In this document: piece after piece, positions 1 through 64,000 of the stretch
Layout of the letters: each line of letters begins with the position of its first letter
Position numbering within the stretch: the first letter of the stretch is position 1
IMG/VR virus record: IMGVR_UViG_3300028591_000004
Coordinates: 1 to 64,000 of that record
Direction: 5' to 3' (one strand)
Source of the DNA: a virus
Lineage: Duplodnaviria; Caudoviricetes
Length of the DNA: 64,000 nucleotides
Made by a program: the position numbers and the translations under genes
The notes under the pieces: model-generated
Databases searched by the model: none
Told to the model about the DNA's origin: nothing
What the model saw: only the letters and a program-made list of their open reading frames with translations

Positions 1-3000
1 AACGTATTTGTTCCAAACTTAGCTTGTGCACCATCCTTTGAAACAGTTAAATATCCTCCAAGATTGACACCATCTGTTCCAAGATAGATGCCGGGTTCTG
101 TAGAAGACATGGAATCTGTTCCAGAATACATATATCTGCGAACAACATATCCACCTAATTCTTCAAAGCTTACTGTCATCCCGGCGATTTCGCCTGTTAA
201 TGCAGTAATTCGTCCGGTAATATCTGTATCTCCTTTGGCGTTCACGTTGAAGTTCGGTGAACTGACAACAAAGTGTCCGGCTTCGCTTGCAGATATCTCA
301 ATAGATCCGCCGCTGGCGATTAAAACATCGCCACCAGATTTAACTTCAAAATGCCCTTCGCTTTCAATAAACAGATCTGCTCCGGATTTGATATTCATGT
401 CTGAACCACTGTATAGGTTCAGCAATCCACCGGTCATAATATTAATATAAGCAGGATTTTTACCTTCTGAAGTAGTTTCAGCCGATCCTATTTGGATATA
501 GGAATCGTCGTCTCCAACTTCCGCATAACTCCCATCTACGTTATGCAAACCGGTTTTTACTCCTCCAGCTGGACGATTTCCGTCAACTGTCGCATACATC
601 ATAAGAGCAGCGTTGGATCCGATGTTCAATTCCTGTCCAACAGAAGCATGGATCATGTCAGTTGTAATAGCCCCTACTAACGCTTCTTTTGCAGAAAGGA
701 AAGCCGTAACGACCTGATCTGAAGTAAGTCCCTTGCCGGTGAGACCTGTTCTGAACATCCAGTCTCCCCAGGAATCTCTTTGATCGGCTATTAAGATTCC
801 ACGACCAGTAAGCATCATGGCTCCTGATCCATCATCTGCTTCAAAAATAAGATTGCCTTTAGGATCTGTCCACCAGTTTGAAGCGCCGCCTAAAATGAGA
901 GCTTTGTTTGCTTTAATGTTGCCTTCAAGAAGGTCAGAAGAAAGCGTTCCGGAAGAGGTTAATGCAGCCGCTCTTTTATAAACAGACTGTTTGCCTTTGG
1001 TTTCTTTTGCTACTTCTGCGATTCTCGTTAAGACATCCGTGAAATCATGTTGATCAATCAGCGATAACTTAGTATTAATTTCAAGCGTAGTTAACCACGG
1101 TTGGTCATAACATTTATCTATGACATCAATGTAAGCCCACTGATTGATGTTGGCATCAGGATCAACCAAATGAACGGCATCCGTAATTTGAATATCCGGC
1201 CAGCCTGTCTCATACATATCGTCAATTGAAAAATGCTGATCGAGGTTAGAGCCATATAAATCAAGGAAACCAATCTCGTATGTTATTTCAGGTTTTGATA
1301 TCTCCTGTAGATTGTCCATGGCATCCGTATACATCCGGATCTCATCGCCTTCGACAAACTGGTCTTCCTGCCAGTATCCTTCTCTTAGGAGATCCCCTAA
1401 TTCCTCGGTTAAAGAATTATCTTCGGCTTCTATCAACGCCTGCGCGTTTCGAAGATCATTAAGATTCTGCCCATATGTTAAATCTGCAAGATCAGCAAAT
1501 TTTTCCATCAATGGATTGATCCCGATAAGCTCACCTTCAGACCGAAGGCTGTTGATGATTTTATATCCTTTGTTGCTGAGATATAAAGTTCCTTCAAAGT
1601 CTTGAACCCTGAAATAATGATTATCGTTTAATTCACTGTGTATAACAATTCGGGCATAATAAGCGTCTCCGGTTATTGTGATTGACCCCGAACCAGTTGC
1701 AAGCATCGACCTCTGATAAACTTTATCAATGTTATATAATACAATGTAAGAATCATCCGGTAGATCATATTGATATACTGTATCTTTATAAACCTTAATA
1801 TTATTTGTTCTGAACCATTCAGAGGAATTTTCTTCAACGCCCGTCAAGGCATTAATAAGTCCGGGAAAAACAGAAGTATTTGCAAGTTCATTATCTGACG
1901 GGAAATCAATAGAATCATAAGAAACAACCTTTGTTGAAACAACTTTTTCAATAGAATCGTTCTGCCATATATAACCTTTTGTAGTATCCAATGTAAGATC
2001 GAATCCCTGAGGAATTTCCTCGTCTGTTGTGAACACCCAATAAAAGGAATAAGGACTTCTAAAAGCATAATTTCCAACAGGCATTTTACTTGTTGTATGA
2101 TAGATATACTTTTCAAAAATCCCTTTATATAGCATGTCTCTTTGATTACAGTAATAGATCACCTTAGAAAACTGAATCGCAATTCTTTGTTCTTCTGCCG
2201 TTTTCATTTGGGTCCATTCATTTTCTGAACAGAAATATAAAGCTTTGGTTCGAATGTTGAAGAAGTAAGTGTCATTTCTGTAGTATGGGGCATTTTCACC
2301 TATAAAGACTCTGTGCCAGTTCGTTTCTCCGCGGGCTCCATAACAGAAATACAGCTCGCCTTCCTGATTCGACATAATATAATATTTATAATACCATCCG
2401 TATGTATTCTGAATAGAATCTGTAGATGGAACAGGACCTCTTTCATCAGCAAAATAAGTTGGATGTTTTTCAGTCGCAACGGTTGTTTCGTTTTGCAAAG
2501 AAGACAATACAGCCTCATCCGAAACTTGTTTTGCTGACAGTTTTCCTGACATGGACATAGAACAGAAAAGATAGAACCGATCGCCCGGTTTAAGTTGCTT
2601 ATCTGATTTATCCATATGCAATACAATCGCAGCCGGATCAGTATCGTTTAAACCGTAGTCATAGTCCTTAGGATTACCGCTATCGTTTAAATAAAGACTT
2701 CCATCCGGCTTCATGATTGCCTTTACATAGGCAATATCCCATGTGATAGGATAGGTATTGTGTATGATATATACAACACTTCCGATACCGGACACAGGAT
2801 CTCCATTATCTTTAAGCTCTTTGGCGACGTGCCAAGAAAAATAGTTTCTCTTGGCTTCATCGTAATCCGTTCTGTAAAGAACTCCATGATCTCCCTGATT
2901 TGTGTCGAGATTAAGAACAAGCTTTGGTTCATCGCCTTCATTGGCTGCATAAGAACTGTAATTTTTGACAGCAAGTTTTGCCATACCTGTATTTGATTCA

Positions 3001-4283
3001 AGGATCTCGCTTAGCTTCTGTTCATTTTCAATTAATGCTCTTGCAGCCGCTTCGCTTTGTTCATAAAGCACAGGCATGTTTTGCTGGTAAGATGCCATCC
3101 TTTGAAACAGGTTGTCCGACAACAATCCAACTTCCCGATAATAATCAAAACATAAAAGGAAAGGGAAGTAGTTTTTAACTTCAACACGTTCAGACGAAAG
3201 TTCATAACATTCTCCTGTCCTCGCTTTGTATACTGGATAAGCCTTACCTGTGGTTTTATTCCAGACGTAACTTCTCGACATAAAATCAAGATCGCTGTAA
3301 ACCAACTCAGAAGAGAACGTTAAATCGTCAGTCGTTGTAAAATAGTATGGGATATCATCTTTATCAAAAAATACAAGTTCTGTTCCAGCCCTGAAAGTTG
3401 CAGAATGAATATTATACTCATTGTGATAACAAACCTGAATAGAACACATACCGTTCTGATCACCGTAAGAACCGTATGCATATAACCGTGTAACCATTGT
3501 GTCGGTATTAACAGTTCTCGTAATGTTTTTCAGATTTTTATCATAATGAACTTCAAACACGTTTATATCTGAGTAGACTTCTTTGGGAATTTCTCCAGGT
3601 TCCAATTCTCGTGAAAAGGGATTCATGGGAACAATATCGACAACACGTCCTGTGACTTGCTCTCCATATTCGTTTGTATAAACACCTTCTCCGTGATAAA
3701 TCGGCTTTGCGTCAAACAACTCGCATAAGTTTTCGATTAGTCTGAACGCACCCGTATTTGAAGAGGCGTTAAGAGATCTCTTTTTTATTATTGTGTTATC
3801 ATAGTCTTCAACAAAGTTGGCAACTTCTCCAACGTGCCATCCTGTTCCCTTGAGGATTGTCGTGAGAATTTCTTTTGCGGTTCCGGTGTTATTGCTTTCT
3901 TCGTCTGAAAACTCTAAATCAAGCGCTTTAGATTTTAATAATTGCGCTATGTGTCCAGCCGTCACTTCAACTGTTTTCGCATTGGTATTATGTATGACTT
4001 TCTGTTCGGATATAATATACCAATCCGTTTCGTTTTCAGTTTGAAGTTTTATCTTATAGTCTGCAATCAAATACTGAATGCGAAAATTTTCTTCTTCTCC
4101 TTCATCGGTAATGCATGTTGAAGGAATACTGAAAGAAAGCTCCTTCCAGCCGTTGCGTTCAGTCTTGACATAGACATCTTTAGCCTGTCCGGAAACGTCA
4201 GATGTATTATCATACAGGTTACAGACTTTTCGATTTTCGTAATCGCAGATATCCAGACAAAGACTGCGCGAAGCCTTTAACAT
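1..4283 (-). CDS. Large tail-tip / baseplate hub (Tal-like) protein, >1427 aa, runs off the left end of the window
   Basis: ATG at 4283 with RBS AAGGTGGTG; begins MLKASRSLCLDICDYENRKVCNLYDN...RNGWKELSFSIP; same frame still open at positions 3-89; missing from the ORF track, consistent with no stop in the window; follows Dit. Confidence 0.8.
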   Translation of the reverse strand, partial: MLKASRSLCLDICDYENRKVCNLYDNTSDVSGQAKDVYVKTERNGWKELSFSIPSTCITDEGEEENFRIQYLIADYKIKLQTENETDWYIISEQKVIHNTNAKTVEVTAGHIAQLLKSKALDLEFSDEESNNTGTAKEILTTILKGTGWHVGEVANFVEDYDNTIIKKRSLNASSNTGAFRLIENLCELFDAKPIYHGEGVYTNEYGEQVTGRVVDIVPMNPFSRELEPGEIPKEVYSDINVFEVHYDKNLKNITRTVNTDTMVTRLYAYGSYGDQNGMCSIQVCYHNEYNIHSATFRAGTELVFFDKDDIPYYFTTTDDLTFSSELVYSDLDFMSRSYVWNKTTGKAYPVYKARTGECYELSSERVEVKNYFPFLLCFDYYREVGLLSDNLFQRMASYQQNMPVLYEQSEAAARALIENEQKLSEILESNTGMAKLAVKNYSSYAANEGDEPKLVLNLDTNQGDHGVLYRTDYDEAKRNYFSWHVAKELKDNGDPVSGIGSVVYIIHNTYPITWDIAYVKAIMKPDGSLYLNDSGNPKDYDYGLNDTDPAAIVLHMDKSDKQLKPGDRFYLFCSMSMSGKLSAKQVSDEAVLSSLQNETTVATEKHPTYFADERGPVPSTDSIQNTYGWYYKYYIMSNQEGELYFCYGARGETNWHRVFIGENAPYYRNDTYFFNIRTKALYFCSENEWTQMKTAEEQRIAIQFSKVIYYCNQRDMLYKGIFEKYIYHTTSKMPVGNYAFRSPYSFYWVFTTDEEIPQGFDLTLDTTKGYIWQNDSIEKVVSTKVVSYDSIDFPSDNELANTSVFPGLINALTGVEENSSEWFRTNNIKVYKDTVYQYDLPDDSYIVLYNIDKVYQRSMLATGSGSITITGDAYYARIVIHSELNDNHYFRVQDFEGTLYLSNKGYKIINSLRSEGELIGINPLMEKFADLADLTYGQNLNDLRNAQALIEAEDNSLTEELGDLLREGYWQEDQFVEGDEIRMYTDAMDNLQEISKPEITYEIGFLDLYGSNLDQHFSIDDMYETGWPDIQITDAVHLVDPDANINQWAYIDVIDKCYDQPWLTTLEINTKLSLIDQHDFTDVLTRIAEVAKETKGKQSVYKRAAALTSSGTLSSDLLEGNIKANKALILGGASNWWTDPKGNLIFEADDGSGAMMLTGRGILIADQRDSWGDWMFRTGLTGKGLTSDQVVTAFLSAKEALVGAITTDMIHASVGQELNIGSNAALMMYATVDGNRPAGGVKTGLHNVDGSYAEVGDDDSYIQIGSAETTSEGKNPAYINIMTGGLLNLYSGSDMNIKSGADLFIESEGHFEVKSGGDVLIASGGSIEISASEAGHFVVSSPNFNVNAKGDTDITGRITALTGEIAGMTVSFEELGGYVVRRYMYSGTDSMSSTEPGIYLGTDGVNLGGYLTVSKDGAQAKFGTNT

Positions 4284-4298
4284 GTACTCACCACCTTA

Positions 4299-5375
4299 TT
4301 ATGAATATGTTGGCTTGAAAATAAATCTCAAGCTTCTTAGATTAACATTAGATACAGGATCAATTGTTATTTCGTTCATTGGGATAATCATCGTCTTTTC
4401 ATTTCCGGTTCCCTCGATAACTTTATTAGTCTTGAAATGATGAAGATCTATCTGCTCTGTTATTTTTACCCATTCGTCTACAATAAAAATATATTTACCG
4501 ACAATATCTTGATGTAACATATTTAATATCTCGATAATGTAATCATTATTATAATTAATAAAAACATTCCGAATCGCCGGGAACGATGGGGCCAAAGATA
4601 GAAAACCATAATCGTGATACAGGAAGTTAATCTTGTTTTCGCCATTTCCGGAAACAATTGTTTTGCCGCTGATAGGATCAACTACAACTTCTTTTCCTTC
4701 TGGCGTAACAGCATTTGTAATGGCAACCAGCTTCATGGATTGCCCTGTTGTGTTATTGGAAATGATAACTCCCTCGCCGACATCTCCGGCAAGCGCCACT
4801 CCTAAAGCGGCATATTCCTGTCCGGGATTGGCTAATTTAATTTGAAGAGGATTTGAATGATAAACAATCAGGTTTGTAAACTCTCTGTCTTTATCCATCT
4901 CTTCTTTTTCAAACACAGCGGAGTTATTCATCAGATCATCATGATATTTTTGAGCTCTTGTGTGCACTATAATATCAGATCTCGCAAAAGGGTAAAAAGC
5001 TTTCATCTTGATTGTAACAACACCGTTTTCGTAGTTTTTTAAATCAAATTCTACTGGATCTGTTACAGTCGCGGTATAATAACACCACGGCCTTTTATCA
5101 AAAATTAGCTTGCCTGATTTCCCTTTTCTGAATAAATTAAACACCTGAGACATAATGCCTTTATCGATTCTGGAATCTTCAAAAAAGCATCTCAGAGTAA
5201 ACTCTTTTGGGGAATACCAAGAGCCGTAATAATATCCTCCATTGTGGCCTTCATAAGTTTCAATATAAGACTCGAAACTTGCTGGACGATAAACGAATAC
5301 ATCTTCCAAATCAGGAGCGTATTCCAGTCCTAATGTAGCAATATCTGTGCCACAAAAAGAAAAACCTCCGGCCAT
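4299..5375 (-). CDS. Distal tail protein (Dit-like)
   Basis: 358 aa directly downstream of TMP; N-terminus GFSFCG..., GGYYYGSWYSPKEFTLRCF, GKLIFDKRPWCYY resembles siphovirus Dit. Confidence 0.75.
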   Translation of the reverse strand: MAGGFSFCGTDIATLGLEYAPDLEDVFVYRPASFESYIETYEGHNGGYYYGSWYSPKEFTLRCFFEDSRIDKGIMSQVFNLFRKGKSGKLIFDKRPWCYYTATVTDPVEFDLKNYENGVVTIKMKAFYPFARSDIIVHTRAQKYHDDLMNNSAVFEKEEMDKDREFTNLIVYHSNPLQIKLANPGQEYAALGVALAGDVGEGVIISNNTTGQSMKLVAITNAVTPEGKEVVVDPISGKTIVSGNGENKINFLYHDYGFLSLAPSFPAIRNVFINYNNDYIIEILNMLHQDIVGKYIFIVDEWVKITEQIDLHHFKTNKVIEGTGNEKTMIIPMNEITIDPVSNVNLRSLRFIFKPTYS

Positions 5376-5408
5376 GTGTATTCACCCACCTTTCTATTAT
5401 AAATTGAG

Positions 5409-5438
5409 AAAAGGGGAGAGAGTTTATCCTCTCTCCCC
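5409..5438 (-). terminator. Intrinsic terminator-like hairpin between TMP and Dit
   Basis: GGGGAGAGAG/CTCTCTCCCC 10-bp stem followed by TTTT on the minus strand. Confidence 0.6.
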
Positions 5439-5507
5439 GAAATACGTTAATAATAATCAGCGCGGCGAGAGAACGAAAAGGGATTCGTTCTCGTAGCCGC
5501 GTCTTCT

Positions 5508-5540
5508 CTCCATTATGCTCGTTTTCGAAACGGGAGAAAA
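5508..5540 (-). promoter_or_regulatory. Phage-specific promoter-like motif GTTTCGAAA-N5-CATAATGGAG, copy 1
   Basis: Minus strand TTTTCTCCCGTTTCGAAAACGAGCATAATGGAG; four intergenic copies seen. Confidence 0.6.
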
Positions 5541-5559
5541 TCAAAGAAACATAAACGGT

Positions 5560-8500
5560 TTAAAAAGCATAACGGGCCAAATTAAAACCTTCTTTGTTGA
5601 GTTGCTTTGTGAAGGCTTTGCCTACACGCCTTGCAACATCTTCATAATCAGCATCATCCTTTAATTCGGCTTGATTAATCGTAATGTTAATATCTCCGAT
5701 TGAAGTATTGTTTCCATACTTCGTAGTATCCGGAGCAAGACTTGGAGAAACAGAAACATAACGCAACGCCTCGGTTAATCCCATAAGAGCTTTTGTGTCA
5801 TAAGCGGATAAGATAGATTCCGGCTGAGATTTTGTTCCGTCGACCCATGCAAGGCCTGTAAAATCAATCTTACCTCCGTGCTTATATTGTTTGACTGTTC
5901 CTTGCGCTCTCTTGTAGAAATCTTCAAGCTGTCGATATCCATATGCATTAGCGTTGCTTCTGTCGAGAAGGGCTCTTTCCTGATCATATATCTTTTTCAG
6001 TGCAGTAGTTGCTTCGTTCCATGAATTATATCCAGAATATCTTTTGCTTCCCCAATAGAATTCATAATGCTTTTTCGGAGAAGGAGTGTTTTTAGGCGGA
6101 TTGCTTCCGCCGCCTCCACCGTAAGTCGTCGTACTTCCGCCGCCACCAGAGGTAACAATGTATACAGGAGTAGACACTGGTTTTTCTTCTTGTTGAGACT
6201 TATATAATTCAGCATCACTACCGACTACTTTGCTGTACTTATCATATGATTCATCAACAGCCGCCTGAGCAACACCTGTTGTATCATCTGGTGTTCTCGT
6301 CCAGAAATACTGGGGTCCGGTAGTAGCATATTGACCATAATCATATTGATAACCAGGAATAGGCTCAACTTTGTAAGTCCATTCTTTCATCTCAGACATT
6401 TTATCCAGAATTTCATGGTTGTCTGCAAATTCAGCATTATCAACAAGAGAAGCCGCATAGTTATCGTAGGCTGTGCTCCACTGATGTTCAAGAATCCATT
6501 TGCCGTTTTCTGAAGCGTTCATGTAATCCTGAGACTGCTTCATAAAATCGAGGAATTCTTCTTTATTGGACATCAATCCCATAATCTGATCCCAGTATGT
6601 ATCAGTGTGGCCATACATTTTATCCCAGGTGTCTTTCCAGCCCTGTTCCATACTCTGTTGCATCTCAGCAGAAGAATTCTTGTAATCTTCATTGTGTTCT
6701 TTCATCCATGCAAGATATTGATCGTAATCTTCATAGGAGTTACCCATGATATCCTTAACCTGATCCATGAAGTTGCCAGAGTTTTCGAGAAGCTCCTTAA
6801 GATCTTCTTCATGAACTTGGATATAATCGTCTTCGGCCTGAATCTCATCATCAAGTGCATCCATTGCTGCTTGAGCTTCGTCTTCTGTAATATTCCAAGA
6901 CAGTTCCTTTTGAAGGTCAGAGATTTGTCTCCGAAGCTCTTTTGCGTCTTTGGACCGTGTCGGATCCATGGAAATAAGAGCAAGCTGTTTTTGATACTCA
7001 GCCAGAAGCTCGTATTTATCTTCTGCATCAATGGCTGCTTTACGGGCATTCAATCTTTCATTGATTAGATTCTTTTCGTTTTGAAGAGTTTTCTTGTGCT
7101 CTTCTCTTGTCTTCTTCTCAAGATTCCATTCATCCTGCTTTTCTTTTTTAATCACATTTAAGATAGAGTTTTGAACATTGACCTCGCCTTGAAGCATTTC
7201 TCTCCGCATCTTTTCCTGTGCTTTAATTTCTTTATCGAGAGTATCTTCAATGTTTTTAGCAAGCTTTTTAATATCTTCCTGATTCTTTTCAATAAGCTTG
7301 TTGTTTTTCTCAATCGTATTATTTGTCGAGGCAAGCGTTTCCTCCATCTTCTTAATCTCAGCATCAATCTTTTTATAAAGCTCCGGATCATCCTTTGCTG
7401 CATCTCTTTGCTGTTCGAGAAGATCGATTTGCTCTTCTATTGCTTCAGCACGTTTCTTTTGAGTTTCGTTATCCCATTCGAGAGCGTGTCCATAGTTAGT
7501 CAGCTCGCTTCTGTTTTGATATCTTGTTTCCTGGAACTGGATTAATCTAAGTTCATGCTGATAGTTGTTATCCTGCTCTTGGAACTGCTCAACTGCGTGA
7601 GAGAAATCAGTTTCGCGAACCTGACGAACGATGGAAGCATAATCATTTTCTGTTTGCAGAATTTCTTCCCGAAGAGCCATAATCTGTTCGCGCAAAGCTT
7701 TCCATTGCGTAGAGCCTTCTTTCAACTTTCCGCTGTTAAGAAGTTCTTCCATTGCTTCCAGTCCGCTTTGCTTGACTCTAAGGTTTTCAGCCGTCAGATC
7801 TCTTTGAACATCCAACATGGCTTTATAGTTTTCGTAATCTCCTGCGTCTTTATAACCTTGAGCAGCAATCTGTGCCATCCTCAGTTCATGTTGAGCTGAT
7901 TTGTTGGCATCTTCGTATTGCGTTGTAGTTTCCAGAACATAGGACTCTTCAATCGCCTCGTTATTATCTCTGATCGTTGCGGTAAGCTGAGCCATGGCTG
8001 CTTCGTATTCAAAGATTGCGGAACGTGCGCTAAGCCAAGCAGGGGAGCCTTCTTCGAGAGTGGCCATCTGCTGTTTGAGTCCATCGATAGACGCTTGATA
8101 AAGCTTTAACTGGTCTGCAGAATAGGCATTTTGAGATGCAAGAGCTCCACGATAAGCTCCATACTGATTCTCCTTCTGATAAATACCAGACCATGTTGAA
8201 AGCATATCTTGCTCATGACTAAACGGCTCAAGAGCATTCTGAAGATCTGTTGCAATCTGAGAAATTTTCGCCTGTTGTAAGTTTTGAGTTTCAGTTAAAA
8301 TCTGGTTCTCTATTTCCGCATTTTGTTCTTTTAATTTCCAGATGTTATCGCGGACAGTAATCCAGTCTTGTGTACCTTTTTTGTATGTCTTCAGAAGCTT
8401 TTCCCATTCTTCAATCTGATAGTTATTCATTTCAATGTCGTTTCGATAGTTTTGAATCTGGGCTTGCGTTACAGCCGCATAGTTTTCAAACTGCCCTTTA

Positions 8501-11500
8501 GCAAGATAATTCTGTGCTCTAAGGCCTAACATAGTTGAAGCATGGGAAATAGGTTTATCTTCGTTCGCATGCTTGGTTTCAACAATATTAATCTTCTTTG
8601 AGTTGATTGCGTCAATCTCATTATCAATTTTAGCCATAGATTCTTTTGCGGAATCAATGGCTTCTGCGAGCTTATACCATTCTTCTGAACCAACTTTAAC
8701 CTTGCTTAACTGACTTTCAAGTGCGGCAATGTTAGCAGAATATTGATCTTTTAATCTTAATTGAGCTTCAATCTCATCGTTTAACGAATTAAGATAACCC
8801 TGATAGTTGTTGGTCGTTTCATACCTTGTCTGACGCTCTTGTGCCATTGTGACATCATGCTCACGACGTTTGATGTAATGGCTTTGTCCTTCGAGTAACG
8901 CGTCAGTCGCAGACTTTCCGTTATTGCCGCTGTTGCTAGGTCTTGTCGTAGGTCTGGAATAACTATTTCCGGGTCTTGCACTTATTCCAGACATGCCTAA
9001 CTGAGACAAGAAGGATTGGACATCTATGTGACCATCGCTTAATAAGGCCTGAATATCAACAGAAGCATAGGTTCCAAGCAAGGACATAATGACATCCAGA
9101 ACCCGTTTTTCTTCGTCTCCAAGTTTAGCCGCAAATTCAGAAAGCTCAAGCTGGCCCTCTGCGTTAACGTGGATTAAATCTCCGATCGGCATATTATAGG
9201 AGAATCCTTCGGTCCCTTCAAGGAAACTAAACAGAGAAGCAACGGTATCACTAAACTGCTGAGAGATGATAGGCTGAACCTGATTTAACAACTCATCCAG
9301 TTTTTCTTGAGACATATTGGCGAGTTGATCAGCATCATATGGAAGTAAACCAGCAAGAATATCCAGCGTTTGGTCTCCACGCTTTTTCATTCGATTCAGT
9401 TGCTTACCGGATTTTCCTCTGGCTCTATTGATTGCACCTTGCTGATCCTGGAGATCTTCCATCTGCTTCGTCAGCTTCATTTCAGCCTGTGCAGCATCTG
9501 TTCCGCCTTTGGCAAGGTCTGTTATCGTTTCAGATAATCCATCTACTCCCTTTGCGTATTTAGCAACATCCGCTGCCTTGCTTGCGGCCCAGTTGCTGTT
9601 TAACGCTTTGAGAGCGGCATTTGATCCATTAGCGGCTTGTTCAAGCTCTGGGAATTTAGAGATTATTTCATCGTAGAAACCTCTTAAATTCTCGTCGCCT
9701 TTCATTTTATCAAGAGTTTCACGTAATCCGATACTGTTAAACTGACCACTATGATAATTATTACCAAGAGATGCTTGAGCAATTAAATCATAATATTGAT
9801 AATCTTTGCCGGCCCCATTCATTTGAGCGGTCATAAACTGGTTGTAATCAGCCGAAGTTAATGTCCCGTTACTTAACAATCCCATGGCTGCAACAATACC
9901 GTTGTTGCTCATAACGGCGTTGGTCCAGTTGCTGTCCCAAACAGGATTACCATTTTCATCTTTTTGGTTCTGCACATAGTCCCAGAAATCACCATCGGCT
10001 TGTGGATTATAAGTATCGGCCATTCCCTGGAGCACTTGAGAACCTTTAAATTCATATGTGCTTTGTCTTAATCTGTCTCTTGCTTCCTGATATGCTTGAG
10101 AAAAATCCTGAGTGGCAGCGTTGGATGCGCCTTCAAGAGTGTCAGCATATTCATTGAGACGAGCAGCTGTTTCATCATCAGCTTTAGTAGCTGCTTCTCT
10201 TAACGTCTCAATAAGCGAATCAAAGTCAGTAGCTTCACTTAAATCAATTTCTTCAAGCTCATCAGTTGTTTTATCAATATCAACACCCTTTAAATCTTGT
10301 TCAATAACATCTTTTACATTAGAAAGAATTTCATCTCTTCTTTCGTTAATCATACCAAGAATAGATTCTTGTCCGCCAGATGTTTTCATCTGTTCAGAAA
10401 CATAATCTTGATCTAATCCAAGCAGAGATACAATATCGCCCTGTTTTGAAATCTCTTCAGGAGAAGTTGCCGCTATATTGGCTCGTTCAACGGAAGCAAG
10501 ATCGCTAAAGTATCCGCTTAATACCTGGCCTCTATCAGAACTGCGACCACTCGATAGTAATCTTACGTTGGTTGCTTTTTCCGCTGCGTTTCTGTCTCCG
10601 GCAAAATCTATACTGGCAAGCCACTCAGCATATTTTTCAGCAAAATCTTCAGGCAATTTACCTTCCGATAAAAACTTTTGTAAAGCAGATCCAGCGTCGC
10701 CCATATCGGAGAACATTGCGTCCCACATCTTTACAAGAGGGCTATCTTTACCGTTATTATCGATTTCAGATTGATATCTTGTTCTTATACCGTTAAGTGT
10801 TTCTTCGTCCCAATTTTGATTCGAAAAACCATTTTCACCAAACAGTTTTCTTGATGCAAATCCATATTTATCTGTAGCCTTACCGCCAAATAGAGCCGTA
10901 TTATATGCTGCTTGTAAATCTGTTTCTGTTACACCAGATCCTTCTTGCGAAGCGAGAGTTAACATATACCGTAAGTTTTCATCAATACCGGATAAATCCT
11001 GTGTCTTGTTATTTACAAGTAACGAGGCTCTCTGCCTTAATGTCAAATTTGCATAAGGACCATTCTCTGAGCCAAATATAGCCTGCCGTGCTGCTCCATA
11101 TGCTTTAGCATTTGTCTTGCTCTTTGCGTCAGCAGCCCTTTGGGCTTCGGCTAAACTCGTATAAAGATTTTGTGTTCCTTTATTTACCTGAGCTTCTCCA
11201 CTTTGAACAAAAATTCCAATAGTACGGATATAATTCGCCAGAGCGTCATTTGTTCCGTCGAAATATTTTGCAAGAGTTTCTGTGTCAACATCAGGTCCAA
11301 GTTCAGAGATGTCAACTGCACCGAGCATAAGCTTGAACGCTTCAACAAGAGTTGTATTAAGCTCATCCGACTGAGCAGTAATTGAAGCTTGCAGTGTGGC
11401 TTTTGCATCAGTAGAAGACTTGCCCCACATGGCTTTTATCTGATCCCTTGTATATCCGGTTACAGAAGTAAGTTCTTGAATAATAGTTTCATCTATCTCT

Positions 11501-14500
11501 TCAAACGCTTTATCTGTATCAAGCTGATCTAACGCTGTTTGTCCTCTGGCAAGCTTTTGTTGATTAGCTGTTTGCGTTTGAAGCGCTGCTATTCTATCGG
11601 TTTGGATCTCGCTGGACATGCTCTCATACAAAGCTTGTCCTGCATCATTTTGCGCAGTGTCCCTTGTTTGAGTACCAGTGTATTCATAATGTCCGTTTCT
11701 GATAGCATTTTGCCTGCGTAGAGTTTCATTTGCATCAGTTTTACCATTACGTTTGACGAAACCTCTACTATCGACAGTGTAACCTTCGGGTGGAGTATAT
11801 TCACCTTCAACCCATTCATAACCAGCAAGAGCAGCTGTATGTGCGTCAAAGTTGCTTCTCTCGGACTCGCTTAATTCATTTCGTTCAGTCTTAAGAGATT
11901 CTGCCGATATAGATCTTCTCTCAGTCCGAATACGTTCAGCCTCGGCTGTCCAGAATTCTGGCCTTGCATAATATTCGTCCTGAGAAGCGCCTGTAATCTG
12001 CATAACAGCTTCACGCTTTTCGGCTGCTGTGCCTGAAGCAAGCTTTGCGTCCAGCTGGCCTTCTTTGTTCATTTCAGTTCGAATATTAACAACGGCTTCG
12101 ATTGCAAACCGTCCACCCTTTTTAAGCTGTTCGACATAGTTTGCTGTTCCAGCTAAAAGATCTCCAGCCTCTTCAAGTTCTTTTAATCCTTCAATCTTTA
12201 CTTGGAATTCCAGTTTGTTCTCATAATTATCCAGTGAAGTTTCAAGTTCTTCTAATCGCTTGTCTCCTCCAAGTTTTTCATACAGAGCTTTATCTTTATC
12301 TTTAGCCTGAAGCAAGCCGAGATATTCATTTGCTCCGCCCCAACCGTTTAAATACTGAGAAGCAATATTAGCTCTATACTCGCCTTCTTGGTCTCCTATT
12401 TTAACTCCTTGCCCAATCTGATCTCTGAAACTAGAAAGTCCTTGAAGTTGCTGTCTAGAAGTAAGAGAAGTTAAGCCGACAGCCCGATTAGCAATAGTAG
12501 TGTTTATAAAAGCAGACTCTTCTTTTGAAGCTTGACCTGTTATTGCTTTGTTGTACAGATCCTCACCAAGAACAGTTTTTAACGCGTTCTGTTGTTCAGG
12601 TGATAGATACTTAATATTATTCTTAGCAATGTAAGAATCAATATTCTTTAATTCACCTAAACCTGAATTGTATTTCGACTGATATCCATATTTATAGCTT
12701 TCATAAGCAGACCGAATGTTATTGTTATTCTGCCAATTTGTTTCTGGCCTATTTAATCCGCTTTTTGCGACCCAATCTTCATAGCTTAATAAAGCTCCGT
12801 TTTCTTGTGTAAACTCATCGTTATATTTGTTTAACGCACTTCGATAATCTGCGTCGACTAAACTATAAGACGCTCTTCCACCATTCTGAAGAACGTTTAA
12901 TGCATCAGAAGACAGTTCAGCTAATTCAGAATTCGTATAAGTTCTATTTGCTGTATTTGATGATTTGCTGTACAGATAGGTAAGAATAGTATCAAGAATA
13001 TGTTCTGGCGCAGAAATAACATTGCCTTCTGTGTCAACATTTACACCTTGCATAATTGCCGCAAAATCTTCTTGACGATTTAAAACATCCCAGGCTTCGA
13101 TATTGTTTTCATTGACATAGTCGGCTAGATCCTGAATATCTTTAAATTGATTATTCAGCATCATATCAAGAATAGAATCAGCCGCTAAAACAGAACCATT
13201 TTTCGATTCCCATGCTTGTTTCGACGTTTCCAGACCATTACCAAAGTGATTCTGAACAGCTACAAGATTGGAAAACTGATTTTCCAAGTTTGATCTAACT
13301 TGAGAAACAACTTCTGCGCTTACTTCTGCGCCATTGGCAGCAGCGTCAACAGCGGCTTTCATTTCATCCGAAAGAAGATCATATGCTTCAACAATTTTAT
13401 AATCTTCGATATCTTCTAGTTTTGGTATTACTTTACGAACGCCGGTTAAAATTTTTTCGAGATCGACAACACGTCCCGCGTGAATATCAAATTCGTTTCC
13501 GGACTCAACCCCATCGAAAGAAGTAGCGTCTTCGTATTCGGAAGCTCCTCGATACACCAGCCCGGTTTCACGACTCGTATACCAGGAAGCAGCTCTTGCT
13601 TTAGCTGTTGCTGCTTCTTTATCATCAAGAGAATCTAAAAACTTTCCTTCCGGGTCATATACACGATAGCGCCCATATTGTTTTTCTTCGTTGGCTACTT
13701 CAACAATATCTCTGTATTCTGCGTTTGCATCGTTTTCAGCGTTTTGTCCTTCAAACGAAATAACAGAGCCATCTATATCAGTAACTTCATATGAAGTATT
13801 TTCTTGTTGTTCTCTTTTTGCTCGGGCTAATTGAGCCTGATATTGACGTTCATTTGTTATTGTTTGGGCTCTGGCTTCAGCTTGAGCTGTGTCTACAGCT
13901 TCTAATTGCGAGGCTAATCTTTCAGCTTCTTCAACGGTGTATTTTCTGTCTGGATTGTTTTTATCAATATAATAATCCCCAGTCTCTAACTTATATGCGC
14001 CGTTCTCTGGTTTGATAACGGAAGTATAACCTTCAAGAGAATTAGATATAGTAGCGACAACATTTTCAGCTGTTATAGCACTTGAACTTTCAATATTATT
14101 AAAGCCTAAAACATTTCTTATTGTATTTGCAATTGCTTGCGTTGAAATGTCAATAAGACCGCCATTTGTTGAAGGTAAAGAATTATATATATGTCGCGCT
14201 AACGGTTCGATATATTCTTCTGGAATAAAACTGTAATCTTCACTTGAAAGAAATTTTGATATCTCGGGAATTACTTGATCTTCTAAATTTTTGTTTCGTC
14301 CTTTTGTCCTTGTTGGATCATTCCAATATCCAGCAACAGCATTAAAAACTTCGTCTGGTAAATCTTTGGCGTTTCCAGAAATGCCTGCACGCAAATAATT
14401 TTTCCAAAAGTTTTCATTTTGTCCGATATATTCTGTTGGAATATCATAAACCGATAAATCAGGTGCCATTAAGGCTTCGCTCATTACTCTTGCAAAAGCA

Positions 14501-17500
14501 TTATAATTTTCAACATTCTTATGAGGTAAGCTAAATGGGTTTTTATCGCTTCCTGAAATATGTGTTTTAGTTTTATCGGTTATAGTTACTTCACCAGTTT
14601 CCTGATTAACAGCAAATCCTGCCATTGACAAAAGACCGGAACTGTCTTTAAACCATGCATTATCTGCCTCTTTGGCTGTTGTTGCAATTTGAGCAGAAAT
14701 ATCAGAAACATTTCCATATAAATTTCGAGCTTTTATATTTTCAGCTTCTTCTTTGGATTCATTTAAAATATGATCAGCATACTCTTCAACAGAAGGTTTC
14801 GCATTTTTGGCTGCATCTCCAAGAGCAGAGGTGCTTTTAGCAAGATTATCAAGATTTTCCGAAGCATTGTTTGCTGTTTCTCTTATATCATCAAATGGTA
14901 GTTTAATGTTAAATTTCTCGGAAAGGCTAGTAAGTATTTTTTTGTATTCTTCGGTCTCTTCGTCTGTTCTATTTGCCCCAAGATTTTTTAATTCCGTCGC
15001 TCGATTAATCTGATTTGCAATATTATCATTTGTTGATTTTTGCGCAGTTGTAATGCGATCGTAGCGTTCTTCTGCAGTTTCAGTCCTATTGGTTGCAACA
15101 ATATTTAAACCAAGAGCCGATATTCCTGCGACTGCAGTTCCAATTGCAAGACCGGCAAGAGAACCACTTTTTAACCCAACCATTAAGGATACAATGGGAA
15201 TTAAACCCGCAAGAACACCAGGAAGTTTCGCACCAGAAGCAATAAGATTGTCAACGCCCTGTATTGCATTCGACAAGAATCCTAAAACGTCACCTGCAAT
15301 ATTACTGGTCACTAAATCATTAACCAGTTCATCGTAAATATTTTTGAGATCAGTCATAGACGCAGCAAGACTCTTAGTGTAAATCTCATATTTCTTGTCT
15401 GTAATACCAGAAGACTCTCCGATTAAATCCATATATTTATCGATGTCGCCTTCGGACATGCCTTGCATGATTGCAGAGAAGTTAGAATACATCCGCGTTC
15501 CGGCAATAGCATTGGCTAATTGCTGTTGTTCCGCGTCAGAAATATTATCCCATCTCTGAGACAAATCATATAAGACATCAAAAGAACTTCTCTTATTTCC
15601 ATTTTCATCATATTGCCGAACACCCTGAGCCTCTAAAAGTTTGGCAACAGCAGATCCAGAAACAGCATTACCGTTTTCATCATAGATAAGTTCATTCGTT
15701 CCGACTTTGTTCATCCGTCCGAAAATGGAGTTTAATGTACGGCCTGCGACATTGCCGCCAATCTGAGTAGTTGAAGTAATGGCTGTAAGCATTGCGGCAA
15801 GCTGTCCAAAGGTAGTTCCATCAGCTGCAGCTGCTGCGCCAGCTTTTTCAATACCCTTTTCAATCTGAGCAGCGTTTGTAGCCGCATTGTCACCGAGAGC
15901 AGTGACGATGTCAGAAGCTTCAGAGGCATTATTTACTAATCCTGTATTCATTGCCACTGTAATTAACTTAGTGGCATCATCAACTTTTGTTCCAGAAACT
16001 TTAGAAAACTTCGAAATAACATCTAATCTTTCTTCAACTTCTTCATCGGATAAACCTTGACGGTACAAGGTTGCCGCAGATTTAGAAATCTCAGAAACGG
16101 AGATTTTTAACTCCTTAGCTTTATCAATTAATCTATCTCCGAGGTTTGCAATTTGATTGTCTGTCTTCAGTGTGATCATTTGAATTTCAGTCATTGTAGC
16201 ATCAAATTCTTTAACGAATTTCTTTGCTTCCTGAATGGCTTTCATGAACATTTGACGACCAAAACGAGCAAGCATGTTGGTAACAGACTTACTAACAATG
16301 TTCATGCTTTGTTGCATAACAAGAGCCGATACACTTGTTTGTTTTTCAAGTTTATCTAGTTTTCCAAGATCGTCTTTAAAAGCTTGATCTGAGATTAATC
16401 CAGAATCATGCTTCTTAGTTAAATTATCACGTATATTGGAAATTTGTTCTCTGTATGCATTTGATTGTTGTTGTAGCCTGCCGCCTGGATGACGCTTATT
16501 TTCAAGACTTTCAATTTGTTTGTTGAAAGCTTTTTCATTTTGGTCTACAGTTGCAGCTTGAAGATGATCACGCGAACCTTGAATAACCTTTAAATCATTG
16601 CCAAGTTTATTAGCAGTGTCTTTAAATTGATTTCTTAAATCTTGAGAATATCTTGAATCCTTAGACATTGCCAGCAAACGTTCTTGATCTGCTATAACTT
16701 CTTTAATCTTTTGATCCCAAGCGTTAAGGGACTCTATCTGTGTGTCATACGTTCCCGATGCCTTAGCATCTGCCTCTGTAATACCTTCTAATACTTGAGA
16801 AGAAGTAAGACGAGACAGCTCGCTAAACTCCGTTCCGGCTCTTGCAAAAAGACCATATTCAGGAGAAATAGCCTTTTGAAGATTCGCTTGCTGATCTGAA
16901 GTGAGCATGGAATAAGATGGAGTTTGTATAAAGTCTTTTATATCTCTTTCATACTTTAAAGCAATTCCATTCAGCGTATCAGCTTTAACAATCGACTTAG
17001 GAATACCTTCCGTCTGACGTTGGTATTTCAGAGTTTCTCCGAAAAGATTTTTCGAAAACTCCTGCGCTTTGGTTATAATTTGCTCATAGTTACTTTGAGC
17101 CGCAACCATATCCCATGAATTCGGTCCAGAAGGAGGACCTCCTGGAGGAGTAAAAGGAGGAACAGGCGGATTGTTAGGAGGACCGCCAGGAGGTGGATTG
17201 TTTGGTGGCCCGCTAGGTGGCACCGGAGGATTATTTGGTGGAATAGGAGGATTATTTGGAGGTGTTGGTGGATTGGTGGGAGGGCTACCCGGAGGCGGAT
17301 TATTGGGCGGATTTGTCGGTGGAACTGGAGGATTCGTTGGAGAAGCAGGAAGTTGCTGATTATTTGATTGACTATTCGAAGATGCATTCTTTTTAGCTTC
17401 TTGCTGTTTATGAGCCTCTTCTAATTGTTTTTCTTCATATGCTTTTGCCCATGCATGAACATCATCAGCAGCGTTTGCCTCAGTTAAAATCGAATGAAAT

Positions 17501-20500
17501 TTGTTGTTTTTCCCCCGAATTTTATCCCAGTCATCTTGCAAACTTGAATCTAAAAGACGATTCTCGTTCAAAGCCATCTCCGCCATTATACCCGGAAGCG
17601 GATATGGCATATCTCCCCAATTCATCTGACTAAGACGAGAATATCTTGCTTGAATATCTTTTCCTGAAATTCCTGTTTTAGGTTTATTTGCCGTATTGTG
17701 ATTTGCTTCGTTCGGACAATGCCCTAAGGATGCAGGATATTCTGTACCACAAACCCCACAAATCATCGTTGCGTCTGTTTGTGTCTGTGGTTGAATTTCT
17801 TTTTCAATGTTAGGAACTGGGACAACCGCAAGAGGTGTAGCCATTTCTGCAGGCGAAGTTATCTTTACGCCAGAAGCTAATTGGCTCACCTGTAATGCAT
17901 TAACTGCTTGTTGGGCAGAAACTTTACCAATACCCGGCAAAGAGAGAAGTCCTTTTGCGTTATTCTCTGTAACAGCTTTTAAAAGAGCATCTCTGTTTTC
18001 ATCAGCCAATAAAGTATTGATTCTTGAATCTATAATCCCAGCGTTATGCAGAAGTTCTCTTGCTTCGTCTTCTGGTTTCTTTAATAAATCAGATGGAACT
18101 GTTCGATCAGGAATTGTTGTTTCTTCGGGTTTTTGTATTGCGAATCGTTCTTGAGCCTGAGGAGGAAGCTTTTCACTTGTTGTTACAATAGCCTTTGGTT
18201 CTTGACGAGGTGAAACAACTGGAGCAGATTCCTTTGGTTGCTCTTGCTTTGCAGGCTGTTGAGGCTCAGAAGGAACTGTGACAACTGGAGGAGTAGGTTT
18301 AACAAAGTCAGCAGATCCAATAATCTGATCAAAAGTTTTACCTTCTCTTTCTGCTACATCTTTGAAATGTGCGCTAACCCATGGAGCGTTATTCATAACT
18401 GCTTCGTTTGCGCCATACTTCTCAAAGTTTTCAAATGCCACGCCGCCAATATCCATTAACCTTTGTTTTTTTCTCTTGGCAGAATTTTCACTATGTGGAT
18501 CTATTTCATTTTCAATTTCTTTTTGTGCTTTTTCATACTGCTCTCTTAAGGCAGCAACAGTATCATTGCTTGCAACAAGATATTTGGATGTCAGGAAATC
18601 ACTTCTGACCCCACGCATCATCTGAACAAACTTTCCTTGCTCAGAATCAGCTGAAACACCCTTTGGTAATTTTAATCCATAATTTGGATCCTTGAGAATT
18701 TCTTCCCAATTATAAAGACCTTTATCTGGATCGATACCTTTTTGACGAGCTGTCCAACGTCCAGATAAAGCGCCCATTAATCCGCCTTGGAAAACAGAAG
18801 GCAGGCCAAGTGAATCTATCTTTTGCTGTTCAAGATACGCTTTCGATTTTCCTGTCCATTCTCTTGTTGAGTCATCGTTTGCACCAGTTGTTTCAATAGC
18901 TTCATTAGCATATTTAAAAATTCTGGAAAAAGACTTACCGAGATCTGCTGCAGCTGCTTGTTCATCTGTCTGCTGCCAGCTTTCGTCAGTCTTCATGTGT
19001 GTTGAAACTACATCATATTGAGATTCGTAGTCTCTAATAGCCTGAGCGAGAGAACCACGTAAATTCGGATCGTTGAGACCAGCATAATAAAGCGCAGCCA
19101 TATCTGCACTTCGTTCAGCTGATCCCATCATCCAGGTTTGCTGTTGACCATTTACAAGATATGTTGCAGCATCATAAGGATCTCTTGCGCTATAGCCGCC
19201 ATCCTTAGGCGTTGAACGTATTGTCCGACCTTCTTTTCTAGTGTTTTGATTTTCCCATGCTTTTTGAAATTCTGGGGTTCCGGGCTCTGCTCCGGAAAAA
19301 ACAGCTTTAACTTCTTGGTCTGATGCGTTTGCAATGATTCTCATAACCTCTGAGAATTCTTTTGCTTCTTCGGGTTTCTTATCAGACAATCCGAAATAGC
19401 CATTCAAATCTCCATCGAAATCTTCACCTTGAAGCAATTGAAGAATAGGGGAGTTCGGAGCGAAATAAAGACCCTTTGTGTCAACGATACCAGAAGATCT
19501 GGCAAGTCTGTTTATTTTTTCTGCAGAAACAGCACCTTCTGACATTAGCTGTTCAGCCGAAACATTATTAACAGTTACGTTACCGCTTTTTGTTGCGGGG
19601 AACCGAATAATTCCAAGCTGCCGATTCAGAGACTCCATAGAGATAACATCGTTGTCTTTTAGCTGAAGAGCCTCCTGCTCTGGAGTCAATGCAATTTTAG
19701 CTTCTTTTAATCTATTGTTTATAACGTTTTGCGGATTGGGTGCAGCCATTGCATATTTAAAAACGCCAGTAGGCAAAAGTTTATCGCCTTCGTTGTAATG
19801 CGCCCACATTCCTGCTATATGATCATCAATTACTTTTTTTGATTCAGCCGTTGTTAAATCAACAGATTGATCGCCATTAAAAAGTGCGTCTCGTACATAT
19901 TGATCATTATCGAGTCGCGCTAATTCATCGAAAAAAGTTTTATCGAAAAACCGTTGTACTCGTGGATCTCTGAACCCAGCGTTCATAGAAGAATTAATTA
20001 CTTGTTTGGAAAGCCATCTGGAAGAAGTATTTGCATCATCATAAGTCGTTTTCGCAGATACACCAAAGTCACCGTATTCCTGAGATCTGATTGCATTCCA
20101 TTCTTCTTGCGTTCTTGGGCCAACATTTTTAGAATATTTTATATTATTTATATCCTCGATAACGTCAGTGTCTTTAGAAATCCGGAGATCTCCACCATTT
20201 ACACCGGCATTCGGGATAATTAAATCTCCTCCATATTGATTCATAATGGAGGCTTCTTTTGTCCTGTGTTGGGCATTAATCTTATCAAGTCGCTCTTTGC
20301 GCGAATCTTCAATCTCTTTAATCCGTGCTTCACGCTCTTCTTGATCTGTTTCGTATTTATTAACTCTTGCTAATTTTCTATCTGCTTTTTCATTGACCTT
20401 TGCAACGCGAGCTTCGGTTTCTTTATTTAATTCTGCAACTCTGGCTTCAGTCTCTTCATTACCTTCAATTTGCTTGTAGTTTTTAAAACGAAGATCTTCC

Positions 20501-22536
20501 ATCTTAATGGGAACATATGTAGCTTTCCCACCAAATGTTCTACCTTGAAAACCTTTGTTTGATACGCGGTCGCTTATCCAGTTGGATCCGTCCATGTCGC
20601 TTTCGCCGAAACGTCCAACAACAACTTTCAGATCTTTTTTTGCACCAAGCCAAGACTCAAGACTTTCGCCTTCTGTTGCCATGTTGCTGCGGCTGTACAT
20701 GGATTTTGCAAAAGGCTGGAATTTATCAAAATGACCCAAGCCTCCGCCATTTGTCAGCAACGTTAATCCAGCTTCACGAATTTCATCTGCTGTTTTACTT
20801 GCAGCTTCTGCACCTAAAACTCTCCGTCCTAAATCATCTATTATATCAGATCTGATAAATTCAGCATGCGTTTTGCCAATTCTTGTATTAATATAATGAT
20901 GTCCATTGGCATCATATCCATTTTTAAATAGATCGCCGTATCTTTGAATGTATTGTTGACGTTGTTTTTCTGTAAGATTTGGATCGCTAAGTTCTTTATC
21001 GTATTTTAAATAAATTGCATTATCACTGAATTCGTTCTGTCCAACTTTTGAAGCGGAAGGAGTAGATTCAATTAGCTTATAAAGCAGGCTGTCTCTTAAA
21101 CTCATGGTATGAAAATCAGACGGAGCAATGTTCCGATTGATTTTCTGTCCGTTAATATCAACCTCGCCTTTTTTTGTTGGCCCTGTAACACCAGAAAGTT
21201 CGACCCATTGACCGCCTTTTTGAATAATAGGATGATATCCGGAAATCTGAGCTTTTCCTTCCATCATGTCAAGAGTATATTCTGCAAAAGCTCTGGATGT
21301 TTTACGCGGAGAATGGTTAATTCTTCCGATATATTCTCCTGCGTCGCTTGTTGCATCAAATTTAGCTAAATCAAGCCATTCTCCGTTTGCGCCTTTTTGC
21401 TTATAATATCCAGGATTTAACCATGTCCCAAACGCGTCCTGCATTGCCCGAGCTGCTTGAAGGCCACCGTCAAGAATATTATTAGCGCCTATTTTGCCGA
21501 ATATGTTTTTCCATGATCTAGGATCTTCAACGTCTGTAATACCGTACTTTCTTTCACCTTGTGCTGCGGAAACAATATCAGACATAATGTGCCCAGCCAT
21601 TGCATTAACCATGTCATGAGTTGTATCATGGTTGAAATACATTTTCTGACCAGACTTTGCAATCACTCCGGCTTTTACAGCCGCGTCTGCAGCATATCGA
21701 TTATTTCTGACAAGCTGGCTTAATGAATCAATTTCTTCTCTCGACAGTGTTGCACTACCGTATTGAGTACTTCCAAGAGAACGGTAATCACTTGCCTTTT
21801 CATAAGCAGGAATCTGACGAAAACTTTCCGGTAACATCTCGCGAAACGAACCTGGATTAGTCCGAAACTGAACCTGAGTGCCACCCGTTACAGCTTCTCT
21901 CATATACTGGGGGACATTCATTGGCAGTGTTGCTTTTAAATACTGCCGCATGTTTTGATTGGAGAAAACTTCAGGGTGACTCGGATTGGCCTGTGCTAAC
22001 CTTTGAGAGATCTTTCTGTATTCGTCTCCCGTCATGTACCTGTCGACGATTTCATCATCCGTTAATTTTCGAGATACTGTGCTTGAAATGGTACTTGCAG
22101 TGGTGCGTATTCCGGTAGAAAGCTGAGATACGATTCCTTTCAAGCCTTCGGAAAACACCTGACTCATTTGGGGGCCAAGTGAGTCTAATAACTGCTGAGC
22201 AAGACTTTGAGAGTTTGTTAGATCTTTAATGGATGCATTAGCTACTTCAACTTTTCTTTTAAACGCATTCGATAAGTCTTCGCGCTCATAAGAACTCAAA
22301 GCGTGGTCCATTGAATTTCTTACTCTAACAATATTGTCCAAATCCTTTTGCCACTCAGAAAGCTTTCCTTCAAACGCCTGGTTATATCCTGGCAAAACAG
22401 ACGTGGAAACAGATTCGGTTGATGTTTGTTCTGCATTCTTTTTTAATGTTGATATTCTTTCTTCGATTTCATCGACTTTTTGATTCATTGGATCATCGTT
22501 GATGTCCACCTGTAATGTTAAAATTTCAGAATCCAT
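5560..22536 (-). CDS. Giant tape measure protein (5658 aa) with N-terminal RdRP/YonO-like RNA polymerase domain
   Basis: TP901-type TMP core from about aa 2095 (EFDATMTEIQMIT...SAATLYRQG...GNVAGRTLNSIFGRM); long helical C-terminal region ending HGGKIDFTGLAWVDGT; lies just upstream of Dit. N-terminal part has DMDGSNWISD (aa 647), FQGRTFGGKA, IIRFP (aa 978), GEDFDGD (aa 1039), HhH GLLSLPGIGKVSA, a CxxC...HC motif and a Pro-rich linker. Confidence 0.9.
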   Translation of the reverse strand: MDSEILTLQVDINDDPMNQKVDEIEERISTLKKNAEQTSTESVSTSVLPGYNQAFEGKLSEWQKDLDNIVRVRNSMDHALSSYEREDLSNAFKRKVEVANASIKDLTNSQSLAQQLLDSLGPQMSQVFSEGLKGIVSQLSTGIRTTASTISSTVSRKLTDDEIVDRYMTGDEYRKISQRLAQANPSHPEVFSNQNMRQYLKATLPMNVPQYMREAVTGGTQVQFRTNPGSFREMLPESFRQIPAYEKASDYRSLGSTQYGSATLSREEIDSLSQLVRNNRYAADAAVKAGVIAKSGQKMYFNHDTTHDMVNAMAGHIMSDIVSAAQGERKYGITDVEDPRSWKNIFGKIGANNILDGGLQAARAMQDAFGTWLNPGYYKQKGANGEWLDLAKFDATSDAGEYIGRINHSPRKTSRAFAEYTLDMMEGKAQISGYHPIIQKGGQWVELSGVTGPTKKGEVDINGQKINRNIAPSDFHTMSLRDSLLYKLIESTPSASKVGQNEFSDNAIYLKYDKELSDPNLTEKQRQQYIQRYGDLFKNGYDANGHHYINTRIGKTHAEFIRSDIIDDLGRRVLGAEAASKTADEIREAGLTLLTNGGGLGHFDKFQPFAKSMYSRSNMATEGESLESWLGAKKDLKVVVGRFGESDMDGSNWISDRVSNKGFQGRTFGGKATYVPIKMEDLRFKNYKQIEGNEETEARVAELNKETEARVAKVNEKADRKLARVNKYETDQEEREARIKEIEDSRKERLDKINAQHRTKEASIMNQYGGDLIIPNAGVNGGDLRISKDTDVIEDINNIKYSKNVGPRTQEEWNAIRSQEYGDFGVSAKTTYDDANTSSRWLSKQVINSSMNAGFRDPRVQRFFDKTFFDELARLDNDQYVRDALFNGDQSVDLTTAESKKVIDDHIAGMWAHYNEGDKLLPTGVFKYAMAAPNPQNVINNRLKEAKIALTPEQEALQLKDNDVISMESLNRQLGIIRFPATKSGNVTVNNVSAEQLMSEGAVSAEKINRLARSSGIVDTKGLYFAPNSPILQLLQGEDFDGDLNGYFGLSDKKPEEAKEFSEVMRIIANASDQEVKAVFSGAEPGTPEFQKAWENQNTRKEGRTIRSTPKDGGYSARDPYDAATYLVNGQQQTWMMGSAERSADMAALYYAGLNDPNLRGSLAQAIRDYESQYDVVSTHMKTDESWQQTDEQAAAADLGKSFSRIFKYANEAIETTGANDDSTREWTGKSKAYLEQQKIDSLGLPSVFQGGLMGALSGRWTARQKGIDPDKGLYNWEEILKDPNYGLKLPKGVSADSEQGKFVQMMRGVRSDFLTSKYLVASNDTVAALREQYEKAQKEIENEIDPHSENSAKRKKQRLMDIGGVAFENFEKYGANEAVMNNAPWVSAHFKDVAEREGKTFDQIIGSADFVKPTPPVVTVPSEPQQPAKQEQPKESAPVVSPRQEPKAIVTTSEKLPPQAQERFAIQKPEETTIPDRTVPSDLLKKPEDEARELLHNAGIIDSRINTLLADENRDALLKAVTENNAKGLLSLPGIGKVSAQQAVNALQVSQLASGVKITSPAEMATPLAVVPVPNIEKEIQPQTQTDATMICGVCGTEYPASLGHCPNEANHNTANKPKTGISGKDIQARYSRLSQMNWGDMPYPLPGIMAEMALNENRLLDSSLQDDWDKIRGKNNKFHSILTEANAADDVHAWAKAYEEKQLEEAHKQQEAKKNASSNSQSNNQQLPASPTNPPVPPTNPPNNPPPGSPPTNPPTPPNNPPIPPNNPPVPPSGPPNNPPPGGPPNNPPVPPFTPPGGPPSGPNSWDMVAAQSNYEQIITKAQEFSKNLFGETLKYQRQTEGIPKSIVKADTLNGIALKYERDIKDFIQTPSYSMLTSDQQANLQKAISPEYGLFARAGTEFSELSRLTSSQVLEGITEADAKASGTYDTQIESLNAWDQKIKEVIADQERLLAMSKDSRYSQDLRNQFKDTANKLGNDLKVIQGSRDHLQAATVDQNEKAFNKQIESLENKRHPGGRLQQQSNAYREQISNIRDNLTKKHDSGLISDQAFKDDLGKLDKLEKQTSVSALVMQQSMNIVSKSVTNMLARFGRQMFMKAIQEAKKFVKEFDATMTEIQMITLKTDNQIANLGDRLIDKAKELKISVSEISKSAATLYRQGLSDEEVEERLDVISKFSKVSGTKVDDATKLITVAMNTGLVNNASEASDIVTALGDNAATNAAQIEKGIEKAGAAAAADGTTFGQLAAMLTAITSTTQIGGNVAGRTLNSIFGRMNKVGTNELIYDENGNAVSGSAVAKLLEAQGVRQYDENGNKRSSFDVLYDLSQRWDNISDAEQQQLANAIAGTRMYSNFSAIMQGMSEGDIDKYMDLIGESSGITDKKYEIYTKSLAASMTDLKNIYDELVNDLVTSNIAGDVLGFLSNAIQGVDNLIASGAKLPGVLAGLIPIVSLMVGLKSGSLAGLAIGTAVAGISALGLNIVATNRTETAEERYDRITTAQKSTNDNIANQINRATELKNLGANRTDEETEEYKKILTSLSEKFNIKLPFDDIRETANNASENLDNLAKSTSALGDAAKNAKPSVEEYADHILNESKEEAENIKARNLYGNVSDISAQIATTAKEADNAWFKDSSGLLSMAGFAVNQETGEVTITDKTKTHISGSDKNPFSLPHKNVENYNAFARVMSEALMAPDLSVYDIPTEYIGQNENFWKNYLRAGISGNAKDLPDEVFNAVAGYWNDPTRTKGRNKNLEDQVIPEISKFLSSEDYSFIPEEYIEPLARHIYNSLPSTNGGLIDISTQAIANTIRNVLGFNNIESSSAITAENVVATISNSLEGYTSVIKPENGAYKLETGDYYIDKNNPDRKYTVEEAERLASQLEAVDTAQAEARAQTITNERQYQAQLARAKREQQENTSYEVTDIDGSVISFEGQNAENDANAEYRDIVEVANEEKQYGRYRVYDPEGKFLDSLDDKEAATAKARAASWYTSRETGLVYRGASEYEDATSFDGVESGNEFDIHAGRVVDLEKILTGVRKVIPKLEDIEDYKIVEAYDLLSDEMKAAVDAAANGAEVSAEVVSQVRSNLENQFSNLVAVQNHFGNGLETSKQAWESKNGSVLAADSILDMMLNNQFKDIQDLADYVNENNIEAWDVLNRQEDFAAIMQGVNVDTEGNVISAPEHILDTILTYLYSKSSNTANRTYTNSELAELSSDALNVLQNGGRASYSLVDADYRSALNKYNDEFTQENGALLSYEDWVAKSGLNRPETNWQNNNNIRSAYESYKYGYQSKYNSGLGELKNIDSYIAKNNIKYLSPEQQNALKTVLGEDLYNKAITGQASKEESAFINTTIANRAVGLTSLTSRQQLQGLSSFRDQIGQGVKIGDQEGEYRANIASQYLNGWGGANEYLGLLQAKDKDKALYEKLGGDKRLEELETSLDNYENKLEFQVKIEGLKELEEAGDLLAGTANYVEQLKKGGRFAIEAVVNIRTEMNKEGQLDAKLASGTAAEKREAVMQITGASQDEYYARPEFWTAEAERIRTERRSISAESLKTERNELSESERSNFDAHTAALAGYEWVEGEYTPPEGYTVDSRGFVKRNGKTDANETLRRQNAIRNGHYEYTGTQTRDTAQNDAGQALYESMSSEIQTDRIAALQTQTANQQKLARGQTALDQLDTDKAFEEIDETIIQELTSVTGYTRDQIKAMWGKSSTDAKATLQASITAQSDELNTTLVEAFKLMLGAVDISELGPDVDTETLAKYFDGTNDALANYIRTIGIFVQSGEAQVNKGTQNLYTSLAEAQRAADAKSKTNAKAYGAARQAIFGSENGPYANLTLRQRASLLVNNKTQDLSGIDENLRYMLTLASQEGSGVTETDLQAAYNTALFGGKATDKYGFASRKLFGENGFSNQNWDEETLNGIRTRYQSEIDNNGKDSPLVKMWDAMFSDMGDAGSALQKFLSEGKLPEDFAEKYAEWLASIDFAGDRNAAEKATNVRLLSSGRSSDRGQVLSGYFSDLASVERANIAATSPEEISKQGDIVSLLGLDQDYVSEQMKTSGGQESILGMINERRDEILSNVKDVIEQDLKGVDIDKTTDELEEIDLSEATDFDSLIETLREAATKADDETAARLNEYADTLEGASNAATQDFSQAYQEARDRLRQSTYEFKGSQVLQGMADTYNPQADGDFWDYVQNQKDENGNPVWDSNWTNAVMSNNGIVAAMGLLSNGTLTSADYNQFMTAQMNGAGKDYQYYDLIAQASLGNNYHSGQFNSIGLRETLDKMKGDENLRGFYDEIISKFPELEQAANGSNAALKALNSNWAASKAADVAKYAKGVDGLSETITDLAKGGTDAAQAEMKLTKQMEDLQDQQGAINRARGKSGKQLNRMKKRGDQTLDILAGLLPYDADQLANMSQEKLDELLNQVQPIISQQFSDTVASLFSFLEGTEGFSYNMPIGDLIHVNAEGQLELSEFAAKLGDEEKRVLDVIMSLLGTYASVDIQALLSDGHIDVQSFLSQLGMSGISARPGNSYSRPTTRPSNSGNNGKSATDALLEGQSHYIKRREHDVTMAQERQTRYETTNNYQGYLNSLNDEIEAQLRLKDQYSANIAALESQLSKVKVGSEEWYKLAEAIDSAKESMAKIDNEIDAINSKKINIVETKHANEDKPISHASTMLGLRAQNYLAKGQFENYAAVTQAQIQNYRNDIEMNNYQIEEWEKLLKTYKKGTQDWITVRDNIWKLKEQNAEIENQILTETQNLQQAKISQIATDLQNALEPFSHEQDMLSTWSGIYQKENQYGAYRGALASQNAYSADQLKLYQASIDGLKQQMATLEEGSPAWLSARSAIFEYEAAMAQLTATIRDNNEAIEESYVLETTTQYEDANKSAQHELRMAQIAAQGYKDAGDYENYKAMLDVQRDLTAENLRVKQSGLEAMEELLNSGKLKEGSTQWKALREQIMALREEILQTENDYASIVRQVRETDFSHAVEQFQEQDNNYQHELRLIQFQETRYQNRSELTNYGHALEWDNETQKKRAEAIEEQIDLLEQQRDAAKDDPELYKKIDAEIKKMEETLASTNNTIEKNNKLIEKNQEDIKKLAKNIEDTLDKEIKAQEKMRREMLQGEVNVQNSILNVIKKEKQDEWNLEKKTREEHKKTLQNEKNLINERLNARKAAIDAEDKYELLAEYQKQLALISMDPTRSKDAKELRRQISDLQKELSWNITEDEAQAAMDALDDEIQAEDDYIQVHEEDLKELLENSGNFMDQVKDIMGNSYEDYDQYLAWMKEHNEDYKNSSAEMQQSMEQGWKDTWDKMYGHTDTYWDQIMGLMSNKEEFLDFMKQSQDYMNASENGKWILEHQWSTAYDNYAASLVDNAEFADNHEILDKMSEMKEWTYKVEPIPGYQYDYGQYATTGPQYFWTRTPDDTTGVAQAAVDESYDKYSKVVGSDAELYKSQQEEKPVSTPVYIVTSGGGGSTTTYGGGGGSNPPKNTPSPKKHYEFYWGSKRYSGYNSWNEATTALKKIYDQERALLDRSNANAYGYRQLEDFYKRAQGTVKQYKHGGKIDFTGLAWVDGTKSQPESILSAYDTKALMGLTEALRYVSVSPSLAPDTTKYGNNTSIGDINITINQAELKDDADYEDVARRVGKAFTKQLNKEGFNLARYAF

Positions 22537-22572
22537 AGAAAAGCTCCTTTCTGAGTCTTAGTAAAATATTTT

Positions 22573-22602
22573 TTGACAATCTATATGTAAAGCTCGTATA
22601 AT
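22573..22602 (+). promoter_or_regulatory. Sigma-A/sigma-70-type promoter of helicase cassette
   Basis: TTGACA-18 nt-TATAAT, then RBS GAGGTG before ATG 22633. Confidence 0.75.
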
Positions 22603-22632
22603 GGTTTGAGCTTGTAATCAGAGGTGAAATAA

Positions 22633-24276
22633 ATGGGTTTTTTCAATAAAACGAAAGAACTTAAAACAGAGAACTTGGAATTAAAGAGAAAACTTGAGAG
22701 AATATTAAAAGAAAAAGAATCTCTTGAAGATGATCTCTTTAATCTCAAGCAAGAAATTAAATACTTAAAAAACAAGAATCAAATACTTGAAAAAGAAAAC
22801 GACTCCTTAAAAATTCAAATAGAAAAGAGTAAACAAAAAACTGATAAACCATCGTCTCCTGTTACTGTATTCAATAACTATGAATTAACAGACGAACAGC
22901 TTGCTTTTTTCAATGTGATGGAAAACACAAGAGATAATTATTTCATTACAGGAAAAGCAGGCACAGGAAAATCAACTGTTCTAAGTTATTTCAAACAAAC
23001 TACAAAGAAAAAAGGAGTTGCCATTGTTGCTCCCACTGGAGCAGCCGCTTTAAATGTTAACGGTCAGACAATCCATTCTTTGTTTAAGCTTGATTTTGAA
23101 CCGCAGGATACTCATTCAAAAAGTAAGGTTTCCACAAACCCAGCGGTATTGGATGTTTTGAGATCCATAAAAATGTTGATAATCGATGAAATATCTATGG
23201 TCCGTGCGGACGTAATGGATATGATTGATGCAAAACTGCGTCTGGCAAATAAAAACGATCTACCGTTTGGAGGATGTCAGATAATTGCATTTGGTGATTT
23301 ATACCAACTGCCTCCAGTCGCCGTAGATAGAATAGAAAAAGATTTCATTATATCCAGATATAACACGCTGTTTTTCTTTGGAGCCCCCGCTGTTAAAGAA
23401 ACATTCAAAATCATTGAACTAACCAAAGTTCTAAGACAACGGGATGCCCAATTCATAAACATATTAAATCGTGTACGGGATGGCAGTGTAACAACATCCG
23501 ACATTGATCTTATCAATTCAAGGTGTGTTCTAGGACAAATTCCGAATGATTGTTTAAAACTGGTTTTGACAAGAAATACAGCAAAAAGAATCAACGAAGA
23601 AAAACTTTCTATGATTAAAGAAAAAGAATGGATATATGAAACTGAGCTTGAAGGAAACAACCCTCCATCAAAAGAAGACGTTCCGTTTGATTTTACGCTC
23701 CGTTTAAAGATCGGCGCAAAAATCATGACTGTATATAATGATCCGGCAAAACAATATATAAACGGATCAATTGGTGAAGTTGTTGATTTGTCAACAGATG
23801 TAATCAAAATCAAAATTGATAATAAAATATGTGATGTAAATCCTATTCTGTGGATGAAAAAAATATACCGGATAAATAAAACAACCGGCGAACTTGATTC
23901 TGAGGTCGTCGGATGGGCTAAACAATTTCCTTTGAGATTGGCATACGCTATAACCGTGCATAAATCACAAGGACAAACATACGATCAGGTAGTAATTGAT
24001 TACTCAAACAATACGACATTTGCAAATGGCCAGACATATGTTGCAATATCAAGATGCAGAACTCTTCAGGGTTTGTATCTTGTCCGTCCGCTAACAAAAC
24101 AGGATATCAACATAAACACAGAAGTCACGCAATTCATAAAGACGCAAAACAACCAGCCAGTCAAACAAAGTCATGAACCTTTGCCTGTAGAGAAAGAAAC
24201 TAAATTCGATCTTTCTTGGACAATAACTCCAGAAGATAAAGCCCTTTACGAAGAAATTCAGTCATATAAACATTAA
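22633..24276 (+). CDS. PIF1/RecD-like SF1B helicase with N-terminal coiled coil
   Basis: GKAGTGKS, APTGAAA, IIDEISMV, FGGCQIIAFGDLYQLPPV, QFPLRLAYAITVHKSQGQT, YVAISR. Confidence 0.9.
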   Translation: MGFFNKTKELKTENLELKRKLERILKEKESLEDDLFNLKQEIKYLKNKNQILEKENDSLKIQIEKSKQKTDKPSSPVTVFNNYELTDEQLAFFNVMENTRDNYFITGKAGTGKSTVLSYFKQTTKKKGVAIVAPTGAAALNVNGQTIHSLFKLDFEPQDTHSKSKVSTNPAVLDVLRSIKMLIIDEISMVRADVMDMIDAKLRLANKNDLPFGGCQIIAFGDLYQLPPVAVDRIEKDFIISRYNTLFFFGAPAVKETFKIIELTKVLRQRDAQFINILNRVRDGSVTTSDIDLINSRCVLGQIPNDCLKLVLTRNTAKRINEEKLSMIKEKEWIYETELEGNNPPSKEDVPFDFTLRLKIGAKIMTVYNDPAKQYINGSIGEVVDLSTDVIKIKIDNKICDVNPILWMKKIYRINKTTGELDSEVVGWAKQFPLRLAYAITVHKSQGQTYDQVVIDYSNNTTFANGQTYVAISRCRTLQGLYLVRPLTKQDININTEVTQFIKTQNNQPVKQSHEPLPVEKETKFDLSWTITPEDKALYEEIQSYKH

Positions 24277-24277
24277 A

Positions 24278-24306
24278 TTGACAGGATTCGTTTTGCATGT
24301 TATATT
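24278..24306 (+). promoter_or_regulatory. Sigma-A-type promoter with extended -10
   Basis: TTGACA-17 nt-TATATT, with TG one base upstream of the -10. Confidence 0.6.
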
Positions 24307-24336
24307 CTGACATCATCGGTGAAGGGAGTTTTCTGA

Positions 24337-24723
24337 ATGAATTGGAAAGAATGCATCTTGAAATGGAAACCAGAAACCGAGTGGCAACCGATCATTGACA
24401 AGTGGATAAAAGAAAATCCAAATCCAGAGTCTTGGTTTACCCTTTGGATTTGGCCGGAAAACAGTGACCCTAAACAGACCGAATATTTGAAAAAGCTTTT
24501 GAAAGACCGTGAAATTAAATACACCGAAAAATATGATTATGGCAACGAACTGCCAGCCGCAATTGATTCTGTTGTCTATTGCGCTGGCGACTTAACCGTC
24601 GAAAATGCAAATTCCGAATTAAACAAGATAACATTAAACGACAAAGGAGTTTTTTACGAAGGTGTTCATGTCGCATTAATCGGACAGTACATGGACGAGC
24701 AGATGTTTGGAAAAGGAGTTTAA
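24337..24723 (+). CDS. Hypothetical protein
   Basis: 128-aa ORF with RBS AAGGGAG. Confidence 0.6.
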   Translation: MNWKECILKWKPETEWQPIIDKWIKENPNPESWFTLWIWPENSDPKQTEYLKKLLKDREIKYTEKYDYGNELPAAIDSVVYCAGDLTVENANSELNKITLNDKGVFYEGVHVALIGQYMDEQMFGKGV

Positions 24724-24724
24724 G

Positions 24725-24961
24725 ATGAGTGGATTGTCTTGTCCGAACTGTGACTCGACTAAATTCAAACCCGAGTATGAACAAGATGGATTGTATGTCT
24801 GTAAAGAATGCGGTAAAGTAATTGGATACTACTGCAACGGCTGCGGAAGATTTTATTCTTCCAACGGATTAGGCCTTCATGGAGACGTTTACGAATGTAA
24901 ACTTTGCGGAAAAATACAATGGGGTTACACAGAATACAAAAGAGCGGGGGAGGGGCAGTAA
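24725..24961 (+). CDS. Small zinc-ribbon protein (four CxxC)
   Basis: MSGLSCPNC...CKEC...CNGC...CKLC; RBS AAGGAG. Confidence 0.7.
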   Translation: MSGLSCPNCDSTKFKPEYEQDGLYVCKECGKVIGYYCNGCGRFYSSNGLGLHGDVYECKLCGKIQWGYTEYKRAGEGQ

Positions 24962-24981
24962 GCCCCGTCCCCGCGTTTTTT
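24944..24981 (+). terminator. Intrinsic terminator ending the plus-strand cassette
   Basis: GCGGGGGAGGGGC/GCCCCGTCCCCGC stem followed by a T run. Confidence 0.65.
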
Positions 24982-25489
24982 ATATTTCATTTAAAATGTC
25001 TGTCCGAACAGCGTATCCGCGTTTATCAATAAATTGTTTTTGTGTACGGCATTTACCTTGAAGTTCAGAAAGACGATTTAACAAACCCGTCTCATGAAAT
25101 GCCTCATACACCGGTTGGAGAAGATCTATTTCGTTTTTACAAACTCGTCGTTCTCTCCGAACAATAGCCAATTGCTTGTACAATTTATAACCGGCATTTG
25201 CATTTTTATTTTCAGTTAGTTCAATGTAATGAAGAAGATCCTGCATTTGATTCTCTAACTCATTCAAGCGAATTTTATCAAATTCATACCGGGAAAGTAT
25301 ATCCCGAATCGTAGAGCAAAAGGTCTTAAGAGCTTCTTCAGGATGAAGGGTGTCGTATTCCTCGCAACCAAACAAAACAACTTGGGAATTAATCTGACTT
25401 TCTTTATTTAAATCCGGATTCGTTATTAGAGAATCTAATCTCTTTTGAGACATTTTCTCCTTTTGAGCGTGTTTTGTTGATCTGCCCAT
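24980..25489 (-). CDS. Phage hypothetical coiled-coil protein
   Basis: 169 aa, QDLLHYIEL...YKLYKQLAIVRRERRVCKNE. Confidence 0.65.
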   Translation of the reverse strand: MGRSTKHAQKEKMSQKRLDSLITNPDLNKESQINSQVVLFGCEEYDTLHPEEALKTFCSTIRDILSRYEFDKIRLNELENQMQDLLHYIELTENKNANAGYKLYKQLAIVRRERRVCKNEIDLLQPVYEAFHETGLLNRLSELQGKCRTQKQFIDKRGYAVRTDILNEI

Positions 25490-25492
25490 AAC

Positions 25493-25837
25493 TTAAGATT
25501 CCTCAATCGAATGATTTAATTTCATATACTCCATTACGTTTTTTATGTAATCTGTTTCTTCTTGAAGCATTGCTGGTTCAACATTTGTCGAAATAATTTC
25601 ATGAGCCCAGTCAACAACGGATTTTGTTTTGCTGTCTCTTTTGTTTCTGTATTCAACTTCCAGTTTGAGATTATCTTCAATCGTATACCAGTCGGGCCTG
25701 AAATCTCTGAATTTCAACATTGCCATTTCATTTCTATACAGAATGTATTTCCATTCTGGAGCTAAATACCAAACGCCATTATCAGCCTGCTCGATGGTTA
25801 TTTCCTTTGCCTTATTGATATATTCAGAATATAACAT
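25493..25837 (-). CDS. Hypothetical protein
   Basis: 114-aa ORF with RBS, in operon. Confidence 0.6.
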   Translation of the reverse strand: MLYSEYINKAKEITIEQADNGVWYLAPEWKYILYRNEMAMLKFRDFRPDWYTIEDNLKLEVEYRNKRDSKTKSVVDWAHEIISTNVEPAMLQEETDYIKNVMEYMKLNHSIEES

Positions 25838-25851
25838 TATCCTTATCTCCT

Positions 25852-26316
25852 TTATAATCTAAAAAGCCTTCTAAGAAAGTTTGTTTTCTTTTCTTTTTCA
25901 ACATCAGGAACAATTCCAAAAACATATTGGGAATTTTGCTCAGAATCAGTTTTAACGACAGTTTCTTCGCTTTGAGCTTTTTCCTCTTCAGCCTTAGCTA
26001 ATGCGGCTTTTTCTTCTTCATCTGCCTTTTTATCAAACTTATAAGGCCGTTTCGGATTTAATGCGCATAAGTTGTATGCGGCTTCCAGCATTCTGCGTCT
26101 GTTTATCTTTCGGTCGGCTCCGCCTCTCTGCCAGATTTGAAATCCCTTTTGCATTAAAAAGAATTGCTCAAATGCGGGATCCTCAGGCGGAAAAGGATTC
26201 TCTGGTTCCAGCATCATCCATGATCTGGCTCCATGTTCAAATAGGCCTTCCTGCTTTTTCTTGTATCCTTCTATCATTTCCGTATACATTTTATATAATT
26301 CATTGTTTCTGCTCAT
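25852..26316 (-). CDS. Hypothetical protein
   Basis: 154-aa ORF, RBS GAGGAG. Confidence 0.6.
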   Translation of the reverse strand: MSRNNELYKMYTEMIEGYKKKQEGLFEHGARSWMMLEPENPFPPEDPAFEQFFLMQKGFQIWQRGGADRKINRRRMLEAAYNLCALNPKRPYKFDKKADEEEKAALAKAEEEKAQSEETVVKTDSEQNSQYVFGIVPDVEKEKKTNFLRRLFRL

Positions 26317-26330
26317 TGTAAAACTCCTCT

Positions 26331-26702
26331 CTAGAATAATCCTTCAGCCCAGCTAATGTCGCCAAGCTGCTTCTTTAAGGCGGATTTCTTTGCGTCTTCT
26401 GTCTTAGCTTCAACAACCTTAATCTTGCCCATCAGGCCCATAACACCAGTGTTGACCTTTCCACCGTTCTTAAGGAGCGGATTTGCAGCAGGCACCATCT
26501 TGCCAGCATCTTTGGCAAACGCATTTCCATAAAGGTTGGATATCGACTCGAAATTAATTCGTTTACCTAACGCTTCTAAAACAGATTGAAACCAGACATA
26601 AGACATGTTGTTTATTTTGTTTTCATCTACTTCGCCCAGGTGCGCGGCAACAGCGGCGGCTGCTTCATCTAAATTTAACGCTTCGCTGCCTGGGCTTCCC
26701 TG
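26331..26702 (-). CDS. Tail assembly chaperone, frameshift extension (GT-like C-terminal part)
   Basis: -1 frame is open from the slippery site A AAA AAC (26702-26708) into the 91-aa ORF MSYVWFQSV. Confidence 0.7.
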   Translation of the reverse strand, partial: QGSPGSEALNLDEAAAAVAAHLGEVDENKINNMSYVWFQSVLEALGKRINFESISNLYGNAFAKDAGKMVPAANPLLKNGGKVNTGVMGLMGKIKVVEAKTEDAKKSALKKQLGDISWAEGLF

Positions 26703-27265
26703 TTTTTTCTTGCTGCCTCTTCCTTCTCGTCTATATGATTAATGCGGCCGAATATTCTGATAACCTGTTCAACTTCGTCCGCAGTCATTTCATCATAGTT
26801 GTCCCGAACGAATTCAGAATCATCAAATGCGGCAACTAAAAAATCGTATAGAATCTGATCCGCATCCCTTGTTGGATCTAACTGCCCTGCTTGATAAGTC
26901 AGAAACTCTGTTAACGGAACAAGCTTCAGCCAACTATAAGAAGCGGCTGTTTTATTTCTAAAATATTTAACCTTGGTTGGCTTGATCTCTATGATTTTAT
27001 CCCCGATTTTCACACAGTTCTCCTTAATGAGATCCGAAGGAAATTCATCCTTTGGAGGAGAAGCTTCAGGTGTTGTATCTAACAGGGGAGAGCTATCCGG
27101 TTGAGAATCCAGCTCCGGAGTAACCGATGGTTGGGACTCTATTGTAGGCGTAATATCAGGATGATTTTCCTGAAAAGGCATCTCCTGCATATCCGTAGAA
27201 ATTACTGGAGTTTCCTGCTGAAGCTTTTCCTTTGGCTTCGTAGGAAATGGTATTGCTTTGGGCAT
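26675..27265 (-). CDS. Tail assembly chaperone (G-like)
   Basis: Follows tail tube gene; slippery heptamer about 10 codons before the stop. Confidence 0.7.
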   Translation of the reverse strand: MPKAIPFPTKPKEKLQQETPVISTDMQEMPFQENHPDITPTIESQPSVTPELDSQPDSSPLLDTTPEASPPKDEFPSDLIKENCVKIGDKIIEIKPTKVKYFRNKTAASYSWLKLVPLTEFLTYQAGQLDPTRDADQILYDFLVAAFDDSEFVRDNYDEMTADEVEQVIRIFGRINHIDEKEEAARKNREAQAAKR

Positions 27266-27292
27266 ATTTAGTTCCTTCTTCCTTATAAGAAT

Positions 27293-27326
27293 AAAAAAGG
27301 GGATACTGTTGTTACAGTATCCCCTG
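27293..27326 (-). terminator. Terminator after tail tube gene
   Basis: AGGGGATACTGT/ACAGTATCCCCT stem followed by a T run on the minus strand. Confidence 0.65.
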
Positions 27327-27374
27327 AGTGATTATCTTACTGTAACCTTATATATAAAACCTTAACAAGCAAGA

Positions 27375-28142
27375 TTAATCCTTGATGTAAGCGATAGAAT
27401 AGGTCGCTTCATCGGGCCGCTTGGCATCCATGGCAGCGAGTGTGAACTGGAATGTGTTCGCGCTCTTGTAGGACGCATCGAAACCGGGCTGAGCGGTAAC
27501 ACGGCACTTGTACACACGCACATACACCTTGCCGATGATGGAGCTGTCAGTGCAGTCGTCGCCGTTGCCGTAAACCGGGTAGACCATGATCGCTTCACCC
27601 ATAGCGGAGCTACGGTTGTCGATGTTGGCCTCTTGAGCTTCCTGAGCATAGAAGTAGGAAATGGTGACAGTGTCAGAAACATCCCCAGCGAAGAACGTGA
27701 TTTTAGCCACTTCACCAGTGGTGTTAACCTTGAACTTCATATTGGAAACTGTCTGAGCAGTCTCTTCCATGCCTGCAATGGACACGGTACCGGTAATAGG
27801 CTTGTGAGCCAGTTCTACCTCATTGGCTCCATCGGGAGTCAGGATCTCGGTGCAAGGCACCTGATAGGCAGCATTGGTCTCAAAGTTGGTCGCGTTCGTC
27901 ATAACGAACAGGTCAGCTTCGAACTTACCGCTTGTGATGGACATTTCGAAGGTAGACTGACCGGGTAAGTAAGCCACAGGATACAGGGACCAGCCCGCAT
28001 TGATTTCGGTGTAGTTCACCTGAGGGGTCACGGTAGCGGCAGTTAATTCATCGAAGTAGAAAATACGTCCATCACAACGTTTAAACCACATCCGAGGAAC
28101 GTCCGCAATGTACCCCTGAAATTCTTTCACGTAGGTTGCCAT
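27375..28142 (-). CDS. Major tail tube protein
   Basis: 255 aa, beta-rich, strong codon bias; between neck genes and chaperones. Confidence 0.75.
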   Translation of the reverse strand: MATYVKEFQGYIADVPRMWFKRCDGRIFYFDELTAATVTPQVNYTEINAGWSLYPVAYLPGQSTFEMSITSGKFEADLFVMTNATNFETNAAYQVPCTEILTPDGANEVELAHKPITGTVSIAGMEETAQTVSNMKFKVNTTGEVAKITFFAGDVSDTVTISYFYAQEAQEANIDNRSSAMGEAIMVYPVYGNGDDCTDSSIIGKVYVRVYKCRVTAQPGFDASYKSANTFQFTLAAMDAKRPDEATYSIAYIKD

Positions 28143-28312
28143 AACGCATTACCTCACTTATTGTTATTCATAACCATTTCAGCCTCCGCAGCTCCCATAC
28201 AACATTGGCTTCTATGCGTTATGTCAAACGATAAGCCTGATAACCTGTGAAGAAGTATTTATAAAGCCGCCCTTGCTTCAGGCGGCGTTTTAACAAAGAC
28301 AGAATTTTATAA

Positions 28313-28777
28313 TTAATACACTTTCATATAATAAAAAGAGATCGTGTATCGAGAATATCCAATGGTTCTTGTGCCCAGATCCCAGTCTCCCGCAATCCAG
28401 AAACGATATCCTGTGTTGTGAAGATATCTTTCTTGTGTCAGCAACTTTTTCAGTCGCGCTGCAATTAACTGGGACCGTGAAATTAACATATCGTCTCCAA
28501 CATTGAATAATTGATCTGTCTTTACATAAATGTCGAATGTCATCATGTTTTTTCTGATATTGGGAACATCTGTGTCTTTGCCCTCGATATCTCCATAGAC
28601 AATACGACATACTTGATTTTTTAATAATTCGTTTGTATATCCAGCACGAATAAAATAATACTTTACAAAATCTGTAATTTTAATTTTCTCTGGAAGCTTC
28701 ATCAATTCTCGCAACTCGTAATCCGGAAAGATTACTTTACGAATGATGGTATTCCATGCGTTGATCCATCCTAACAT
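28313..28777 (-). CDS. Tail terminator/completion protein (putative)
   Basis: Position upstream of tail tube; MTFDIYV motif. Confidence 0.55.
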   Translation of the reverse strand: MLGWINAWNTIIRKVIFPDYELRELMKLPEKIKITDFVKYYFIRAGYTNELLKNQVCRIVYGDIEGKDTDVPNIRKNMMTFDIYVKTDQLFNVGDDMLISRSQLIAARLKKLLTQERYLHNTGYRFWIAGDWDLGTRTIGYSRYTISFYYMKVY

Positions 28778-28781
28778 AATC

Positions 28782-29336
28782 TCATCCTCCTATTACGGTT
28801 TGCAACCTCTCAGATGTATATTGCTTTACCAGTTCGAGAATTTCTTGCTTTGAGATTTCGATTGCTGTTTTCATTTCGGTCCGAAAAATATCGGCAAGCA
28901 TAGTTCTAATTTCATGAATAACACCAGTTGCCGGTTTTGCGTATCCCGGAACCGGTTCATCCCATTGGTTTCTTGGAGTAGGAGATGAATATGTAGAGCC
29001 ATCAGGATTATGTGAAAGACCGTAATCGCCTCCGGCTAAAGGCGGAGGCATACCGGCGTCTACAATTTCCAGAAATCCCCCCGGATTCCGTTCATCGAAA
29101 TGAAAGATCAAAGAAAACTGTCCGTCTTCTTTTTTTATTTCGCATTTAAAAGCATCTGCAATGGCTTCCATTTCAGCATCTTCTTTTTCCCATGCGACAT
29201 CATCTTCATCCGGTGCATGCATTTCAGACTTGTAAACAAGAAAACGTTCTTTCCCAATGTTCTCGGCAAATTGTTCGAATCCATCCAGCTTGGAAGAAAT
29301 GATACTGATAAAATCCTGTTGTGTTGGCCTGTTCAT
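28782..29336 (-). CDS. Neck/tail-completion protein (putative)
   Basis: 184 aa in head-tail block. Confidence 0.45.
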   Translation of the reverse strand: MNRPTQQDFISIISSKLDGFEQFAENIGKERFLVYKSEMHAPDEDDVAWEKEDAEMEAIADAFKCEIKKEDGQFSLIFHFDERNPGGFLEIVDAGMPPPLAGGDYGLSHNPDGSTYSSPTPRNQWDEPVPGYAKPATGVIHEIRTMLADIFRTEMKTAIEISKQEILELVKQYTSERLQTVIGG

Positions 29337-30061
29337 TCTTGAACACCGCCAGCCGCTTTTCTGGATTGGATTCTTAAAGTGCCGAAGTCTTTGTTGAGAT
29401 TAACATCTACATAGTCAATGTCCACAATCAGATATTCATCTTTGCCCCAGATATATTTGTCTCCAACTTCAATATTTTTAGTATGATCGTTAAATTGAAC
29501 GGTCATAATTGTGAGAGCGTTAGGAGACACACCGGGCTGACCGGATACAGCGGAATATTCTGGACGACCGTCGTACCGATATGCGTTCACAGGTAAATTG
29601 TCGACAATCGTCTGCCAACCTCCTGTATTGTAAATCCGATATCCTTCTTCGTCAGCTTCCGGTTCGACAAAGCGTTTTATAGTTAGACGAGTATTGCATC
29701 TGACAGCTCTTGAAGGAGCGTTGTTAGATTCAAGATGAACCGCCCAGTCTAAAATATAAATTGTACCGTCTGGCTCAATGATCATATCGCCTTGTCGAAT
29801 GCCGCTTGATACGCTTGCCCGAAAGTTCATATTGTTATCCGTGTTCTCGTATCTGCTTTTCGTCGAATCAGGATAGATTTCACCACGAATATAAACAGGT
29901 TCATAACCGGCTTCATCTCGATCGTACCAGTCTTTGATAAGTTCGAAATCCATAACTGTATTCGGAATGTCCTGATTTAGAAAAGCATCGAAATCAGCGG
30001 CAAGTGTTCTTGGGACCTTAAACCGCTTGGATGTACCTTGCGGTACATAAGGTATAGACAT
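29333..30061 (-). CDS. Head closure/neck protein (putative)
   Basis: 242 aa beta-rich protein; position in head-tail block. Confidence 0.55.
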   Translation of the reverse strand: MSIPYVPQGTSKRFKVPRTLAADFDAFLNQDIPNTVMDFELIKDWYDRDEAGYEPVYIRGEIYPDSTKSRYENTDNNMNFRASVSSGIRQGDMIIEPDGTIYILDWAVHLESNNAPSRAVRCNTRLTIKRFVEPEADEEGYRIYNTGGWQTIVDNLPVNAYRYDGRPEYSAVSGQPGVSPNALTIMTVQFNDHTKNIEVGDKYIWGKDEYLIVDIDYVDVNLNKDFGTLRIQSRKAAGGVQE

Positions 30062-30079
30062 AGAACCGCCGCCTTTCTG

Positions 30080-30427
30080 TTATTCCTCTGCGTTGAGTTG
30101 TGCAGCGATAATATCGCTGAAATTAATAGAGAGGGGAGACAGCCCCTTGTAATTAAGTGTCTGGGGCAAACGCTTGATGGCGTTTGCCTTGTCCAAAATT
30201 TTATGTCGAATTGTCTTGAAGCGTTCTTTTGCTTCATCGCTCCAGTCGTCTTTCCTTTTGTTTTCCTGAAGCGCATAAAAGGCATTTTCAACATCTACTA
30301 AAACGCCTTTTAATCCGAGATCGAGCATTTCAGTATATTGAAGGAAATCGTATTCTTTTTCGATAACGGTTTCCATTTCGTTGTTCTTGTAGTCAACCTT
30401 CACAGTCCAGTCGCTCATTTCCTTCAC
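30080..30427 (-). CDS. Hypothetical protein in head-tail block
   Basis: About 115-aa ORF in operon. Confidence 0.55.
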   Translation of the reverse strand: MKEMSDWTVKVDYKNNEMETVIEKEYDFLQYTEMLDLGLKGVLVDVENAFYALQENKRKDDWSDEAKERFKTIRHKILDKANAIKRLPQTLNYKGLSPLSINFSDIIAAQLNAEE

Positions 30428-30431
30428 CCTT

Positions 30432-30866
30432 TTAAGTCCCTAAAGTATAGCGGACCATTTTATTAAAAGCGATTCGGCGCTCATGCTGAATATCAGAGAT
30501 TGTGTCTTTTAGATTCGCGTAAGGTTTGTCGGCATTTGTCACTGTCAAAGCATTAGTTGAATAACCAAATGAGTTATTGACATCTGTTTGAACTCTCTGA
30601 AAGAATTCTAACCGGCAAAGAATCTTAATATACTCTTCTTCGTCTAAAAGAAAATCTCTGTCGTAGCATGTTTCGCCTTCATCGTTTACTGTCCAAAGTG
30701 ATTGATTGTATTCGGTTGGGTGATTGATGTCGACAAAAAACTTCTTAACAGCACGTACAACCATTTTGACGTAGTCAGGAATACTTAGAACTTCAGGCGT
30801 TTCCTGCCATGCTGTTAATTCTTGAAGCTCTGCTGCCATTTCAGTAATGTTTAACACATCAGTCAC
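30432..30866 (-). CDS. Head-tail adaptor (putative)
   Basis: 144 aa helical protein downstream of capsid. Confidence 0.5.
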   Translation of the reverse strand: MTDVLNITEMAAELQELTAWQETPEVLSIPDYVKMVVRAVKKFFVDINHPTEYNQSLWTVNDEGETCYDRDFLLDEEEYIKILCRLEFFQRVQTDVNNSFGYSTNALTVTNADKPYANLKDTISDIQHERRIAFNKMVRYTLGT

Positions 30867-30875
30867 TCCTCTGAA

Positions 30876-31340
30876 TTATTCAGCTGCGTTAAGCAGATCC
30901 ACGCTGGGGATCTTGGCCTGAACAAGCTTTAATTTGCTCCCTGGTAAATCCATTTTAACTGCAACTTCCGCAATTGCATGAAGCTCAACCGGATCTTCAA
31001 TTTTGTTCAGCCAGCTTTCCACGGCCTTGAACGATTTCTTTAAATTCATGGTAATTTCTTCTTCACTAAAATGCTGTTCAGCGTAAGTATCTGTGTATCC
31101 GCCGAGATCCTCTAATGTGAGATCTTCGCCTTTTTCGCTGACGGGAACCAGCTCTTTGGAAGAAAATGGTTTACGTCCACGAGCAATACTCTCGATATAC
31201 AGAATATCGTCCACGGACAAAGGAAGGAAACTTCCTTTTCGAATGTTGGGCTTCTGCCCGGATGTAAGCGTCACACCGATGTCGTAATTACAACGGTTGT
31301 AAACGCGAAGTCTTGTAGATCCATCCATTGATTCCTTCAT
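30876..31340 (-). CDS. Hypothetical virion-module protein
   Basis: About 150-aa ORF right after capsid. Confidence 0.6.
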   Translation of the reverse strand: MKESMDGSTRLRVYNRCNYDIGVTLTSGQKPNIRKGSFLPLSVDDILYIESIARGRKPFSSKELVPVSEKGEDLTLEDLGGYTDTYAEQHFSEEEITMNLKKSFKAVESWLNKIEDPVELHAIAEVAVKMDLPGSKLKLVQAKIPSVDLLNAAE

Positions 31341-31353
31341 CCTTTCGATTAAG

Positions 31354-31383
31354 ATAGGGGACGGCTTTTACACCGTCCCCTAT
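31354..31383 (-). terminator. Hairpin after major capsid gene
   Basis: ATAGGGGACGG/CCGTCCCCTAT inverted repeat. Confidence 0.55.
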
Positions 31384-31410
31384 GTGTTTTACTTCGCAGT
31401 TAAGCCAAGA

Positions 31411-32412
31411 TTAAGCGATCAGGTGAGCACCGCTGGTCGGATTCTTGCCGGTCACAAACGCGGCACCGAACCAGGTGTCCAGACGGACTTCGTACACCAT
31501 ATCGTCAATGTTCTGAGAAGCCAGAGAATTGACGCCGCCCTCGTTGACGACCTTCAGGTTCCTCAGTTCGGGAGACTGTCCACCGGGGATGATATACAGC
31601 CAGTCAGTCGCCAGAATAGGAGTCACACCGTCTTCGTCGTAGGCGTTGTTCATTGCGATAACAGCGCAGCCATTGTAATTGCCGATGAAGCCATTCTGAT
31701 TGCGCTCATCCAGCATGTTGCCGGAGTACTGCATGGTCGGAGTAGCGTTCACAGCCATACCGGTGTAGGGAGCCAGTTGAGCAACAGACGCCATATCGCC
31801 CAGAATGCTCACCGGGCCAAGACGACGGAAGTGCTGCAGCTGAGCGTCCAGAGTAGCCTGATTCAGACCACCGGTGCTCTTCGCATAGAACGGAGAACCG
31901 AAGTTGGCAATAGAAGTGTGCAGAACCCTTTGGATAACGCCCAGCTTCTTCTTTGTCATTTCGTCATTGGCTTCCTGAATCAGATCGCCAATGTTCACCC
32001 TGTTCGCCCGCAGATCAATGATGTTGATAGCAGGACGGGCAGAGATTTCCTTGGTGTCAACCAGAATCTGGCTGTCAGCAACATAGCTGCGAGGAGTGGT
32101 AGAACCCTTCGCCTGAATAACAGCCTTGATGCCACCGGTCTTCACCTTGAAAGCGGCCTTCTCGCCGTAGGAGATATTCTTGATGTCCGCAACCAGACCC
32201 AGGAAATCCAGAGCCTTCTGCTGCAGTTCCTCAACCGTAAACGCAACGATCTGACCGATCTGATGGCAGTTCTGAGGATTCAGATCCTGTGCCAGCACAG
32301 AAACAATCTGATTTGCCTCTTCGATCTTATCGGAGTCAACACGCTCGTTGCGAGCCTGCGCGGCCAGGACCTTGATTAATTTCATGCCGCGTTCGACTTT
32401 AATGTCAGCCAT
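31411..32412 (-). CDS. Major capsid protein
   Basis: 333 aa from ATG 32412 with RBS GGAGGTG; strong codon bias; position after scaffold and decoration genes. Confidence 0.8.
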   Translation of the reverse strand: MADIKVERGMKLIKVLAAQARNERVDSDKIEEANQIVSVLAQDLNPQNCHQIGQIVAFTVEELQQKALDFLGLVADIKNISYGEKAAFKVKTGGIKAVIQAKGSTTPRSYVADSQILVDTKEISARPAINIIDLRANRVNIGDLIQEANDEMTKKKLGVIQRVLHTSIANFGSPFYAKSTGGLNQATLDAQLQHFRRLGPVSILGDMASVAQLAPYTGMAVNATPTMQYSGNMLDERNQNGFIGNYNGCAVIAMNNAYDEDGVTPILATDWLYIIPGGQSPELRNLKVVNEGGVNSLASQNIDDMVYEVRLDTWFGAAFVTGKNPTSGAHLIA

Positions 32413-32427
32413 GTCTTTCACCTCCGA

Positions 32428-32856
32428 TTAACCGATAGTGCCGTCGGCCTTCACGCCGTAGGCAGTGCCAGCGGCAGGCGTTCCGGTAACCATGGTAGTC
32501 ACGAATTCCTCACCAACGACCAGCGGATGAGCACGCAGTTCGGCATCCACAGCAGTGGTGTAAACTCTCTTGTCATAAGCCTGAGAATCGTTGATGTCGA
32601 AACCGTTCTCCACGAAGTAATAGCGCTTCGCCAGAGAGTCAACGATAAAACGATAAGCAGTCACACCGTCATAGATGGTGGTGACTTCTTTGCAAATAAA
32701 CTTGCTATTGGTATCCGCAGAAGGCATAACCAGCTTTGTAGCGTTGTCGCCGGTGCCCTGAACCATAACAATACCGTTCGGCACGGGATCAGCGGCGCCG
32801 TTTAACAGCTCGCCTTCATACAGATAGCCTTGCAGCTTTGTCATATAGCCAGCCAT
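32428..32856 (-). CDS. Capsid decoration/minor head protein
   Basis: About 142 aa between scaffold and MCP; strong codon bias. Confidence 0.6.
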   Translation of the reverse strand: MAGYMTKLQGYLYEGELLNGAADPVPNGIVMVQGTGDNATKLVMPSADTNSKFICKEVTTIYDGVTAYRFIVDSLAKRYYFVENGFDINDSQAYDKRVYTTAVDAELRAHPLVVGEEFVTTMVTGTPAAGTAYGVKADGTIG

Positions 32857-32922
32857 AGCTATCATTCCTTTCGAAAAAGAATTAAACCCCGCCACAAAAG
32901 GCGGGGTTTATATAAGATCTGC

Positions 32923-34263
32923 TCACCGAGAAAGCAGAGAATAGGTAGTAGGTTTGTCATCCTTTTCCAGCAGGCTAAATCTGCCTTCGCTGCGGATGTC
33001 AGCCATAATAGGATTGATTTCTGCGGTAACTGTTTTTACTTCGGCGACAGCCTTTGCTTCTTTCAGTTCTGCGATTTCATTCCTGAGTGCTTCGACTTGT
33101 TCAGCTAATTCTGCAATTAACTGCTCGGCAGTCTGTTTCTTGGAATCGTCGACGGTCACAGGAGCCTCGTCAGTGTTCCCGGGCGGTGTAGTTTGTCCCT
33201 GATCCTCTTGATTGGGATCGTCTGTTGATCCAGACGCGGGTTCTTCCGATGCGCCGGATTCGCCGGAGTTTGCTCCATCTCCATCTCCGTTTTCAGCAAT
33301 ATGAACGCCGTCATCCGCTTCTACGATCTGCGCTTCCGGTTCGACATGAGATACAGATGTTTCAACTTCAACATGCTGATAAACGTCTACACCGGATTCA
33401 GTATCGTGAGCATAGGTAGAATGTTCTTGCTTAACTTCTTCGCGAACATAAACAGCGGCATTCTGCTGTTCAGCAGTTTCAGACGTTTTTTCGTCTTCAT
33501 CTTTGCATGCGGCAGATTCTTCGGTTTCAGCAATTTCTGCGTTTTCCTCAGGCTCTGTTTCAGCTTCCTGCTGAGTGGTTTCAGCCACAACGGGCTCTTC
33601 AGCCACGGTTGGCTCTTCAGTCGTAACGGGTTCTTCTGTAACCTGTTCGGCTAAGGTTTCCTTATTATCCGCCATATCCCTTTCACCTCCTTCTTCGTCA
33701 TCTGCTTTCTGCTGTGCGACTAACTGGAGCGCAACAGCTTCTTCGCAAGCAGGGAAGGTTACAATGGCAGTACCTTCCAGGTAATTACTGTCCGACGCGT
33801 CAATCTGTATCGTTCCGTCTTCGAGTTCTGTATACTCTCCAACGTTTACTTCGAAAGAAAATTTCAGGGCGCCGTCTGCAAAGAGTTCGGATATAGCTTT
33901 GCTAAGCTTTTTGTTTCGCTTGGCGATACGCGCATATCCAACTAAATAACAGCCGTTGTCGAAATCTTCCCGTTCGAAGTCGTAGAACGAACCGATTTGC
34001 GTAGAATGGAATTCGCCTGTTCGCGAGTCATACAGATGACCGAGTCGGCGATAATTGCCGTTTGTGAGGGCGCGGACGTCCGCATATAACGGCAGCCCTA
34101 CATACTGTTCTTTGTTATCGATGATTTCGTCGATGAAAGCTTCGGTAACTCTTGCTCCGTTTAGATTCGCCGCAGGAGCTTCGCAGATGCGGGCTTTTAC
34201 AGTCATAAAAATATCTGACTGCTGGATTTCGGAGATGACGGATGCGAACATAAGTCTGTTCAT
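32923..34263 (-). CDS. Prohead protease/scaffold protein
   Basis: N-terminal domain ending FSFEV...GTAIVTFPACEEA, followed by a long acidic low-complexity scaffold; between portal and capsid. Confidence 0.7.
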   Translation of the reverse strand: MNRLMFASVISEIQQSDIFMTVKARICEAPAANLNGARVTEAFIDEIIDNKEQYVGLPLYADVRALTNGNYRRLGHLYDSRTGEFHSTQIGSFYDFEREDFDNGCYLVGYARIAKRNKKLSKAISELFADGALKFSFEVNVGEYTELEDGTIQIDASDSNYLEGTAIVTFPACEEAVALQLVAQQKADDEEGGERDMADNKETLAEQVTEEPVTTEEPTVAEEPVVAETTQQEAETEPEENAEIAETEESAACKDEDEKTSETAEQQNAAVYVREEVKQEHSTYAHDTESGVDVYQHVEVETSVSHVEPEAQIVEADDGVHIAENGDGDGANSGESGASEEPASGSTDDPNQEDQGQTTPPGNTDEAPVTVDDSKKQTAEQLIAELAEQVEALRNEIAELKEAKAVAEVKTVTAEINPIMADIRSEGRFSLLEKDDKPTTYSLLSR

Positions 34264-34576
34264 ATCGAATCTCCTTTGCGCGTTCGATTTCCAGTGATGG
34301 GAGACAAAGGAGAATCGAAGGCGAATCTATATCTAACAGCCCGAAGGCTGGAGATATAAAAGAAAAAGCACGGGACTTACACACAAAGGATGCCCGTGCA
34401 CTACCAAATACGCATTGCGAACGGAAGAATAAGCCTCGAAGGCATGTAAGGTTGGACGTTTCGCAAGAGGCGTTGGCAGATCATACATATCCGCTTAGGC
34501 AGCGGCAGCGCAGGTTTTATTGTTCACCATAAACAATTCAGCACTGGACTTATTTAATGACGCGACAGGCTACGTC

Positions 34577-36169
34577 TTAACCCGAATCTTCCTGTTTCTC
34601 CGATCCTTCCGGAGAAGAAGGTTTGGGCTGGCGGCCCGTCTCGGATTTGGACGGGTCGCTTTTCCGCTCACTATCGTCTAAAGTGGGTCGGCCTTGCGTT
34701 GTTTCTTCTGAAGATTCTTCTGATTTCGACTCGGCCTTAGTTGCCCTAACAGACAACACTTCGTCTGTTCCGTCTGAAGACTCTTTCTCTCGTTGAGTCT
34801 TTTCAACTTCAACAGAATAGCCCTGAGTTTTCATCATAGTCTTCGTAGAAATAACACCCTTGCTCCAGAGTTCTACGCACTTCTCGCGAAGTGTTTTCTT
34901 CCCCTCCATAGTAAGAGGTTGAAATCTGAATTCAGGTATTTCTTTTAGGTTGTATGTTCCTTGCATGAACTCTGTAAGACGTTCGTTGATTTTCGTCATC
35001 ATCTCGCAGAATTCATCCCGGGCTGCATTGATTCTTGTTTCAGCAGTTTGCATACTTACTTGTGCTGAGGCAAAAGTGGAACCGTCTTCAGACACGCCTG
35101 AAACAATGACACCGGAAACTCCCCCAGCGGAAAGAATGTCGTTGTTGACATCTTTGTACTTGTTCCACTGGAAAAGATCGTCTAAATCAGCTTGGATTAA
35201 GTTAGCTTTGGCAAGATGATTTGTAACAACAAGAGGAAAACCAGACATACCCTGTTGGAACAACCTTCTGACCTGAGTAAGCTGTATTTCGTCAGGCAGG
35301 ATATCCTGAGTTTTTCCGCTTTCTCCGTAAGTAACGTGAACAAAGGATCTTTTCCCGATATTAAGAATGGATGTTTCGTAAGAAGAGATTAACTCTTTCT
35401 TTGCCAAAGCAGGCAGACAGGCAGCAATAAAGGGAACAGAATACCTCATCCAGCCTTCCTTCGGAAGCTGAAGAACAAAAGTGTTCTCAGGATTTAACTG
35501 GGCATACTGCTCACCGGATACAATTGCTTCTTGAATTTCTTCAGGATAACCTTTTAAAACTGTTTCCCTTTCTCCGTCTTTTATGAAGTCTTCTCTTACG
35601 CTGTATCCTTTGGACCTGAATTCGTTGATAATAGACTGACAGTCGTACTCAACGATTGGAGTTCCATCGAACATAACGTTACCGATTTTCCATTTGTGGA
35701 CAGGAAGGGTAATTAAGTTTCCTTTGTGCAGATAACAACAGACATTCGCGTATTTCCATAGTTCTTTCATAATGCCTGTCATCTTTTCTTTCAGCCGCAT
35801 ACGTTTGTATTGTTCTTCGAACAATGCGTATGTTTTCTCTTTAGAACCTGTGAGGTACCAATCCGAACAGGTAGAGTAGGGAATATACACATGTTCGATA
35901 ATACCCCTTACAATAGGATCCGCATCGGCATAATAGTCTGCCAGTTGATACAATGTAACAATGTTGTCCTGCTTATTCCGGAGGATAGAAGTATAGTCGT
36001 AGCCGGCAAGTTCACCGCTGAAGGTAATGTTGGAGTTTTCGAAGCTTTGGAAAGTTTCATCGAGTGCTTTTCCTGCTCCGACCGCGATCTCTATTCGCTT
36101 TTGAGGTTTAGACGCCTCGGAGTCTGTACGGTTAAATAACCGATTGAAGAAGCCCATTGGGCGTCCCAC
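34577..36169 (-). CDS. Portal protein
   Basis: 530 aa following terminase; C-terminal GRPTLDDSE tail; start may be 36157. Confidence 0.8.
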   Translation of the reverse strand: MGRPMGFFNRLFNRTDSEASKPQKRIEIAVGAGKALDETFQSFENSNITFSGELAGYDYTSILRNKQDNIVTLYQLADYYADADPIVRGIIEHVYIPYSTCSDWYLTGSKEKTYALFEEQYKRMRLKEKMTGIMKELWKYANVCCYLHKGNLITLPVHKWKIGNVMFDGTPIVEYDCQSIINEFRSKGYSVREDFIKDGERETVLKGYPEEIQEAIVSGEQYAQLNPENTFVLQLPKEGWMRYSVPFIAACLPALAKKELISSYETSILNIGKRSFVHVTYGESGKTQDILPDEIQLTQVRRLFQQGMSGFPLVVTNHLAKANLIQADLDDLFQWNKYKDVNNDILSAGGVSGVIVSGVSEDGSTFASAQVSMQTAETRINAARDEFCEMMTKINERLTEFMQGTYNLKEIPEFRFQPLTMEGKKTLREKCVELWSKGVISTKTMMKTQGYSVEVEKTQREKESSDGTDEVLSVRATKAESKSEESSEETTQGRPTLDDSERKSDPSKSETGRQPKPSSPEGSEKQEDSG

Positions 36170-36174
36170 CTTTC

Positions 36175-37812
36175 TTAGAAATTACTGACAACACCGATAC
36201 ACGGAGTTCCGTGCCGGTGTTGTTTGATGTTGATTTTTTCGAGCTCACTGATGTAGTCGTTTCCCATAGCGAGAGCAGAATAACGGTCTTTATGCATTCC
36301 GGATCTGGGAACGTCGTAAAGGACATTGCCGCTTGATCCGACCTTTGCAACAACGTTATTCATTTCTATTTGAAGAGCGTCTGTTTCCAGAAAGTTCGCA
36401 AGCTCTTCCTTGGACATTCTTTTCCCTTCGGGTAATTCGTATTGTTTGTCTTTAACAAGGCGGTAAGAGTTAGGCAGTTCGAGTGTCTGTTTCTCGAGGG
36501 CAACTCTTAAGTTTGTGTAAATCCTTTGGTTCAAAGTATTTACAGCCCTGAAAGGATGAAGAGCCTGTATCGCGTCTGGATTGGAGAGTTCTTCGTCATC
36601 TACAACTAAAGGAGGATATTCTCTTCCGGATTCGTGATCTATCCATTCTTTGTCAAAGAACCTGTCGAAACTGTCGCCGATTCCTCTCGCGTCGTATACG
36701 ATTTTCTCTGTGTTGGGAAACTTTACATGAAAATATCGCCGAACTTCTTCGGCGAGATAATCCAGAGGCTTACCTTTATAAGACCTGATGTGAACAACCT
36801 TCTTTGCAAAAGATCCGTCTTTCTTTTCAGTGAATTTGTGGATCATAAGAATGCTGTTGTCTGCACTCTTTGCTTTGGAGGTTGCAATGTCCAGAGAAAT
36901 AATGTATCTGGATTTAGAGCCTTTAGGCTGGTCCATTTCGATAGCGTCTAAAGTACGGCAGCTCTGAACTAAATCGATGGGGAACGCAGAGTTCTCCGAA
37001 CCGCCTAAGAATTTGGATTCGTATTCCATTGCGAAGGTAGTTTCGGGATTGGCTCTCTGTTCCTCTTCGTAATACTTTGGTTTTGTAAGTCCTTCCGCGA
37101 TGGGTGTTTTGTAATGTAGAACACACGCAAAGTAAGACTTATCGCCTTTGGCCCGTTCCTGAACAATACGTTCGAATTCTTTGTAGAACGCATAGTTCTT
37201 AGGACAGGCAGAAGTAATATAAATTAATTTAGAGTCGAAATCTTCAAACCCGTAGGTTCTTGCGTTGTATCTCGTTTCGTTTCTGGTAGGGTTGACGACA
37301 GCCCTTAAGATGTCCATATCGACATCCCGGGCTTCATCGACAATAACCATCTTTGCACGTCTCGAGCGAGCACGGGCCATAGGAACTGAAGAGATAATGC
37401 TTCCGTTCTTTAATGTAACTGTTGATTCGTCCTTGCTGATAGACACATATGTTTTTGCGTTAGTAGGTTTGATCTCGTTCCTGAAGTTTTCGTTTTCGTT
37501 CGCGAGATCCCTTATCTTTTCCGCAATACGTGTAGCCTGGTCGGCTGTAGGAGCAACAACTAATACACTTGTTCCCGGATAAAGACATCCTAAGGAATGA
37601 GCGATAAACGCAGTCAGCCACGTTTTACCGTATCCACGTGGCGCAACAACAGCAGAGGTTGTTGCGTTCCCGACTTCTCTTGCAATGACGTGTTGTATGG
37701 GTGTTAATTTCACAGGCTTATAAGCCTGTTCAATATACATGTCCATATGTGTGCGGTAATAAATAACCTGTTTTTCTACCGCTTTCCAGTTTGTTATAAC
37801 TCCGGGTTTCAC
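36175..37812 (-). CDS. terL: Terminase large subunit
   Basis: Walker A APRGYGKT, Walker B VIVDEA, YITSA, nuclease ISLDIA and HKDRYSA. Confidence 0.9.
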   Translation of the reverse strand: MKPGVITNWKAVEKQVIYYRTHMDMYIEQAYKPVKLTPIQHVIAREVGNATTSAVVAPRGYGKTWLTAFIAHSLGCLYPGTSVLVVAPTADQATRIAEKIRDLANENENFRNEIKPTNAKTYVSISKDESTVTLKNGSIISSVPMARARSRRAKMVIVDEARDVDMDILRAVVNPTRNETRYNARTYGFEDFDSKLIYITSACPKNYAFYKEFERIVQERAKGDKSYFACVLHYKTPIAEGLTKPKYYEEEQRANPETTFAMEYESKFLGGSENSAFPIDLVQSCRTLDAIEMDQPKGSKSRYIISLDIATSKAKSADNSILMIHKFTEKKDGSFAKKVVHIRSYKGKPLDYLAEEVRRYFHVKFPNTEKIVYDARGIGDSFDRFFDKEWIDHESGREYPPLVVDDEELSNPDAIQALHPFRAVNTLNQRIYTNLRVALEKQTLELPNSYRLVKDKQYELPEGKRMSKEELANFLETDALQIEMNNVVAKVGSSGNVLYDVPRSGMHKDRYSALAMGNDYISELEKINIKQHRHGTPCIGVVSNF

Positions 37813-38729
37813 GAAACATCACCCGCTTCGTCTTCCCGCATGGACTCTATAATGTAGGACAGCCCGTCTATCGCAACGTCGACAACATCCTTGGGCCATT
37901 CTATCTTTTCGATACATGGATATCCATGCGTTTCCAGATAAGCCGTTGTCTCAGCCCAACTGTTGATTCCACCCTTATCTCCTGGTTTGCGTTTGTTTGC
38001 GGCAAAGTTCCCCATACTTGCAAGAAGGTTGTAGGAGTTAACAGCGTTATTTAAATCCTGAATTTGACATCTTCCGGCAAGATAATCGTTCTGCATCTTG
38101 TCCACCGTCAAAGCAGCTTTTGCAAGTTTCTTTGCGTTGTCCCTTAACGAGACGTCCGCAAGGTCAAAGTCAGAATCCAATTCGTCGTAAAAGTTCTGGA
38201 GGTACTCCAGTTCGGAAGGTTTGAAGTCTCCGTTGAAAAAAGCATTGTACGTTTTAACGTTAGCATCTTTCTTCTTCGGTTCGTTGTCTACGACCTGTCC
38301 TGCTTCTTTCGACTCTTCGTATGTGTTGACGTTGATGTTTTGAGAATTATCGACATATTCGTAGTTAATCTGCATAACAGCAGGAACCTGTTCACAGGTC
38401 ATCTTTTCCAGAAATGATTCGCGCATATCTTCGGAAAGCTTCATGAATTTTGTGTTTTGAACAGCAACTCTTTCTGCTTTCTTTTTCGCGTTCTCCCAGA
38501 TCTTCTCATTCCACTTTCTGTCGTTCTCGAAAAAGTATTGTCTCATTTCATCCTTTGTCTGGATGGAGGCAACACACTTCTTGCACCACACATCTTTGCC
38601 TGCCTGTGCAAGCCAGTCCCGGTTAGAGTAAAACTCTGAGAGGTTCCGGATTTGATTGCAATGAAGGCAAATCTTTGTTACAGGAGGCTTCTTAGCTGTT
38701 TTACGAGGTTTGGATAATACAGTGCTCAT
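37809..38729 (-). CDS. Terminase-associated protein (small-subunit candidate) with zinc finger
   Basis: CLHC...WCKKC; overlaps terL start. Confidence 0.55.
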   Translation of the reverse strand: MSTVLSKPRKTAKKPPVTKICLHCNQIRNLSEFYSNRDWLAQAGKDVWCKKCVASIQTKDEMRQYFFENDRKWNEKIWENAKKKAERVAVQNTKFMKLSEDMRESFLEKMTCEQVPAVMQINYEYVDNSQNINVNTYEESKEAGQVVDNEPKKKDANVKTYNAFFNGDFKPSELEYLQNFYDELDSDFDLADVSLRDNAKKLAKAALTVDKMQNDYLAGRCQIQDLNNAVNSYNLLASMGNFAANKRKPGDKGGINSWAETTAYLETHGYPCIEKIEWPKDVVDVAIDGLSYIIESMREDEAGDVS

Positions 38730-39064
38730 TCTGTATCATCCTCAATCTGCTCCTCTTTGATCGTAAGCTCCTCGTTGAGAGTCCCGTCCTTGTTCACAAA
38801 AGAAATCTGTTCAACCTTCTTCTTGGGATCGTAAGTAGCCCGGGATTTCAGATTGCGTTTATTGCGAAGATAGAAATCCGCTAAAGCGATAAACAGATCA
38901 GCCGTCTTTGTGTACTTGTATACGGGGATTTGATACTCTCCTTCTTTTTTCCGAATCGTGTAATAGATTCCACGCTCCGCAAGAAAATCAACCTCGTCAC
39001 GCCATTCGGTTCGATACTCGATGTCGAATGCTGTTTTAGGAATACCATTCTTTTCTGTTTTCAT
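38726..39064 (-). CDS. Hypothetical protein, first gene of the late operon
   Basis: 112 aa, RBS AAGGAG. Confidence 0.65.
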   Translation of the reverse strand: MKTEKNGIPKTAFDIEYRTEWRDEVDFLAERGIYYTIRKKEGEYQIPVYKYTKTADLFIALADFYLRNKRNLKSRATYDPKKKVEQISFVNKDGTLNEELTIKEEQIEDDTE

Positions 39065-39170
39065 ATTGACTCTCCTTATCGTATATCTGCCCGACAGGGC
39101 AAAAACAAAATAAAAATACGGAGCATGTACTTTTTATGCAATTCAGGCATGCAAAGGACATGCACTTTTA

Positions 39171-39200
39171 CTCCATTATGCGGTGTTTCGAAACAAGAGG
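39171..39200 (-). promoter_or_regulatory. Phage-specific promoter-like motif, copy 2 (heads the morphogenesis operon)
   Basis: Minus strand CCTCTTGTTTCGAAACACCGCATAATGGAG, about 107 nt upstream of the 39064 start. Confidence 0.6.
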
Positions 39201-39598
39201 TCGCGAAACTAAAAGAAAACACCTAAGAAGAATTTAGAATGAATATAAGTTGTTTATAAAAGCTTTCAATTTTTTGGACGGAGGTTTCAAAAAGAGAAAA
39301 ACGATTCAACGTAAAGACACAAAAAGGCCCCCCAAAATCCTATACAAGTTATAGGAAAATGGGGGGTTTTGAATCGGCTTGAAAATAGAGATGAAAATGG
39401 AGAAAAGCGGGAATAAAGGCAAATGTGGAGATGGAGATGAAAATGGAGAAAAGTGTTGGAATGGAACAAAACACATAAATGAAGAAATCTGCAAAAGGAT
39501 TTCAACGTAAAGTTGGCATTTGAAAAGGACACCCTCATTAGAGGATGTCCCTTCCAGGTGCCAAGCCTGGACCGCGCAAGCGGAGAAAGGAGTGTCCC

Positions 39599-39748
39599 AT
39601 GAGTGAGCTCAACTCAGAGCAATTTGTCTGGCTAATGACGCTAACCCCGTCTGAACGCCGACAGATAGCTCGAAAGCTTGAGACTGGCAAGTGGAAGCTC
39701 GTTTGGAATGACGAGAGTCATACCTTCGAGCTAATCCCTGTCCAGTAA
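39599..39748 (+). CDS. Small hypothetical protein (49 aa)
   Basis: RBS AGAAAGGAG, MSELNSEQFVW...; followed by terminator hairpin at about 39755-39790. Confidence 0.6.
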   Translation: MSELNSEQFVWLMTLTPSERRQIARKLETGKWKLVWNDESHTFELIPVQ

Positions 39749-39932
39749 CTCGAGGGAGGCTGGCGTCTCGAGCGCCAGCCTTCTCCTTTTCTTGATTGTA
39801 ACATCTCGAAAGAGATGCTGTCAATCGGGTCGGTAACGGACGTTAAGCGTTACCAGTCGCAAACTCATCCGACTACACAAAGCAAGGTACGTCCTGCTGA
39901 GAGATGAGCTGGTTTCAGGAGGTACTCAAGAA

Positions 39933-40118
39933 ATGTTTAAGGCTCCGTACACCGTGTTTCTGTCTGGACTGGACAATCCGTACGACTATCTCAGAGTTAA
40001 CAGCCTTGACAAAGCTGCTGATCTCTGGGCTGGATTCCCTCTTCGTGATGTTGTCGTTCTTGACGACAACGCGAAGAAAATTCCCGTCAGCTTGCTCCGT
40101 AGCATCGCCGGAGCATGA
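39933..40118 (+). CDS. Small hypothetical protein
   Basis: RBS AGGAGG; 61 aa. Confidence 0.65.
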   Translation: MFKAPYTVFLSGLDNPYDYLRVNSLDKAADLWAGFPLRDVVVLDDNAKKIPVSLLRSIAGA

Positions 40119-40133
40119 AAGGGGTGCAAGCGA

Positions 40134-40310
40134 ATGAGTTTTGAATGCGCTTCGATCTTGGTGATGATCGCATACCCGATAGTGGTGTTACTCGTGTTCT
40201 TTGGAATCCCCTGGTACTTCCGGCAAATGAAAGAGTGGAACGACCGCCATCGCTCCACTCGGTTCAAGAGCCCCAGAAGGAACAACCGGTTTAAGCATCA
40301 CAGGCGTTAA
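40134..40310 (+). CDS. Small membrane protein (58 aa)
   Basis: MSFECASILVMIAYPIVVLLVFFGIPWY plus basic tail; followed by terminator at about 40317-40352. Confidence 0.55.
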   Translation: MSFECASILVMIAYPIVVLLVFFGIPWYFRQMKEWNDRHRSTRFKSPRRNNRFKHHRR

Positions 40311-40389
40311 CCCTCAGGAGCATCGTCATTATAACAGACGGTGCTCCTTTTGTCTACAAAATAAAAAATGACTAACAAGGAGGTACAAC

Positions 40390-40716
40390 ATGTTCTTTTC
40401 TTATATCTTTAATAAACCTACTTCTAACCAGAAGAAGGTTTTTGAAGCAGTTTCTCCTATCATAGAAAGAGTTTTCCCTAAAGCTACTTCATTTGTCTCA
40501 TGTCAGCACAACGAAGTTATCTTCACTTGCGGATACACTGAACAAGTTTCACCTTGCGAACAGAAATGCTATCCACCAGAAGAGAACAAACTTGATCAGC
40601 TTGCTGATTACCTGAATAAACTCTCTTACTCTCAGAATAGCAAGATAAAGTTTCAAGTCTGGTGCGAAGACATCGGAGGCGCAATCCCTATGGGTATAGT
40701 AGCTTCTTGGGATTAA
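40390..40716 (+). CDS. Hypothetical protein
   Basis: RBS AAGGAGG; 108 aa. Confidence 0.65.
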   Translation: MFFSYIFNKPTSNQKKVFEAVSPIIERVFPKATSFVSCQHNEVIFTCGYTEQVSPCEQKCYPPEENKLDQLADYLNKLSYSQNSKIKFQVWCEDIGGAIPMGIVASWD

Positions 40717-40865
40717 TCCTTCTCCCGGCTAAGCATCCGGGTTAACAACTGCTTAATTCGAAAAGAGCACCCAGCCGCAAACTGGATGCTCTTTTCGGGT
40801 TTTACCCGAACTGGAGTGCCTCCGGTATCAACGCAGTTGCAGCTGCGAAGAGAGGAGGGGTATCC

Positions 40866-40973
40866 ATGCCGGATATCCGCCGGATGGGCGACGATTATGT
40901 TGTCGTCCTGAGGGGGAAGATCGTTAGATTCGAGTCCTACGATGCTGCGTACGCCGCGTGGGAGGAGGACTAG
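40866..40973 (+). CDS. Small hypothetical protein (35 aa)
   Basis: RBS GAGGAGG; MPDIRRMGDDYVVVLRG... Confidence 0.45.
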   Translation: MPDIRRMGDDYVVVLRGKIVRFESYDAAYAAWEED

Positions 40974-41211
40974 CGTCTTCACCATTCACTGTTATTTTAC
41001 CATAGGCACATGGTAAATACAAGCGTTTTCTATCGCTTTGAAATAGACCCTTGCCGTGGGAAGCGGCCTTTGCGGAAGCACTCCTGCCGCATCGTATCAG
41101 TCAGGGTTGACTACCCCGATTAGGGGCATCGCCTCGTCAGCCGTCAGTTCCACGAAACGGAACATTGCTCAAATATTTTGCTCAGCGGGAAACCGCAGAA
41201 AGGAAGGTACC

Positions 41212-43635
41212 ATGAATACTATCACTAAGATCAATCTCTTTGAGAACACCACTGAAGAAATTGCAGTATTCTCTTCCCAGTTCACCCGTAAGCTGGAGTC
41301 CATGGGTGTTGATGTGTCCAAAGCTATCGTCAAAGTCAATGCCAACACTCCCAAGGGAAAGAAGGACGAGACGGAAGAAGCCGAAGCCAAGGTTCGTGCT
41401 CTTCTGACCACCATGTGCAGTCAGGGTTATGTCCTGAACGGTGTTGCTTATCGTCCTTTCCTCGCCGGTGCTTCCGATGCTCGCAAGGCCACTTCCACCT
41501 GGATCGACGAGAAGATCCAGGCTGAACTCGGTCGTTGGTGCCTTTGCGGACTTCAGACCAAGGATATGACCATGGCTATCAACAAGTACATGGCATATCT
41601 GGGTCTGCTGACTTCTGCCAGCAAGCCTTTCGTCGAAGTTTTTGGCCGCACGGTTGATATCCGTCGTGTCGCGGTCGTTGCTGATCACGAGATCACCGTC
41701 AACGCCAAGGTTGACCTCGTGTCCATGTACAAAGTACAGAAGAACACTAATCGTTCTTTGGCGATCTGCACTTTCGACGGATTCGGTATCATTCGGGACA
41801 CTCTGACCGATGGCGAATCCGTTACGATTCGTGGTCCGTGGCTCAAGGCTTTCGTGCAGGCCACCAACTGGAGCGAAGTCGCTGCTTACAGCTTCTCCAA
41901 TGGCGGCGATGCCACGTTCAAGGACATCTTCGGCAACACCGTCAAGATGAAGGATGTTGACGTTATCCTGACGGCTTCCTGCTTCAAGGCTGCGAAGCTG
42001 TACAAGTCCTGGAAGCAGTATCAGGATGCGTTCGAAGCGTTCGGTCACGAGATCTGCGTTTGCGTTCGTGAACACGCTCCCAGCCTGAAGGGACTTCCTT
42101 ATCAGCAGGGTCAGACTCTGCTGGGCGATCAGGACGACGCTCTGAGCTTCATGATGCACGCCAAGAAGACCGTGTACAAGTATCATGACGCTTACGAAGC
42201 TGCGAGCCTTCTCCGCAAGGAGCATAGACTTGCTGCTCGGATGTATCCTGCTCTTCTGAACGAGAAGTTCACCGCAAAGAGCATTCAGGAGAAGTACGAG
42301 AGCAAGCGGAACGAGATGCTCGGTGGAAGGATTCCTGAAATGGGATACAACGCCTTCCTCGCTCCTGATATGACGGCGTTTGTGCAGCATCTCTTCAACA
42401 TGCCTGTAACAGGCTCCCTGAAGGCTGGAGAATGCTCCTGCGTCTCTTTCGAACAGGGTCCTGTGGACGTTACCCGGAATCCGCATCTGGACAACGCTCA
42501 TTGCATTCTGAACAATGTGAAGAACATGCCGTTCGCCACTCGCAAGAGCCCGACCATGTTCATCAACGTTCTGGATACGACCACCATCCAGCTTCGCGCT
42601 GACTATGATGGAGATCATATCCTTGCTTCTCAGGATGCGAAGCTCCTGTCCCTGGTCAACAAGACCTATGACGAGCTGAAGAACATTCCCTATGACTGGG
42701 ATGCTCCCTCTGCTCCGAAGGCTCCTGTGACCAAGTCCGCGATCTGCAGCTTCATCACGAATCTGCTTCACGGTTCTGAGATCGGCATTTATGCTGACAC
42801 TCTGACCAAGATGTGGAATAGTGAGTACAGCGCTGACACCTGCGGCTGGCTGACTTATGCAGGCAACGTGCTGATTGACTCTGCGAAGCATGGCTCCGTG
42901 AAGATCAAGAAGCCAGATGACGTGAAAGCTCTGTCCGCTGTTCCGCTGCCTGAGTTCTGCCGCTATGCCAAGGCCGACTCCGAGACTCCTGCGAACTCTT
43001 CCTACTGGGATGAGATTCGGGAGTACACCGGCACTCCTCGGTGCGAGTACTCCGGGTCTTTCCTGGATATGTACAGCCGCGCCATCAAGGAGAACGTTCC
43101 AGAAACCTTGACGATTGACGGCCTTGATGACGAGATCTTCGACCCCGCCGAGTTGATGATCAATCCTCATCGCAAGCTGATCCCCGGACTGACCCGTAGG
43201 GGAGTCTACAACAAGGAGACGAACACCTACGAGAACTGCGGCATCTTCCAGACTGTTGCGTTCCGTCATGCAGACGAATGGAACAAGCTGATTGCCGGCG
43301 AAGACATGTCTCATCGTGACGAGTGGGAGAAGTCCCGTCGCGAGATCGCTCTGAACGAGTTCATTACCTACTGCCGGGATCTGTATGCCGGTATGGGTAT
43401 CGACATCTCCAGCAAGAGCGACGACTGCATCCTGGACGCTGTCTACGATGCGGTTATTCGCGGCATCTTCAACGTCAAAATGACCGATGGCATGATGACT
43501 GCCGTTATGCAGTGCTTCTGGCTCTGCTTCGGCGATCGTGTTATCAAGACCCTTCAGTCCAAGAATCATCGCCTGAGTGACGACGACCTCGTCTTCGACG
43601 ATGACGATGAACTGTTCGACGACTCCGATTGCTAA
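41212..43635 (+). CDS. Single-subunit YonO/cellular-RdRP-like DNA-dependent RNA polymerase (807 aa)
   Basis: ATG 41212 after AAGGAAGG; TFDGFGII, TIRGPWLKAF, TRNPHL, catalytic ADYDGD (42601-42615), LIDSAKHG. Confidence 0.85.
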   Translation: MNTITKINLFENTTEEIAVFSSQFTRKLESMGVDVSKAIVKVNANTPKGKKDETEEAEAKVRALLTTMCSQGYVLNGVAYRPFLAGASDARKATSTWIDEKIQAELGRWCLCGLQTKDMTMAINKYMAYLGLLTSASKPFVEVFGRTVDIRRVAVVADHEITVNAKVDLVSMYKVQKNTNRSLAICTFDGFGIIRDTLTDGESVTIRGPWLKAFVQATNWSEVAAYSFSNGGDATFKDIFGNTVKMKDVDVILTASCFKAAKLYKSWKQYQDAFEAFGHEICVCVREHAPSLKGLPYQQGQTLLGDQDDALSFMMHAKKTVYKYHDAYEAASLLRKEHRLAARMYPALLNEKFTAKSIQEKYESKRNEMLGGRIPEMGYNAFLAPDMTAFVQHLFNMPVTGSLKAGECSCVSFEQGPVDVTRNPHLDNAHCILNNVKNMPFATRKSPTMFINVLDTTTIQLRADYDGDHILASQDAKLLSLVNKTYDELKNIPYDWDAPSAPKAPVTKSAICSFITNLLHGSEIGIYADTLTKMWNSEYSADTCGWLTYAGNVLIDSAKHGSVKIKKPDDVKALSAVPLPEFCRYAKADSETPANSSYWDEIREYTGTPRCEYSGSFLDMYSRAIKENVPETLTIDGLDDEIFDPAELMINPHRKLIPGLTRRGVYNKETNTYENCGIFQTVAFRHADEWNKLIAGEDMSHRDEWEKSRREIALNEFITYCRDLYAGMGIDISSKSDDCILDAVYDAVIRGIFNVKMTDGMMTAVMQCFWLCFGDRVIKTLQSKNHRLSDDDLVFDDDDELFDDSDC

Positions 43636-43736
43636 TCGACCGTCCTGAGCAAGACGTTAAACTGCTCAGATTCAACAGAGCTTCTGCGTGTCGGGAGCTC
43701 TTTTGAGTCTATACTCAAAAAAAAGGAGGATGACGC

Positions 43737-44027
43737 ATGGCTTTGTCTTACACTGGATTATTGTTCAAACGGATTCTGATCTCGACCGGATACACACACG
43801 GGCAAAAGAGAAGAACCGACTCTGTCCACATCATGGTCAAATGGGGCTATCCGCTTGGATCGCAGAGCACCGAGTTCGATAACGCCTTGAAGTGGCTGGA
43901 CGACAATGGGTGGATCTCTGTCAAATGGAATACCAAAGTCAAGGTATCCCGCAACACAAGCGGGATGACTGACTTCATTACCGTCACGGAGAAAGGGTAT
44001 TCTGTTGCAGCCAAATATCTTCGTTAA
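43737..44027 (+). CDS. Hypothetical protein, possibly winged-helix
   Basis: RBS AGGAGG; ALKWLDDNGWI...ITVTEKG. Confidence 0.6.
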   Translation: MALSYTGLLFKRILISTGYTHGQKRRTDSVHIMVKWGYPLGSQSTEFDNALKWLDDNGWISVKWNTKVKVSRNTSGMTDFITVTEKGYSVAAKYLR

Positions 44028-44262
44028 ATGTTCATACACGGGAGCCCTACAGGGGCTCTCGTAATGAGCACTTAACAACATTTCAGGCCGCAAGGCCTTT
44101 TTTATATATAAGGTGAGCCATAGAGGTGAGCCATGCATTCGCCCGGTGATTGGTCATCTACTTACCAGTCCCATCTAAAACGGCCAAGGCCTGCTTGATA
44201 GGGTGAGGAGTTTGCATGCTCCTCGAATAAACCAAGCTTGTATAGCTAAGAAGGAGGAACTC

Positions 44263-44550
44263 ATGAAAAAGTTCATCGTTGTGACACTGTCGATCCTGCT
44301 CTTCGCGTCGTTTGCCTCTGCTGACGCATACCCAGCGGCGGGAGTCGTCGTTGGTTTCGAACCCGAATCGGACATCGTACTCGTCGAAGAATCCAACGGC
44401 ACAATCTGGGCCTTCGAGGGAATCGAAGACTGGCAGTTGGGAGACCTCGCCGCGCTGCTAATGGACGACTCCGGGACCGAACTCATTTTCGACGACCAAA
44501 TCGTACTGGCCCACTACACAGGTTTCTCAATCCCAAACAATCCACGTTAA
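44263..44550 (+). CDS. Secreted small protein with signal peptide
   Basis: MKKFIVVTLSILLFASFASA; RBS AAGGAGG. Confidence 0.65.
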   Translation: MKKFIVVTLSILLFASFASADAYPAAGVVVGFEPESDIVLVEESNGTIWAFEGIEDWQLGDLAALLMDDSGTELIFDDQIVLAHYTGFSIPNNPR

Positions 44551-44632
44551 CCCAACTCTTAAGTCCCCTCGGCGCAAGCGCCGATCGATAAGGTGAGAAA
44601 TAGGGCAAACCGCCCACGAAAGGAGAAAACCC

Positions 44633-44884
44633 ATGAAATACAACACTATCAACGACATCGAAAACTATCGCTCCATCATCCGCAGCAACGAGGACCGCGT
44701 ACAGGCGATCGCCCGTCGTGCCTCTGCTCTCCTTAATCAGGCTAAGTATATGTCCCTGATTGAATTGGAAAATGCTTCCAGTGAAATTGCCGAGCTTCGC
44801 AAGGAGAAAGCAGAACTGGACAAGCGTACCCGTGAAGCCAAGTTGGCCATTGCGAAATTCTATGCTCCTGCGAGTATTGCCTAA
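44633..44884 (+). CDS. Small coiled-coil protein
   Basis: RBS AAGGAG; 83 aa. Confidence 0.65.
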   Translation: MKYNTINDIENYRSIIRSNEDRVQAIARRASALLNQAKYMSLIELENASSEIAELRKEKAELDKRTREAKLAIAKFYAPASIA

Positions 44885-45218
44885 GATTGTACCTGTCCCG
44901 GCTACTGCTGTGCGCTGGCCGGGGCAGCTGTTCTATTCAGAAAGCCCTTAGCCGTAGAGTCCTCCTCCTGCTCTGCGGCTTTTTGAATAGAGCAGAAATG
45001 CTCTCTTGGGTACACTCCTTTCTTTTGGCCGAGCCTGAGATGTCGCCTTGAGCAAGCGATTGCATGGGCTCGGTTTCCTTCTCTGACTATAAACCTTGAC
45101 GCGGTGAGAAGGCTCACTCTTTAACAGAGTGCCAATTATAGTCAAAAAATTCGATCCGGATTAAAAGTTACAGAGATGGCTCATCCGGATCTTCAAAAGA
45201 AAAAATTGGAGGTGTCCC

Positions 45219-45704
45219 ATGCGTCACGTAATTACCATCTACACAGATGGAGCCTGCAAAGGCAATCCCGGCCCCGGAGGATGGGGCGCTATCCTTGTTT
45301 GCAACGGTCATGAAAAAATTCTTCGGGGCGGTGCTGTGCACACGACCAACAACAGAATGGAACTGACCGCAGTGCTCGAAGCTATTAAGGCTCTTACTGC
45401 TCCTTGCGACGTTACCATCGTTTCCGACTCCAAGTACGTCATCATGTCCCGTGACAAGTGGCTTAAGTGGCAGAACAAAAGCCACGTTCCGAATTGGGAC
45501 CTGTGGCAGGAGCTTGTTGAAACAGGAAAAGCCAAAGGTCACATTTTCCACTACCAGCATGTAAACGGTCACAGCGGACACGTTATGAACGAACGCTGTG
45601 ACAGAATCGCAAGCGAACAGGCTTGCAAATGGTCCCATAAAGCCGCTGGAACAAATACGCTTACGATCAATGAAGCGTTAGCTATTTTGGAAGAGAGGAA
45701 ATAA
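45219..45704 (+). CDS. rnhA: Ribonuclease HI
   Basis: YTDGACKGNPGPGGWG, TTNNRMEL, SDSKYV, NWDLW, HVNGHSG..NERCD. Confidence 0.93.
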   Translation: MRHVITIYTDGACKGNPGPGGWGAILVCNGHEKILRGGAVHTTNNRMELTAVLEAIKALTAPCDVTIVSDSKYVIMSRDKWLKWQNKSHVPNWDLWQELVETGKAKGHIFHYQHVNGHSGHVMNERCDRIASEQACKWSHKAAGTNTLTINEALAILEERK

Positions 45705-45861
45705 TCATGGGAACAATTTCTAAAAATGGCAAACTGTACGGTCTTATGCCAGACGGATCCTGGAAATGGTTCTTAAACGAAAAGCAATACGAAGATGAAT
45801 ATTACGATACGGTGTTTGAGTTAAATAATTGCTTTTTCACAGAATCTCCGGAGGATTACGC

Positions 45862-46149
45862 ATGGTAGAGAATCTTATTTACATTGGTTTAACTCTGGTT
45901 TTGGTTATTGCGTCTTTCCTGTTTGGCTTAAATCTAAGTGACAAATATCACACTAAGGCAGAACAGGATAAGAAATACGCACTCGAAAAGCAATATGCGC
46001 GATTAATGGCTGGCTGTGACGCAGACGATCCGGTCCAGCCTTACGTCGCACACCCGGACAACCGTTTCTCCGTCCCTTCAGAGTTTATCGACCGCCTCGA
46101 AACAAATAAGTCCGCAACGTTACAAATCGACAAAACCAAAGCAATCTAA
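45862..46149 (+). CDS. Membrane-anchored hypothetical protein
   Basis: N-terminal hydrophobic helix; RBS GGAGG. Confidence 0.6.
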   Translation: MVENLIYIGLTLVLVIASFLFGLNLSDKYHTKAEQDKKYALEKQYARLMAGCDADDPVQPYVAHPDNRFSVPSEFIDRLETNKSATLQIDKTKAI

Positions 46150-46338
46150 AAGCACCGGCGCAAGCGCCTGCTGGATAAGGTGAGAATAAATACAAATTAA
46201 CTATTCTCAAGAGCAGAATCCCACGCTCGATAAACGGGGTCGCTGACAAAATCAGGGCAGACCGGGCTAAGGCCGACCGATGGGATCTCCGGAACCTATA
46301 ACTATCCAAAAACAAATTAAGAGAAGGAGACTACAAAA

Positions 46339-46761
46339 ATGAAGAACCTGAACATCGTTGGACGCATCACGAAGGACGCCACTCTGGAGACTCGCAAGAT
46401 CGGTGATACCGAGATTGCTGTGACCAATTTCAATGTGGCTGTGAACACCCGCAAGGCGACCTCTAAGAGGGACCAGAACGGCAAGCGGATCTATGACACC
46501 CTGACCGACTACTTCCGCGTTACTCTGTGGCGCGATCATGCGAAGGCCATGGTGCCTTATCTGCAGAAGGGCCGGCTGGTTTCTATCCAGGGCGACTTCG
46601 AGCTGGAAACCTGGATGGACCGGCAGAACCAGATCCACCCGGTGGCCCACTTCACTTCTCCGGCTCTGGAGCTGCTGGACGCTACCAAGACCCAGGCCGA
46701 GGAACCCGCTGAGACGACTCCTGCGCCTGCTGCGGAGCCTGATGAGCTGCCCTTCGACTAA
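46339..46761 (+). CDS. ssb: Single-stranded DNA-binding protein
   Basis: IVGRITKDA, FNVAVN, YLQKGRLVSIQG, C-terminal DELPFD; terminator follows at about 46773-46806. Confidence 0.92.
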   Translation: MKNLNIVGRITKDATLETRKIGDTEIAVTNFNVAVNTRKATSKRDQNGKRIYDTLTDYFRVTLWRDHAKAMVPYLQKGRLVSIQGDFELETWMDRQNQIHPVAHFTSPALELLDATKTQAEEPAETTPAPAAEPDELPFD

Positions 46762-46825
46762 TACGAATATATGCGGCCTGCCCGAAAGGGTGGGCCGCAT
46801 TTTTTTGTCTGTGTTTGTCAAAGCG

Positions 46826-46858
46826 TTTTCTCCGGTTTCGAAAATCGACATAATGGAG
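46826..46858 (+). promoter_or_regulatory. Phage-specific promoter-like motif, copy 3
   Basis: TTTTCTCCGGTTTCGAAAATCGACATAATGGAG, just after the ssb terminator. Confidence 0.6.
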
Positions 46859-47020
46859 GACTGTTAAAGTGCCCGACTTTTTCAGGTGAGCCATATTTTT
46901 TCCAGCCCCCTTTTTTCCTCCACCCCGCGTCTTCCCCAGCAGCGCGCCCCCTTACTGGTACGGTGGTGCTCGACTCCGGGCGCACACTATACAATATATA
47001 TTTTCGACGGGAGGTTTTTT

Positions 47021-47302
47021 ATGGAGACCTGTTTTAACTACTGCGACAAGGACGTTGCTTTTTTCAGCTCCGACGAGAAGCGCTGGATCAATAAAATTCG
47101 CAAACTGAAGAAGCAGCACCCCGACGAGATCAAAATCTTAGCCGAACCCGAAACCAACGACGGTTGCATTTACTGCCGTCTTCCTGCCTATACGCTCCAG
47201 ATTCGCTTCAAGAGGGAGTACACCGAGGAAGAGAGAAAAGCAATCGCAGACCGACTTACTGGCTCGAAGAAAACTGACATTTCTGAAAACACTATTGAAT
47301 AG
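47021..47302 (+). CDS. Phage hypothetical protein
   Basis: METCFNYC...SSDEKRWINKIRKL; RBS GGGAGG. Confidence 0.7.
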   Translation: METCFNYCDKDVAFFSSDEKRWINKIRKLKKQHPDEIKILAEPETNDGCIYCRLPAYTLQIRFKREYTEEERKAIADRLTGSKKTDISENTIE

Positions 47303-47484
47303 GCATTTTTCGATACGAATTAGCCGTTCAGTTATTCGGATGATAATTTGTTCGTCTGAATATCTGGACGAGCTAATCGCATTTAAAATCTCCTTTGTCA
47401 AAGGTGTTTTTTTACAAGCGTGACTGATTAGAACTTCGTAACTGCAAGATTTCCTCCGTGACAGGATTTATATTTGATAAAATA

Positions 47485-47517
47485 TTTTCTCCGGTTTCGA
47501 AAATTAGCATAATGGAG
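47485..47517 (+). promoter_or_regulatory. Phage-specific promoter-like motif, copy 4 (upstream of tRNA-Gln)
   Basis: TTTTCTCCGGTTTCGAAAATTAGCATAATGGAG. Confidence 0.6.
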
Positions 47518-47604
47518 TATAAATGCATTCGCATTCCGGAAACCGACACCGTCGCAAGCGACGGTCGATACAAAGAAATAATCCAACTCCCGCCGTAAAC
47601 CTAT

Positions 47605-47676
47605 AGTCGCGTCGCCAAGAGGCAAGGCAACGGACTTTGACTCCGTCATTCGCACGTTCGATTCGTGCCGCGACTG
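47605..47676 (+). tRNA. tRNA-Gln(TTG)
   Basis: AGTCGCG/CGCGACT acceptor, ACGGA-CTTTGAC-TCCGT anticodon arm, GTTCGATTC T loop. Confidence 0.92.
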
Positions 47677-48001
47677 CATTCGTACATGAGCGAACATAAC
47701 CTACTGACAGGCTGACATCCTACTGTCCGTGTTGTGTGTGCATAGTTACCTTGGGGCACGTTAAACAAGTGTCGAACAGTCCAGTCTGTTCGGACACCTC
47801 CTTTCTAAGTTTGCTAAGGGTCTTGTCAGTACTGTGAAGTTTCTCTCTTCTGCTCCGGATCTGACCGTTCGTGCGGCCAGCCCTCCGCACAGACAATTGG
47901 GATAGATGGGTTGTCTGCGGATGCGGATCTGCTCGGGAAGAGAATTAAACTTTATTCGGCCGCTGTTGAAGGGCGGCCGAAAGAAAAAAGGAGTGAGAAG
48001 C

Positions 48002-48172
48002 GTGACTGGTTTTGTCCCGTACAGCAAGATGAGTAAGAAACAGAAAAAAGAAAAGGACAGACAGAACCGCACTCTGTGGAATATGCCGTGTATAACTAAA
48101 GTAAAACCCAGTGGTAAAATATACAGCCGGAAAGATAAATCCATGACTGGAAATCCTTATTCCCTGTATTGA
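48002..48172 (+). CDS. Small basic hypothetical protein
   Basis: GTG start after AAGGAG; FVPYSKMSKKQKKEKDRQNR. Confidence 0.55.
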   Translation: MTGFVPYSKMSKKQKKEKDRQNRTLWNMPCITKVKPSGKIYSRKDKSMTGNPYSLY

Positions 48173-48249
48173 GGGTGCCGCCGAATACAAAAACTGAGAT
48201 TGTTCGCATTTGCGGCTGAAGGTTAGAGTTGAGATTCTCTTGCCGGAGA

Positions 48250-49030
48250 AGAATGACTGAGATAGGCCTATTATCTAAAGAATAATAAAATCCTCTATAG
48301 AACAATGTTTGAGAGTGGAAATTGTCTTGTAAAGAATACAATTCCAGAATGTAAGTACTGTTTCTCTCTCTATGATTGTTTGTTTTCATTTAAGTCTTTT
48401 GTTTTTATACGCTTCTTAACGGAGTATATCTCTTTATGGAGAGATATACTCCTAAAGCTAAAACAAAAGCCTTAAAGAAAACAAATTTCTAAAGAATGAT
48501 TTGGATTCTATCTCAAATAAACGAATTGCTAAAGAAATAACTGAATTTTCGATAGTAGAATTGATTCATTGAATTATCCTTCCGGAAACAAAAAGATTCT
48601 TCTATAGGAGAATCTATCTCCTATGATTGGATTTCTGAACAAAGAAAAAGATTCTATATAGCAGGATTAATCTTAATAAAGAGGATTCTATTAGAACAGA
48701 ACAGTTCTCTTTCTAATAAATCTCTCTCTTCTCTTTCTCTTTCTAATAAATCTCTCTTCTCTCTTTCTTCTTTCCTTTTTCATTTTGTCTCTCCTATAGA
48801 ATAATCCTTTTCTATAAAACAATTTCTTTTCTCTGTTATTGTCTTATAGAAAACAATCCCTTTCTATGAATTGGACTCTTTAAAAAGAAACGGTTCTCTA
48901 TAAAATGATCTTATCTCATATAGAACAATCTTTCTGAGAAAAAACAACTCTCTATAGAAGGATTGATTCTTTATAAAAAGAACTTCCTGAAGAAAGATTC
49001 TTTCTTTAATATATATATTATATATAGATA
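48250..49030. other. AT-rich non-coding region with recurring CTCTATAG / GATTCT motifs; candidate replication origin
   Basis: No credible ORF; duplicated TTCTCTTTCTAATAAATCTCTCT near 48705-48760; palindromes such as GGAGTATATCTC...GAGATATACTCC. Confidence 0.4.
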
Positions 49031-49044
49031 AGGGAAGTGAATAT

Positions 49045-49117
49045 GCCGGTATAGCTCAATTGGCAGAGCAGCTGATTTGTAATCAGCAGGTTTTCGGTTC
49101 GAGTCCGAATACCGGCT
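49045..49117 (+). tRNA. tRNA-Thr(TGT)
   Basis: GCCGGTA/TACCGGC acceptor; GCTGA-TTTGTAA-TCAGC. Confidence 0.95.
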
Positions 49118-49144
49118 CTTTTTTTTTATACAAGGAGGGATAGT

Positions 49145-49492
49145 ATGTATTGGACAATAGAAACACAGCCGGAAAATAAAGGCTTTTATTTGTGTACATG
49201 CGGAAATAATGTTGTAATGTTGTATTTCAACGGTAAGGAATGGATTGAAGGAGAAAATATTGTTTCGGATAAAGTTATTGCGTTTAGATCTTTACCGCAG
49301 CCTTATCAGCCAACAACAACGGACGCTATTTCCGACAAAATAGATATTCTTTCTTTACGTTTAAGCATCCTTAAGGATCTTTTACCTTACACGAATACAA
49401 ATCTCAACGATAAAATTGCGAATCTTTTAGACGATACAATTATGCATCTCGGTTCATACATCTCTATTGCAAAATACGAAAAAGAAAACTAA
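49145..49492 (+). CDS. DUF551-like phage protein
   Basis: W..ETQPENKGFYLCT...VIAFRSLPQPY pattern. Confidence 0.55.
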   Translation: MYWTIETQPENKGFYLCTCGNNVVMLYFNGKEWIEGENIVSDKVIAFRSLPQPYQPTTTDAISDKIDILSLRLSILKDLLPYTNTNLNDKIANLLDDTIMHLGSYISIAKYEKEN

Positions 49493-49505
49493 AGGAGAAA
49501 TACAA

Positions 49506-52170
49506 ATGCAACTGTTGCTTTCTACCGAAAACAGTGTTTACCGAATCGAAGTCAAGAAACCTACAAAACAGGAATTAGATAATATTACTCAGCCCGATTT
49601 CGAAGGACAAACCAGCCCCAAACAGGTTTATGTCGACAGACAGCTTCAGGAATTAGCCAGGGCGTTAACGCAAACCGGATACAGATACGATTGCTACGAA
49701 TAAGGAGAAAATGCTTTACACAGTTTATGTTTCAGCAACAATCGACAAAACAGTCGAAGTAGAAGCAGACGATCCGGTATACGCAATGTCCCTTGCAGAA
49801 GACAAAGTTTGTTCTATGTTAAGGGGAACTCCAGATGTTACAGCCGTAGAGGCATACGAATATACTGAGCGTGACTGACGGAAACACATTAGGCGTGACT
49901 GGCCGCAAAACATTGAAAGTGACTGAAAAATGAAAATCTACGTACTTGTTAAAAACATCGAAGCGGACATCGATTACAGTTGGGATTACACTCCTTACGA
50001 AATTATCGAAGCAAATACGTCTCGAGCACGACTGGAAGAGATAAAAAAAGAATACGAGAAACTAAACGGCGGGGAAGTATGGGAAGAATATTACGACAAC
50101 TTCACTTGCTGTTACACAATCGAAGAAGTAGAACTGAAAGGAGAAAGCCTACAATGAACTTTGAACAGCAGAATATTCCTGTAGACAGAGTTTACAGTCT
50201 CACACGACTGGTTTCAGCCTGCGAAAAGAACAATGTCGGTTTAGAGAATGTTGTTTTCTTTCAAAACGGTTTTCAGGTGTTGTTCGAAGACATGCCGGGA
50301 GATGCGGTTTTGCACGACTATTCCTACGGGAACAAGGCGTGTATGTGGGAAACAATAGGCTTTCCGTGGGATTGCTCCGACGTATCTGTTCACGAAGCAG
50401 AAACACTCGCAAAAATGCTCGGTGCTTTAAAGACCGGAAATGACTGGAAATTATTCGAGGAAGAATAAACATGAATGTTAAAGACCTGTACAGCCAAATT
50501 TTAGATCTTCTTCCAGACAGTCCTCCGGACAGCAGCGACTGGCACGGCTTCTGGGCTAATAAACACGATCAGGAAATCATGTGTGAGTCAGATACCCAGG
50601 CAGATGTGTTAGCCGATTTCTTCGAGGATTTAGGTTTCGATGTTATGCATACGCATCACTACAACTACGGTGAATGTGTTGTCAACGAGGATTGCTACGG
50701 CTGGTGGAGTGTTTATCCGGACTAAGGAGAGAAAATGAGATTTTACGTAACATACAAAATAAATGCAAGGTATGAGGCTCTTGTAGAGGCAAACACAGTC
50801 GAAGAAGCACGGGAGAAAGCAAAAGAAGAATATTGGGATGCGAACTTCGGTGAATGCCACGACATAGACGGTGATCAAATAAGTGTTGAGGATGAAAACG
50901 GTAATATTCTTTGGGAGAAGTAAATGCATAAAGCAATAAGAGCTGTTTTAAGGTCTATTATCAAGCACAAACGTATTTGTAAAATATTCGAACAATGGAA
51001 ATGGTTCAATCACTTGTGTTACGAAGAAGCACAGGCGGTGATCGGAAATCGACCTTGGAAGTAAGGAATTTTACGATGTGGGTAGATGCTAAAGCTGTAT
51101 GCTACGATCTTGCCGGAATGTGGGCAAGCCGAAAGAACAGAAGAAAATCCAGATGGAAACGTAAATTTGCAAGAATGGGAATTAAAATTTAGAAGCATAG
51201 AACTGGAGTTGATTCTTAATGTACGATCTAACAAAAGCAAATGCGGATATCAAACGCCCAAGAGAATGGAATATTCTAGCCTCTCGATTTGATGAATATT
51301 CAAAAGAAACTTTTGACAAAATAATGCAGTTAATTGAACTAATTAAACAAGAAGAATAAATGTTTTATTCAGAATGGGACCAAAAGAAATGCTGAAACGA
51401 GGTAAAATATGCTAAAATGGACAAACTGTTCTTCTCCAGATGGACATACATATTTAAAATGCAAAAGCTGTAAACAGGAATTTTATGTTGTTTCAGCCGC
51501 ATATTACAGTAAAACAATCAATTTCTGTCCTTACTGCGGAGACTACGCACATAGGATTAAAAACTTAAGAGGTAAAGAAGATGAAGACTTTGGAGATTTA
51601 CAAGCAGGATCTGACTCCGGAAGCCCAGGCGAGACTGGAAGAGTTTACGAATGGTGACGATAACTATGATGTCTTTCCTATTGCAACACTCGAAGTAGAA
51701 GAAGACGATCAAAGCGGATGATCCTGGAAGGAGATTTCAATGAGCATAAAAGATAAAATGGTTTTAAATCAATACGCTCAAAAAATATTCGGGTGTTTTT
51801 ACGACGATCTCTCGGAAAATGAGGCACAAATGCTTATCGGTTATGTTCATGAACACGATCCGGAATTTGAAAATCACAGAGGAATAATTCAATGACCAAA
51901 GCGGAACAGATTAATTTTGCACTTGTCAAAGTCAGCGAGATATTGAACATTATTCGTCCCAACGACTGGGCTGTCAAATATATTAAAGTCGAAGACGTAA
52001 ATTCCCTTGGACTGTCTGAATATCAAAAATCATATTACGGCATTGTTTCCGGAGAAGAATATTTCATGGTCTACATAAGCAATCAGCTGAGATATGTTGT
52101 GAATGTAACCGGTGACAATGTAATGACTTCACTTCAGGAATTAATTGACGTTCTTGCAAAGAAATTTTAA
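49506..52170 (+). other. Cluster of small hypothetical ORFs: 49506-49703, 49711-49878, 49930-50157, 50154-50468, 50471-50725, 50735-50923, 51409-51657 (Zn ribbon), 51892-52170
   Basis: Tightly packed plus-strand ORFs, most with AAGGAG-type RBS. Confidence 0.6.
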
Positions 52171-52338
52171 AGGAGATCGAACATGGTAAGTAACGCGTTG
52201 AGCTCAATAATTATGTTTACAGAAGCTGTGAGTTTAATCGGTCTCGTATGCACTGGTATCTGTTTAATTGTTTCGTACGCTGGTGAATTTATTGAAAAAT
52301 ACATTGAATGGTAAAACGTAAAGTCTGAAAGGAGAGGA

Positions 52339-53025
52339 GTGTACATGCTTTACGAGGTTGCCGGGAACCTGTTGACAAATGAAAAAATAAATATCTTTTG
52401 TCATCAGACAAACTGCAAGGGAAAGATGGGAGCCGGAATTGCAAAAGCAATAGCTGAAAAATACCCCATTGTTTCTCATGAAAACTATAAATATTGTTCA
52501 AGCATGGGCTACAGCAGGAACATTCTTGGGACAAATTTGTATGTGAAAGTTTCACCCCAAAGAACCTGTGTCAATATGTATGCTCAATACAATTACGGGA
52601 GATCTGGCATTTATACTGAATACGATAAGTTCCAGTCTTGTTTGGACAGATTAGCCGAGAAACTGAACAAATCCAGTCCTTCTTTCAATGTTGGGTTCCC
52701 AGCCGGAATCGGATGTGGAAGTGCCGGAGGAGACTGGAATTTTGTAAAGCCAATGATTGAATACTTTTCAACCGAGATTAAACAAAACGTATATCTTGTT
52801 TCGTACTCGGATGAAAGCAGGCATTTGTTTGATGTCACAGCCATGTTTATAGGCAACTCCATGTCTATCTCAAACGAATGGCATAGAATCAACATTCAGG
52901 TTTTACCCAAAAACTACCTTGTAAAGTGTGGGAACACCCAGAAATTCTACAGTTCGAAATCTTCATTGCTGAATGACTGGCACTGTATTGAGGAAATCGA
53001 ACTTCCGGATCTACCAATGCGTTAA
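52339..53025 (+). CDS. Macro-domain (ADP-ribose binding/hydrolase) protein
   Basis: GNLL..IFCHQTNCKGKMGAGIAKAI, VNMYAQ, FPAGIGCGSAGGDW. Confidence 0.85.
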   Translation: MYMLYEVAGNLLTNEKINIFCHQTNCKGKMGAGIAKAIAEKYPIVSHENYKYCSSMGYSRNILGTNLYVKVSPQRTCVNMYAQYNYGRSGIYTEYDKFQSCLDRLAEKLNKSSPSFNVGFPAGIGCGSAGGDWNFVKPMIEYFSTEIKQNVYLVSYSDESRHLFDVTAMFIGNSMSISNEWHRINIQVLPKNYLVKCGNTQKFYSSKSSLLNDWHCIEEIELPDLPMR

Positions 53026-53090
53026 TATATTTTAATCTTACTTAAGGTATAAGGCATAAGGTCATTCTTCATTCTGAAAGGAGCTTTCTT

Positions 53091-53279
53091 ATGCGTATAC
53101 ATGTGTACAAAGACAACGAGGATTTCTATATCGAGTTTAAAGACCCCCAAAATACAGAGCTCAAAGAAGAAAACGAACGATTAACTCCAGAAGAACTTTA
53201 TACAAATAAAAAACTGGAGATGCTTACAAGACTTTTAACAACTGGCTGTAAGTATAAATTGTTGTCCTGTACGCAGTGA
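53091..53279 (+). CDS. Small hypothetical protein
   Basis: RBS AAGGAG; weakly similar to 49506-49703. Confidence 0.55.
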   Translation: MRIHVYKDNEDFYIEFKDPQNTELKEENERLTPEELYTNKKLEMLTRLLTTGCKYKLLSCTQ

Positions 53280-53361
53280 AATCAGTTTCGCGAACTGTAA
53301 ATATAACGTCTGTTTGGGCGGCACGGGACAGCCGCCCGGACAGATTAAGAGGAGGATTAAA

Positions 53362-53622
53362 ATGAACAGGGGAATCCGCAGGAAGAACGATTACAATAAA
53401 GCGATCAGGAAGCAGAATATTGCACGTTTTGTTTACGGCTTTCAATGGTACGACAATCTTCACGAATACTCCAAAGGAAAAATTCATTGTTCCTGTCCTC
53501 TGTGCGCGGCCAAGACCAATCCGAAGCGTAAAAGGATTGGGCATGGATATACAATCAAAGACACCAAGAGAGTGAATGAAATGTCGTACGAGGAGGCGTA
53601 TATGTGTGAGGAAGAATTTTAA
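53362..53622 (+). CDS. Basic hypothetical protein with HCSCPLC motif
   Basis: RBS AGGAGG; KGKIHCSCPLC. Confidence 0.65.
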   Translation: MNRGIRRKNDYNKAIRKQNIARFVYGFQWYDNLHEYSKGKIHCSCPLCAAKTNPKRKRIGHGYTIKDTKRVNEMSYEEAYMCEEEF

Positions 53623-54028
53623 ACAGTTAATTCTTAAGTTTGGGGATAGCGGCCAGTTAATTCTTGATCCAGAGGATATTGAATATTTATCAGCTTGGAA
53701 TATTGTAAAGCATTTGATGTTGATTGACTGTTCAAAAGCGATTTACGAAAGAGATATTGCTAAGGATATTTGCTTAATTCTAAAAAAGTCTGCGAATAAA
53801 CAATTTGATTCTTTCGGCACAGTGTTTGAAAGACTTATGTATTCCAGAGACATTGTTACGCTGCGTTTTGTGTATGAAGACGAAACTCAGGAAATAGACG
53901 TCGACTGGAAAGATGAAAATGAATACGGGTCCGACAACAAAAGGCAGACATTTGCAATGAAAGGCGATAGTCTTTTAATTGCGATAGGAAAACTGAAAGC
54001 AAAAGATTATCTTAAAGGTTTCAATTAG
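53606..54028 (+). CDS. Hypothetical protein
   Basis: GTG start after AGGAGG. Confidence 0.55.
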   Translation: MRKNFKQLILKFGDSGQLILDPEDIEYLSAWNIVKHLMLIDCSKAIYERDIAKDICLILKKSANKQFDSFGTVFERLMYSRDIVTLRFVYEDETQEIDVDWKDENEYGSDNKRQTFAMKGDSLLIAIGKLKAKDYLKGFN

Positions 54029-54099
54029 GGGCATTAGTTTAACGGCTAAAACTTTCGCTTTGCACGCGAAGGATAAGGTTTCGACTACCTTATGCTCCA
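54028..54099 (+). tRNA. tRNA-Ala(TGC)
   Basis: GGGGCAT/ATGCTCC with G3:U70; TTCGC-TTTGCAC-GCGAA. Confidence 0.85.
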
Positions 54100-54302
54100 C
54101 ATCAGGAGAGAAATCTCCTGAATATGCGGTTGCGCATAAGCATTAATCCGGAGCTTGCCACTCCGGGCCGTCAATTTAATATTGACTGAAAGCGGTGCAA
54201 TGAGTTCAGTCAAAAATGTCGCACAACTCCATTTGCCAGCAATACAATTATTTGTATTATTGCAAACGCGACGTAGGCGGAAACAATTATGTTTCCGTTT
54301 AT

Positions 54303-54389
54303 GCGGATATGGCGGAATAGGCAGACGCCAGAGACTTAAAATCTCTTGCTCAATAGAGCGTGTGGGTTCAAGTCCCACTATCCGCACCA
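54303..54389 (+). tRNA. tRNA-Leu(TAA)
   Basis: GCGGATA/TATCCGC, CTTAAAA loop, long variable arm, encoded CCA. Confidence 0.95.
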
Positions 54390-54472
54390 GTCCCCCAAAA
54401 GGGGACCGATTTCTGGCAACCGGGAAAGACCGGCATACTAACGGTTGATTGGCACTCTGGAAAGACAGAGAT

Positions 54473-54567
54473 TTGCAGGTGACGGAATAGGTAGACGTGA
54501 AAGGCAATAACATAGTGCCGGGGACGCCACTGTGTGCTATGTGAGGTGCAAATCCTCACCCTGTATC
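54473..54567 (+). ncRNA. tRNA-like RNA with atypical anticodon arm
   Basis: Leu-type D arm ACGGAATAGGTAGACGT, T arm GTGAGG-TGCAAAT-CCTCAC, TGCAGG/CCTGTA acceptor; no 7-nt anticodon loop. Confidence 0.5.
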
Positions 54568-54570
54568 TAT

Positions 54571-54655
54571 GCAGCGATGGCCGAGAGGCTTAAGGCATCT
54601 GTCTTGAAAACAGAAGAGTGTAAAAGCTCCGTGGGTTCAAATCCTACTCGCTGCG
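54571..54655 (+). tRNA. tRNA-Ser(TGA)
   Basis: GCAGCGA/TCGCTGC, TCTGT-CTTGAAA-ACAGA, long variable arm. Confidence 0.92.
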
Positions 54656-54661
54656 TTTTAT

Positions 54662-54739
54662 GCTCCACTAGCTAAGTTGGTTGTAGCGACGGCCTTATAA
54701 GCCGTGTCATTAAGCTGGGTTCGAGCCCCAGGTGGAGTA
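54662..54739 (+). tRNA. tRNA-Ile(TAT)
   Basis: GCTCCAC/GTGGAGT, ACGGC-CTTATAA-GCCGT, CTGGG-TTCGAGC-CCCAG. Confidence 0.8.
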
Positions 54740-54763
54740 CTATTTTTTTTAAAGGAGATTGAT

Positions 54764-54952
54764 ATGCACTTTTTCAAACAAAACTGTGATCCTGCTATTT
54801 ATTTTAACGGGAAAGCCTATCCAACCAGTGTTTATATGCAAGCCTATAACGAAGCCATGCATGATAAACAGCTTGAAAAAGAAATTGACGCTCTGGAAAA
54901 GAAATACATTCAACTGCATTTAGACGTGCTGATGAATGAACAAACCAATTAA
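54764..54952 (+). CDS. Small hypothetical protein
   Basis: RBS AAGGAG. Confidence 0.55.
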   Translation: MHFFKQNCDPAIYFNGKAYPTSVYMQAYNEAMHDKQLEKEIDALEKKYIQLHLDVLMNEQTN

Positions 54953-54978
54953 AACTATTTATTAAAGGAGACTGAACA

Positions 54979-55758
54979 ATGGCAAAGAAACTCGTAGCAG
55001 AAGTAACTAACAACGAAGGCGAACAGCAGGAAGTACAGTTCAATGAACAGACGGCGTCCGTGAGAGTAGAAATCAAGCGGGTCCCTGTAGAGAAAGCGCG
55101 TATCAAAATTGTCGGAGACTCTCCTTTGCTGGTCCATGCGTGGAGTGAGAAAGTCAAGAAAGAACTGCTTGCGAATATGCAGATGGACAAGCGGGAGAAA
55201 AAGCAGAAGACCCACGAAAAGAAAGACCCGTTTGCGGACTTTGTCGAAGCTGCTTATTGGATTACTCCGATGCCTGATGTTCGGGGTCTTGAACCCGAGA
55301 AGCAGATTGAACTGTTCGAAAAAGCAATCGACGACGGCGCCCAGTTTGGTTTCCCAGTTATTGCGTTTAAGAAGGCCGCTATTGCTGCCTGCTTGAGTTC
55401 TGGCTTGATTAAAAGTGTGTCTCTGATGCGGCGGTTGTTCCATGTCAATGCTGTGAATGGAGCTCATGTTAAGTCTTCTCAGGAGCTGGCCATTCTGAAG
55501 ATTGAAGAGCCTCCGGAACTGTCTGAAGACGTTGTTAAGGTTGGTCCTTTCAACAATCGTCAGCCAGACCTGAGATATCGCCCTTCTTTCAGGAAGTGGA
55601 GTACAGAACTGGAACTGAGCCTGATTAAAACCGGAATGTTTACGATGGAAGATATTGTTAATGCTATTGATATGGGTGGTTTTATGAACGGCGTTGGAGA
55701 ATGGCGAACCGAAAAAGACGGTGAATTCGGCAATTATCATGTCGAGATTACAGATTAA
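54979..55758 (+). CDS. Cas7/RAMP-like putative RNA-binding protein
   Basis: IKIVGDSPLLVH (RAMP beta1-like), FGFPVIAFKKA (IPxxxxKG-like), C-terminal Gly-rich loop GGFMNGVGEWRTEKDGEFGNYHV. Confidence 0.65.
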   Translation: MAKKLVAEVTNNEGEQQEVQFNEQTASVRVEIKRVPVEKARIKIVGDSPLLVHAWSEKVKKELLANMQMDKREKKQKTHEKKDPFADFVEAAYWITPMPDVRGLEPEKQIELFEKAIDDGAQFGFPVIAFKKAAIAACLSSGLIKSVSLMRRLFHVNAVNGAHVKSSQELAILKIEEPPELSEDVVKVGPFNNRQPDLRYRPSFRKWSTELELSLIKTGMFTMEDIVNAIDMGGFMNGVGEWRTEKDGEFGNYHVEITD

Positions 55759-55769
55759 GGAGGACTTTG

Positions 55770-56294
55770 ATGGCCGCATTTGAATATCGGTTTAAAATGC
55801 CCAAGATGCATAAGGTTTCCGCGGATGTTGCTGGTAAGATTTGTCAGGAGTTGTCTGATTCAGAAGACGGTTTGACTCCCAAGCGACTGGTCGATGTAAG
55901 TCGTAATAAGAACGCTCCTCTTCACGATGAATTTGAATGGGACGACTCCATTGCCGGAGAAAAATATCGTGAGCAGCAAGCTCAGACACTGATCCAGCAT
56001 TTGGTTATTGTTCAAACGGACAATGAGGCTGAAAGGATCGTCAAGCTTACAAAGCAAAACAAAGACTCAGAAGATGCTGAAGTAAAAGATTATCCGGCAG
56101 ATCGTGGATTTGTTTCTACCGGGGAGCATAACACTCGATATGTTCCTCTTGCTTCGGCTTTAACTAATGATTTATGGAGAGCCAGCTTGCTGGAGTCTGC
56201 ACGAAAGGACAGTAGAATTTTTGTGTCTAAGTACAACAGGTTGGAAGAGCTGGCTGAGATTGTCGACGATATGAACAGATTCCTTGGTGCCTGA
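55770..56294 (+). CDS. Hypothetical partner protein of the RAMP-like gene
   Basis: GLTPKRLVDVSRNKNAPLHDEFEWDDSIAGEKYREQQA; between RAMP-like gene and array. Confidence 0.75.
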   Translation: MAAFEYRFKMPKMHKVSADVAGKICQELSDSEDGLTPKRLVDVSRNKNAPLHDEFEWDDSIAGEKYREQQAQTLIQHLVIVQTDNEAERIVKLTKQNKDSEDAEVKDYPADRGFVSTGEHNTRYVPLASALTNDLWRASLLESARKDSRIFVSKYNRLEELAEIVDDMNRFLGA

Positions 56295-56350
56295 AAGTAA
56301 GGAGACACTATAAGATCTCCCGGAGTGGATGAAAGGTCTGAACATGGTCA

Positions 56351-56773
56351 GGCAGCCATGGCGAGTACGGGTCAGTTGTTTTCGGGTAAGCAATGTCAAG
56401 GCAGCCGAGGTGAATTTTGTAAAGGTACGGTGCGCACGGGCAGCCATGTTCTGTTGAGTTGAGCTCTGCCGATGCACGTTAAGTTAAGTTGTGGCAGCCT
56501 AGGATGGGTATTGCACGTTTTGTTCCGCATCGGAGTGGCAGCCACGGTAAGTTCCGTTGGGTTTGTTGCGTGGTGAAGTGCGGCAGCCATGGTGTGTACC
56601 GGAGCTATTGGGAGTGCAAAGGTTTGGCAGCCTTGGTCAGTTGCGTAGTGTTACGGACGTGTATGTTAAGTTTCGGAACGGCAGCCTAGGTATGTACAGG
56701 TCTGTATGGGTCTCGTGCGAAATGGCAGCCAAGGACAGGAGCGTAATGTATAGTCCGCATGGGACGGGCAGCC
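56351..56773 (+). repeat. Non-coding array: 10 GGCAGCC motifs separating 9 units of 5-nt modules (candidate guide-RNA array)
   Basis: GGCAGCC at 56351, 56400, 56439, 56493, 56537, 56582, 56626, 56680, 56724, 56767; spacings 49, 39, 54, 44, 45, 44, 54, 44, 43. Confidence 0.9.
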
Positions 56774-56921
56774 GATATAAAATTGTCCGTGCAATGTCAC
56801 AGCCAATCCAATTCGCGATGGGGAGACGCGATCAACAAATATCTCCCTGCTTTTATTAAACGAATAGTGAATTCACCAGTCCCGCCGCAAGCGGCTGGAG
56901 ATAAAGAGAAAGGAGCCGCAG

Positions 56922-57284
56922 ATGCAACTCATCCGACTTAATCTCGACGGGACAACCGAATTAATACCATTCAACCCAAAAGATTCATTTTCCCAAATCA
57001 TCGAATGCGAATACATCGAAATAGTTCGACCAAGAAACTGCAAGCATTCGCTCATCGTAGACGAAGAGGGAAGGTTGAAAGAAAACAAAATAAACATTTT
57101 AGCGTCATATCTTTACGGCACACATTTTCATTATCAGCCTATTATGGGAACAGTGCTTGTTTGTGATATTACGCCATACGGAGAAATAACCGGACTAACT
57201 GATGATTCTGCGATTGAATTTAAAAAGAAACTAGATGACATATATTTGTTTGCGTTTAACATGATAAAGAACGCACTTGAATGA
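56922..57284 (+). CDS. DUF3846-like protein
   Basis: IECEYIEIV...LIVDEEGRLKENKINILASYLY..PIMGTVLV. Confidence 0.7.
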   Translation: MQLIRLNLDGTTELIPFNPKDSFSQIIECEYIEIVRPRNCKHSLIVDEEGRLKENKINILASYLYGTHFHYQPIMGTVLVCDITPYGEITGLTDDSAIEFKKKLDDIYLFAFNMIKNALE

Positions 57285-57530
57285 TTGTGCAGGCAAATTA
57301 TCTTTTTGAGGATGATGTTTTTTGAAAATTCAGCAAAAGATCGTAACTCTTAAAAACGAAAATCAACTGTATGAAGCAATGATGCGCAGGCCGGATGCAA
57401 CATACGAAGAGAAAGGCAATTACGGTCGGATGATCATGCAAAACAATAAAGAAATCAAAGAGCTGAAAAAAGAATTATATCAGGCAAAAAATGCTAAAGA
57501 ACTCTTAATTGAATAAAGCAAGAGGTTTAG

Positions 57531-57734
57531 ATGACAAAAGAAAAATATCAGGATGTTAAAGGCCTGTATGAAGGCAAACATGCTCCGAAAGAATATCATG
57601 TCTGGATGGTTATAGGCCCGGCAGGACCAATTATAGAGCGGAATATCTGGGGCCTGGATCAGGCTAAACAGTTTGTTCGCGGATCCTGGGATCACGAAAT
57701 CAGACGAGTTGAAGATGGGAGAATTATACCATGA
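57531..57734 (+). CDS. Small hypothetical protein
   Basis: RBS AAGAGG; coupled to next gene. Confidence 0.55.
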   Translation: MTKEKYQDVKGLYEGKHAPKEYHVWMVIGPAGPIIERNIWGLDQAKQFVRGSWDHEIRRVEDGRIIP

Positions 57735-58345
57735 CATGGACACCTGTAGCGGAACAATTGCCTAAGGATTATATTAACTTGTTGATCACAGTTAAAGAAA
57801 AGAAAACAGGTAAAAGGTATGTAATGTCCTGCGTGTGGAGCAGTGTCATTGATCTTGAAACAGGAGAAATTATCGGCCCTCCGACTTTTGCGGATTTGAT
57901 TTCCGAAGACGGAAGAATGATTTTTGTAGACTACCAAAAAAACAAAAGCATTGAAATTTTAGCGTGGATGCCATATCCAAGTCCGTACGAAGACCAATTC
58001 AGGGTTATCGTTGCCGGATCAAGATCTTTCAACGATTATGCTTTGCTGAAAGACAAGCTTGACAAGGCGTTTTTAAAGCATAAACCAACATCTATCGTAT
58101 GTGGTGAAGCAAGTGGTGCCGACACTCTCGGAAGGCGTTACGCTGAAGAAAACGGCATTAAGATAGACAGTTTTCCGGCGGATTGGAATACGCATGGAAA
58201 GCAGGCCGGCTATATCAGGAACGAAGAAATGGCAGGCAATGCGGATGCGTTGATTGCTTTTCATGTAAATAATTCAGCCGGAACAAGGCACATGATTAAT
58301 ACAGCGAAGAAAATGGGGCTTCAAGTAAGAGTAATTAACATTTAA
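57731..58345 (+). CDS. DUF551-like N-terminus fused to YspA/SLOG (DUF2493-like) domain
   Basis: RVIVAGSRSFNDY, CGEASGADTLG, PADWNTHGKQAGYIRNEEM, ALIAF. Confidence 0.8.
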   Translation: MTWTPVAEQLPKDYINLLITVKEKKTGKRYVMSCVWSSVIDLETGEIIGPPTFADLISEDGRMIFVDYQKNKSIEILAWMPYPSPYEDQFRVIVAGSRSFNDYALLKDKLDKAFLKHKPTSIVCGEASGADTLGRRYAEENGIKIDSFPADWNTHGKQAGYIRNEEMAGNADALIAFHVNNSAGTRHMINTAKKMGLQVRVINI

Positions 58346-58357
58346 AGGAGAAAACAA

Positions 58358-59005
58358 ATGAAAGAAACAATGACTGTGCATAAGGCTCTGAGTGAACTGA
58401 AAATCCTTGCGGATCGGATCAACAAGGAGATTAACAATCTGACTTTCCTGACAGTGAATAAGCATTCCAATGCCAAGATTGCAGGACAGTCGATTGAAAA
58501 GTATGTTAAACAGGTGCAGGACGACTACAAGTCCGTGATGACCTTGATTAACCGTCGGAATGCGATTAAGCGGGCTGTGACCAATTCCAATGCGATTACA
58601 AAAGTCAGAATTGGAGATGGAGAATATACTGTTGCTGAAGCCATCGACATGAAGGCGAACGGCATCAACTATCCTTATAGCATTCTGAATCGCATGGAGA
58701 CACAGTGGCGTTCTTGCAATGCTATGGCAGATCGGGAAAACGGGGAAAAGCTTGATCGCCGTGCGGATGAATACATAAAGTCTCTGTACGAAAATGCGGA
58801 CATGAAAAATATGTCCAGTGAGATTCAGAAAGTCCGGGAGAACTTTGTCGAGTCTCAAACCATGGACATTGTTGATCCTATCGATGTCCAGAAAGCTATG
58901 CTTAATCTGAAAAATCAGATTGACGCTTTCATGTCTGAAGTGGATTCCGCTCTGTCCGTTTCCAATGCCTTGACAACAATCGAGGTGGAATACGAAACGC
59001 TATGA
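58358..59005 (+). CDS. Helical phage protein, distantly DIP1984-like (uncertain)
   Basis: MTVHKALSELKIL...TVAEAI...VDSALSVSNALTTIEV. Confidence 0.7.
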   Translation: MKETMTVHKALSELKILADRINKEINNLTFLTVNKHSNAKIAGQSIEKYVKQVQDDYKSVMTLINRRNAIKRAVTNSNAITKVRIGDGEYTVAEAIDMKANGINYPYSILNRMETQWRSCNAMADRENGEKLDRRADEYIKSLYENADMKNMSSEIQKVRENFVESQTMDIVDPIDVQKAMLNLKNQIDAFMSEVDSALSVSNALTTIEVEYETL

Positions 59006-59178
59006 AAGAATTAGCAATTCACTGCTCGATTTATATTCAGAGTCCTGATGGATGGAACGAAGATGATCTTGATGACGATGCTTATAATGCATTGGATGCT
59101 ATCAGGACTGCTTCGTCTCTCCCCGGTGGATGGGATTTTGACTTTCAGATTTACGATACAAACATAAACGACGTATAA
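59002..59178 (+). CDS. Small acidic hypothetical protein (58 aa)
   Basis: ATGA overlap with previous stop. Confidence 0.5.
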   Translation: MKELAIHCSIYIQSPDGWNEDDLDDDAYNALDAIRTASSLPGGWDFDFQIYDTNINDV

Positions 59179-59185
59179 CAAACAT

Positions 59186-59577
59186 GCCTTGTGCGCGAAA
59201 ACTGTAAATGATATTCACTGCATGTTTCTTCGGATAACCATGCAGCAAATAAAAAACCGAAGACCTTAATAACAGCTTGTGAAAAAAGCTATAATGAGCG
59301 AATCGCACCTGAAATGCGAACAAATGTCTGCCGGGGCTATCATTAAGACCGGCGTAAAGCTCAAAGCATAAAGGTCAAATACAAAAGATAAAAATTTAAA
59401 TTTCAGTTTTTGTGAAAGTTTAAATAAGAATGATGACATTGTCACATAAAGATCAGAGACATGATCAATGCGCCATTGTCGCAAAAGTTCATGCAGTAAA
59501 CCTCGATAAAATCCCGGAGATACGGTTAGCGGATGAATATCCTGCCGCACAGAAAACCGCCGGGCTGCGCACAAGGC
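59186..59577 (+). ncRNA. Candidate 392-nt structured ncRNA
   Basis: Perfect 11-bp closing stem GCCTTGTGCGC/GCGCACAAGGC, several internal hairpins, 7x AAAnnnn heptamers. Confidence 0.6.
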
Positions 59578-59709
59578 TTTTTATATCAGAAGATGGTGTA
59601 CGGGACACACATTATGAGTAACAGTTCGACTCTGGTATTCTGGTCAAAACAAAAGAATGCTGAAATAAACTGAAAATAATTTCAACGGTCTGTTTCGTGG
59701 AGACACAAG

Positions 59710-60254
59710 ATGAGAAAAGTAATAACGGTAAGATTCTGGGTGGACGATGACTGGTGTGGAGATCCGGAAGTCGCAAAAAACTATATGGACAACGATAAGA
59801 TTAAAGAAGACATACAGACTGAAATAGAATATTGCTGGCATAATTTTGAAATGATAAACTTTGAAACAATGGAGATCTCAAATGAAAAAAGTACCGAAAA
59901 TACTGAAGATTTTGCCTGTAATTTACTTTAGCAAAGAGCCCGGAGAAACACAGGAACAGGCGGTAAAACGTTTTATGAATATATTAAAGGATAATGGAAT
60001 TGAAATAGAATCCTATAATGTTTCTGAGCTTGAAGGTGTAGATAATGAAAACGTATGAACTTGGAGTTGTAATAGAAGCATATAAAACAATTCTCATTGA
60101 GGCTGAAAGTGACGATGAAGCATGTGACAGGCTTCAGGAAATCTGTGAAACAAATACAATTTCTATAAACCCAACAGATGAGCCGAATGTTTTGATCGAT
60201 TACGTTGAAGAGCTTTCGGATAAGCCAATTATAAGTCTTTCGAAAGAACAATAG
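59710..60254 (+). other. Three small overlapping hypothetical ORFs (59710-59931, about 59882-60058, 60045-60254)
   Basis: Coupled ORFs with RBS-like sequences. Confidence 0.5.
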
Positions 60255-60592
60255 CTGGATATGATTACAGTATTACAGAAAAAAGATTTTTAGAGGGATT
60301 GAACTAGCCTTTTATGCGGAATATTTGTTTGATTAACTGAAAGATAAAATAGCATGTAAACGAAGATAACAAAAGCATTTTGGACAAGTAAACCGAAAAT
60401 TGTCTTTATTATTGGTTCAGCCCGATTGAATAATTTAACACCGTCGCAAGCGACGGTAAAATAAAATGAATTATTACCCATAAAACAAACTATCGCAAAC
60501 CGTAACAAAATCATTCTCTTTTAAAAACGACAAAACATATCTGTAGATTTTTATAAAAAAAGAGAAAGATTTTAAACAGTGAAGGAGAGGAA

Positions 60593-61078
60593 ATGTATTA
60601 TTTAATTGACAATGATCCTGATCAAAGATATGAACAGGGCGAAGAAGATAATGTAAAAGAAGAATGCATTTCGGTAGATTATTTTGAGAGCGATGAAGAT
60701 CGTTTTGATGAATATTTGAATGATACAGAAAGAAATGTAGAAATTTATGGATATGAATTTACCCCATCCGATGTCCTGAGGTCCAATGAAGGGTTTTATG
60801 AAAATGCATTAGAAGACTGGGCGAATGACATGGTCAGCAACGAATATGAAAATGCTGACTATGAGTTTCGCCATTGTTGTCCGGGAGATTCATTCTGGAT
60901 TTGCAATTATGAAATCTTTGTCTATGAAGACGAAGAGGAAGAAGAACCCGAATCTGCGGAAGATATTACTTGTTTAAAGGAACAAGTGGAACAGCAGATT
61001 AAGAAAGAAGAAGATCTGAGATCTGAAAACTCCCGTTTGGAAGATGCTTTCATGTCTGTTTTCCAATCCATTCAGTGA
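60593..61078 (+). CDS. Acidic hypothetical protein
   Basis: 161 aa, very D/E rich; RBS AAGGAGAGG. Confidence 0.65.
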   Translation: MYYLIDNDPDQRYEQGEEDNVKEECISVDYFESDEDRFDEYLNDTERNVEIYGYEFTPSDVLRSNEGFYENALEDWANDMVSNEYENADYEFRHCCPGDSFWICNYEIFVYEDEEEEEPESAEDITCLKEQVEQQIKKEEDLRSENSRLEDAFMSVFQSIQ

Positions 61079-61171
61079 AGACAATGCCGAAAGGCGTGTC
61101 GATAGCCCGTCCGTATCTTCGTATGCGGCTCCGGGCATTTTAAACTATTTTATTTAAAAAGGAGAAACAAA

Positions 61172-61783
61172 ATGTCTGTAGTGAATCTGACTCTCATTAC
61201 CAACCGAGGCAGGAAGGTCGACCAGGTTTCCGACAGTATGACCGTCCGGCAGATCTACGAAAAGTTCGATGTGAACTATGATGCCTGCACCAATACCATT
61301 GACTCTGTTCCGCTCCAGATTGGACAGCTGGATCAGAGCCTGCGCCAGCTCGGCTGCGGAGAATCCGTTCGTATGTCTTCTATTGTGAAGATGGACAACG
61401 CGGTTGAAGTCTTCATTGCCGGTTCTGCCGCGATTCTGAAGTCCAAGTACGATCTGGAGGATTGGAAGACTGCTCTGCGCTTCGATCCGGAGCTGGGTCT
61501 GTACAACGAAACTGACGAACCTATCTTCAAGGTGTTTGTCGAAGAAGGCCCCGGTTCTCTGAATGAAAACGGCGTTGTCTTCTCTGAAATCCCGAGTGAA
61601 GACGGGAAGGCTGTGGCGACTATCATTGTCGATCCGACTGCCGAGAACAAGCGCGAGCTTGTAAAGGCCCATCAGGGTCTTGCTCTTCTGCGGCTGAAGG
61701 AAGTCGAGGAGAATCTGGAAGAAGTTATCAACGACGCTAAGGAATCCGCAAAGGAGATCGATAAGATGGTGAAGGCCATCTAA
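61172..61783 (+). CDS. Protein with N-terminal ubiquitin-like (beta-grasp) domain
   Basis: VNLTLITNRGRKVDQVSDSMTVRQIYEK...LDQSLRQLG..VRMSSIVKMDNA; strong codon bias; JAB gene nearby. Confidence 0.55.
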   Translation: MSVVNLTLITNRGRKVDQVSDSMTVRQIYEKFDVNYDACTNTIDSVPLQIGQLDQSLRQLGCGESVRMSSIVKMDNAVEVFIAGSAAILKSKYDLEDWKTALRFDPELGLYNETDEPIFKVFVEEGPGSLNENGVVFSEIPSEDGKAVATIIVDPTAENKRELVKAHQGLALLRLKEVEENLEEVINDAKESAKEIDKMVKAI

Positions 61784-61849
61784 AATCTCCTTGCAAGGGG
61801 GCGGTGTAAAATCCGTCCCCTTTTTTTAAAATTAAAGGAGATTTAAACT

Positions 61850-63277
61850 ATGTTTTCGAAAGTAATTAGTGCTCCAATTGCACCTTTAACATTCAGTTAT
61901 TTGAACAACTTTACGAGGCCGGAAGGAGAGCTGGACTGGACTTTATCTTCTCTCGGTTTTGTTTTATTCCAGCCGAGAATTCCAGATTATAGTGGGATTT
62001 GCGGAAACTATACCCGTTTTATTGAACTTGATGCAAAATTAATTGATCAAATTCAGAAAACATGTGATAGAGAAAACAAGTCAACACCAAGTTTTAACTA
62101 TCATATATGTTTGGATCTTACAGAAAGTAAGTTACAAATAATTAAAAAGGCTATGACAACGATTGGACTGAGTGAACTTGAGCCAATCGAAAGATATATA
62201 GCCCAGCAACTTCTAATGAAGGATTTTGCTGTATTTATTCACGAAGAAAGTAATAGCGCCTTTATATTTGCACCTAGTACGAACATACAGTTGTATCACT
62301 TGTGCTTGGCGTTTACCTATACATTGTTTCCAGCTATATTCAAAAATAAACCTTTGTCTGATGACGAAATCCAGGTACTGAAATCTCTTTCGCATAAAAC
62401 GGCTGATTCATTTATAAGCTTAATGCAGAAAATGCTTCAGCCTGTGCGGAGTGTTATTCTGCGCACGGAATTGGCTTCGTGCTTCAGAGGTTTCCGTCAA
62501 GGCAAAATTTCAACGGCAGAAAACCGTGTTCATGCACTGCGTTCTCAAATAGAAGCAGTTCTCGAAGATTATAGGAGAAAAGAAACAGAACTTGAAAACG
62601 CAATTGTCATGTTAGAAGGTTTAAAAGTTATCAGCGACGGAGATAGCGAAGAAGAGAAAGAAGTCATTGAATATCTTTCAAAAGAACCTCGGATTCAGAA
62701 CATCAGTTATGATAGAGGCTCTTTGATCTTTGATGTAACAACACTCCTGACGAATACAGATGTCAAGAAATATGAAAATGCGGAGAAAACTCAGGGCATT
62801 TATGATGGATATCGAATTGCAAGTACAAATGTGTTCAACAATAAAGCAAACAGAATGATGTTGATGAAAGCATTATTTGCAAATCCAAATCCTGATTTGC
62901 GGGTTAAGATCAGTGGACATATTGTTTTCCAGCCGAGCACAAACTGGATGGATGCTCCCCGTGGACAAAATATAGATATGACTGATCCGATCCTTTCCAA
63001 TTGCCTGATTAATCCGCATTATAAACTTCATGGATGTCCAGGACGAAATAGAGATCAGATTATCCAATGCCTGCAGCAGGGCGACTTGATCTCTGCTATA
63101 GAGTGTTCAATTGCGGCAACCGGAAGCGTTAACATTGGAGAAACAGACATTACTTTCAGACCGTTTGTTCAGGAGATCCTAACCAGCGATAAAAGAATTA
63201 TTCAGCGTAGCGATGGAACAGACTTAACACCTGTTGAAGCCTTGTTGTGGCTTCAGACCAAGGAGAAAACGGCATGA
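61850..63277 (+). CDS. Hypothetical protein with C-terminal E2-like NPH..C motif
   Basis: LINPHYKLHGCPG; coiled-coil middle; coupled to JAB gene. Confidence 0.5.
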   Translation: MFSKVISAPIAPLTFSYLNNFTRPEGELDWTLSSLGFVLFQPRIPDYSGICGNYTRFIELDAKLIDQIQKTCDRENKSTPSFNYHICLDLTESKLQIIKKAMTTIGLSELEPIERYIAQQLLMKDFAVFIHEESNSAFIFAPSTNIQLYHLCLAFTYTLFPAIFKNKPLSDDEIQVLKSLSHKTADSFISLMQKMLQPVRSVILRTELASCFRGFRQGKISTAENRVHALRSQIEAVLEDYRRKETELENAIVMLEGLKVISDGDSEEEKEVIEYLSKEPRIQNISYDRGSLIFDVTTLLTNTDVKKYENAEKTQGIYDGYRIASTNVFNNKANRMMLMKALFANPNPDLRVKISGHIVFQPSTNWMDAPRGQNIDMTDPILSNCLINPHYKLHGCPGRNRDQIIQCLQQGDLISAIECSIAATGSVNIGETDITFRPFVQEILTSDKRIIQRSDGTDLTPVEALLWLQTKEKTA

Positions 63278-64000
63278 AGAAATTAAAACTAAGCAAGCAG
63301 GATAAAGAAAAGTTATTGGCTGAATTTTCGAAGAAAATTGATAAGTATGAAGATGAACTCAAAGACACAGAGATTTCTTTCGAAAAAAATCTCAGCGAAA
63401 AAGCAAAAGAAAAAATAACAATTTATTTTACGCCTGAGGCATACATTGAGTCTCAGGCGCTGGTAAAGAATTTTGATGGCGAAGTAGGCTGGCATGGGCT
63501 AATCGAAAAGATCGATGACAATGCGTACATTGTCACAGGGATTATTGTGTATCCTCAGGTTGTAAATGGAGCAAGGACTCTTGATCCAACAAAGACAAAC
63601 AAATGGTATGAGGATCACGAAGATGTTCTGGATCTGCTACACTTTCAGGCTCATTCACATGTAAATATGTCAACCAGTCCTTCGTCTACAGATATGGAAA
63701 ACCAAAAGAATATCGTTCGGAATCTGCAAGGAGAAGGATTTCAACTCTTTCAGATATGGAATAAATCCGGAGATATTAATTCATTCCTTTATGATCTAGA
63801 CAATAATGTTATGTATGACCGTAACGATATTCAGATTGAGATCGTAAAAGAAGATAACTCGACAGTCTCTGAATTTATTCAGAAAGCGAAAGAAATGGTA
63901 GAGTCCATGCCTGTAACTGTTCCTAAGAAAACCGTCACAGCAGTAACTCCGAAATATGGCAGTTATGCATGGACAAACAATGATACCGTAGAAAATAAAT
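63274..64000 (+). CDS. JAB/MPN+ metallopeptidase (partial, runs off right end)
   Basis: EVGWHG...HSHVNMSTSPSSTD matches the E...HxH-x7-S-x2-D JAMM motif. Confidence 0.85.
   Translation, partial: MKKLKLSKQDKEKLLAEFSKKIDKYEDELKDTEISFEKNLSEKAKEKITIYFTPEAYIESQALVKNFDGEVGWHGLIEKIDDNAYIVTGIIVYPQVVNGARTLDPTKTNKWYEDHEDVLDLLHFQAHSHVNMSTSPSSTDMENQKNIVRNLQGEGFQLFQIWNKSGDINSFLYDLDNNVMYDRNDIQIEIVKEDNSTVSEFIQKAKEMVESMPVTVPKKTVTAVTPKYGSYAWTNNDTVENK

Follow-up and report, generated by a model that had tools for sequence, protein, structure and literature searches.

What occupies the ∼2,000 residues that a giant phage tape measure protein (TMP) holds ahead of its core, and could they form an RNA polymerase (RNAP) that enters the host with the tail? 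The question is raised by a single ORF within the window analysed here, a 64,000-nt stretch (positions 1 to 64,000 of IMG/VR record IMGVR_UViG_3300028591_000004) of a phage genome of 150,780 bp (∼151 kb). An earlier reading of this DNA, made from the sequence alone, had proposed such an enzyme on the strength of four short motifs shared with a stand-alone RNAP gene at 41212. Here the proposal is weighed against predicted structure, family-wide conservation, gene context and the known virion-borne polymerases of other phages.

The tape measure gene and its setting

The ORF (P0001) runs from 5560 to 22536 on the minus strand, which also carries all of the TMP features and tail genes described below, as a single uninterrupted frame of 5,658 aa, with an AAAGGAG ribosome-binding site 7 nt upstream of its ATG. 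A DNA contig from a public run, possibly the source sample itself, covers 5200–24900 with 0 differences. The PhageMin_Tail domain PF10145 matches at aa 2139–2346 (15499–16122; Pfam, E 2.6e-26), so that ∼2,100 residues lie upstream of this core, in agreement with the ∼2,000 aa of the sequence-only reading. Matches were also obtained to 11 PHROG TMP families and, by tblastn, to TMPs of Firmicutes phages, SPbeta YomI among them. From the tether (see below) onwards the protein comprises a coiled-coil stretch, the PF10145 core, a pair of hydrophobic, membrane-type segments (aa 2431–2482, 15091–15246; Kyte-Doolittle scan), a long ruler and a C-terminus that is conserved; tblastn of the final 1,000 aa had no match among 50,697 GenBank phage records. 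Directly 3′ of the TMP lies Dit (4299–5375; phrog_33, E 8.9e-18), followed by a large minor tail protein, at the position expected of Tal (3–4283; phrog_6211, E 4.5e-17), that extends past the window edge. The 5,658-aa ORF thus has the PhageMin_Tail core, the membrane segments and the location beside Dit and Tal that are typical of TMPs, and it is the tail TMP of a 151-kb phage with a non-contractile tail, from animal gut or rumen. A ruler of 5,658 residues at ∼0.15 nm each would give a tail of ∼850 nm, or ∼580–640 nm were the length set by the part beyond the RNAP module alone. The phage backbone (TerL, TMP core and YonO homologue) is of the SPbeta/c-st, Firmicutes type. RNA-library contigs identical to the TMP-RNAP gene were found in sheep-gut metatranscriptomes, at low depth and with DNA carry-over possible, and were not counted as proof of expression.

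Fold, family and motifs of the N-terminal region

An AlphaFold (AF2) model of TMP aa 401–1400 (18337–21336), close to the region of ∼aa 450–1450 singled out by the sequence-only reading, had a pLDDT of 80.3 and a pTM of 0.74, and every one of its top structural matches was a two-barrel RNAP. Among solved structures the best were RDR2 of Arabidopsis and maize (Z 15.2 over 499 aa) and QDE-1 of Neurospora (Z 14.2 over 470 aa), with an overall range of Z 14–15, ∼470–520 residues and rmsd 4.3–6.3 Å; Foldseek gave these two enzymes a probability of 1.0 in its first six matches, and 0.94–1.00 among the 17 RdRP matches listed. P74 gp62 followed with Z 11.0 over 436 aa, the Thermus phage gp62/gp64 proteins lying at about Z 11. 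The nearest predicted structures were viral RdRP-like clusters, including a BFVD entry named ‘RNA dependent RNA polymerase’ (E 2.8e-10) and a viral RdRP cluster of the ESM Atlas (TM 0.52/0.56 over 609 aa). The solved structures of P23-45 gp96 (8H2M, 8H2N), discussed below, were absent among the Foldseek and VIA matches listed, which we do not take as a difference in fold. Between the barrels, at the connector position, the model places a long helical hairpin (aa 692–769, 20230–20463; model helices 294–328 and 332–368), for which the matches were generic helical hairpins only, E. coli beta 945–1039 being an example. Two long helices (model residues 655–679 and 688–704) follow the DFDGD loop, on the side of barrel A where a bridge helix and trigger loop would lie, and the structural alignments extend to model residue ∼865.

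Searched exhaustively, 1.84 billion proteins yielded 55 relatives of the RNAP domain, forming about 40 clusters at 50% identity; 35 long members and 17 close homologues were compared. All long relatives (3,700–6,000 aa) carry the domain N-terminally, at aa ∼390–1400, ahead of the TMP core, and the layout of RNAP followed by tape measure in one polypeptide holds for the TMP described here and for 35/35 of them. A YRQG core motif lies downstream of the RNAP domain in all 35, and PF10145 was also detected in the distant members P0043 and P0027. In every contig examined the family lies either within a tape measure gene or immediately next to one, and no free-standing copy was found in these contigs. 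Three apparent free RNAPs (P0021, P0030 and P0042) were rejected as such, being attributable to recoded in-frame TAG codons, to one in-frame TAA or to a split with overlap directly at the TMP core.

The four motifs on which the sequence-only reading had relied were all confirmed in place. The signature block of the first barrel (DPBB-B, aa 637–673, 20518–20628) reads KVVV..MDG.N...FQG-R666-x4-K671-AT, with DMDG...FQGR-x4-K at aa 647–673. In the second barrel (DPBB-A), IIR978-F-P980-ATKSGN (aa 976–986, 19579–19611; IIRFP at aa 976–980) precedes the predicted metal-binding catalytic loop DFDGD (aa 1039–1043), which lies exactly at 19408–19422. The predicted active site would thus comprise R666 and K671 of barrel B and R978-x-P980 with D1039-F-D-G-D1043 of barrel A. 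R978-F-P980 lies 58 residues before D1039 and so satisfies the [RK]xPx{20,100}DxDxD filter with which Chaban et al. screened (PMC10770324).

Conservation across the family agrees with this assignment. DFDGD, the motif whose persistence in homologues had been in question, is exact in 17/17 close homologues; D-x-D-[G/S]-D, with all three Asp, and R-x-P (R978, P980) are kept in 35/35 long members. Residues Q664, G665, R666, K671 and T673 are invariant among the 17 homologues. The QGR-x4-K block occurs in 33 of the 35 long members, the exceptions being FLSR (P0039) and FQAR (P0044), both with R and K, so that the DPBB-B Arg and Lys are retained in nearly all. These catalytic residues hold down to 22–24% identity, and the RNAP part as a whole is conserved to the same degree as the TMP core, far above linker and ruler. 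Only 4 occurrences of D-x-D-[G/A]-D were counted in all ORFs of at least 60 aa across the 150,780-bp genome, and the three large RNAP-like ORFs account for 3 of the 4; because of this scarcity, the motif set in the TMP is more than chance.

Pfam (E ≤ 0.1, PF05183 included) and PHROGs returned no real match to TMP aa 1–1900, phmmer of aa 401–1500 against PDB sequences found nothing, and tblastn of the RNAP domain had no match among the 50,697 GenBank phage records. Fold, motif conservation and constant architecture together nevertheless support the assignment of aa 401–1400 as a predicted double-psi beta-barrel (two-barrel) RNAP of the RdRP/YonO-like class, complete in a single chain, with a conserved catalytic site and co-translated with the TMP.

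The flanks of the domain differ in their conservation. The N-terminal module (aa 1–400, 21337–22536) was modelled with a pLDDT of 86.6 as a bundle of helices with a small alpha/beta domain and is conserved family-wide (22–63% identity, 94% coverage); aa 1–400 had no fold match in the PDB (Foldseek E ≥ 0.4, VIA Z < 8), and matches to aa 1–420 were generic helical bundles only. The tether between RNAP and TMP (aa ∼1400–1810) is poorly conserved. Within it the sequence-only reading had placed an HhH motif and a Zn-ribbon-like motif. Both fell below the Pfam cut-off: the HhH-like motif LLSLPGIGKVSAQQAV (aa 1530–1548, 17893–17949) at E 0.12 (HHH), and the Cys/His cluster CGVCG...HC (CxxC...HC; aa 1593–1613, 17698–17760), possibly a small zinc-binding element, at E 0.33 (Zn_ribbon_LapB). 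An HhH-like LxxhxGIGxxxA pattern does recur at the same place in 11/17 close relatives; the Cys/His cluster showed no conservation in the homologue alignment. The Pro/Asn-rich low-complexity linker (aa 1730–1805, 17122–17349), apparent by direct reading, has a Pro-rich counterpart in only 5/35 family members.

Companion polymerases and promoters

The stand-alone RNAP gene noted earlier at 41212 is borne out by homology. It encodes 807 aa (41212–43635, plus strand), matches PF05183 (E 9.4e-8, above the cut-off) and phrog_8308 (E 9e-80), and is 26–27% identical to YonO of SPbeta-like phages (tblastn, E 1e-30 to 1e-38). We regard it as a candidate non-virion RNAP. A second stand-alone YonO-like RNAP is encoded at genome positions 66536–69364, and both genes are also found in a relative (G001).

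From the ATG at 41212 the motifs FDGFGII, IRGPWLKA, TRNP and DYDGD follow in order, and profile-profile alignment pairs all four collinearly with those of the TMP, as had been suggested by eye: R666 and K671 align with the Arg and Lys of the YonO-like IRGPWLKA, and the TMP DFDGD aligns with DYDGD of the YonO-like family and with DFDGD 779–783 of gp96. Profile similarity between the two is weak. TMP aa 1–1900 and the stand-alone RNAP had no match by BLASTP (E > 4), and hhalign with shallow TMP-RNAP profiles was not significant against either gp96 or the stand-alone RNAP. With deeper local profiles the E-value was 5.7e-4 (prob. 30%) for the YonO-like family, 0.006 for gp96 (DFDGD only) and 0.08 for gp64, values too weak to decide which RNAP family is sister to the TMP-RNAP domain.

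Among large genes on the plus strand, the 41.2-kb RNAP gene comes first, next to the divergence point of the two transcription blocks. No strong sigma70-like promoter was seen in front of it; perfect and near-perfect sigma70-type promoters are present elsewhere in the region, and the phage therefore also uses the host RNAP. Genome-wide k-mer counts gave no clear consensus for a phage-RNAP promoter. Separately, GC-rich hairpins with a CAAG loop were enriched on the plus strand (15 found vs. ∼5 expected); such hairpins followed by GATAAGGTGAG may mark starts or ends.

Probable delivery on the tail ruler

The sequence-only reading took the architecture to be undescribed. It was in fact published in 2024 for gp96 of phage P23-45 (Chaban et al., PMC10770324; PDB 8H2M, 8H2N), a TMP-fused virion RNAP of flat, clamp-less architecture in which residues 327–1124 form the active enzyme and which is present in virions as a full-length, uncleaved TMP. 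It makes defined pre-early transcripts, including that of the non-virion RNAP gene, and the fusion also occurs in P74-26, G20c and TSP4 of Oshimavirus; both gp96 and gp64 of P23-45 are DNA-dependent RNAPs (PMC10770324). The release of the enzyme by cleavage near the Pro/Asn linker, as earlier proposed, is unsupported, given the full-length gp96 of virions and the scarcity of Pro-rich linkers in the family.

The resemblance to gp96 is one of architecture. Both proteins are giant TMPs (∼5,000 aa in gp96) with an N-terminal single-chain two-barrel RNAP bearing DFDGD, preceded by an extension that is non-essential or of unknown role, and, as in P23-45, a stand-alone two-barrel RNAP is also encoded and a very long tail is predicted. 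In contrast, there is no detectable sequence similarity to gp96 (nothing by tblastn; by hhalign, 30 columns around DFDGD at the E-value above), and the TMP-RNAP described here has a long inter-barrel helical hairpin, is preceded by a conserved module of 400 aa and is followed by an HhH-like tether. Unlike the Thermus phages, this phage has a TMP core and TerL that resemble those of Firmicutes phages, two companion RNAPs rather than one, and the mesophilic animal gut as its host environment.

Other single-chain polymerases are informative as well. The TMP-RNAP domain shares with YonO of SPbeta and with phage RdRP-like RNAPs the single chain, the order of barrel B then A, and R-x4-K, R-x-P and DxDGD; YonO, however, is free (∼800 aa), whereas the domain is fused and lacks a PF05183 or PHROG match. 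[quoted passage not shown] Both phi14:2 gp66 and N4 vRNAP are packaged in the virion, injected and start early transcription (PMC10770324). Like the TMP-RNAP, for which we infer delivery, they lie within very large particle proteins; they differ in belonging to podovirus-type particles, as capsid or internal cargo outside the tape measure.

TMPs occupy the lumen of the tail, from which they are expelled at infection. Because gp96 is an experimentally proven precedent, ‘injected virion RNAP’ is the best reading of the TMP N-terminal region, and the phage probably brings a transcription enzyme of its own into the cell on the tail ruler. The RNAP would travel in the virion within the TMP chain, reach the cell envelope or cytoplasm before the DNA and transcribe the first-entering (pre-early) genes without host RNAP. 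These genes probably include one or both of the YonO-like RNAP genes (41212–43635; genome 66536–69364), whose products would then take over later transcription. We put the probability of the joint reading, i.e. a TMP with an intact two-barrel RNAP that is carried in the virion, enters ahead of the DNA and transcribes pre-early genes, at roughly 70%; its steps of carriage, entry and pre-early transcription draw on gp96 and on the luminal location and ejection of TMPs.

Transcription-driven internalisation is known for T7, and the fused RNAP could instead act chiefly as a motor, transcribing the entering end of the DNA at the TMP pore and so pulling in the 151-kb genome, with expression secondary. 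A large genome and a very long predicted tail suit such a role, and every sequence result is compatible with it. The same results are equally compatible with pre-early expression, and sequence does not separate the two roles; the defined pre-early transcripts of gp96 (PMC10770324) speak for expression, and we consider a primarily motor role unlikely.

A somewhat more doubtful alternative is that the RNAP module is made separately or cut off at tail assembly and works in the infected cell, as the third non-virion RNAP of the phage; sharing an ORF would then do no more than couple its expression to that of the TMP. Two relatives would fit. In L011 the RNAP module is a gene of its own (1,818 aa, TAG read as Q), whose TGA shares an ATGA with the start codon of the next gene, which begins exactly at the TMP core, and in L012 a single in-frame TAA stands directly after the RNAP domain; the poor conservation of the tether 3′ of the domain points the same way. 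L011 and L012 are, however, single short contigs and possibly erroneous, one frame is kept in 35 independent long ORFs, gp96 remains uncleaved in virions (PMC10770324), and a non-virion enzyme would hardly be expected in a late-expressed structural gene, given two stand-alone RNAPs. Based on L011 and L012, covalent fusion of RNAP and TMP may not be obligatory.

With eukaryotic RNA-dependent RNA polymerases as its best structural matches, the domain could be an RNA-templated enzyme of the QDE-1/RDR2 kind, or a primase for replication of the injected DNA. We regard this as improbable: the bacterial and phage members of the class that have been tested (YonO, gp96, gp64 and phi14:2 gp66) were reported to be DNA-dependent, and the phage has its own replication genes and neither an RNA genome nor an RNA-interference context. 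QDE-1 and RDR2 themselves are RNA-silencing enzymes, 9–12% identical to the TMP-RNAP and without phage or tail context. Least probable is a catalytically dead domain exapted as a structural part of the tail, which has nothing specific in its favour beyond the low AF2 confidence at the catalytic loop (model residues 639–646), a flexible metal loop being usual in RNAP models, and which is at odds with the three Asp and R-x-P in 35/35 diverged members and the DPBB-B Arg/Lys in nearly all.

Returning to the injected virion RNAP, the architecture is known from the Thermus phages, and what appears new by sequence comparison is the unrelated phage lineage and the polymerase family. No TMP-fused virion RNAP outside the Thermus Oshimavirus group was documented in the literature searched. 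This would be a second family of TMP-fused polymerases with the same architecture and no detectable sequence similarity to that of gp96, found in phages of the mesophilic animal gut whose backbone is of Firmicutes-phage type, and restricted to giant TMPs. A fuller scenario, in which TMP and RNAP were fused independently in SPbeta/c-st-like gut Firmicutes phages, the RNAP stemming from a duplicated YonO-like gene, and the fused enzyme now opens a cascade of three polymerases (itself, delivered by the tail, and the two stand-alone YonO-like enzymes), is held tentatively, at slightly less than even odds.

The compact (∼1,000 aa), well-modelled enzyme offers a system for asking how a folded polymerase passes in or through a tail tube, and three two-barrel RNAPs per genome offer a natural system for division of labour and promoter specificity. 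The findings suggest that phages with very long tails use the ruler as a general means of delivering a transcription enzyme; if the fusion did arise independently, it would be a convergent, recurrent solution rather than an oddity of Thermus phages.

Polymerase domain of the tape measure protein

The virus record (150,780 bp, with bases 1–64000 considered here) looks complete and carries a 127-bp terminal repeat. A siphovirus-type structural module lies on the minus strand of the window, comprising the large terminase (TerL; 36175–37812), the portal (34577–36169), an ORF matching a major-head-protein family (31411–32421; phrog_2522, E 7e-4, with stronger PHROG matches to families of unknown function), a giant ORF (5560–22536), Dit (4299–5375) and a large protein in the Tal position (3–4283). 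The giant ORF runs for 5,658 aa in one frame without interruption and is preceded by a canonical ribosome-binding site. It was identified as the tape measure protein (TMP) because it matches PF10145 (Pfam; aa 2139–2346, E 2.6e-26) and eleven PHROG TMP families and contains two hydrophobic segments (aa 2431–2482). A Dda/PIF1-like helicase gene (22633–24276, plus strand) diverges from the TMP start across 22537–22632, which holds a perfect sigma70 consensus promoter (TTGACA-18-TATAAT; 22573–22602) upstream of the helicase; the TMP therefore begins its own transcription unit within the structural module. The same divergent layout is present in a relative (contig L002).

All motif positions that the sequence-only reading had placed in the TMP N-terminus were confirmed, including DFDGD at 19408–19422. 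Across the whole genome, the ORFs of at least 60 aa contain four occurrences of D-x-D-[G/A]-D, three of them in large RNAP-like ORFs. By simple BLASTP the TMP N-terminus showed no resemblance to the stand-alone polymerase encoded at 41212; the proposed common motif order did hold when profiles of the two families were aligned with each other, all four pairs (MDG/FDG, R-x4-K, R-x-P and DxDGD) being collinear, at weak significance (E 5.7e-4, probability 30%).

Residues 401–1400, folded from an alignment of 16 homologues, gave a model with pLDDT 80.3 and pTM 0.74. Within the first 19 ranks (17 listed), Foldseek against the PDB gave solely cellular RNA-dependent RNA polymerases (QDE-1 and RDR2; probability 0.94–1.00, E from 3e-4). 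QDE-1 also led an independent all-against-representatives structure search (Z 14.2, 470 residues), followed by maize RDR2 (Z 13.1, 492) and gp62 of Thermus phage P74-26 (Z 11.0, 436), with generic matches to one helical hairpin below; a second-look structural alignment gave Z 15.2 over 499 residues for RDR2 and 10.8 for gp62/gp64. Among predicted viral structures, phage proteins annotated as RNA-dependent RNA polymerase matched best (E 2.8e-10 and 1.1e-6), and the nearest ESM Atlas clusters were viral RdRP-like proteins (TM 0.52/0.56 over 609 residues). Based on the modelled structure, aa 401–1400 are a two-barrel RNA polymerase, which bears out the double-psi-barrel fold anticipated from the motifs.

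Conservation and arrangement in relatives

Only 55 relatives emerged when 1.84 billion representatives were searched exhaustively with HMMER. In every long relative (3,695–6,027 aa) the RNAP domain lies at about aa 390–1400. The three catalytic-loop aspartates and R-x-P are kept in the 35 long members, down to 22–24% identity, as is the QGR-x4-K block, with its R and K constant. The metal loop (DFDGD, DEDGD, DIDGD, DLDGD, DYDGD or DLDSD) varies at non-catalytic positions only, so that the expected conservation of DFDGD holds for its aspartates. By region, conservation of aa 1–400 and 401–1400 equals that of the TMP core and C-terminus; the tether (aa 1401–1810) and mid-ruler (aa 2601–4600) are barely alignable across the family. 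This residue conservation points to an active enzyme. Because PF10145 also follows the RNAP in distant members and the YRQG core motif occurs in 35/35 long members, the family can be said to occur almost exclusively within TMPs.

The covalent link may not be universal, judging from two short contigs. In L011 (697–7178), a relative reading TAG as Q, the gene for the RNAP module (1,818 aa) terminates in a TGA overlapping the next ATG (ATGA), and the second gene starts exactly at the TMP core (…QIQAITMKTD…LYRQGLSD); the arrangement, seen on this single 7-kb contig, reflects either a naturally split form or a frameshift. In the close relative L012 (1130–6134), one in-frame TAA directly follows the RNAP domain (at the position of ~aa 1375–1400 in the present TMP), beyond which the frame stays open to the contig end; a read-through site, a nonsense mutation or an error in sequencing could each account for it. 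In two distant members from two samples (L013:2882–7078 and L014:2171–6367) the frame is broken by TAG codons only, and at least part of the family therefore resides in phages reading TAG as a residue. Gene callers split the protein at these codons, and other apparently short relatives, considered as free RNAPs, were rejected as artefacts of TAG recoding.

Stand-alone polymerases and the early region

Where the late (minus) and early (plus) blocks diverge, the YonO-like gene (41212–43635, plus strand) is the first sizeable one on the plus strand. Outside the window, at genome 66536–69364 (locus L007:1012–3840, plus strand), lies a gene for a third two-barrel RNAP (942 aa), which contains DVDGD, LRSPHL, VRGPYVKG and a Cys-rich C-terminus and is 25% identical to the YonO-like one. 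Both also occur in a 108-kb relative (G001), and the lineage therefore carries three RNAPs. No strong sigma70-type promoter was found before the YonO-like gene. Sequences matching the sigma70 consensus at 11 of its 12 positions face leftward near 39.8–40.4 kb; host RNAP is probably also used, from the predicted promoters there and at the helicase gene.

Directly upstream of the ATG at 41212 are ~230 nt of GC-rich, apparently structured non-coding sequence (40985–41211, plus strand), in which no sigma70-like promoter was seen. The surrounding region (40000–48000) forms a compositional island (GC 0.48–0.53 versus 0.35–0.42 in most of the remaining window), and a 795-aa antisense frame within it (41182–43569, minus strand) probably just reflects the base composition and is not a gene. 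In the early region, the plus strand has GC-rich CAAG-loop hairpins with 4–8 bp stems at 44569, 46157, 47548, 56884 and 60440, and further at genome positions 69452 and 80455; several are followed by a GATAAGGTGAG-like sequence. Fifteen were counted on both strands versus about 5 in shuffles, and they may serve a phage RNAP as promoters, terminators or processing sites.

Relation to P23-45 gp96 and proposed delivery

The fusion is an already known kind of protein. The TMP of Thermus phage P23-45, gp96 (5,002 aa), has an N-terminal two-barrel RNAP with DFDGD at 779–783 and an active fragment at 327–1124; this RNAP occurs in virions within full-length gp96, and it binds and transcribes pre-early genes, one of which encodes the non-virion RNAP gp64 (Chaban et al. 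2024, Nat Commun 15:317, PMC10770324). The earlier view that the architecture was undescribed is thus out of date. Outside Thermus phages, no description was found in the literature searched, and GenBank annotates such fusions in Oshimavirus relatives only. Release by cleavage at the Pro/Asn linker, also suggested earlier, is unsupported, with such a linker in only 5/35 members and gp96 uncleaved in virions (PMC10770324).

Sequence similarity to gp96 is not detectable: tblastn gave no match, and hhalign aligned the DFDGD neighbourhood alone (E 0.19 with a shallow profile; E 0.006 over 30 columns with the 35-sequence profile). The backbone also differs: the nearest TerL matches are those of Clostridium phage c-st and SPbeta-like phages, and the TMP core is closest to Firmicutes-phage TMPs including SPbeta YomI (Thermus records 0/86). 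The stand-alone polymerase is a YonO homologue (26–27% identity, E down to 1e-38), and the genome, unlike that of P23-45, encodes a third two-barrel RNAP. Additional features relative to gp96 are a conserved, confidently folded N-terminal module (aa 1–400; 21337–22536, minus strand; pLDDT 86.6) of a helical bundle and a small alpha/beta domain, for which a PDB structure search gave no match; a long helical hairpin between the barrels in the model; and an HhH-like motif after the RNAP domain, recurrent in 11/17 close relatives. The habitat differs as well, this phage's DNA being found in animal-gut and sheep-gut metagenomes. With the profile scores obtained, the fusion may have arisen separately from that of the Thermus phages or may share a very ancient origin with it.

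Within 5200–24900, contigs from three gut metatranscriptome libraries matched parts of the TMP gene at 100% identity, covering the DFDGD site (19252–19467) and the linker (17193–17947), at low depth and with DNA carry-over possible.

The TMP is translated in one chain with a polymerase whose active site is intact and under constraint. TMPs fill the lumen of the tail; on infection they are ejected and form the DNA conduit. By analogy with gp96, we infer that the polymerase would be delivered into the cell together with the TMP and would transcribe the first-entering DNA, probably including the YonO-like gene at 41212.

Follow-up and report, generated by a model that had tools for sequence, protein, structure and literature searches.

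The closest described systems to the locus reported here are the VIPR (Viral Interference Programmable Repeat) systems of phages, which were first published in 2026 (bioRxiv 10.64898/2026.04.26.720920, 10.64898/2026.04.26.720927 and 10.64898/2026.10.15.759431). VIPR is a newly described way for RNA to read DNA, in which a Cas7-like filament reads two bases and skips one, and CRISPR effectors have been proposed to descend from it. In SUSP1, the vrRNA units are described in the VIPR preprint as ~100 nt long, comprising 9–16 GGYNN repeats that end in a tail with a 3' pseudoknot. Residues H17, R138, D177, W178 and R179 of SUSP1 Vipr hold the GG of the repeat (10.64898/2026.04.26.720927), and its pocket excludes purines at triplet position 3. 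Staggered vrRNA arrays with a 1-nt overlap and non-canonical repeat variants are documented in 10.64898/2026.04.26.720920 (fig. S18, type-classification methods) and in 10.64898/2026.10.21.760802 (section 2.3, fig. S10); the architectures that sRNA-seq confirmed in the VIPR preprint do not include staggered arrays. The published classification distinguishes types I–VII, and accessory genes are numbered vap1-6.

Positions 54979–56773 of the window (the whole 64,000-nt stretch analysed) carry, in this order on the + strand, vipr, vap, a leader and a vrRNA array (Table 1), and the succession of vipr, vap and downstream array is that of SUSP1. The phage is large, uncultured and of gut or rumen origin, and its genome is complete (150,780 bp, ~150.8 kb, with direct terminal repeats). 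Taken together, our analyses indicate that the locus is most probably a VIPR system of a tailed phage, to which we assign a probability of about 0.88. The original prediction, made from the letters of the window, had noted a likeness to VIPR and proposed a candidate new non-CRISPR, RNA-guided system in which a single Cas7-like subunit occupies each 5-nt module, the NN bases together encode a gapped target and GGCAGCC separates one guide from the next. The likeness is borne out and the proposal supported by homology with SUSP1 Vipr, a predicted Cas7/Csm3-like fold and periodic arrays downstream of homologues; the label of a candidate new system is superseded because the locus belongs to a described family. 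The finding is a rediscovery, which leaves the VIPR concept unchanged and adds a further member.

Table 1. Features of the locus, in window coordinates.
Feature	Positions	Strand	Evidence or remark
vipr, 259-aa RAMP/Cas7-like protein, guide-RNA-coating subunit (by homology)	54979..55758	+	profile, hhalign, fold
vap, 174-aa conserved accessory protein	55770..56294	+	synteny with vipr in relatives
Conserved leader, vap stop codon to first junction	56295..56350	+	comparison with relatives
Staggered vrRNA array of 9 guide units, delimited by 10 GGCAGCC junctions	56351..56773	+	motif spacing, periodicity
Unit 1, 10 pentamers, 9 variable NN	56355..56404	+	
Unit 2, 8 pentamers	56404..56443	+	
Unit 3, 11 pentamers	56443..56497	+	
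Unit 4, 9 pentamers	56497..56541	+	
Unit 5, irregular, 46 nt, one surplus base	56541..56586	+	identical irregularity in L082/L083
Unit 6, 9 pentamers	56586..56630	+	
Unit 7, 11 pentamers	56630..56684	+	3 NN positions differ from L082 copy
Unit 8, 9 pentamers	56684..56728	+	
Unit 9, damaged, 11-nt deletion relative to intact 11-pentamer unit of L082/L083	56728..56771	+	
Hairpin followed by U-rich run, putative terminator of array transcript	56820..56857	+	7-bp stem, centroid fold

By sequence comparison, the 259-aa protein is a homologue of SUSP1 Vipr over nearly its whole length. A profile search matched PDB entry 36pp_D ("SUSP1 Vipr protein") at E 5.6e-10, a single-sequence search matched the same entry at E 3.8e-5, and hhalign against SUSP1 Vipr returned 98.6% (E 7.5e-16, 185 columns). 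The open reading frame, singled out in the original prediction as RAMP/Cas7-like, is real, and the proposed check by structure prediction and Foldseek led to the expected fold: with the AF2 model (pLDDT 86.6), every top Foldseek match was Cas7/Csm3, and VIA aligned it to Csm3 with Z 10.3 across 157 residues. The predicted fold is Cas7/Csm3-like, with RRM core, G-loop and thumb. The motifs flagged beforehand (VGDSPLLVHAW, GFPVIAFKKA and GVGEWR) are present and invariant or nearly so among homologues. The five SUSP1 residues that hold the repeat align to H53, R201, E241, W242 and R243, so that four of the five guide-RNA contacts are identical and the fifth is changed from D to E (E241); across 39 homologues none of the five positions varies, or hardly any does. 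The thumb arginine is conserved between the two proteins, while the counterpart of SUSP1 K33 falls in a low-confidence stretch of the alignment where it is not resolvable.

The partner frame of the original prediction was also borne out, encoding 174 aa from the start listed in Table 1 or 175 aa from an alternative TTG at 55767. Homologues of vap adjoin vipr in 76 of 80 related loci, in the order vipr-vap-array or vipr-array-vap. Vap matches PHROG 15946, a family of unknown function, and gave no match in Pfam, in sequence searches of the PDB or in Foldseek; hhalign against SUSP1 Vap1 detected no similarity. In its AF2 model (pLDDT 88), residues ~6–128 are weakly winged-helix-like, with VIA Z scores of 4.6–5.9 that lie below the noise bar (Z < 6). 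Relative to a 92%-identical relative, codon differences are 64 synonymous and 3 nonsynonymous in vipr and 29 synonymous and 4 nonsynonymous in vap, and by this comparison both proteins are under strong purifying selection.

Downstream of vap, the ten predicted copies of GGCAGCC were all recovered, with spacings of 49, 39, 54, 44, 45, 44, 54, 44 and 43 nt. Outside the array the motif occurs once in the 64 kb (34091), and shuffled sequences contain 3.6 ± 2.1 copies per window. The autocorrelation of G within the array reaches 0.28 at lag 5, against 0.00 ± 0.05 in 2000 shuffles (maximum 0.15), and this is the strongest 5-nt G periodicity anywhere in the 150,780-bp genome. The signal is not a coding periodicity, because the autocorrelation of G is negative at lags 3 and 6; together with the period of 5 and the 5n-1 unit lengths (39, 44, 49, 54), this rules out a protein-coding repeat. 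Each unit starts with a GCC-NN pentamer and ends with a GGC-AG pentamer, and at the DNA level the junction GGCA-G-CCNN parses as two pentamers with a common G. This G belongs to both neighbouring units, and the overlap accounts for the 5n-1 spacings found in 7 of 9 window units, the other two being out of register. The spacing had been described earlier as 9+5n, which fits the numbers and is better read as whole pentamers overlapping by 1 nt at each junction.

In the seven in-register units, we reproduced exactly the earlier count of 46 G-initial triplets out of 53. Position 2 is G in 23 and T in 22 of these triplets, and position 3 is T in 31, A in 17, C in 5 and G in none. The consensus is thus a relaxed G-K-H (G 46/53, K 45/53, H 53/53), compared with the canonical GGY. 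Pentamer positions 4 and 5 (NN) are near uniform in the window, and several pentamers lack the leading G. VIPR arrays are recognized by at least four tandem pentamers with GGY or a related consensus, and the array is of this kind with G-K-H counted as a related consensus. Position 2 is often T and position 3 often A, so that, given the SUSP1 pocket, details of repeat binding must differ here. As for other classes of RNA, no Rfam match was found at E <= 1, which argues against a known RNA family or an array interspersed with ribozymes, and the predicted folding of the array is not better than that of shuffled sequences (z +0.64), which argues against a structured RNA.

Having delimited the array, we compared it with those of related loci, which are mostly found in gut and rumen Firmicutes MAGs, and a few in Bacteroidales. 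The original prediction had called for a 5-periodic array downstream of homologues, and such an array is present in 77 of 80 related viral loci, where the most strongly 5-periodic stretch follows vipr within ~2.4 kb on its downstream side and has the strand of vipr. The junction is kept as GGCAG[CT]C in ~23 related loci, where 109 of 126 junction spacings equal 4 mod 5 (5n-1), and the same junction occurs, in the form GGCA-GGCNN, in relatives whose repeats are canonical (GGYNN). Across 1,044 pentamers the clade logo reads G.89 / G.64 T.28 / T.45 C.31 A.24 G.01 / N / N. Among the variable bases of the clade, position 4 is poor in C and position 5 is poor in G, a composition resembling codon positions 1 and 2 of the genes of this phage that weakly hints at wobble-aligned coding targets. 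The leader shows 2 differences over 67 nt relative to L082, compared with 6–9% of bases in the flanking genes, and a conserved leader block is recognizable down to 59% Vipr identity. The leader may serve as a promoter, a processing signal or a 5' end; a scan of the locus recognized no promoter. At the other end of the array, the modelled hairpin and U-rich run may possibly end the transcript. A consensus terminator scan missed this hairpin because its loop is 15 nt long.

These comparisons bear on whether the array acts as RNA at all. It could conceivably work as DNA, in which case the ten directly repeated GGCAGCC copies and their G-phased filler would act in replication, partition or packaging as iterons or binding sites of a protein, maybe Vap, next to a Cas7-like protein that is an unrelated RNA binder. 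The weak winged-helix resemblance of Vap would suit such a role, as would the shuffle-like folding of the array and the lack of a recognized promoter. On the other hand, the protein is homologous to SUSP1 Vipr, whose pentamer-repeat RNAs have been sequenced, recovered by co-purification and imaged by cryo-EM. Its RNA contacts are conserved, and the array is co-oriented with vipr in those 77 loci. Moreover, hypervariable NN beside a fixed G suits a guide RNA and not an iteron, and Vap is found on either side of the array. We therefore regard function as DNA sites as very improbable and retain the VIPR reading.

In a phage with 97–99% identical Vipr and Vap (92% DNA), the five distal units are retained, and two unrelated leader-proximal units replace the four of the window. 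By this comparison, guide cassettes turn over between near-identical phages. It would be a further step to propose that the clade forms a distinct VIPR subtype (tail-less guides of 8–11 pentamers, a shared G, a G-K-H triplet and its own Vap) whose arrays are perhaps renewed by active, polarised cassette acquisition, a proposal that we consider unlikely in this full form. If an enzyme drove guide uptake and new guides entered next to the leader, VIPR would possess a stage akin to adaptation, and this would bear on the proposed VIPR-to-CRISPR transition. An opposite view would be that of a decaying or inert remnant, with Vipr kept for another role and the array drifting. The two out-of-register units (5 and 9), the 11-nt deletion in the latter and the pentamers without a leading G could be taken as signs of decay. 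However, both proteins are under strong purifying selection, the leader is conserved, seven of nine units are in register, and internal degeneracy is common in vrRNAs according to the VIPR preprint, making this the least credible of the explanations considered and one to which we attach almost no weight. Hundreds of related IMG/VR loci show that the clade is common in animal-gut viromes.

How a working VIPR locus of this kind would operate can be outlined by homology with the experimentally studied SUSP1 system. The array would be transcribed on the + strand, and cleavage of the transcript at each GGCA-G-CC junction, on or close to the G that adjacent units share, would yield nine tail-less guides of 8–11 pentamers each. 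One Vipr protomer would bind each pentamer, sequestering the G-K-H triplet and presenting the two variable bases, and the resulting filament would read two bases of double-stranded DNA and pass over the third (NNx NNx), which is typically the codon wobble. Such a filament might silence transcription of a competing mobile element (a satellite, prophage or rival phage), and Vap would interact with DNA as a partner that is either required or enhancing. In this outline it is inferred that the array is transcribed, where its transcript is processed, that this clade skips 1 nt, what Vap does and which targets are addressed.

Searches with the guides bear on the last of these steps. The own 150 kb of the phage, scanned with skips 0–3, gave no match above shuffled guides, which speaks against self-regulation of the phage; the VIPR preprint likewise reports no self-targeting. 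The 101 guides of relatives found nothing above skip controls in this phage, and guide 7 had no match in five related large phage genomes at up to three mismatches. Exact 20-nt NNx scans for units 7 and 3 returned 0 matches in both IMG/VR and JGI metagenomes, as did those for two units of L082 in IMG/VR. With unit 1 (an 18-nt guide), the exact NNx scan of IMG/VR returned 3 matches and its reversed control 1, so these matches are not significant. One of the three, a perfect match over 9 NN, lies inside a serine-recombinase gene (256 aa) of a provirus fragment. It is in frame, so placed that wobble positions are the ones skipped, and covers the codons of IDRQVRNIK, which directly follow the catalytic Ser motif. 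Among homologous serine-recombinase loci, 64 of 69 match at 16/18 or better. None of the other guides converges on this provirus element, and these proviruses presumably come from different samples than the nearest relatives of the window, judging by the IMG sample-number series. The match echoes the published target of SUSP1 vrRNA4, a satellite serine recombinase, and we consider the site no more than a candidate target of unit 1.

A 1-nt skip performed no better than skips 0, 2 or 3 in any local test; the local target sets are small, so their failure says little. An alternative reading is a VIPR-family system with a rule or substrate other than that of SUSP1, such as another skip, an RNA target, or regulation of own or host genes. 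The G-K-H triplet in place of GGY and a Vap unrelated to Vap1 would agree with a different rule, as would the absence of both a target and a local advantage for the 1-nt skip. Against it stand the conserved repeat-fixing residues and thumb arginine, the weak codon-like hint in the NN composition and the lack of a self match with any skip. Overall, we judge a departure from the SUSP1 rule to be rather improbable and favor a VIPR system that reads DNA as SUSP1 does.

The locus is a well-delimited natural example of compact, tail-less and self-delimiting guides. Its relaxed repeat code allows T in the second and A in the third position of the triplet, and its accessory protein is unrelated to Vap1. 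These features could inform the design of minimal guides and point to the Vipr pocket residues that set repeat specificity.

Compared with other guide systems, the locus shares with the class 1 CRISPR-Cas backbone (Csm3, Cmr4 and the Cas7 of type VII) a predicted RRM core, G-loop and thumb, with Z scores up to 10.3. Cas7 polymerises along its guide with a fixed step. That step is 6 nt with 5 read, whereas VIPR advances by 5 nt and reads 2 bases; identity between class 1 Cas7 subunits and this phage-encoded Vipr is ~10–12%. The earlier report of no cas1 in the window holds for the entire genome, a genome-wide search of the 150,780 bp finding no Cas1, and no CRISPR repeats or other cas genes were found with the locus. 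CRISPR repeats measure ~23–50 nt and alternate with unique spacers, next to a cas1/cas2 adaptation module; here the only repeat is the 7-nt junction and the "spacers" are 5-periodic, which, with the lack of Cas1, rules out a class 1 CRISPR-Cas system. TIGR-Tas is likewise a non-CRISPR guide system encoded in an array. The period of TIGR arrays is 18 nt and their effectors are Tas proteins (FpTasA), which carry a Nop domain, whereas the present locus has a 5-nt period and a RAMP effector; period, RAMP fold and the absence of a Pfam Nop match rule TIGR-Tas out.

With the type II VIPR systems of SUSP1 and Pseudomonas fulva, the locus shares a homologous Vipr with conserved H, R and (D/E)WR contacts, pentamers made of a fixed triplet and NN, and a phage-borne location without cas genes. 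It differs from SUSP1 in a Vipr of ~26% identity that is 57 aa longer, in a Vap unrelated in sequence to Vap1, and in its guides, which have 8–11 pentamers with a G-K-H triplet and abut with a 1-nt overlap. In the SUSP1 units (locus L220) the repeats are followed by a long conserved tail, in contrast to the tail-less units here. In the published staggered VIPR arrays, guides overlap by one nucleotide and give the same 5n-1 spacings, and in the published repeat variants (NNNGG, YNNNG, NNNNG, WGT/NN and TGH/NN) the fixed part is degenerate, as it is in this phage.

We set out to place the 259-aa protein encoded by vipr, proposed in the original prediction to be Cas7/RAMP-like. A Pfam search of the protein returned no match and its PHROGs match was a family of unknown function. 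The structural comparison bore out the proposal: the top Foldseek matches of the AlphaFold model (pLDDT 86.6) were all Cas7-family chains, and VIA-align superposed the model on Csm3 with Z 10.3 over 157 residues. A resemblance to VIPR (Viral Interference Programmable Repeat) systems, pointed out in the original prediction, was likewise recovered. A profile of 39 homologues matched PDB entry 36pp, "SUSP1 Vipr protein", at E 5.6e-10 (3.8e-5 with the single sequence), and hhalign against the gene product of SUSP1, the characterised type II system, aligned 185 columns, almost the full length, with a probability of 98.6 % (E 7.5e-16). In the cryo-EM structure of SUSP1 Vipr, both guanines and the pyrimidine pocket are held by residues H17, R138, D177, W178 and R179 (10.64898/2026.04.26.720927). 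They align with H53, R201, E241, W242 and R243 of the window protein, all invariant or nearly so among the homologues. The family is large, with 2,071 clusters (50 % identity, E <= 1e-3), and IMG/VR contributes at least 575 loci. A 274-aa open frame on the minus strand (54955-55779) lies antisense to the entire vipr gene and probably just reflects codon composition.

Features of the VIPR locus and its surroundings
Feature	Position	Strand	Remarks
tRNA cluster, six genes (Gln, Thr, Ala, Leu, Ser, Ile-UAU)	47605-54740		directly upstream of the VIPR operon
62-aa ORF	54764-54952	as vipr	between tRNA-Ile and vipr
vipr ORF, 259 aa	54979-55758	+	
vap ORF	55770-56294	+	174 aa from ATG; 175 from upstream TTG
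Leader, 56 nt	56295-56350		between vap and array
Array, ten GGCAGCC junctions	56351-56773	+	
Hairpin followed by U-run	56820-56857		downstream of array
DUF3846 protein gene	56922-57284		immediately 3' of array; PF12957, E 7.5e-12; PHROG 3777

In 76 of 80 related loci a homologue of the partner protein Vap adjoins vipr, on either side of the array. Vap matched nothing in Pfam or among PDB sequences, and no similarity to SUSP1 Vap1 was found. Its confident model (pLDDT 88) ends in a C-terminal helical hairpin and is weakly winged-helix-like, with Z scores (4.6-5.9) under the noise bar of the tool. The VIPR preprint (10.64898/2026.04.26.720920) distinguishes six families of vap, of which several are predicted to bind DNA.

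Both open reading frames and all ten GGCAGCC copies, spaced by 49, 39, 54, 44, 45, 44, 54, 44 and 43 nt, are present in the sequence. A recount of the seven in-register units returned the same 46/53 internal triplets with a leading G; 45/53 have G or T at position 2, position 3 is never G, and pentamer positions 4 and 5 are nearly uniform in base composition. Autocorrelation of G at lag 5 reached 0.28 (0.00 +/- 0.05 in 2000 shuffles), the strongest 5-periodicity anywhere in the whole genome with both strands compared, and was negative at lags 3 and 6, contrary to a conserved protein-coding repeat. Hence the array is genuine, is not a chance pattern and does not encode protein. The regular 5-nt step with two exceptions stood, while the proposed 9+5n rule gave way to a better parse: spacings are 5n-1, and units read from the G of GCC-NN through the end of GGC-AG consist of whole pentamers, 8 to 11 each, with one G common to adjacent units. 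As for the exceptions, unit 5 is one base too long in the window and in a close relative alike, and unit 9 (43 nt) has lost 11 nt from an 11-pentamer unit that is intact in that relative. Folding of the array RNA gave no more structure than shuffles, as would suit a single strand coated by protein, and the array matched no Rfam family. No sigma-70-like promoter was seen at the locus. The array may share a transcript with vipr-vap or be expressed from the conserved leader, and the downstream hairpin and U-run may terminate its transcript.

A 5-periodic array downstream of homologous genes, suggested as a check, was found in 77 of 80 IMG/VR loci: the stretch with the strongest 5-periodicity is on the vipr strand, no more than about 2.4 kb downstream of the gene. 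The three exceptions comprise an opposite-strand array, a weak signal and a truncated locus. In one locus (L035, about position 3760) C rather than G carries the top 5-periodic signal downstream of vipr, and the array there seems to be on the opposite strand. Spacings of GGCAG[CT]C in related loci are 4 mod 5 in 109/126 cases, and relatives with canonical repeats have the same junction, spelled GGCA-G-GCNN. The logo of 119 unique units (G.89 / G.64 T.28 / T.45 C.31 A.24 G.01 / N / N) reads as a relaxed form of GGY-NN. Among relatives in bacterial genomes, most are in Firmicutes MAGs from gut and rumen and some in Bacteroidales, Alphaproteobacteria and Actinobacteria.

Two contigs (L082, L083) are 92 % identical to the window over vipr and vap, without gaps. 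Codon differences from the 92 %-identical relative are 64 synonymous versus 3 nonsynonymous in vipr and 29 versus 4 in vap; the 62-aa ORF, with 5 versus 8, thus either evolves fast or is no gene. The stretch that starts at the vap stop and takes in the leader and the first junction (56295-56361, 67 nt) differs at only 2 positions, against 6-9 % in the flanking genes; the leader is better conserved than synonymous sites there. It has a short hairpin right behind the vap stop codon and could be a promoter, processing signal or protein-binding site; a conserved block of it is still recognisable at 59 % protein identity. The distal five units are common to the window and L082/L083, with point changes, whereas four proximal units in the window face two unrelated units in the relatives. 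Another near-identical pair (L007/L008) likewise keeps the distal five and differs in proximal or middle units, but also has unit 1 in common, so polarised cassette turnover is suggestive only.

The complete virus record, of which the window is the first 64 kb, is 150,780 bp long with direct terminal repeats. In two loci with 83-86 % Vipr identity, the gene just 5' of vipr encodes a YAcAr-domain protein (L084, 1021-1617) or a Lar restriction-alleviation-like protein (L085, 1812-2087); judged from these genes, the module neighbourhood is variable and anti-defence-like.

By homology with SUSP1, the array would be transcribed and cut at its junctions, each pentamer would be covered by one Vipr protomer, and the 14-20 variable NN bases that a unit carries in its 8-11 pentamers would read DNA as NNx, two bases read and the third skipped. 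Binding, helped by Vap, would silence a rival element at the level of transcription. No self-target above shuffled guides was found in the phage genome, and absence of self-targets is also stated for VIPR in the preprint (10.64898/2026.04.26.720920). Exact NNx scans gave 0 matches for four 20-nt guides in IMG/VR and, for the two of them that come from the window (units 7 and 3), also 0 in JGI metagenomes. Guide 1 (18 nt) matched three places and its reversed control one, which is chance level. One of the three (9949-9974 in L150, a provirus fragment) is notable and matches guide 1 at 18/18 read bases within a gene (9793-10602) for a 256-aa serine recombinase. The match keeps the reading frame and puts all skipped bases at wobble positions, and the site encodes IDRQVRNIK directly behind the catalytic serine motif; the match holds at 16/18 or better in 64/69 homologous IMG/VR loci despite heavy wobble variation. 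SUSP1 vrRNA4 silences a satellite serine recombinase at its catalytic core, likewise wobble-aligned (October 2026 VIPR preprint). Since no other guide converges on these proviruses, we regard this gene as a candidate target only, at roughly one in three. The same fragment also carries a gene similar to G000 69875-70288. The NN composition (position 4 C-poor, position 5 G-poor) resembles codon positions 1 and 2 of this phage's genes, a weak hint at coding targets.

The original interpretation was essentially right, the name VIPR included, and in protein, array and gene content the locus shows every VIPR feature that can be tested in silico. Compared with characterised type II VIPR, its guides are tail-less and staggered, its triplet is relaxed, its Vipr is longer and its Vap is different. 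"Staggered arrays", with vrRNAs (guide RNAs) from positions overlapping by 1 nt, appear in the VIPR preprint (10.64898/2026.04.26.720920), and at the DNA level the window array, with its 5n-1 spacings and one common G, is of that type. Non-GGY repeat variants are also reported in that preprint and in 10.64898/2026.10.21.760802. The four differences are within VIPR diversity as published, and the locus is therefore a further VIPR member and not a new kind of system.
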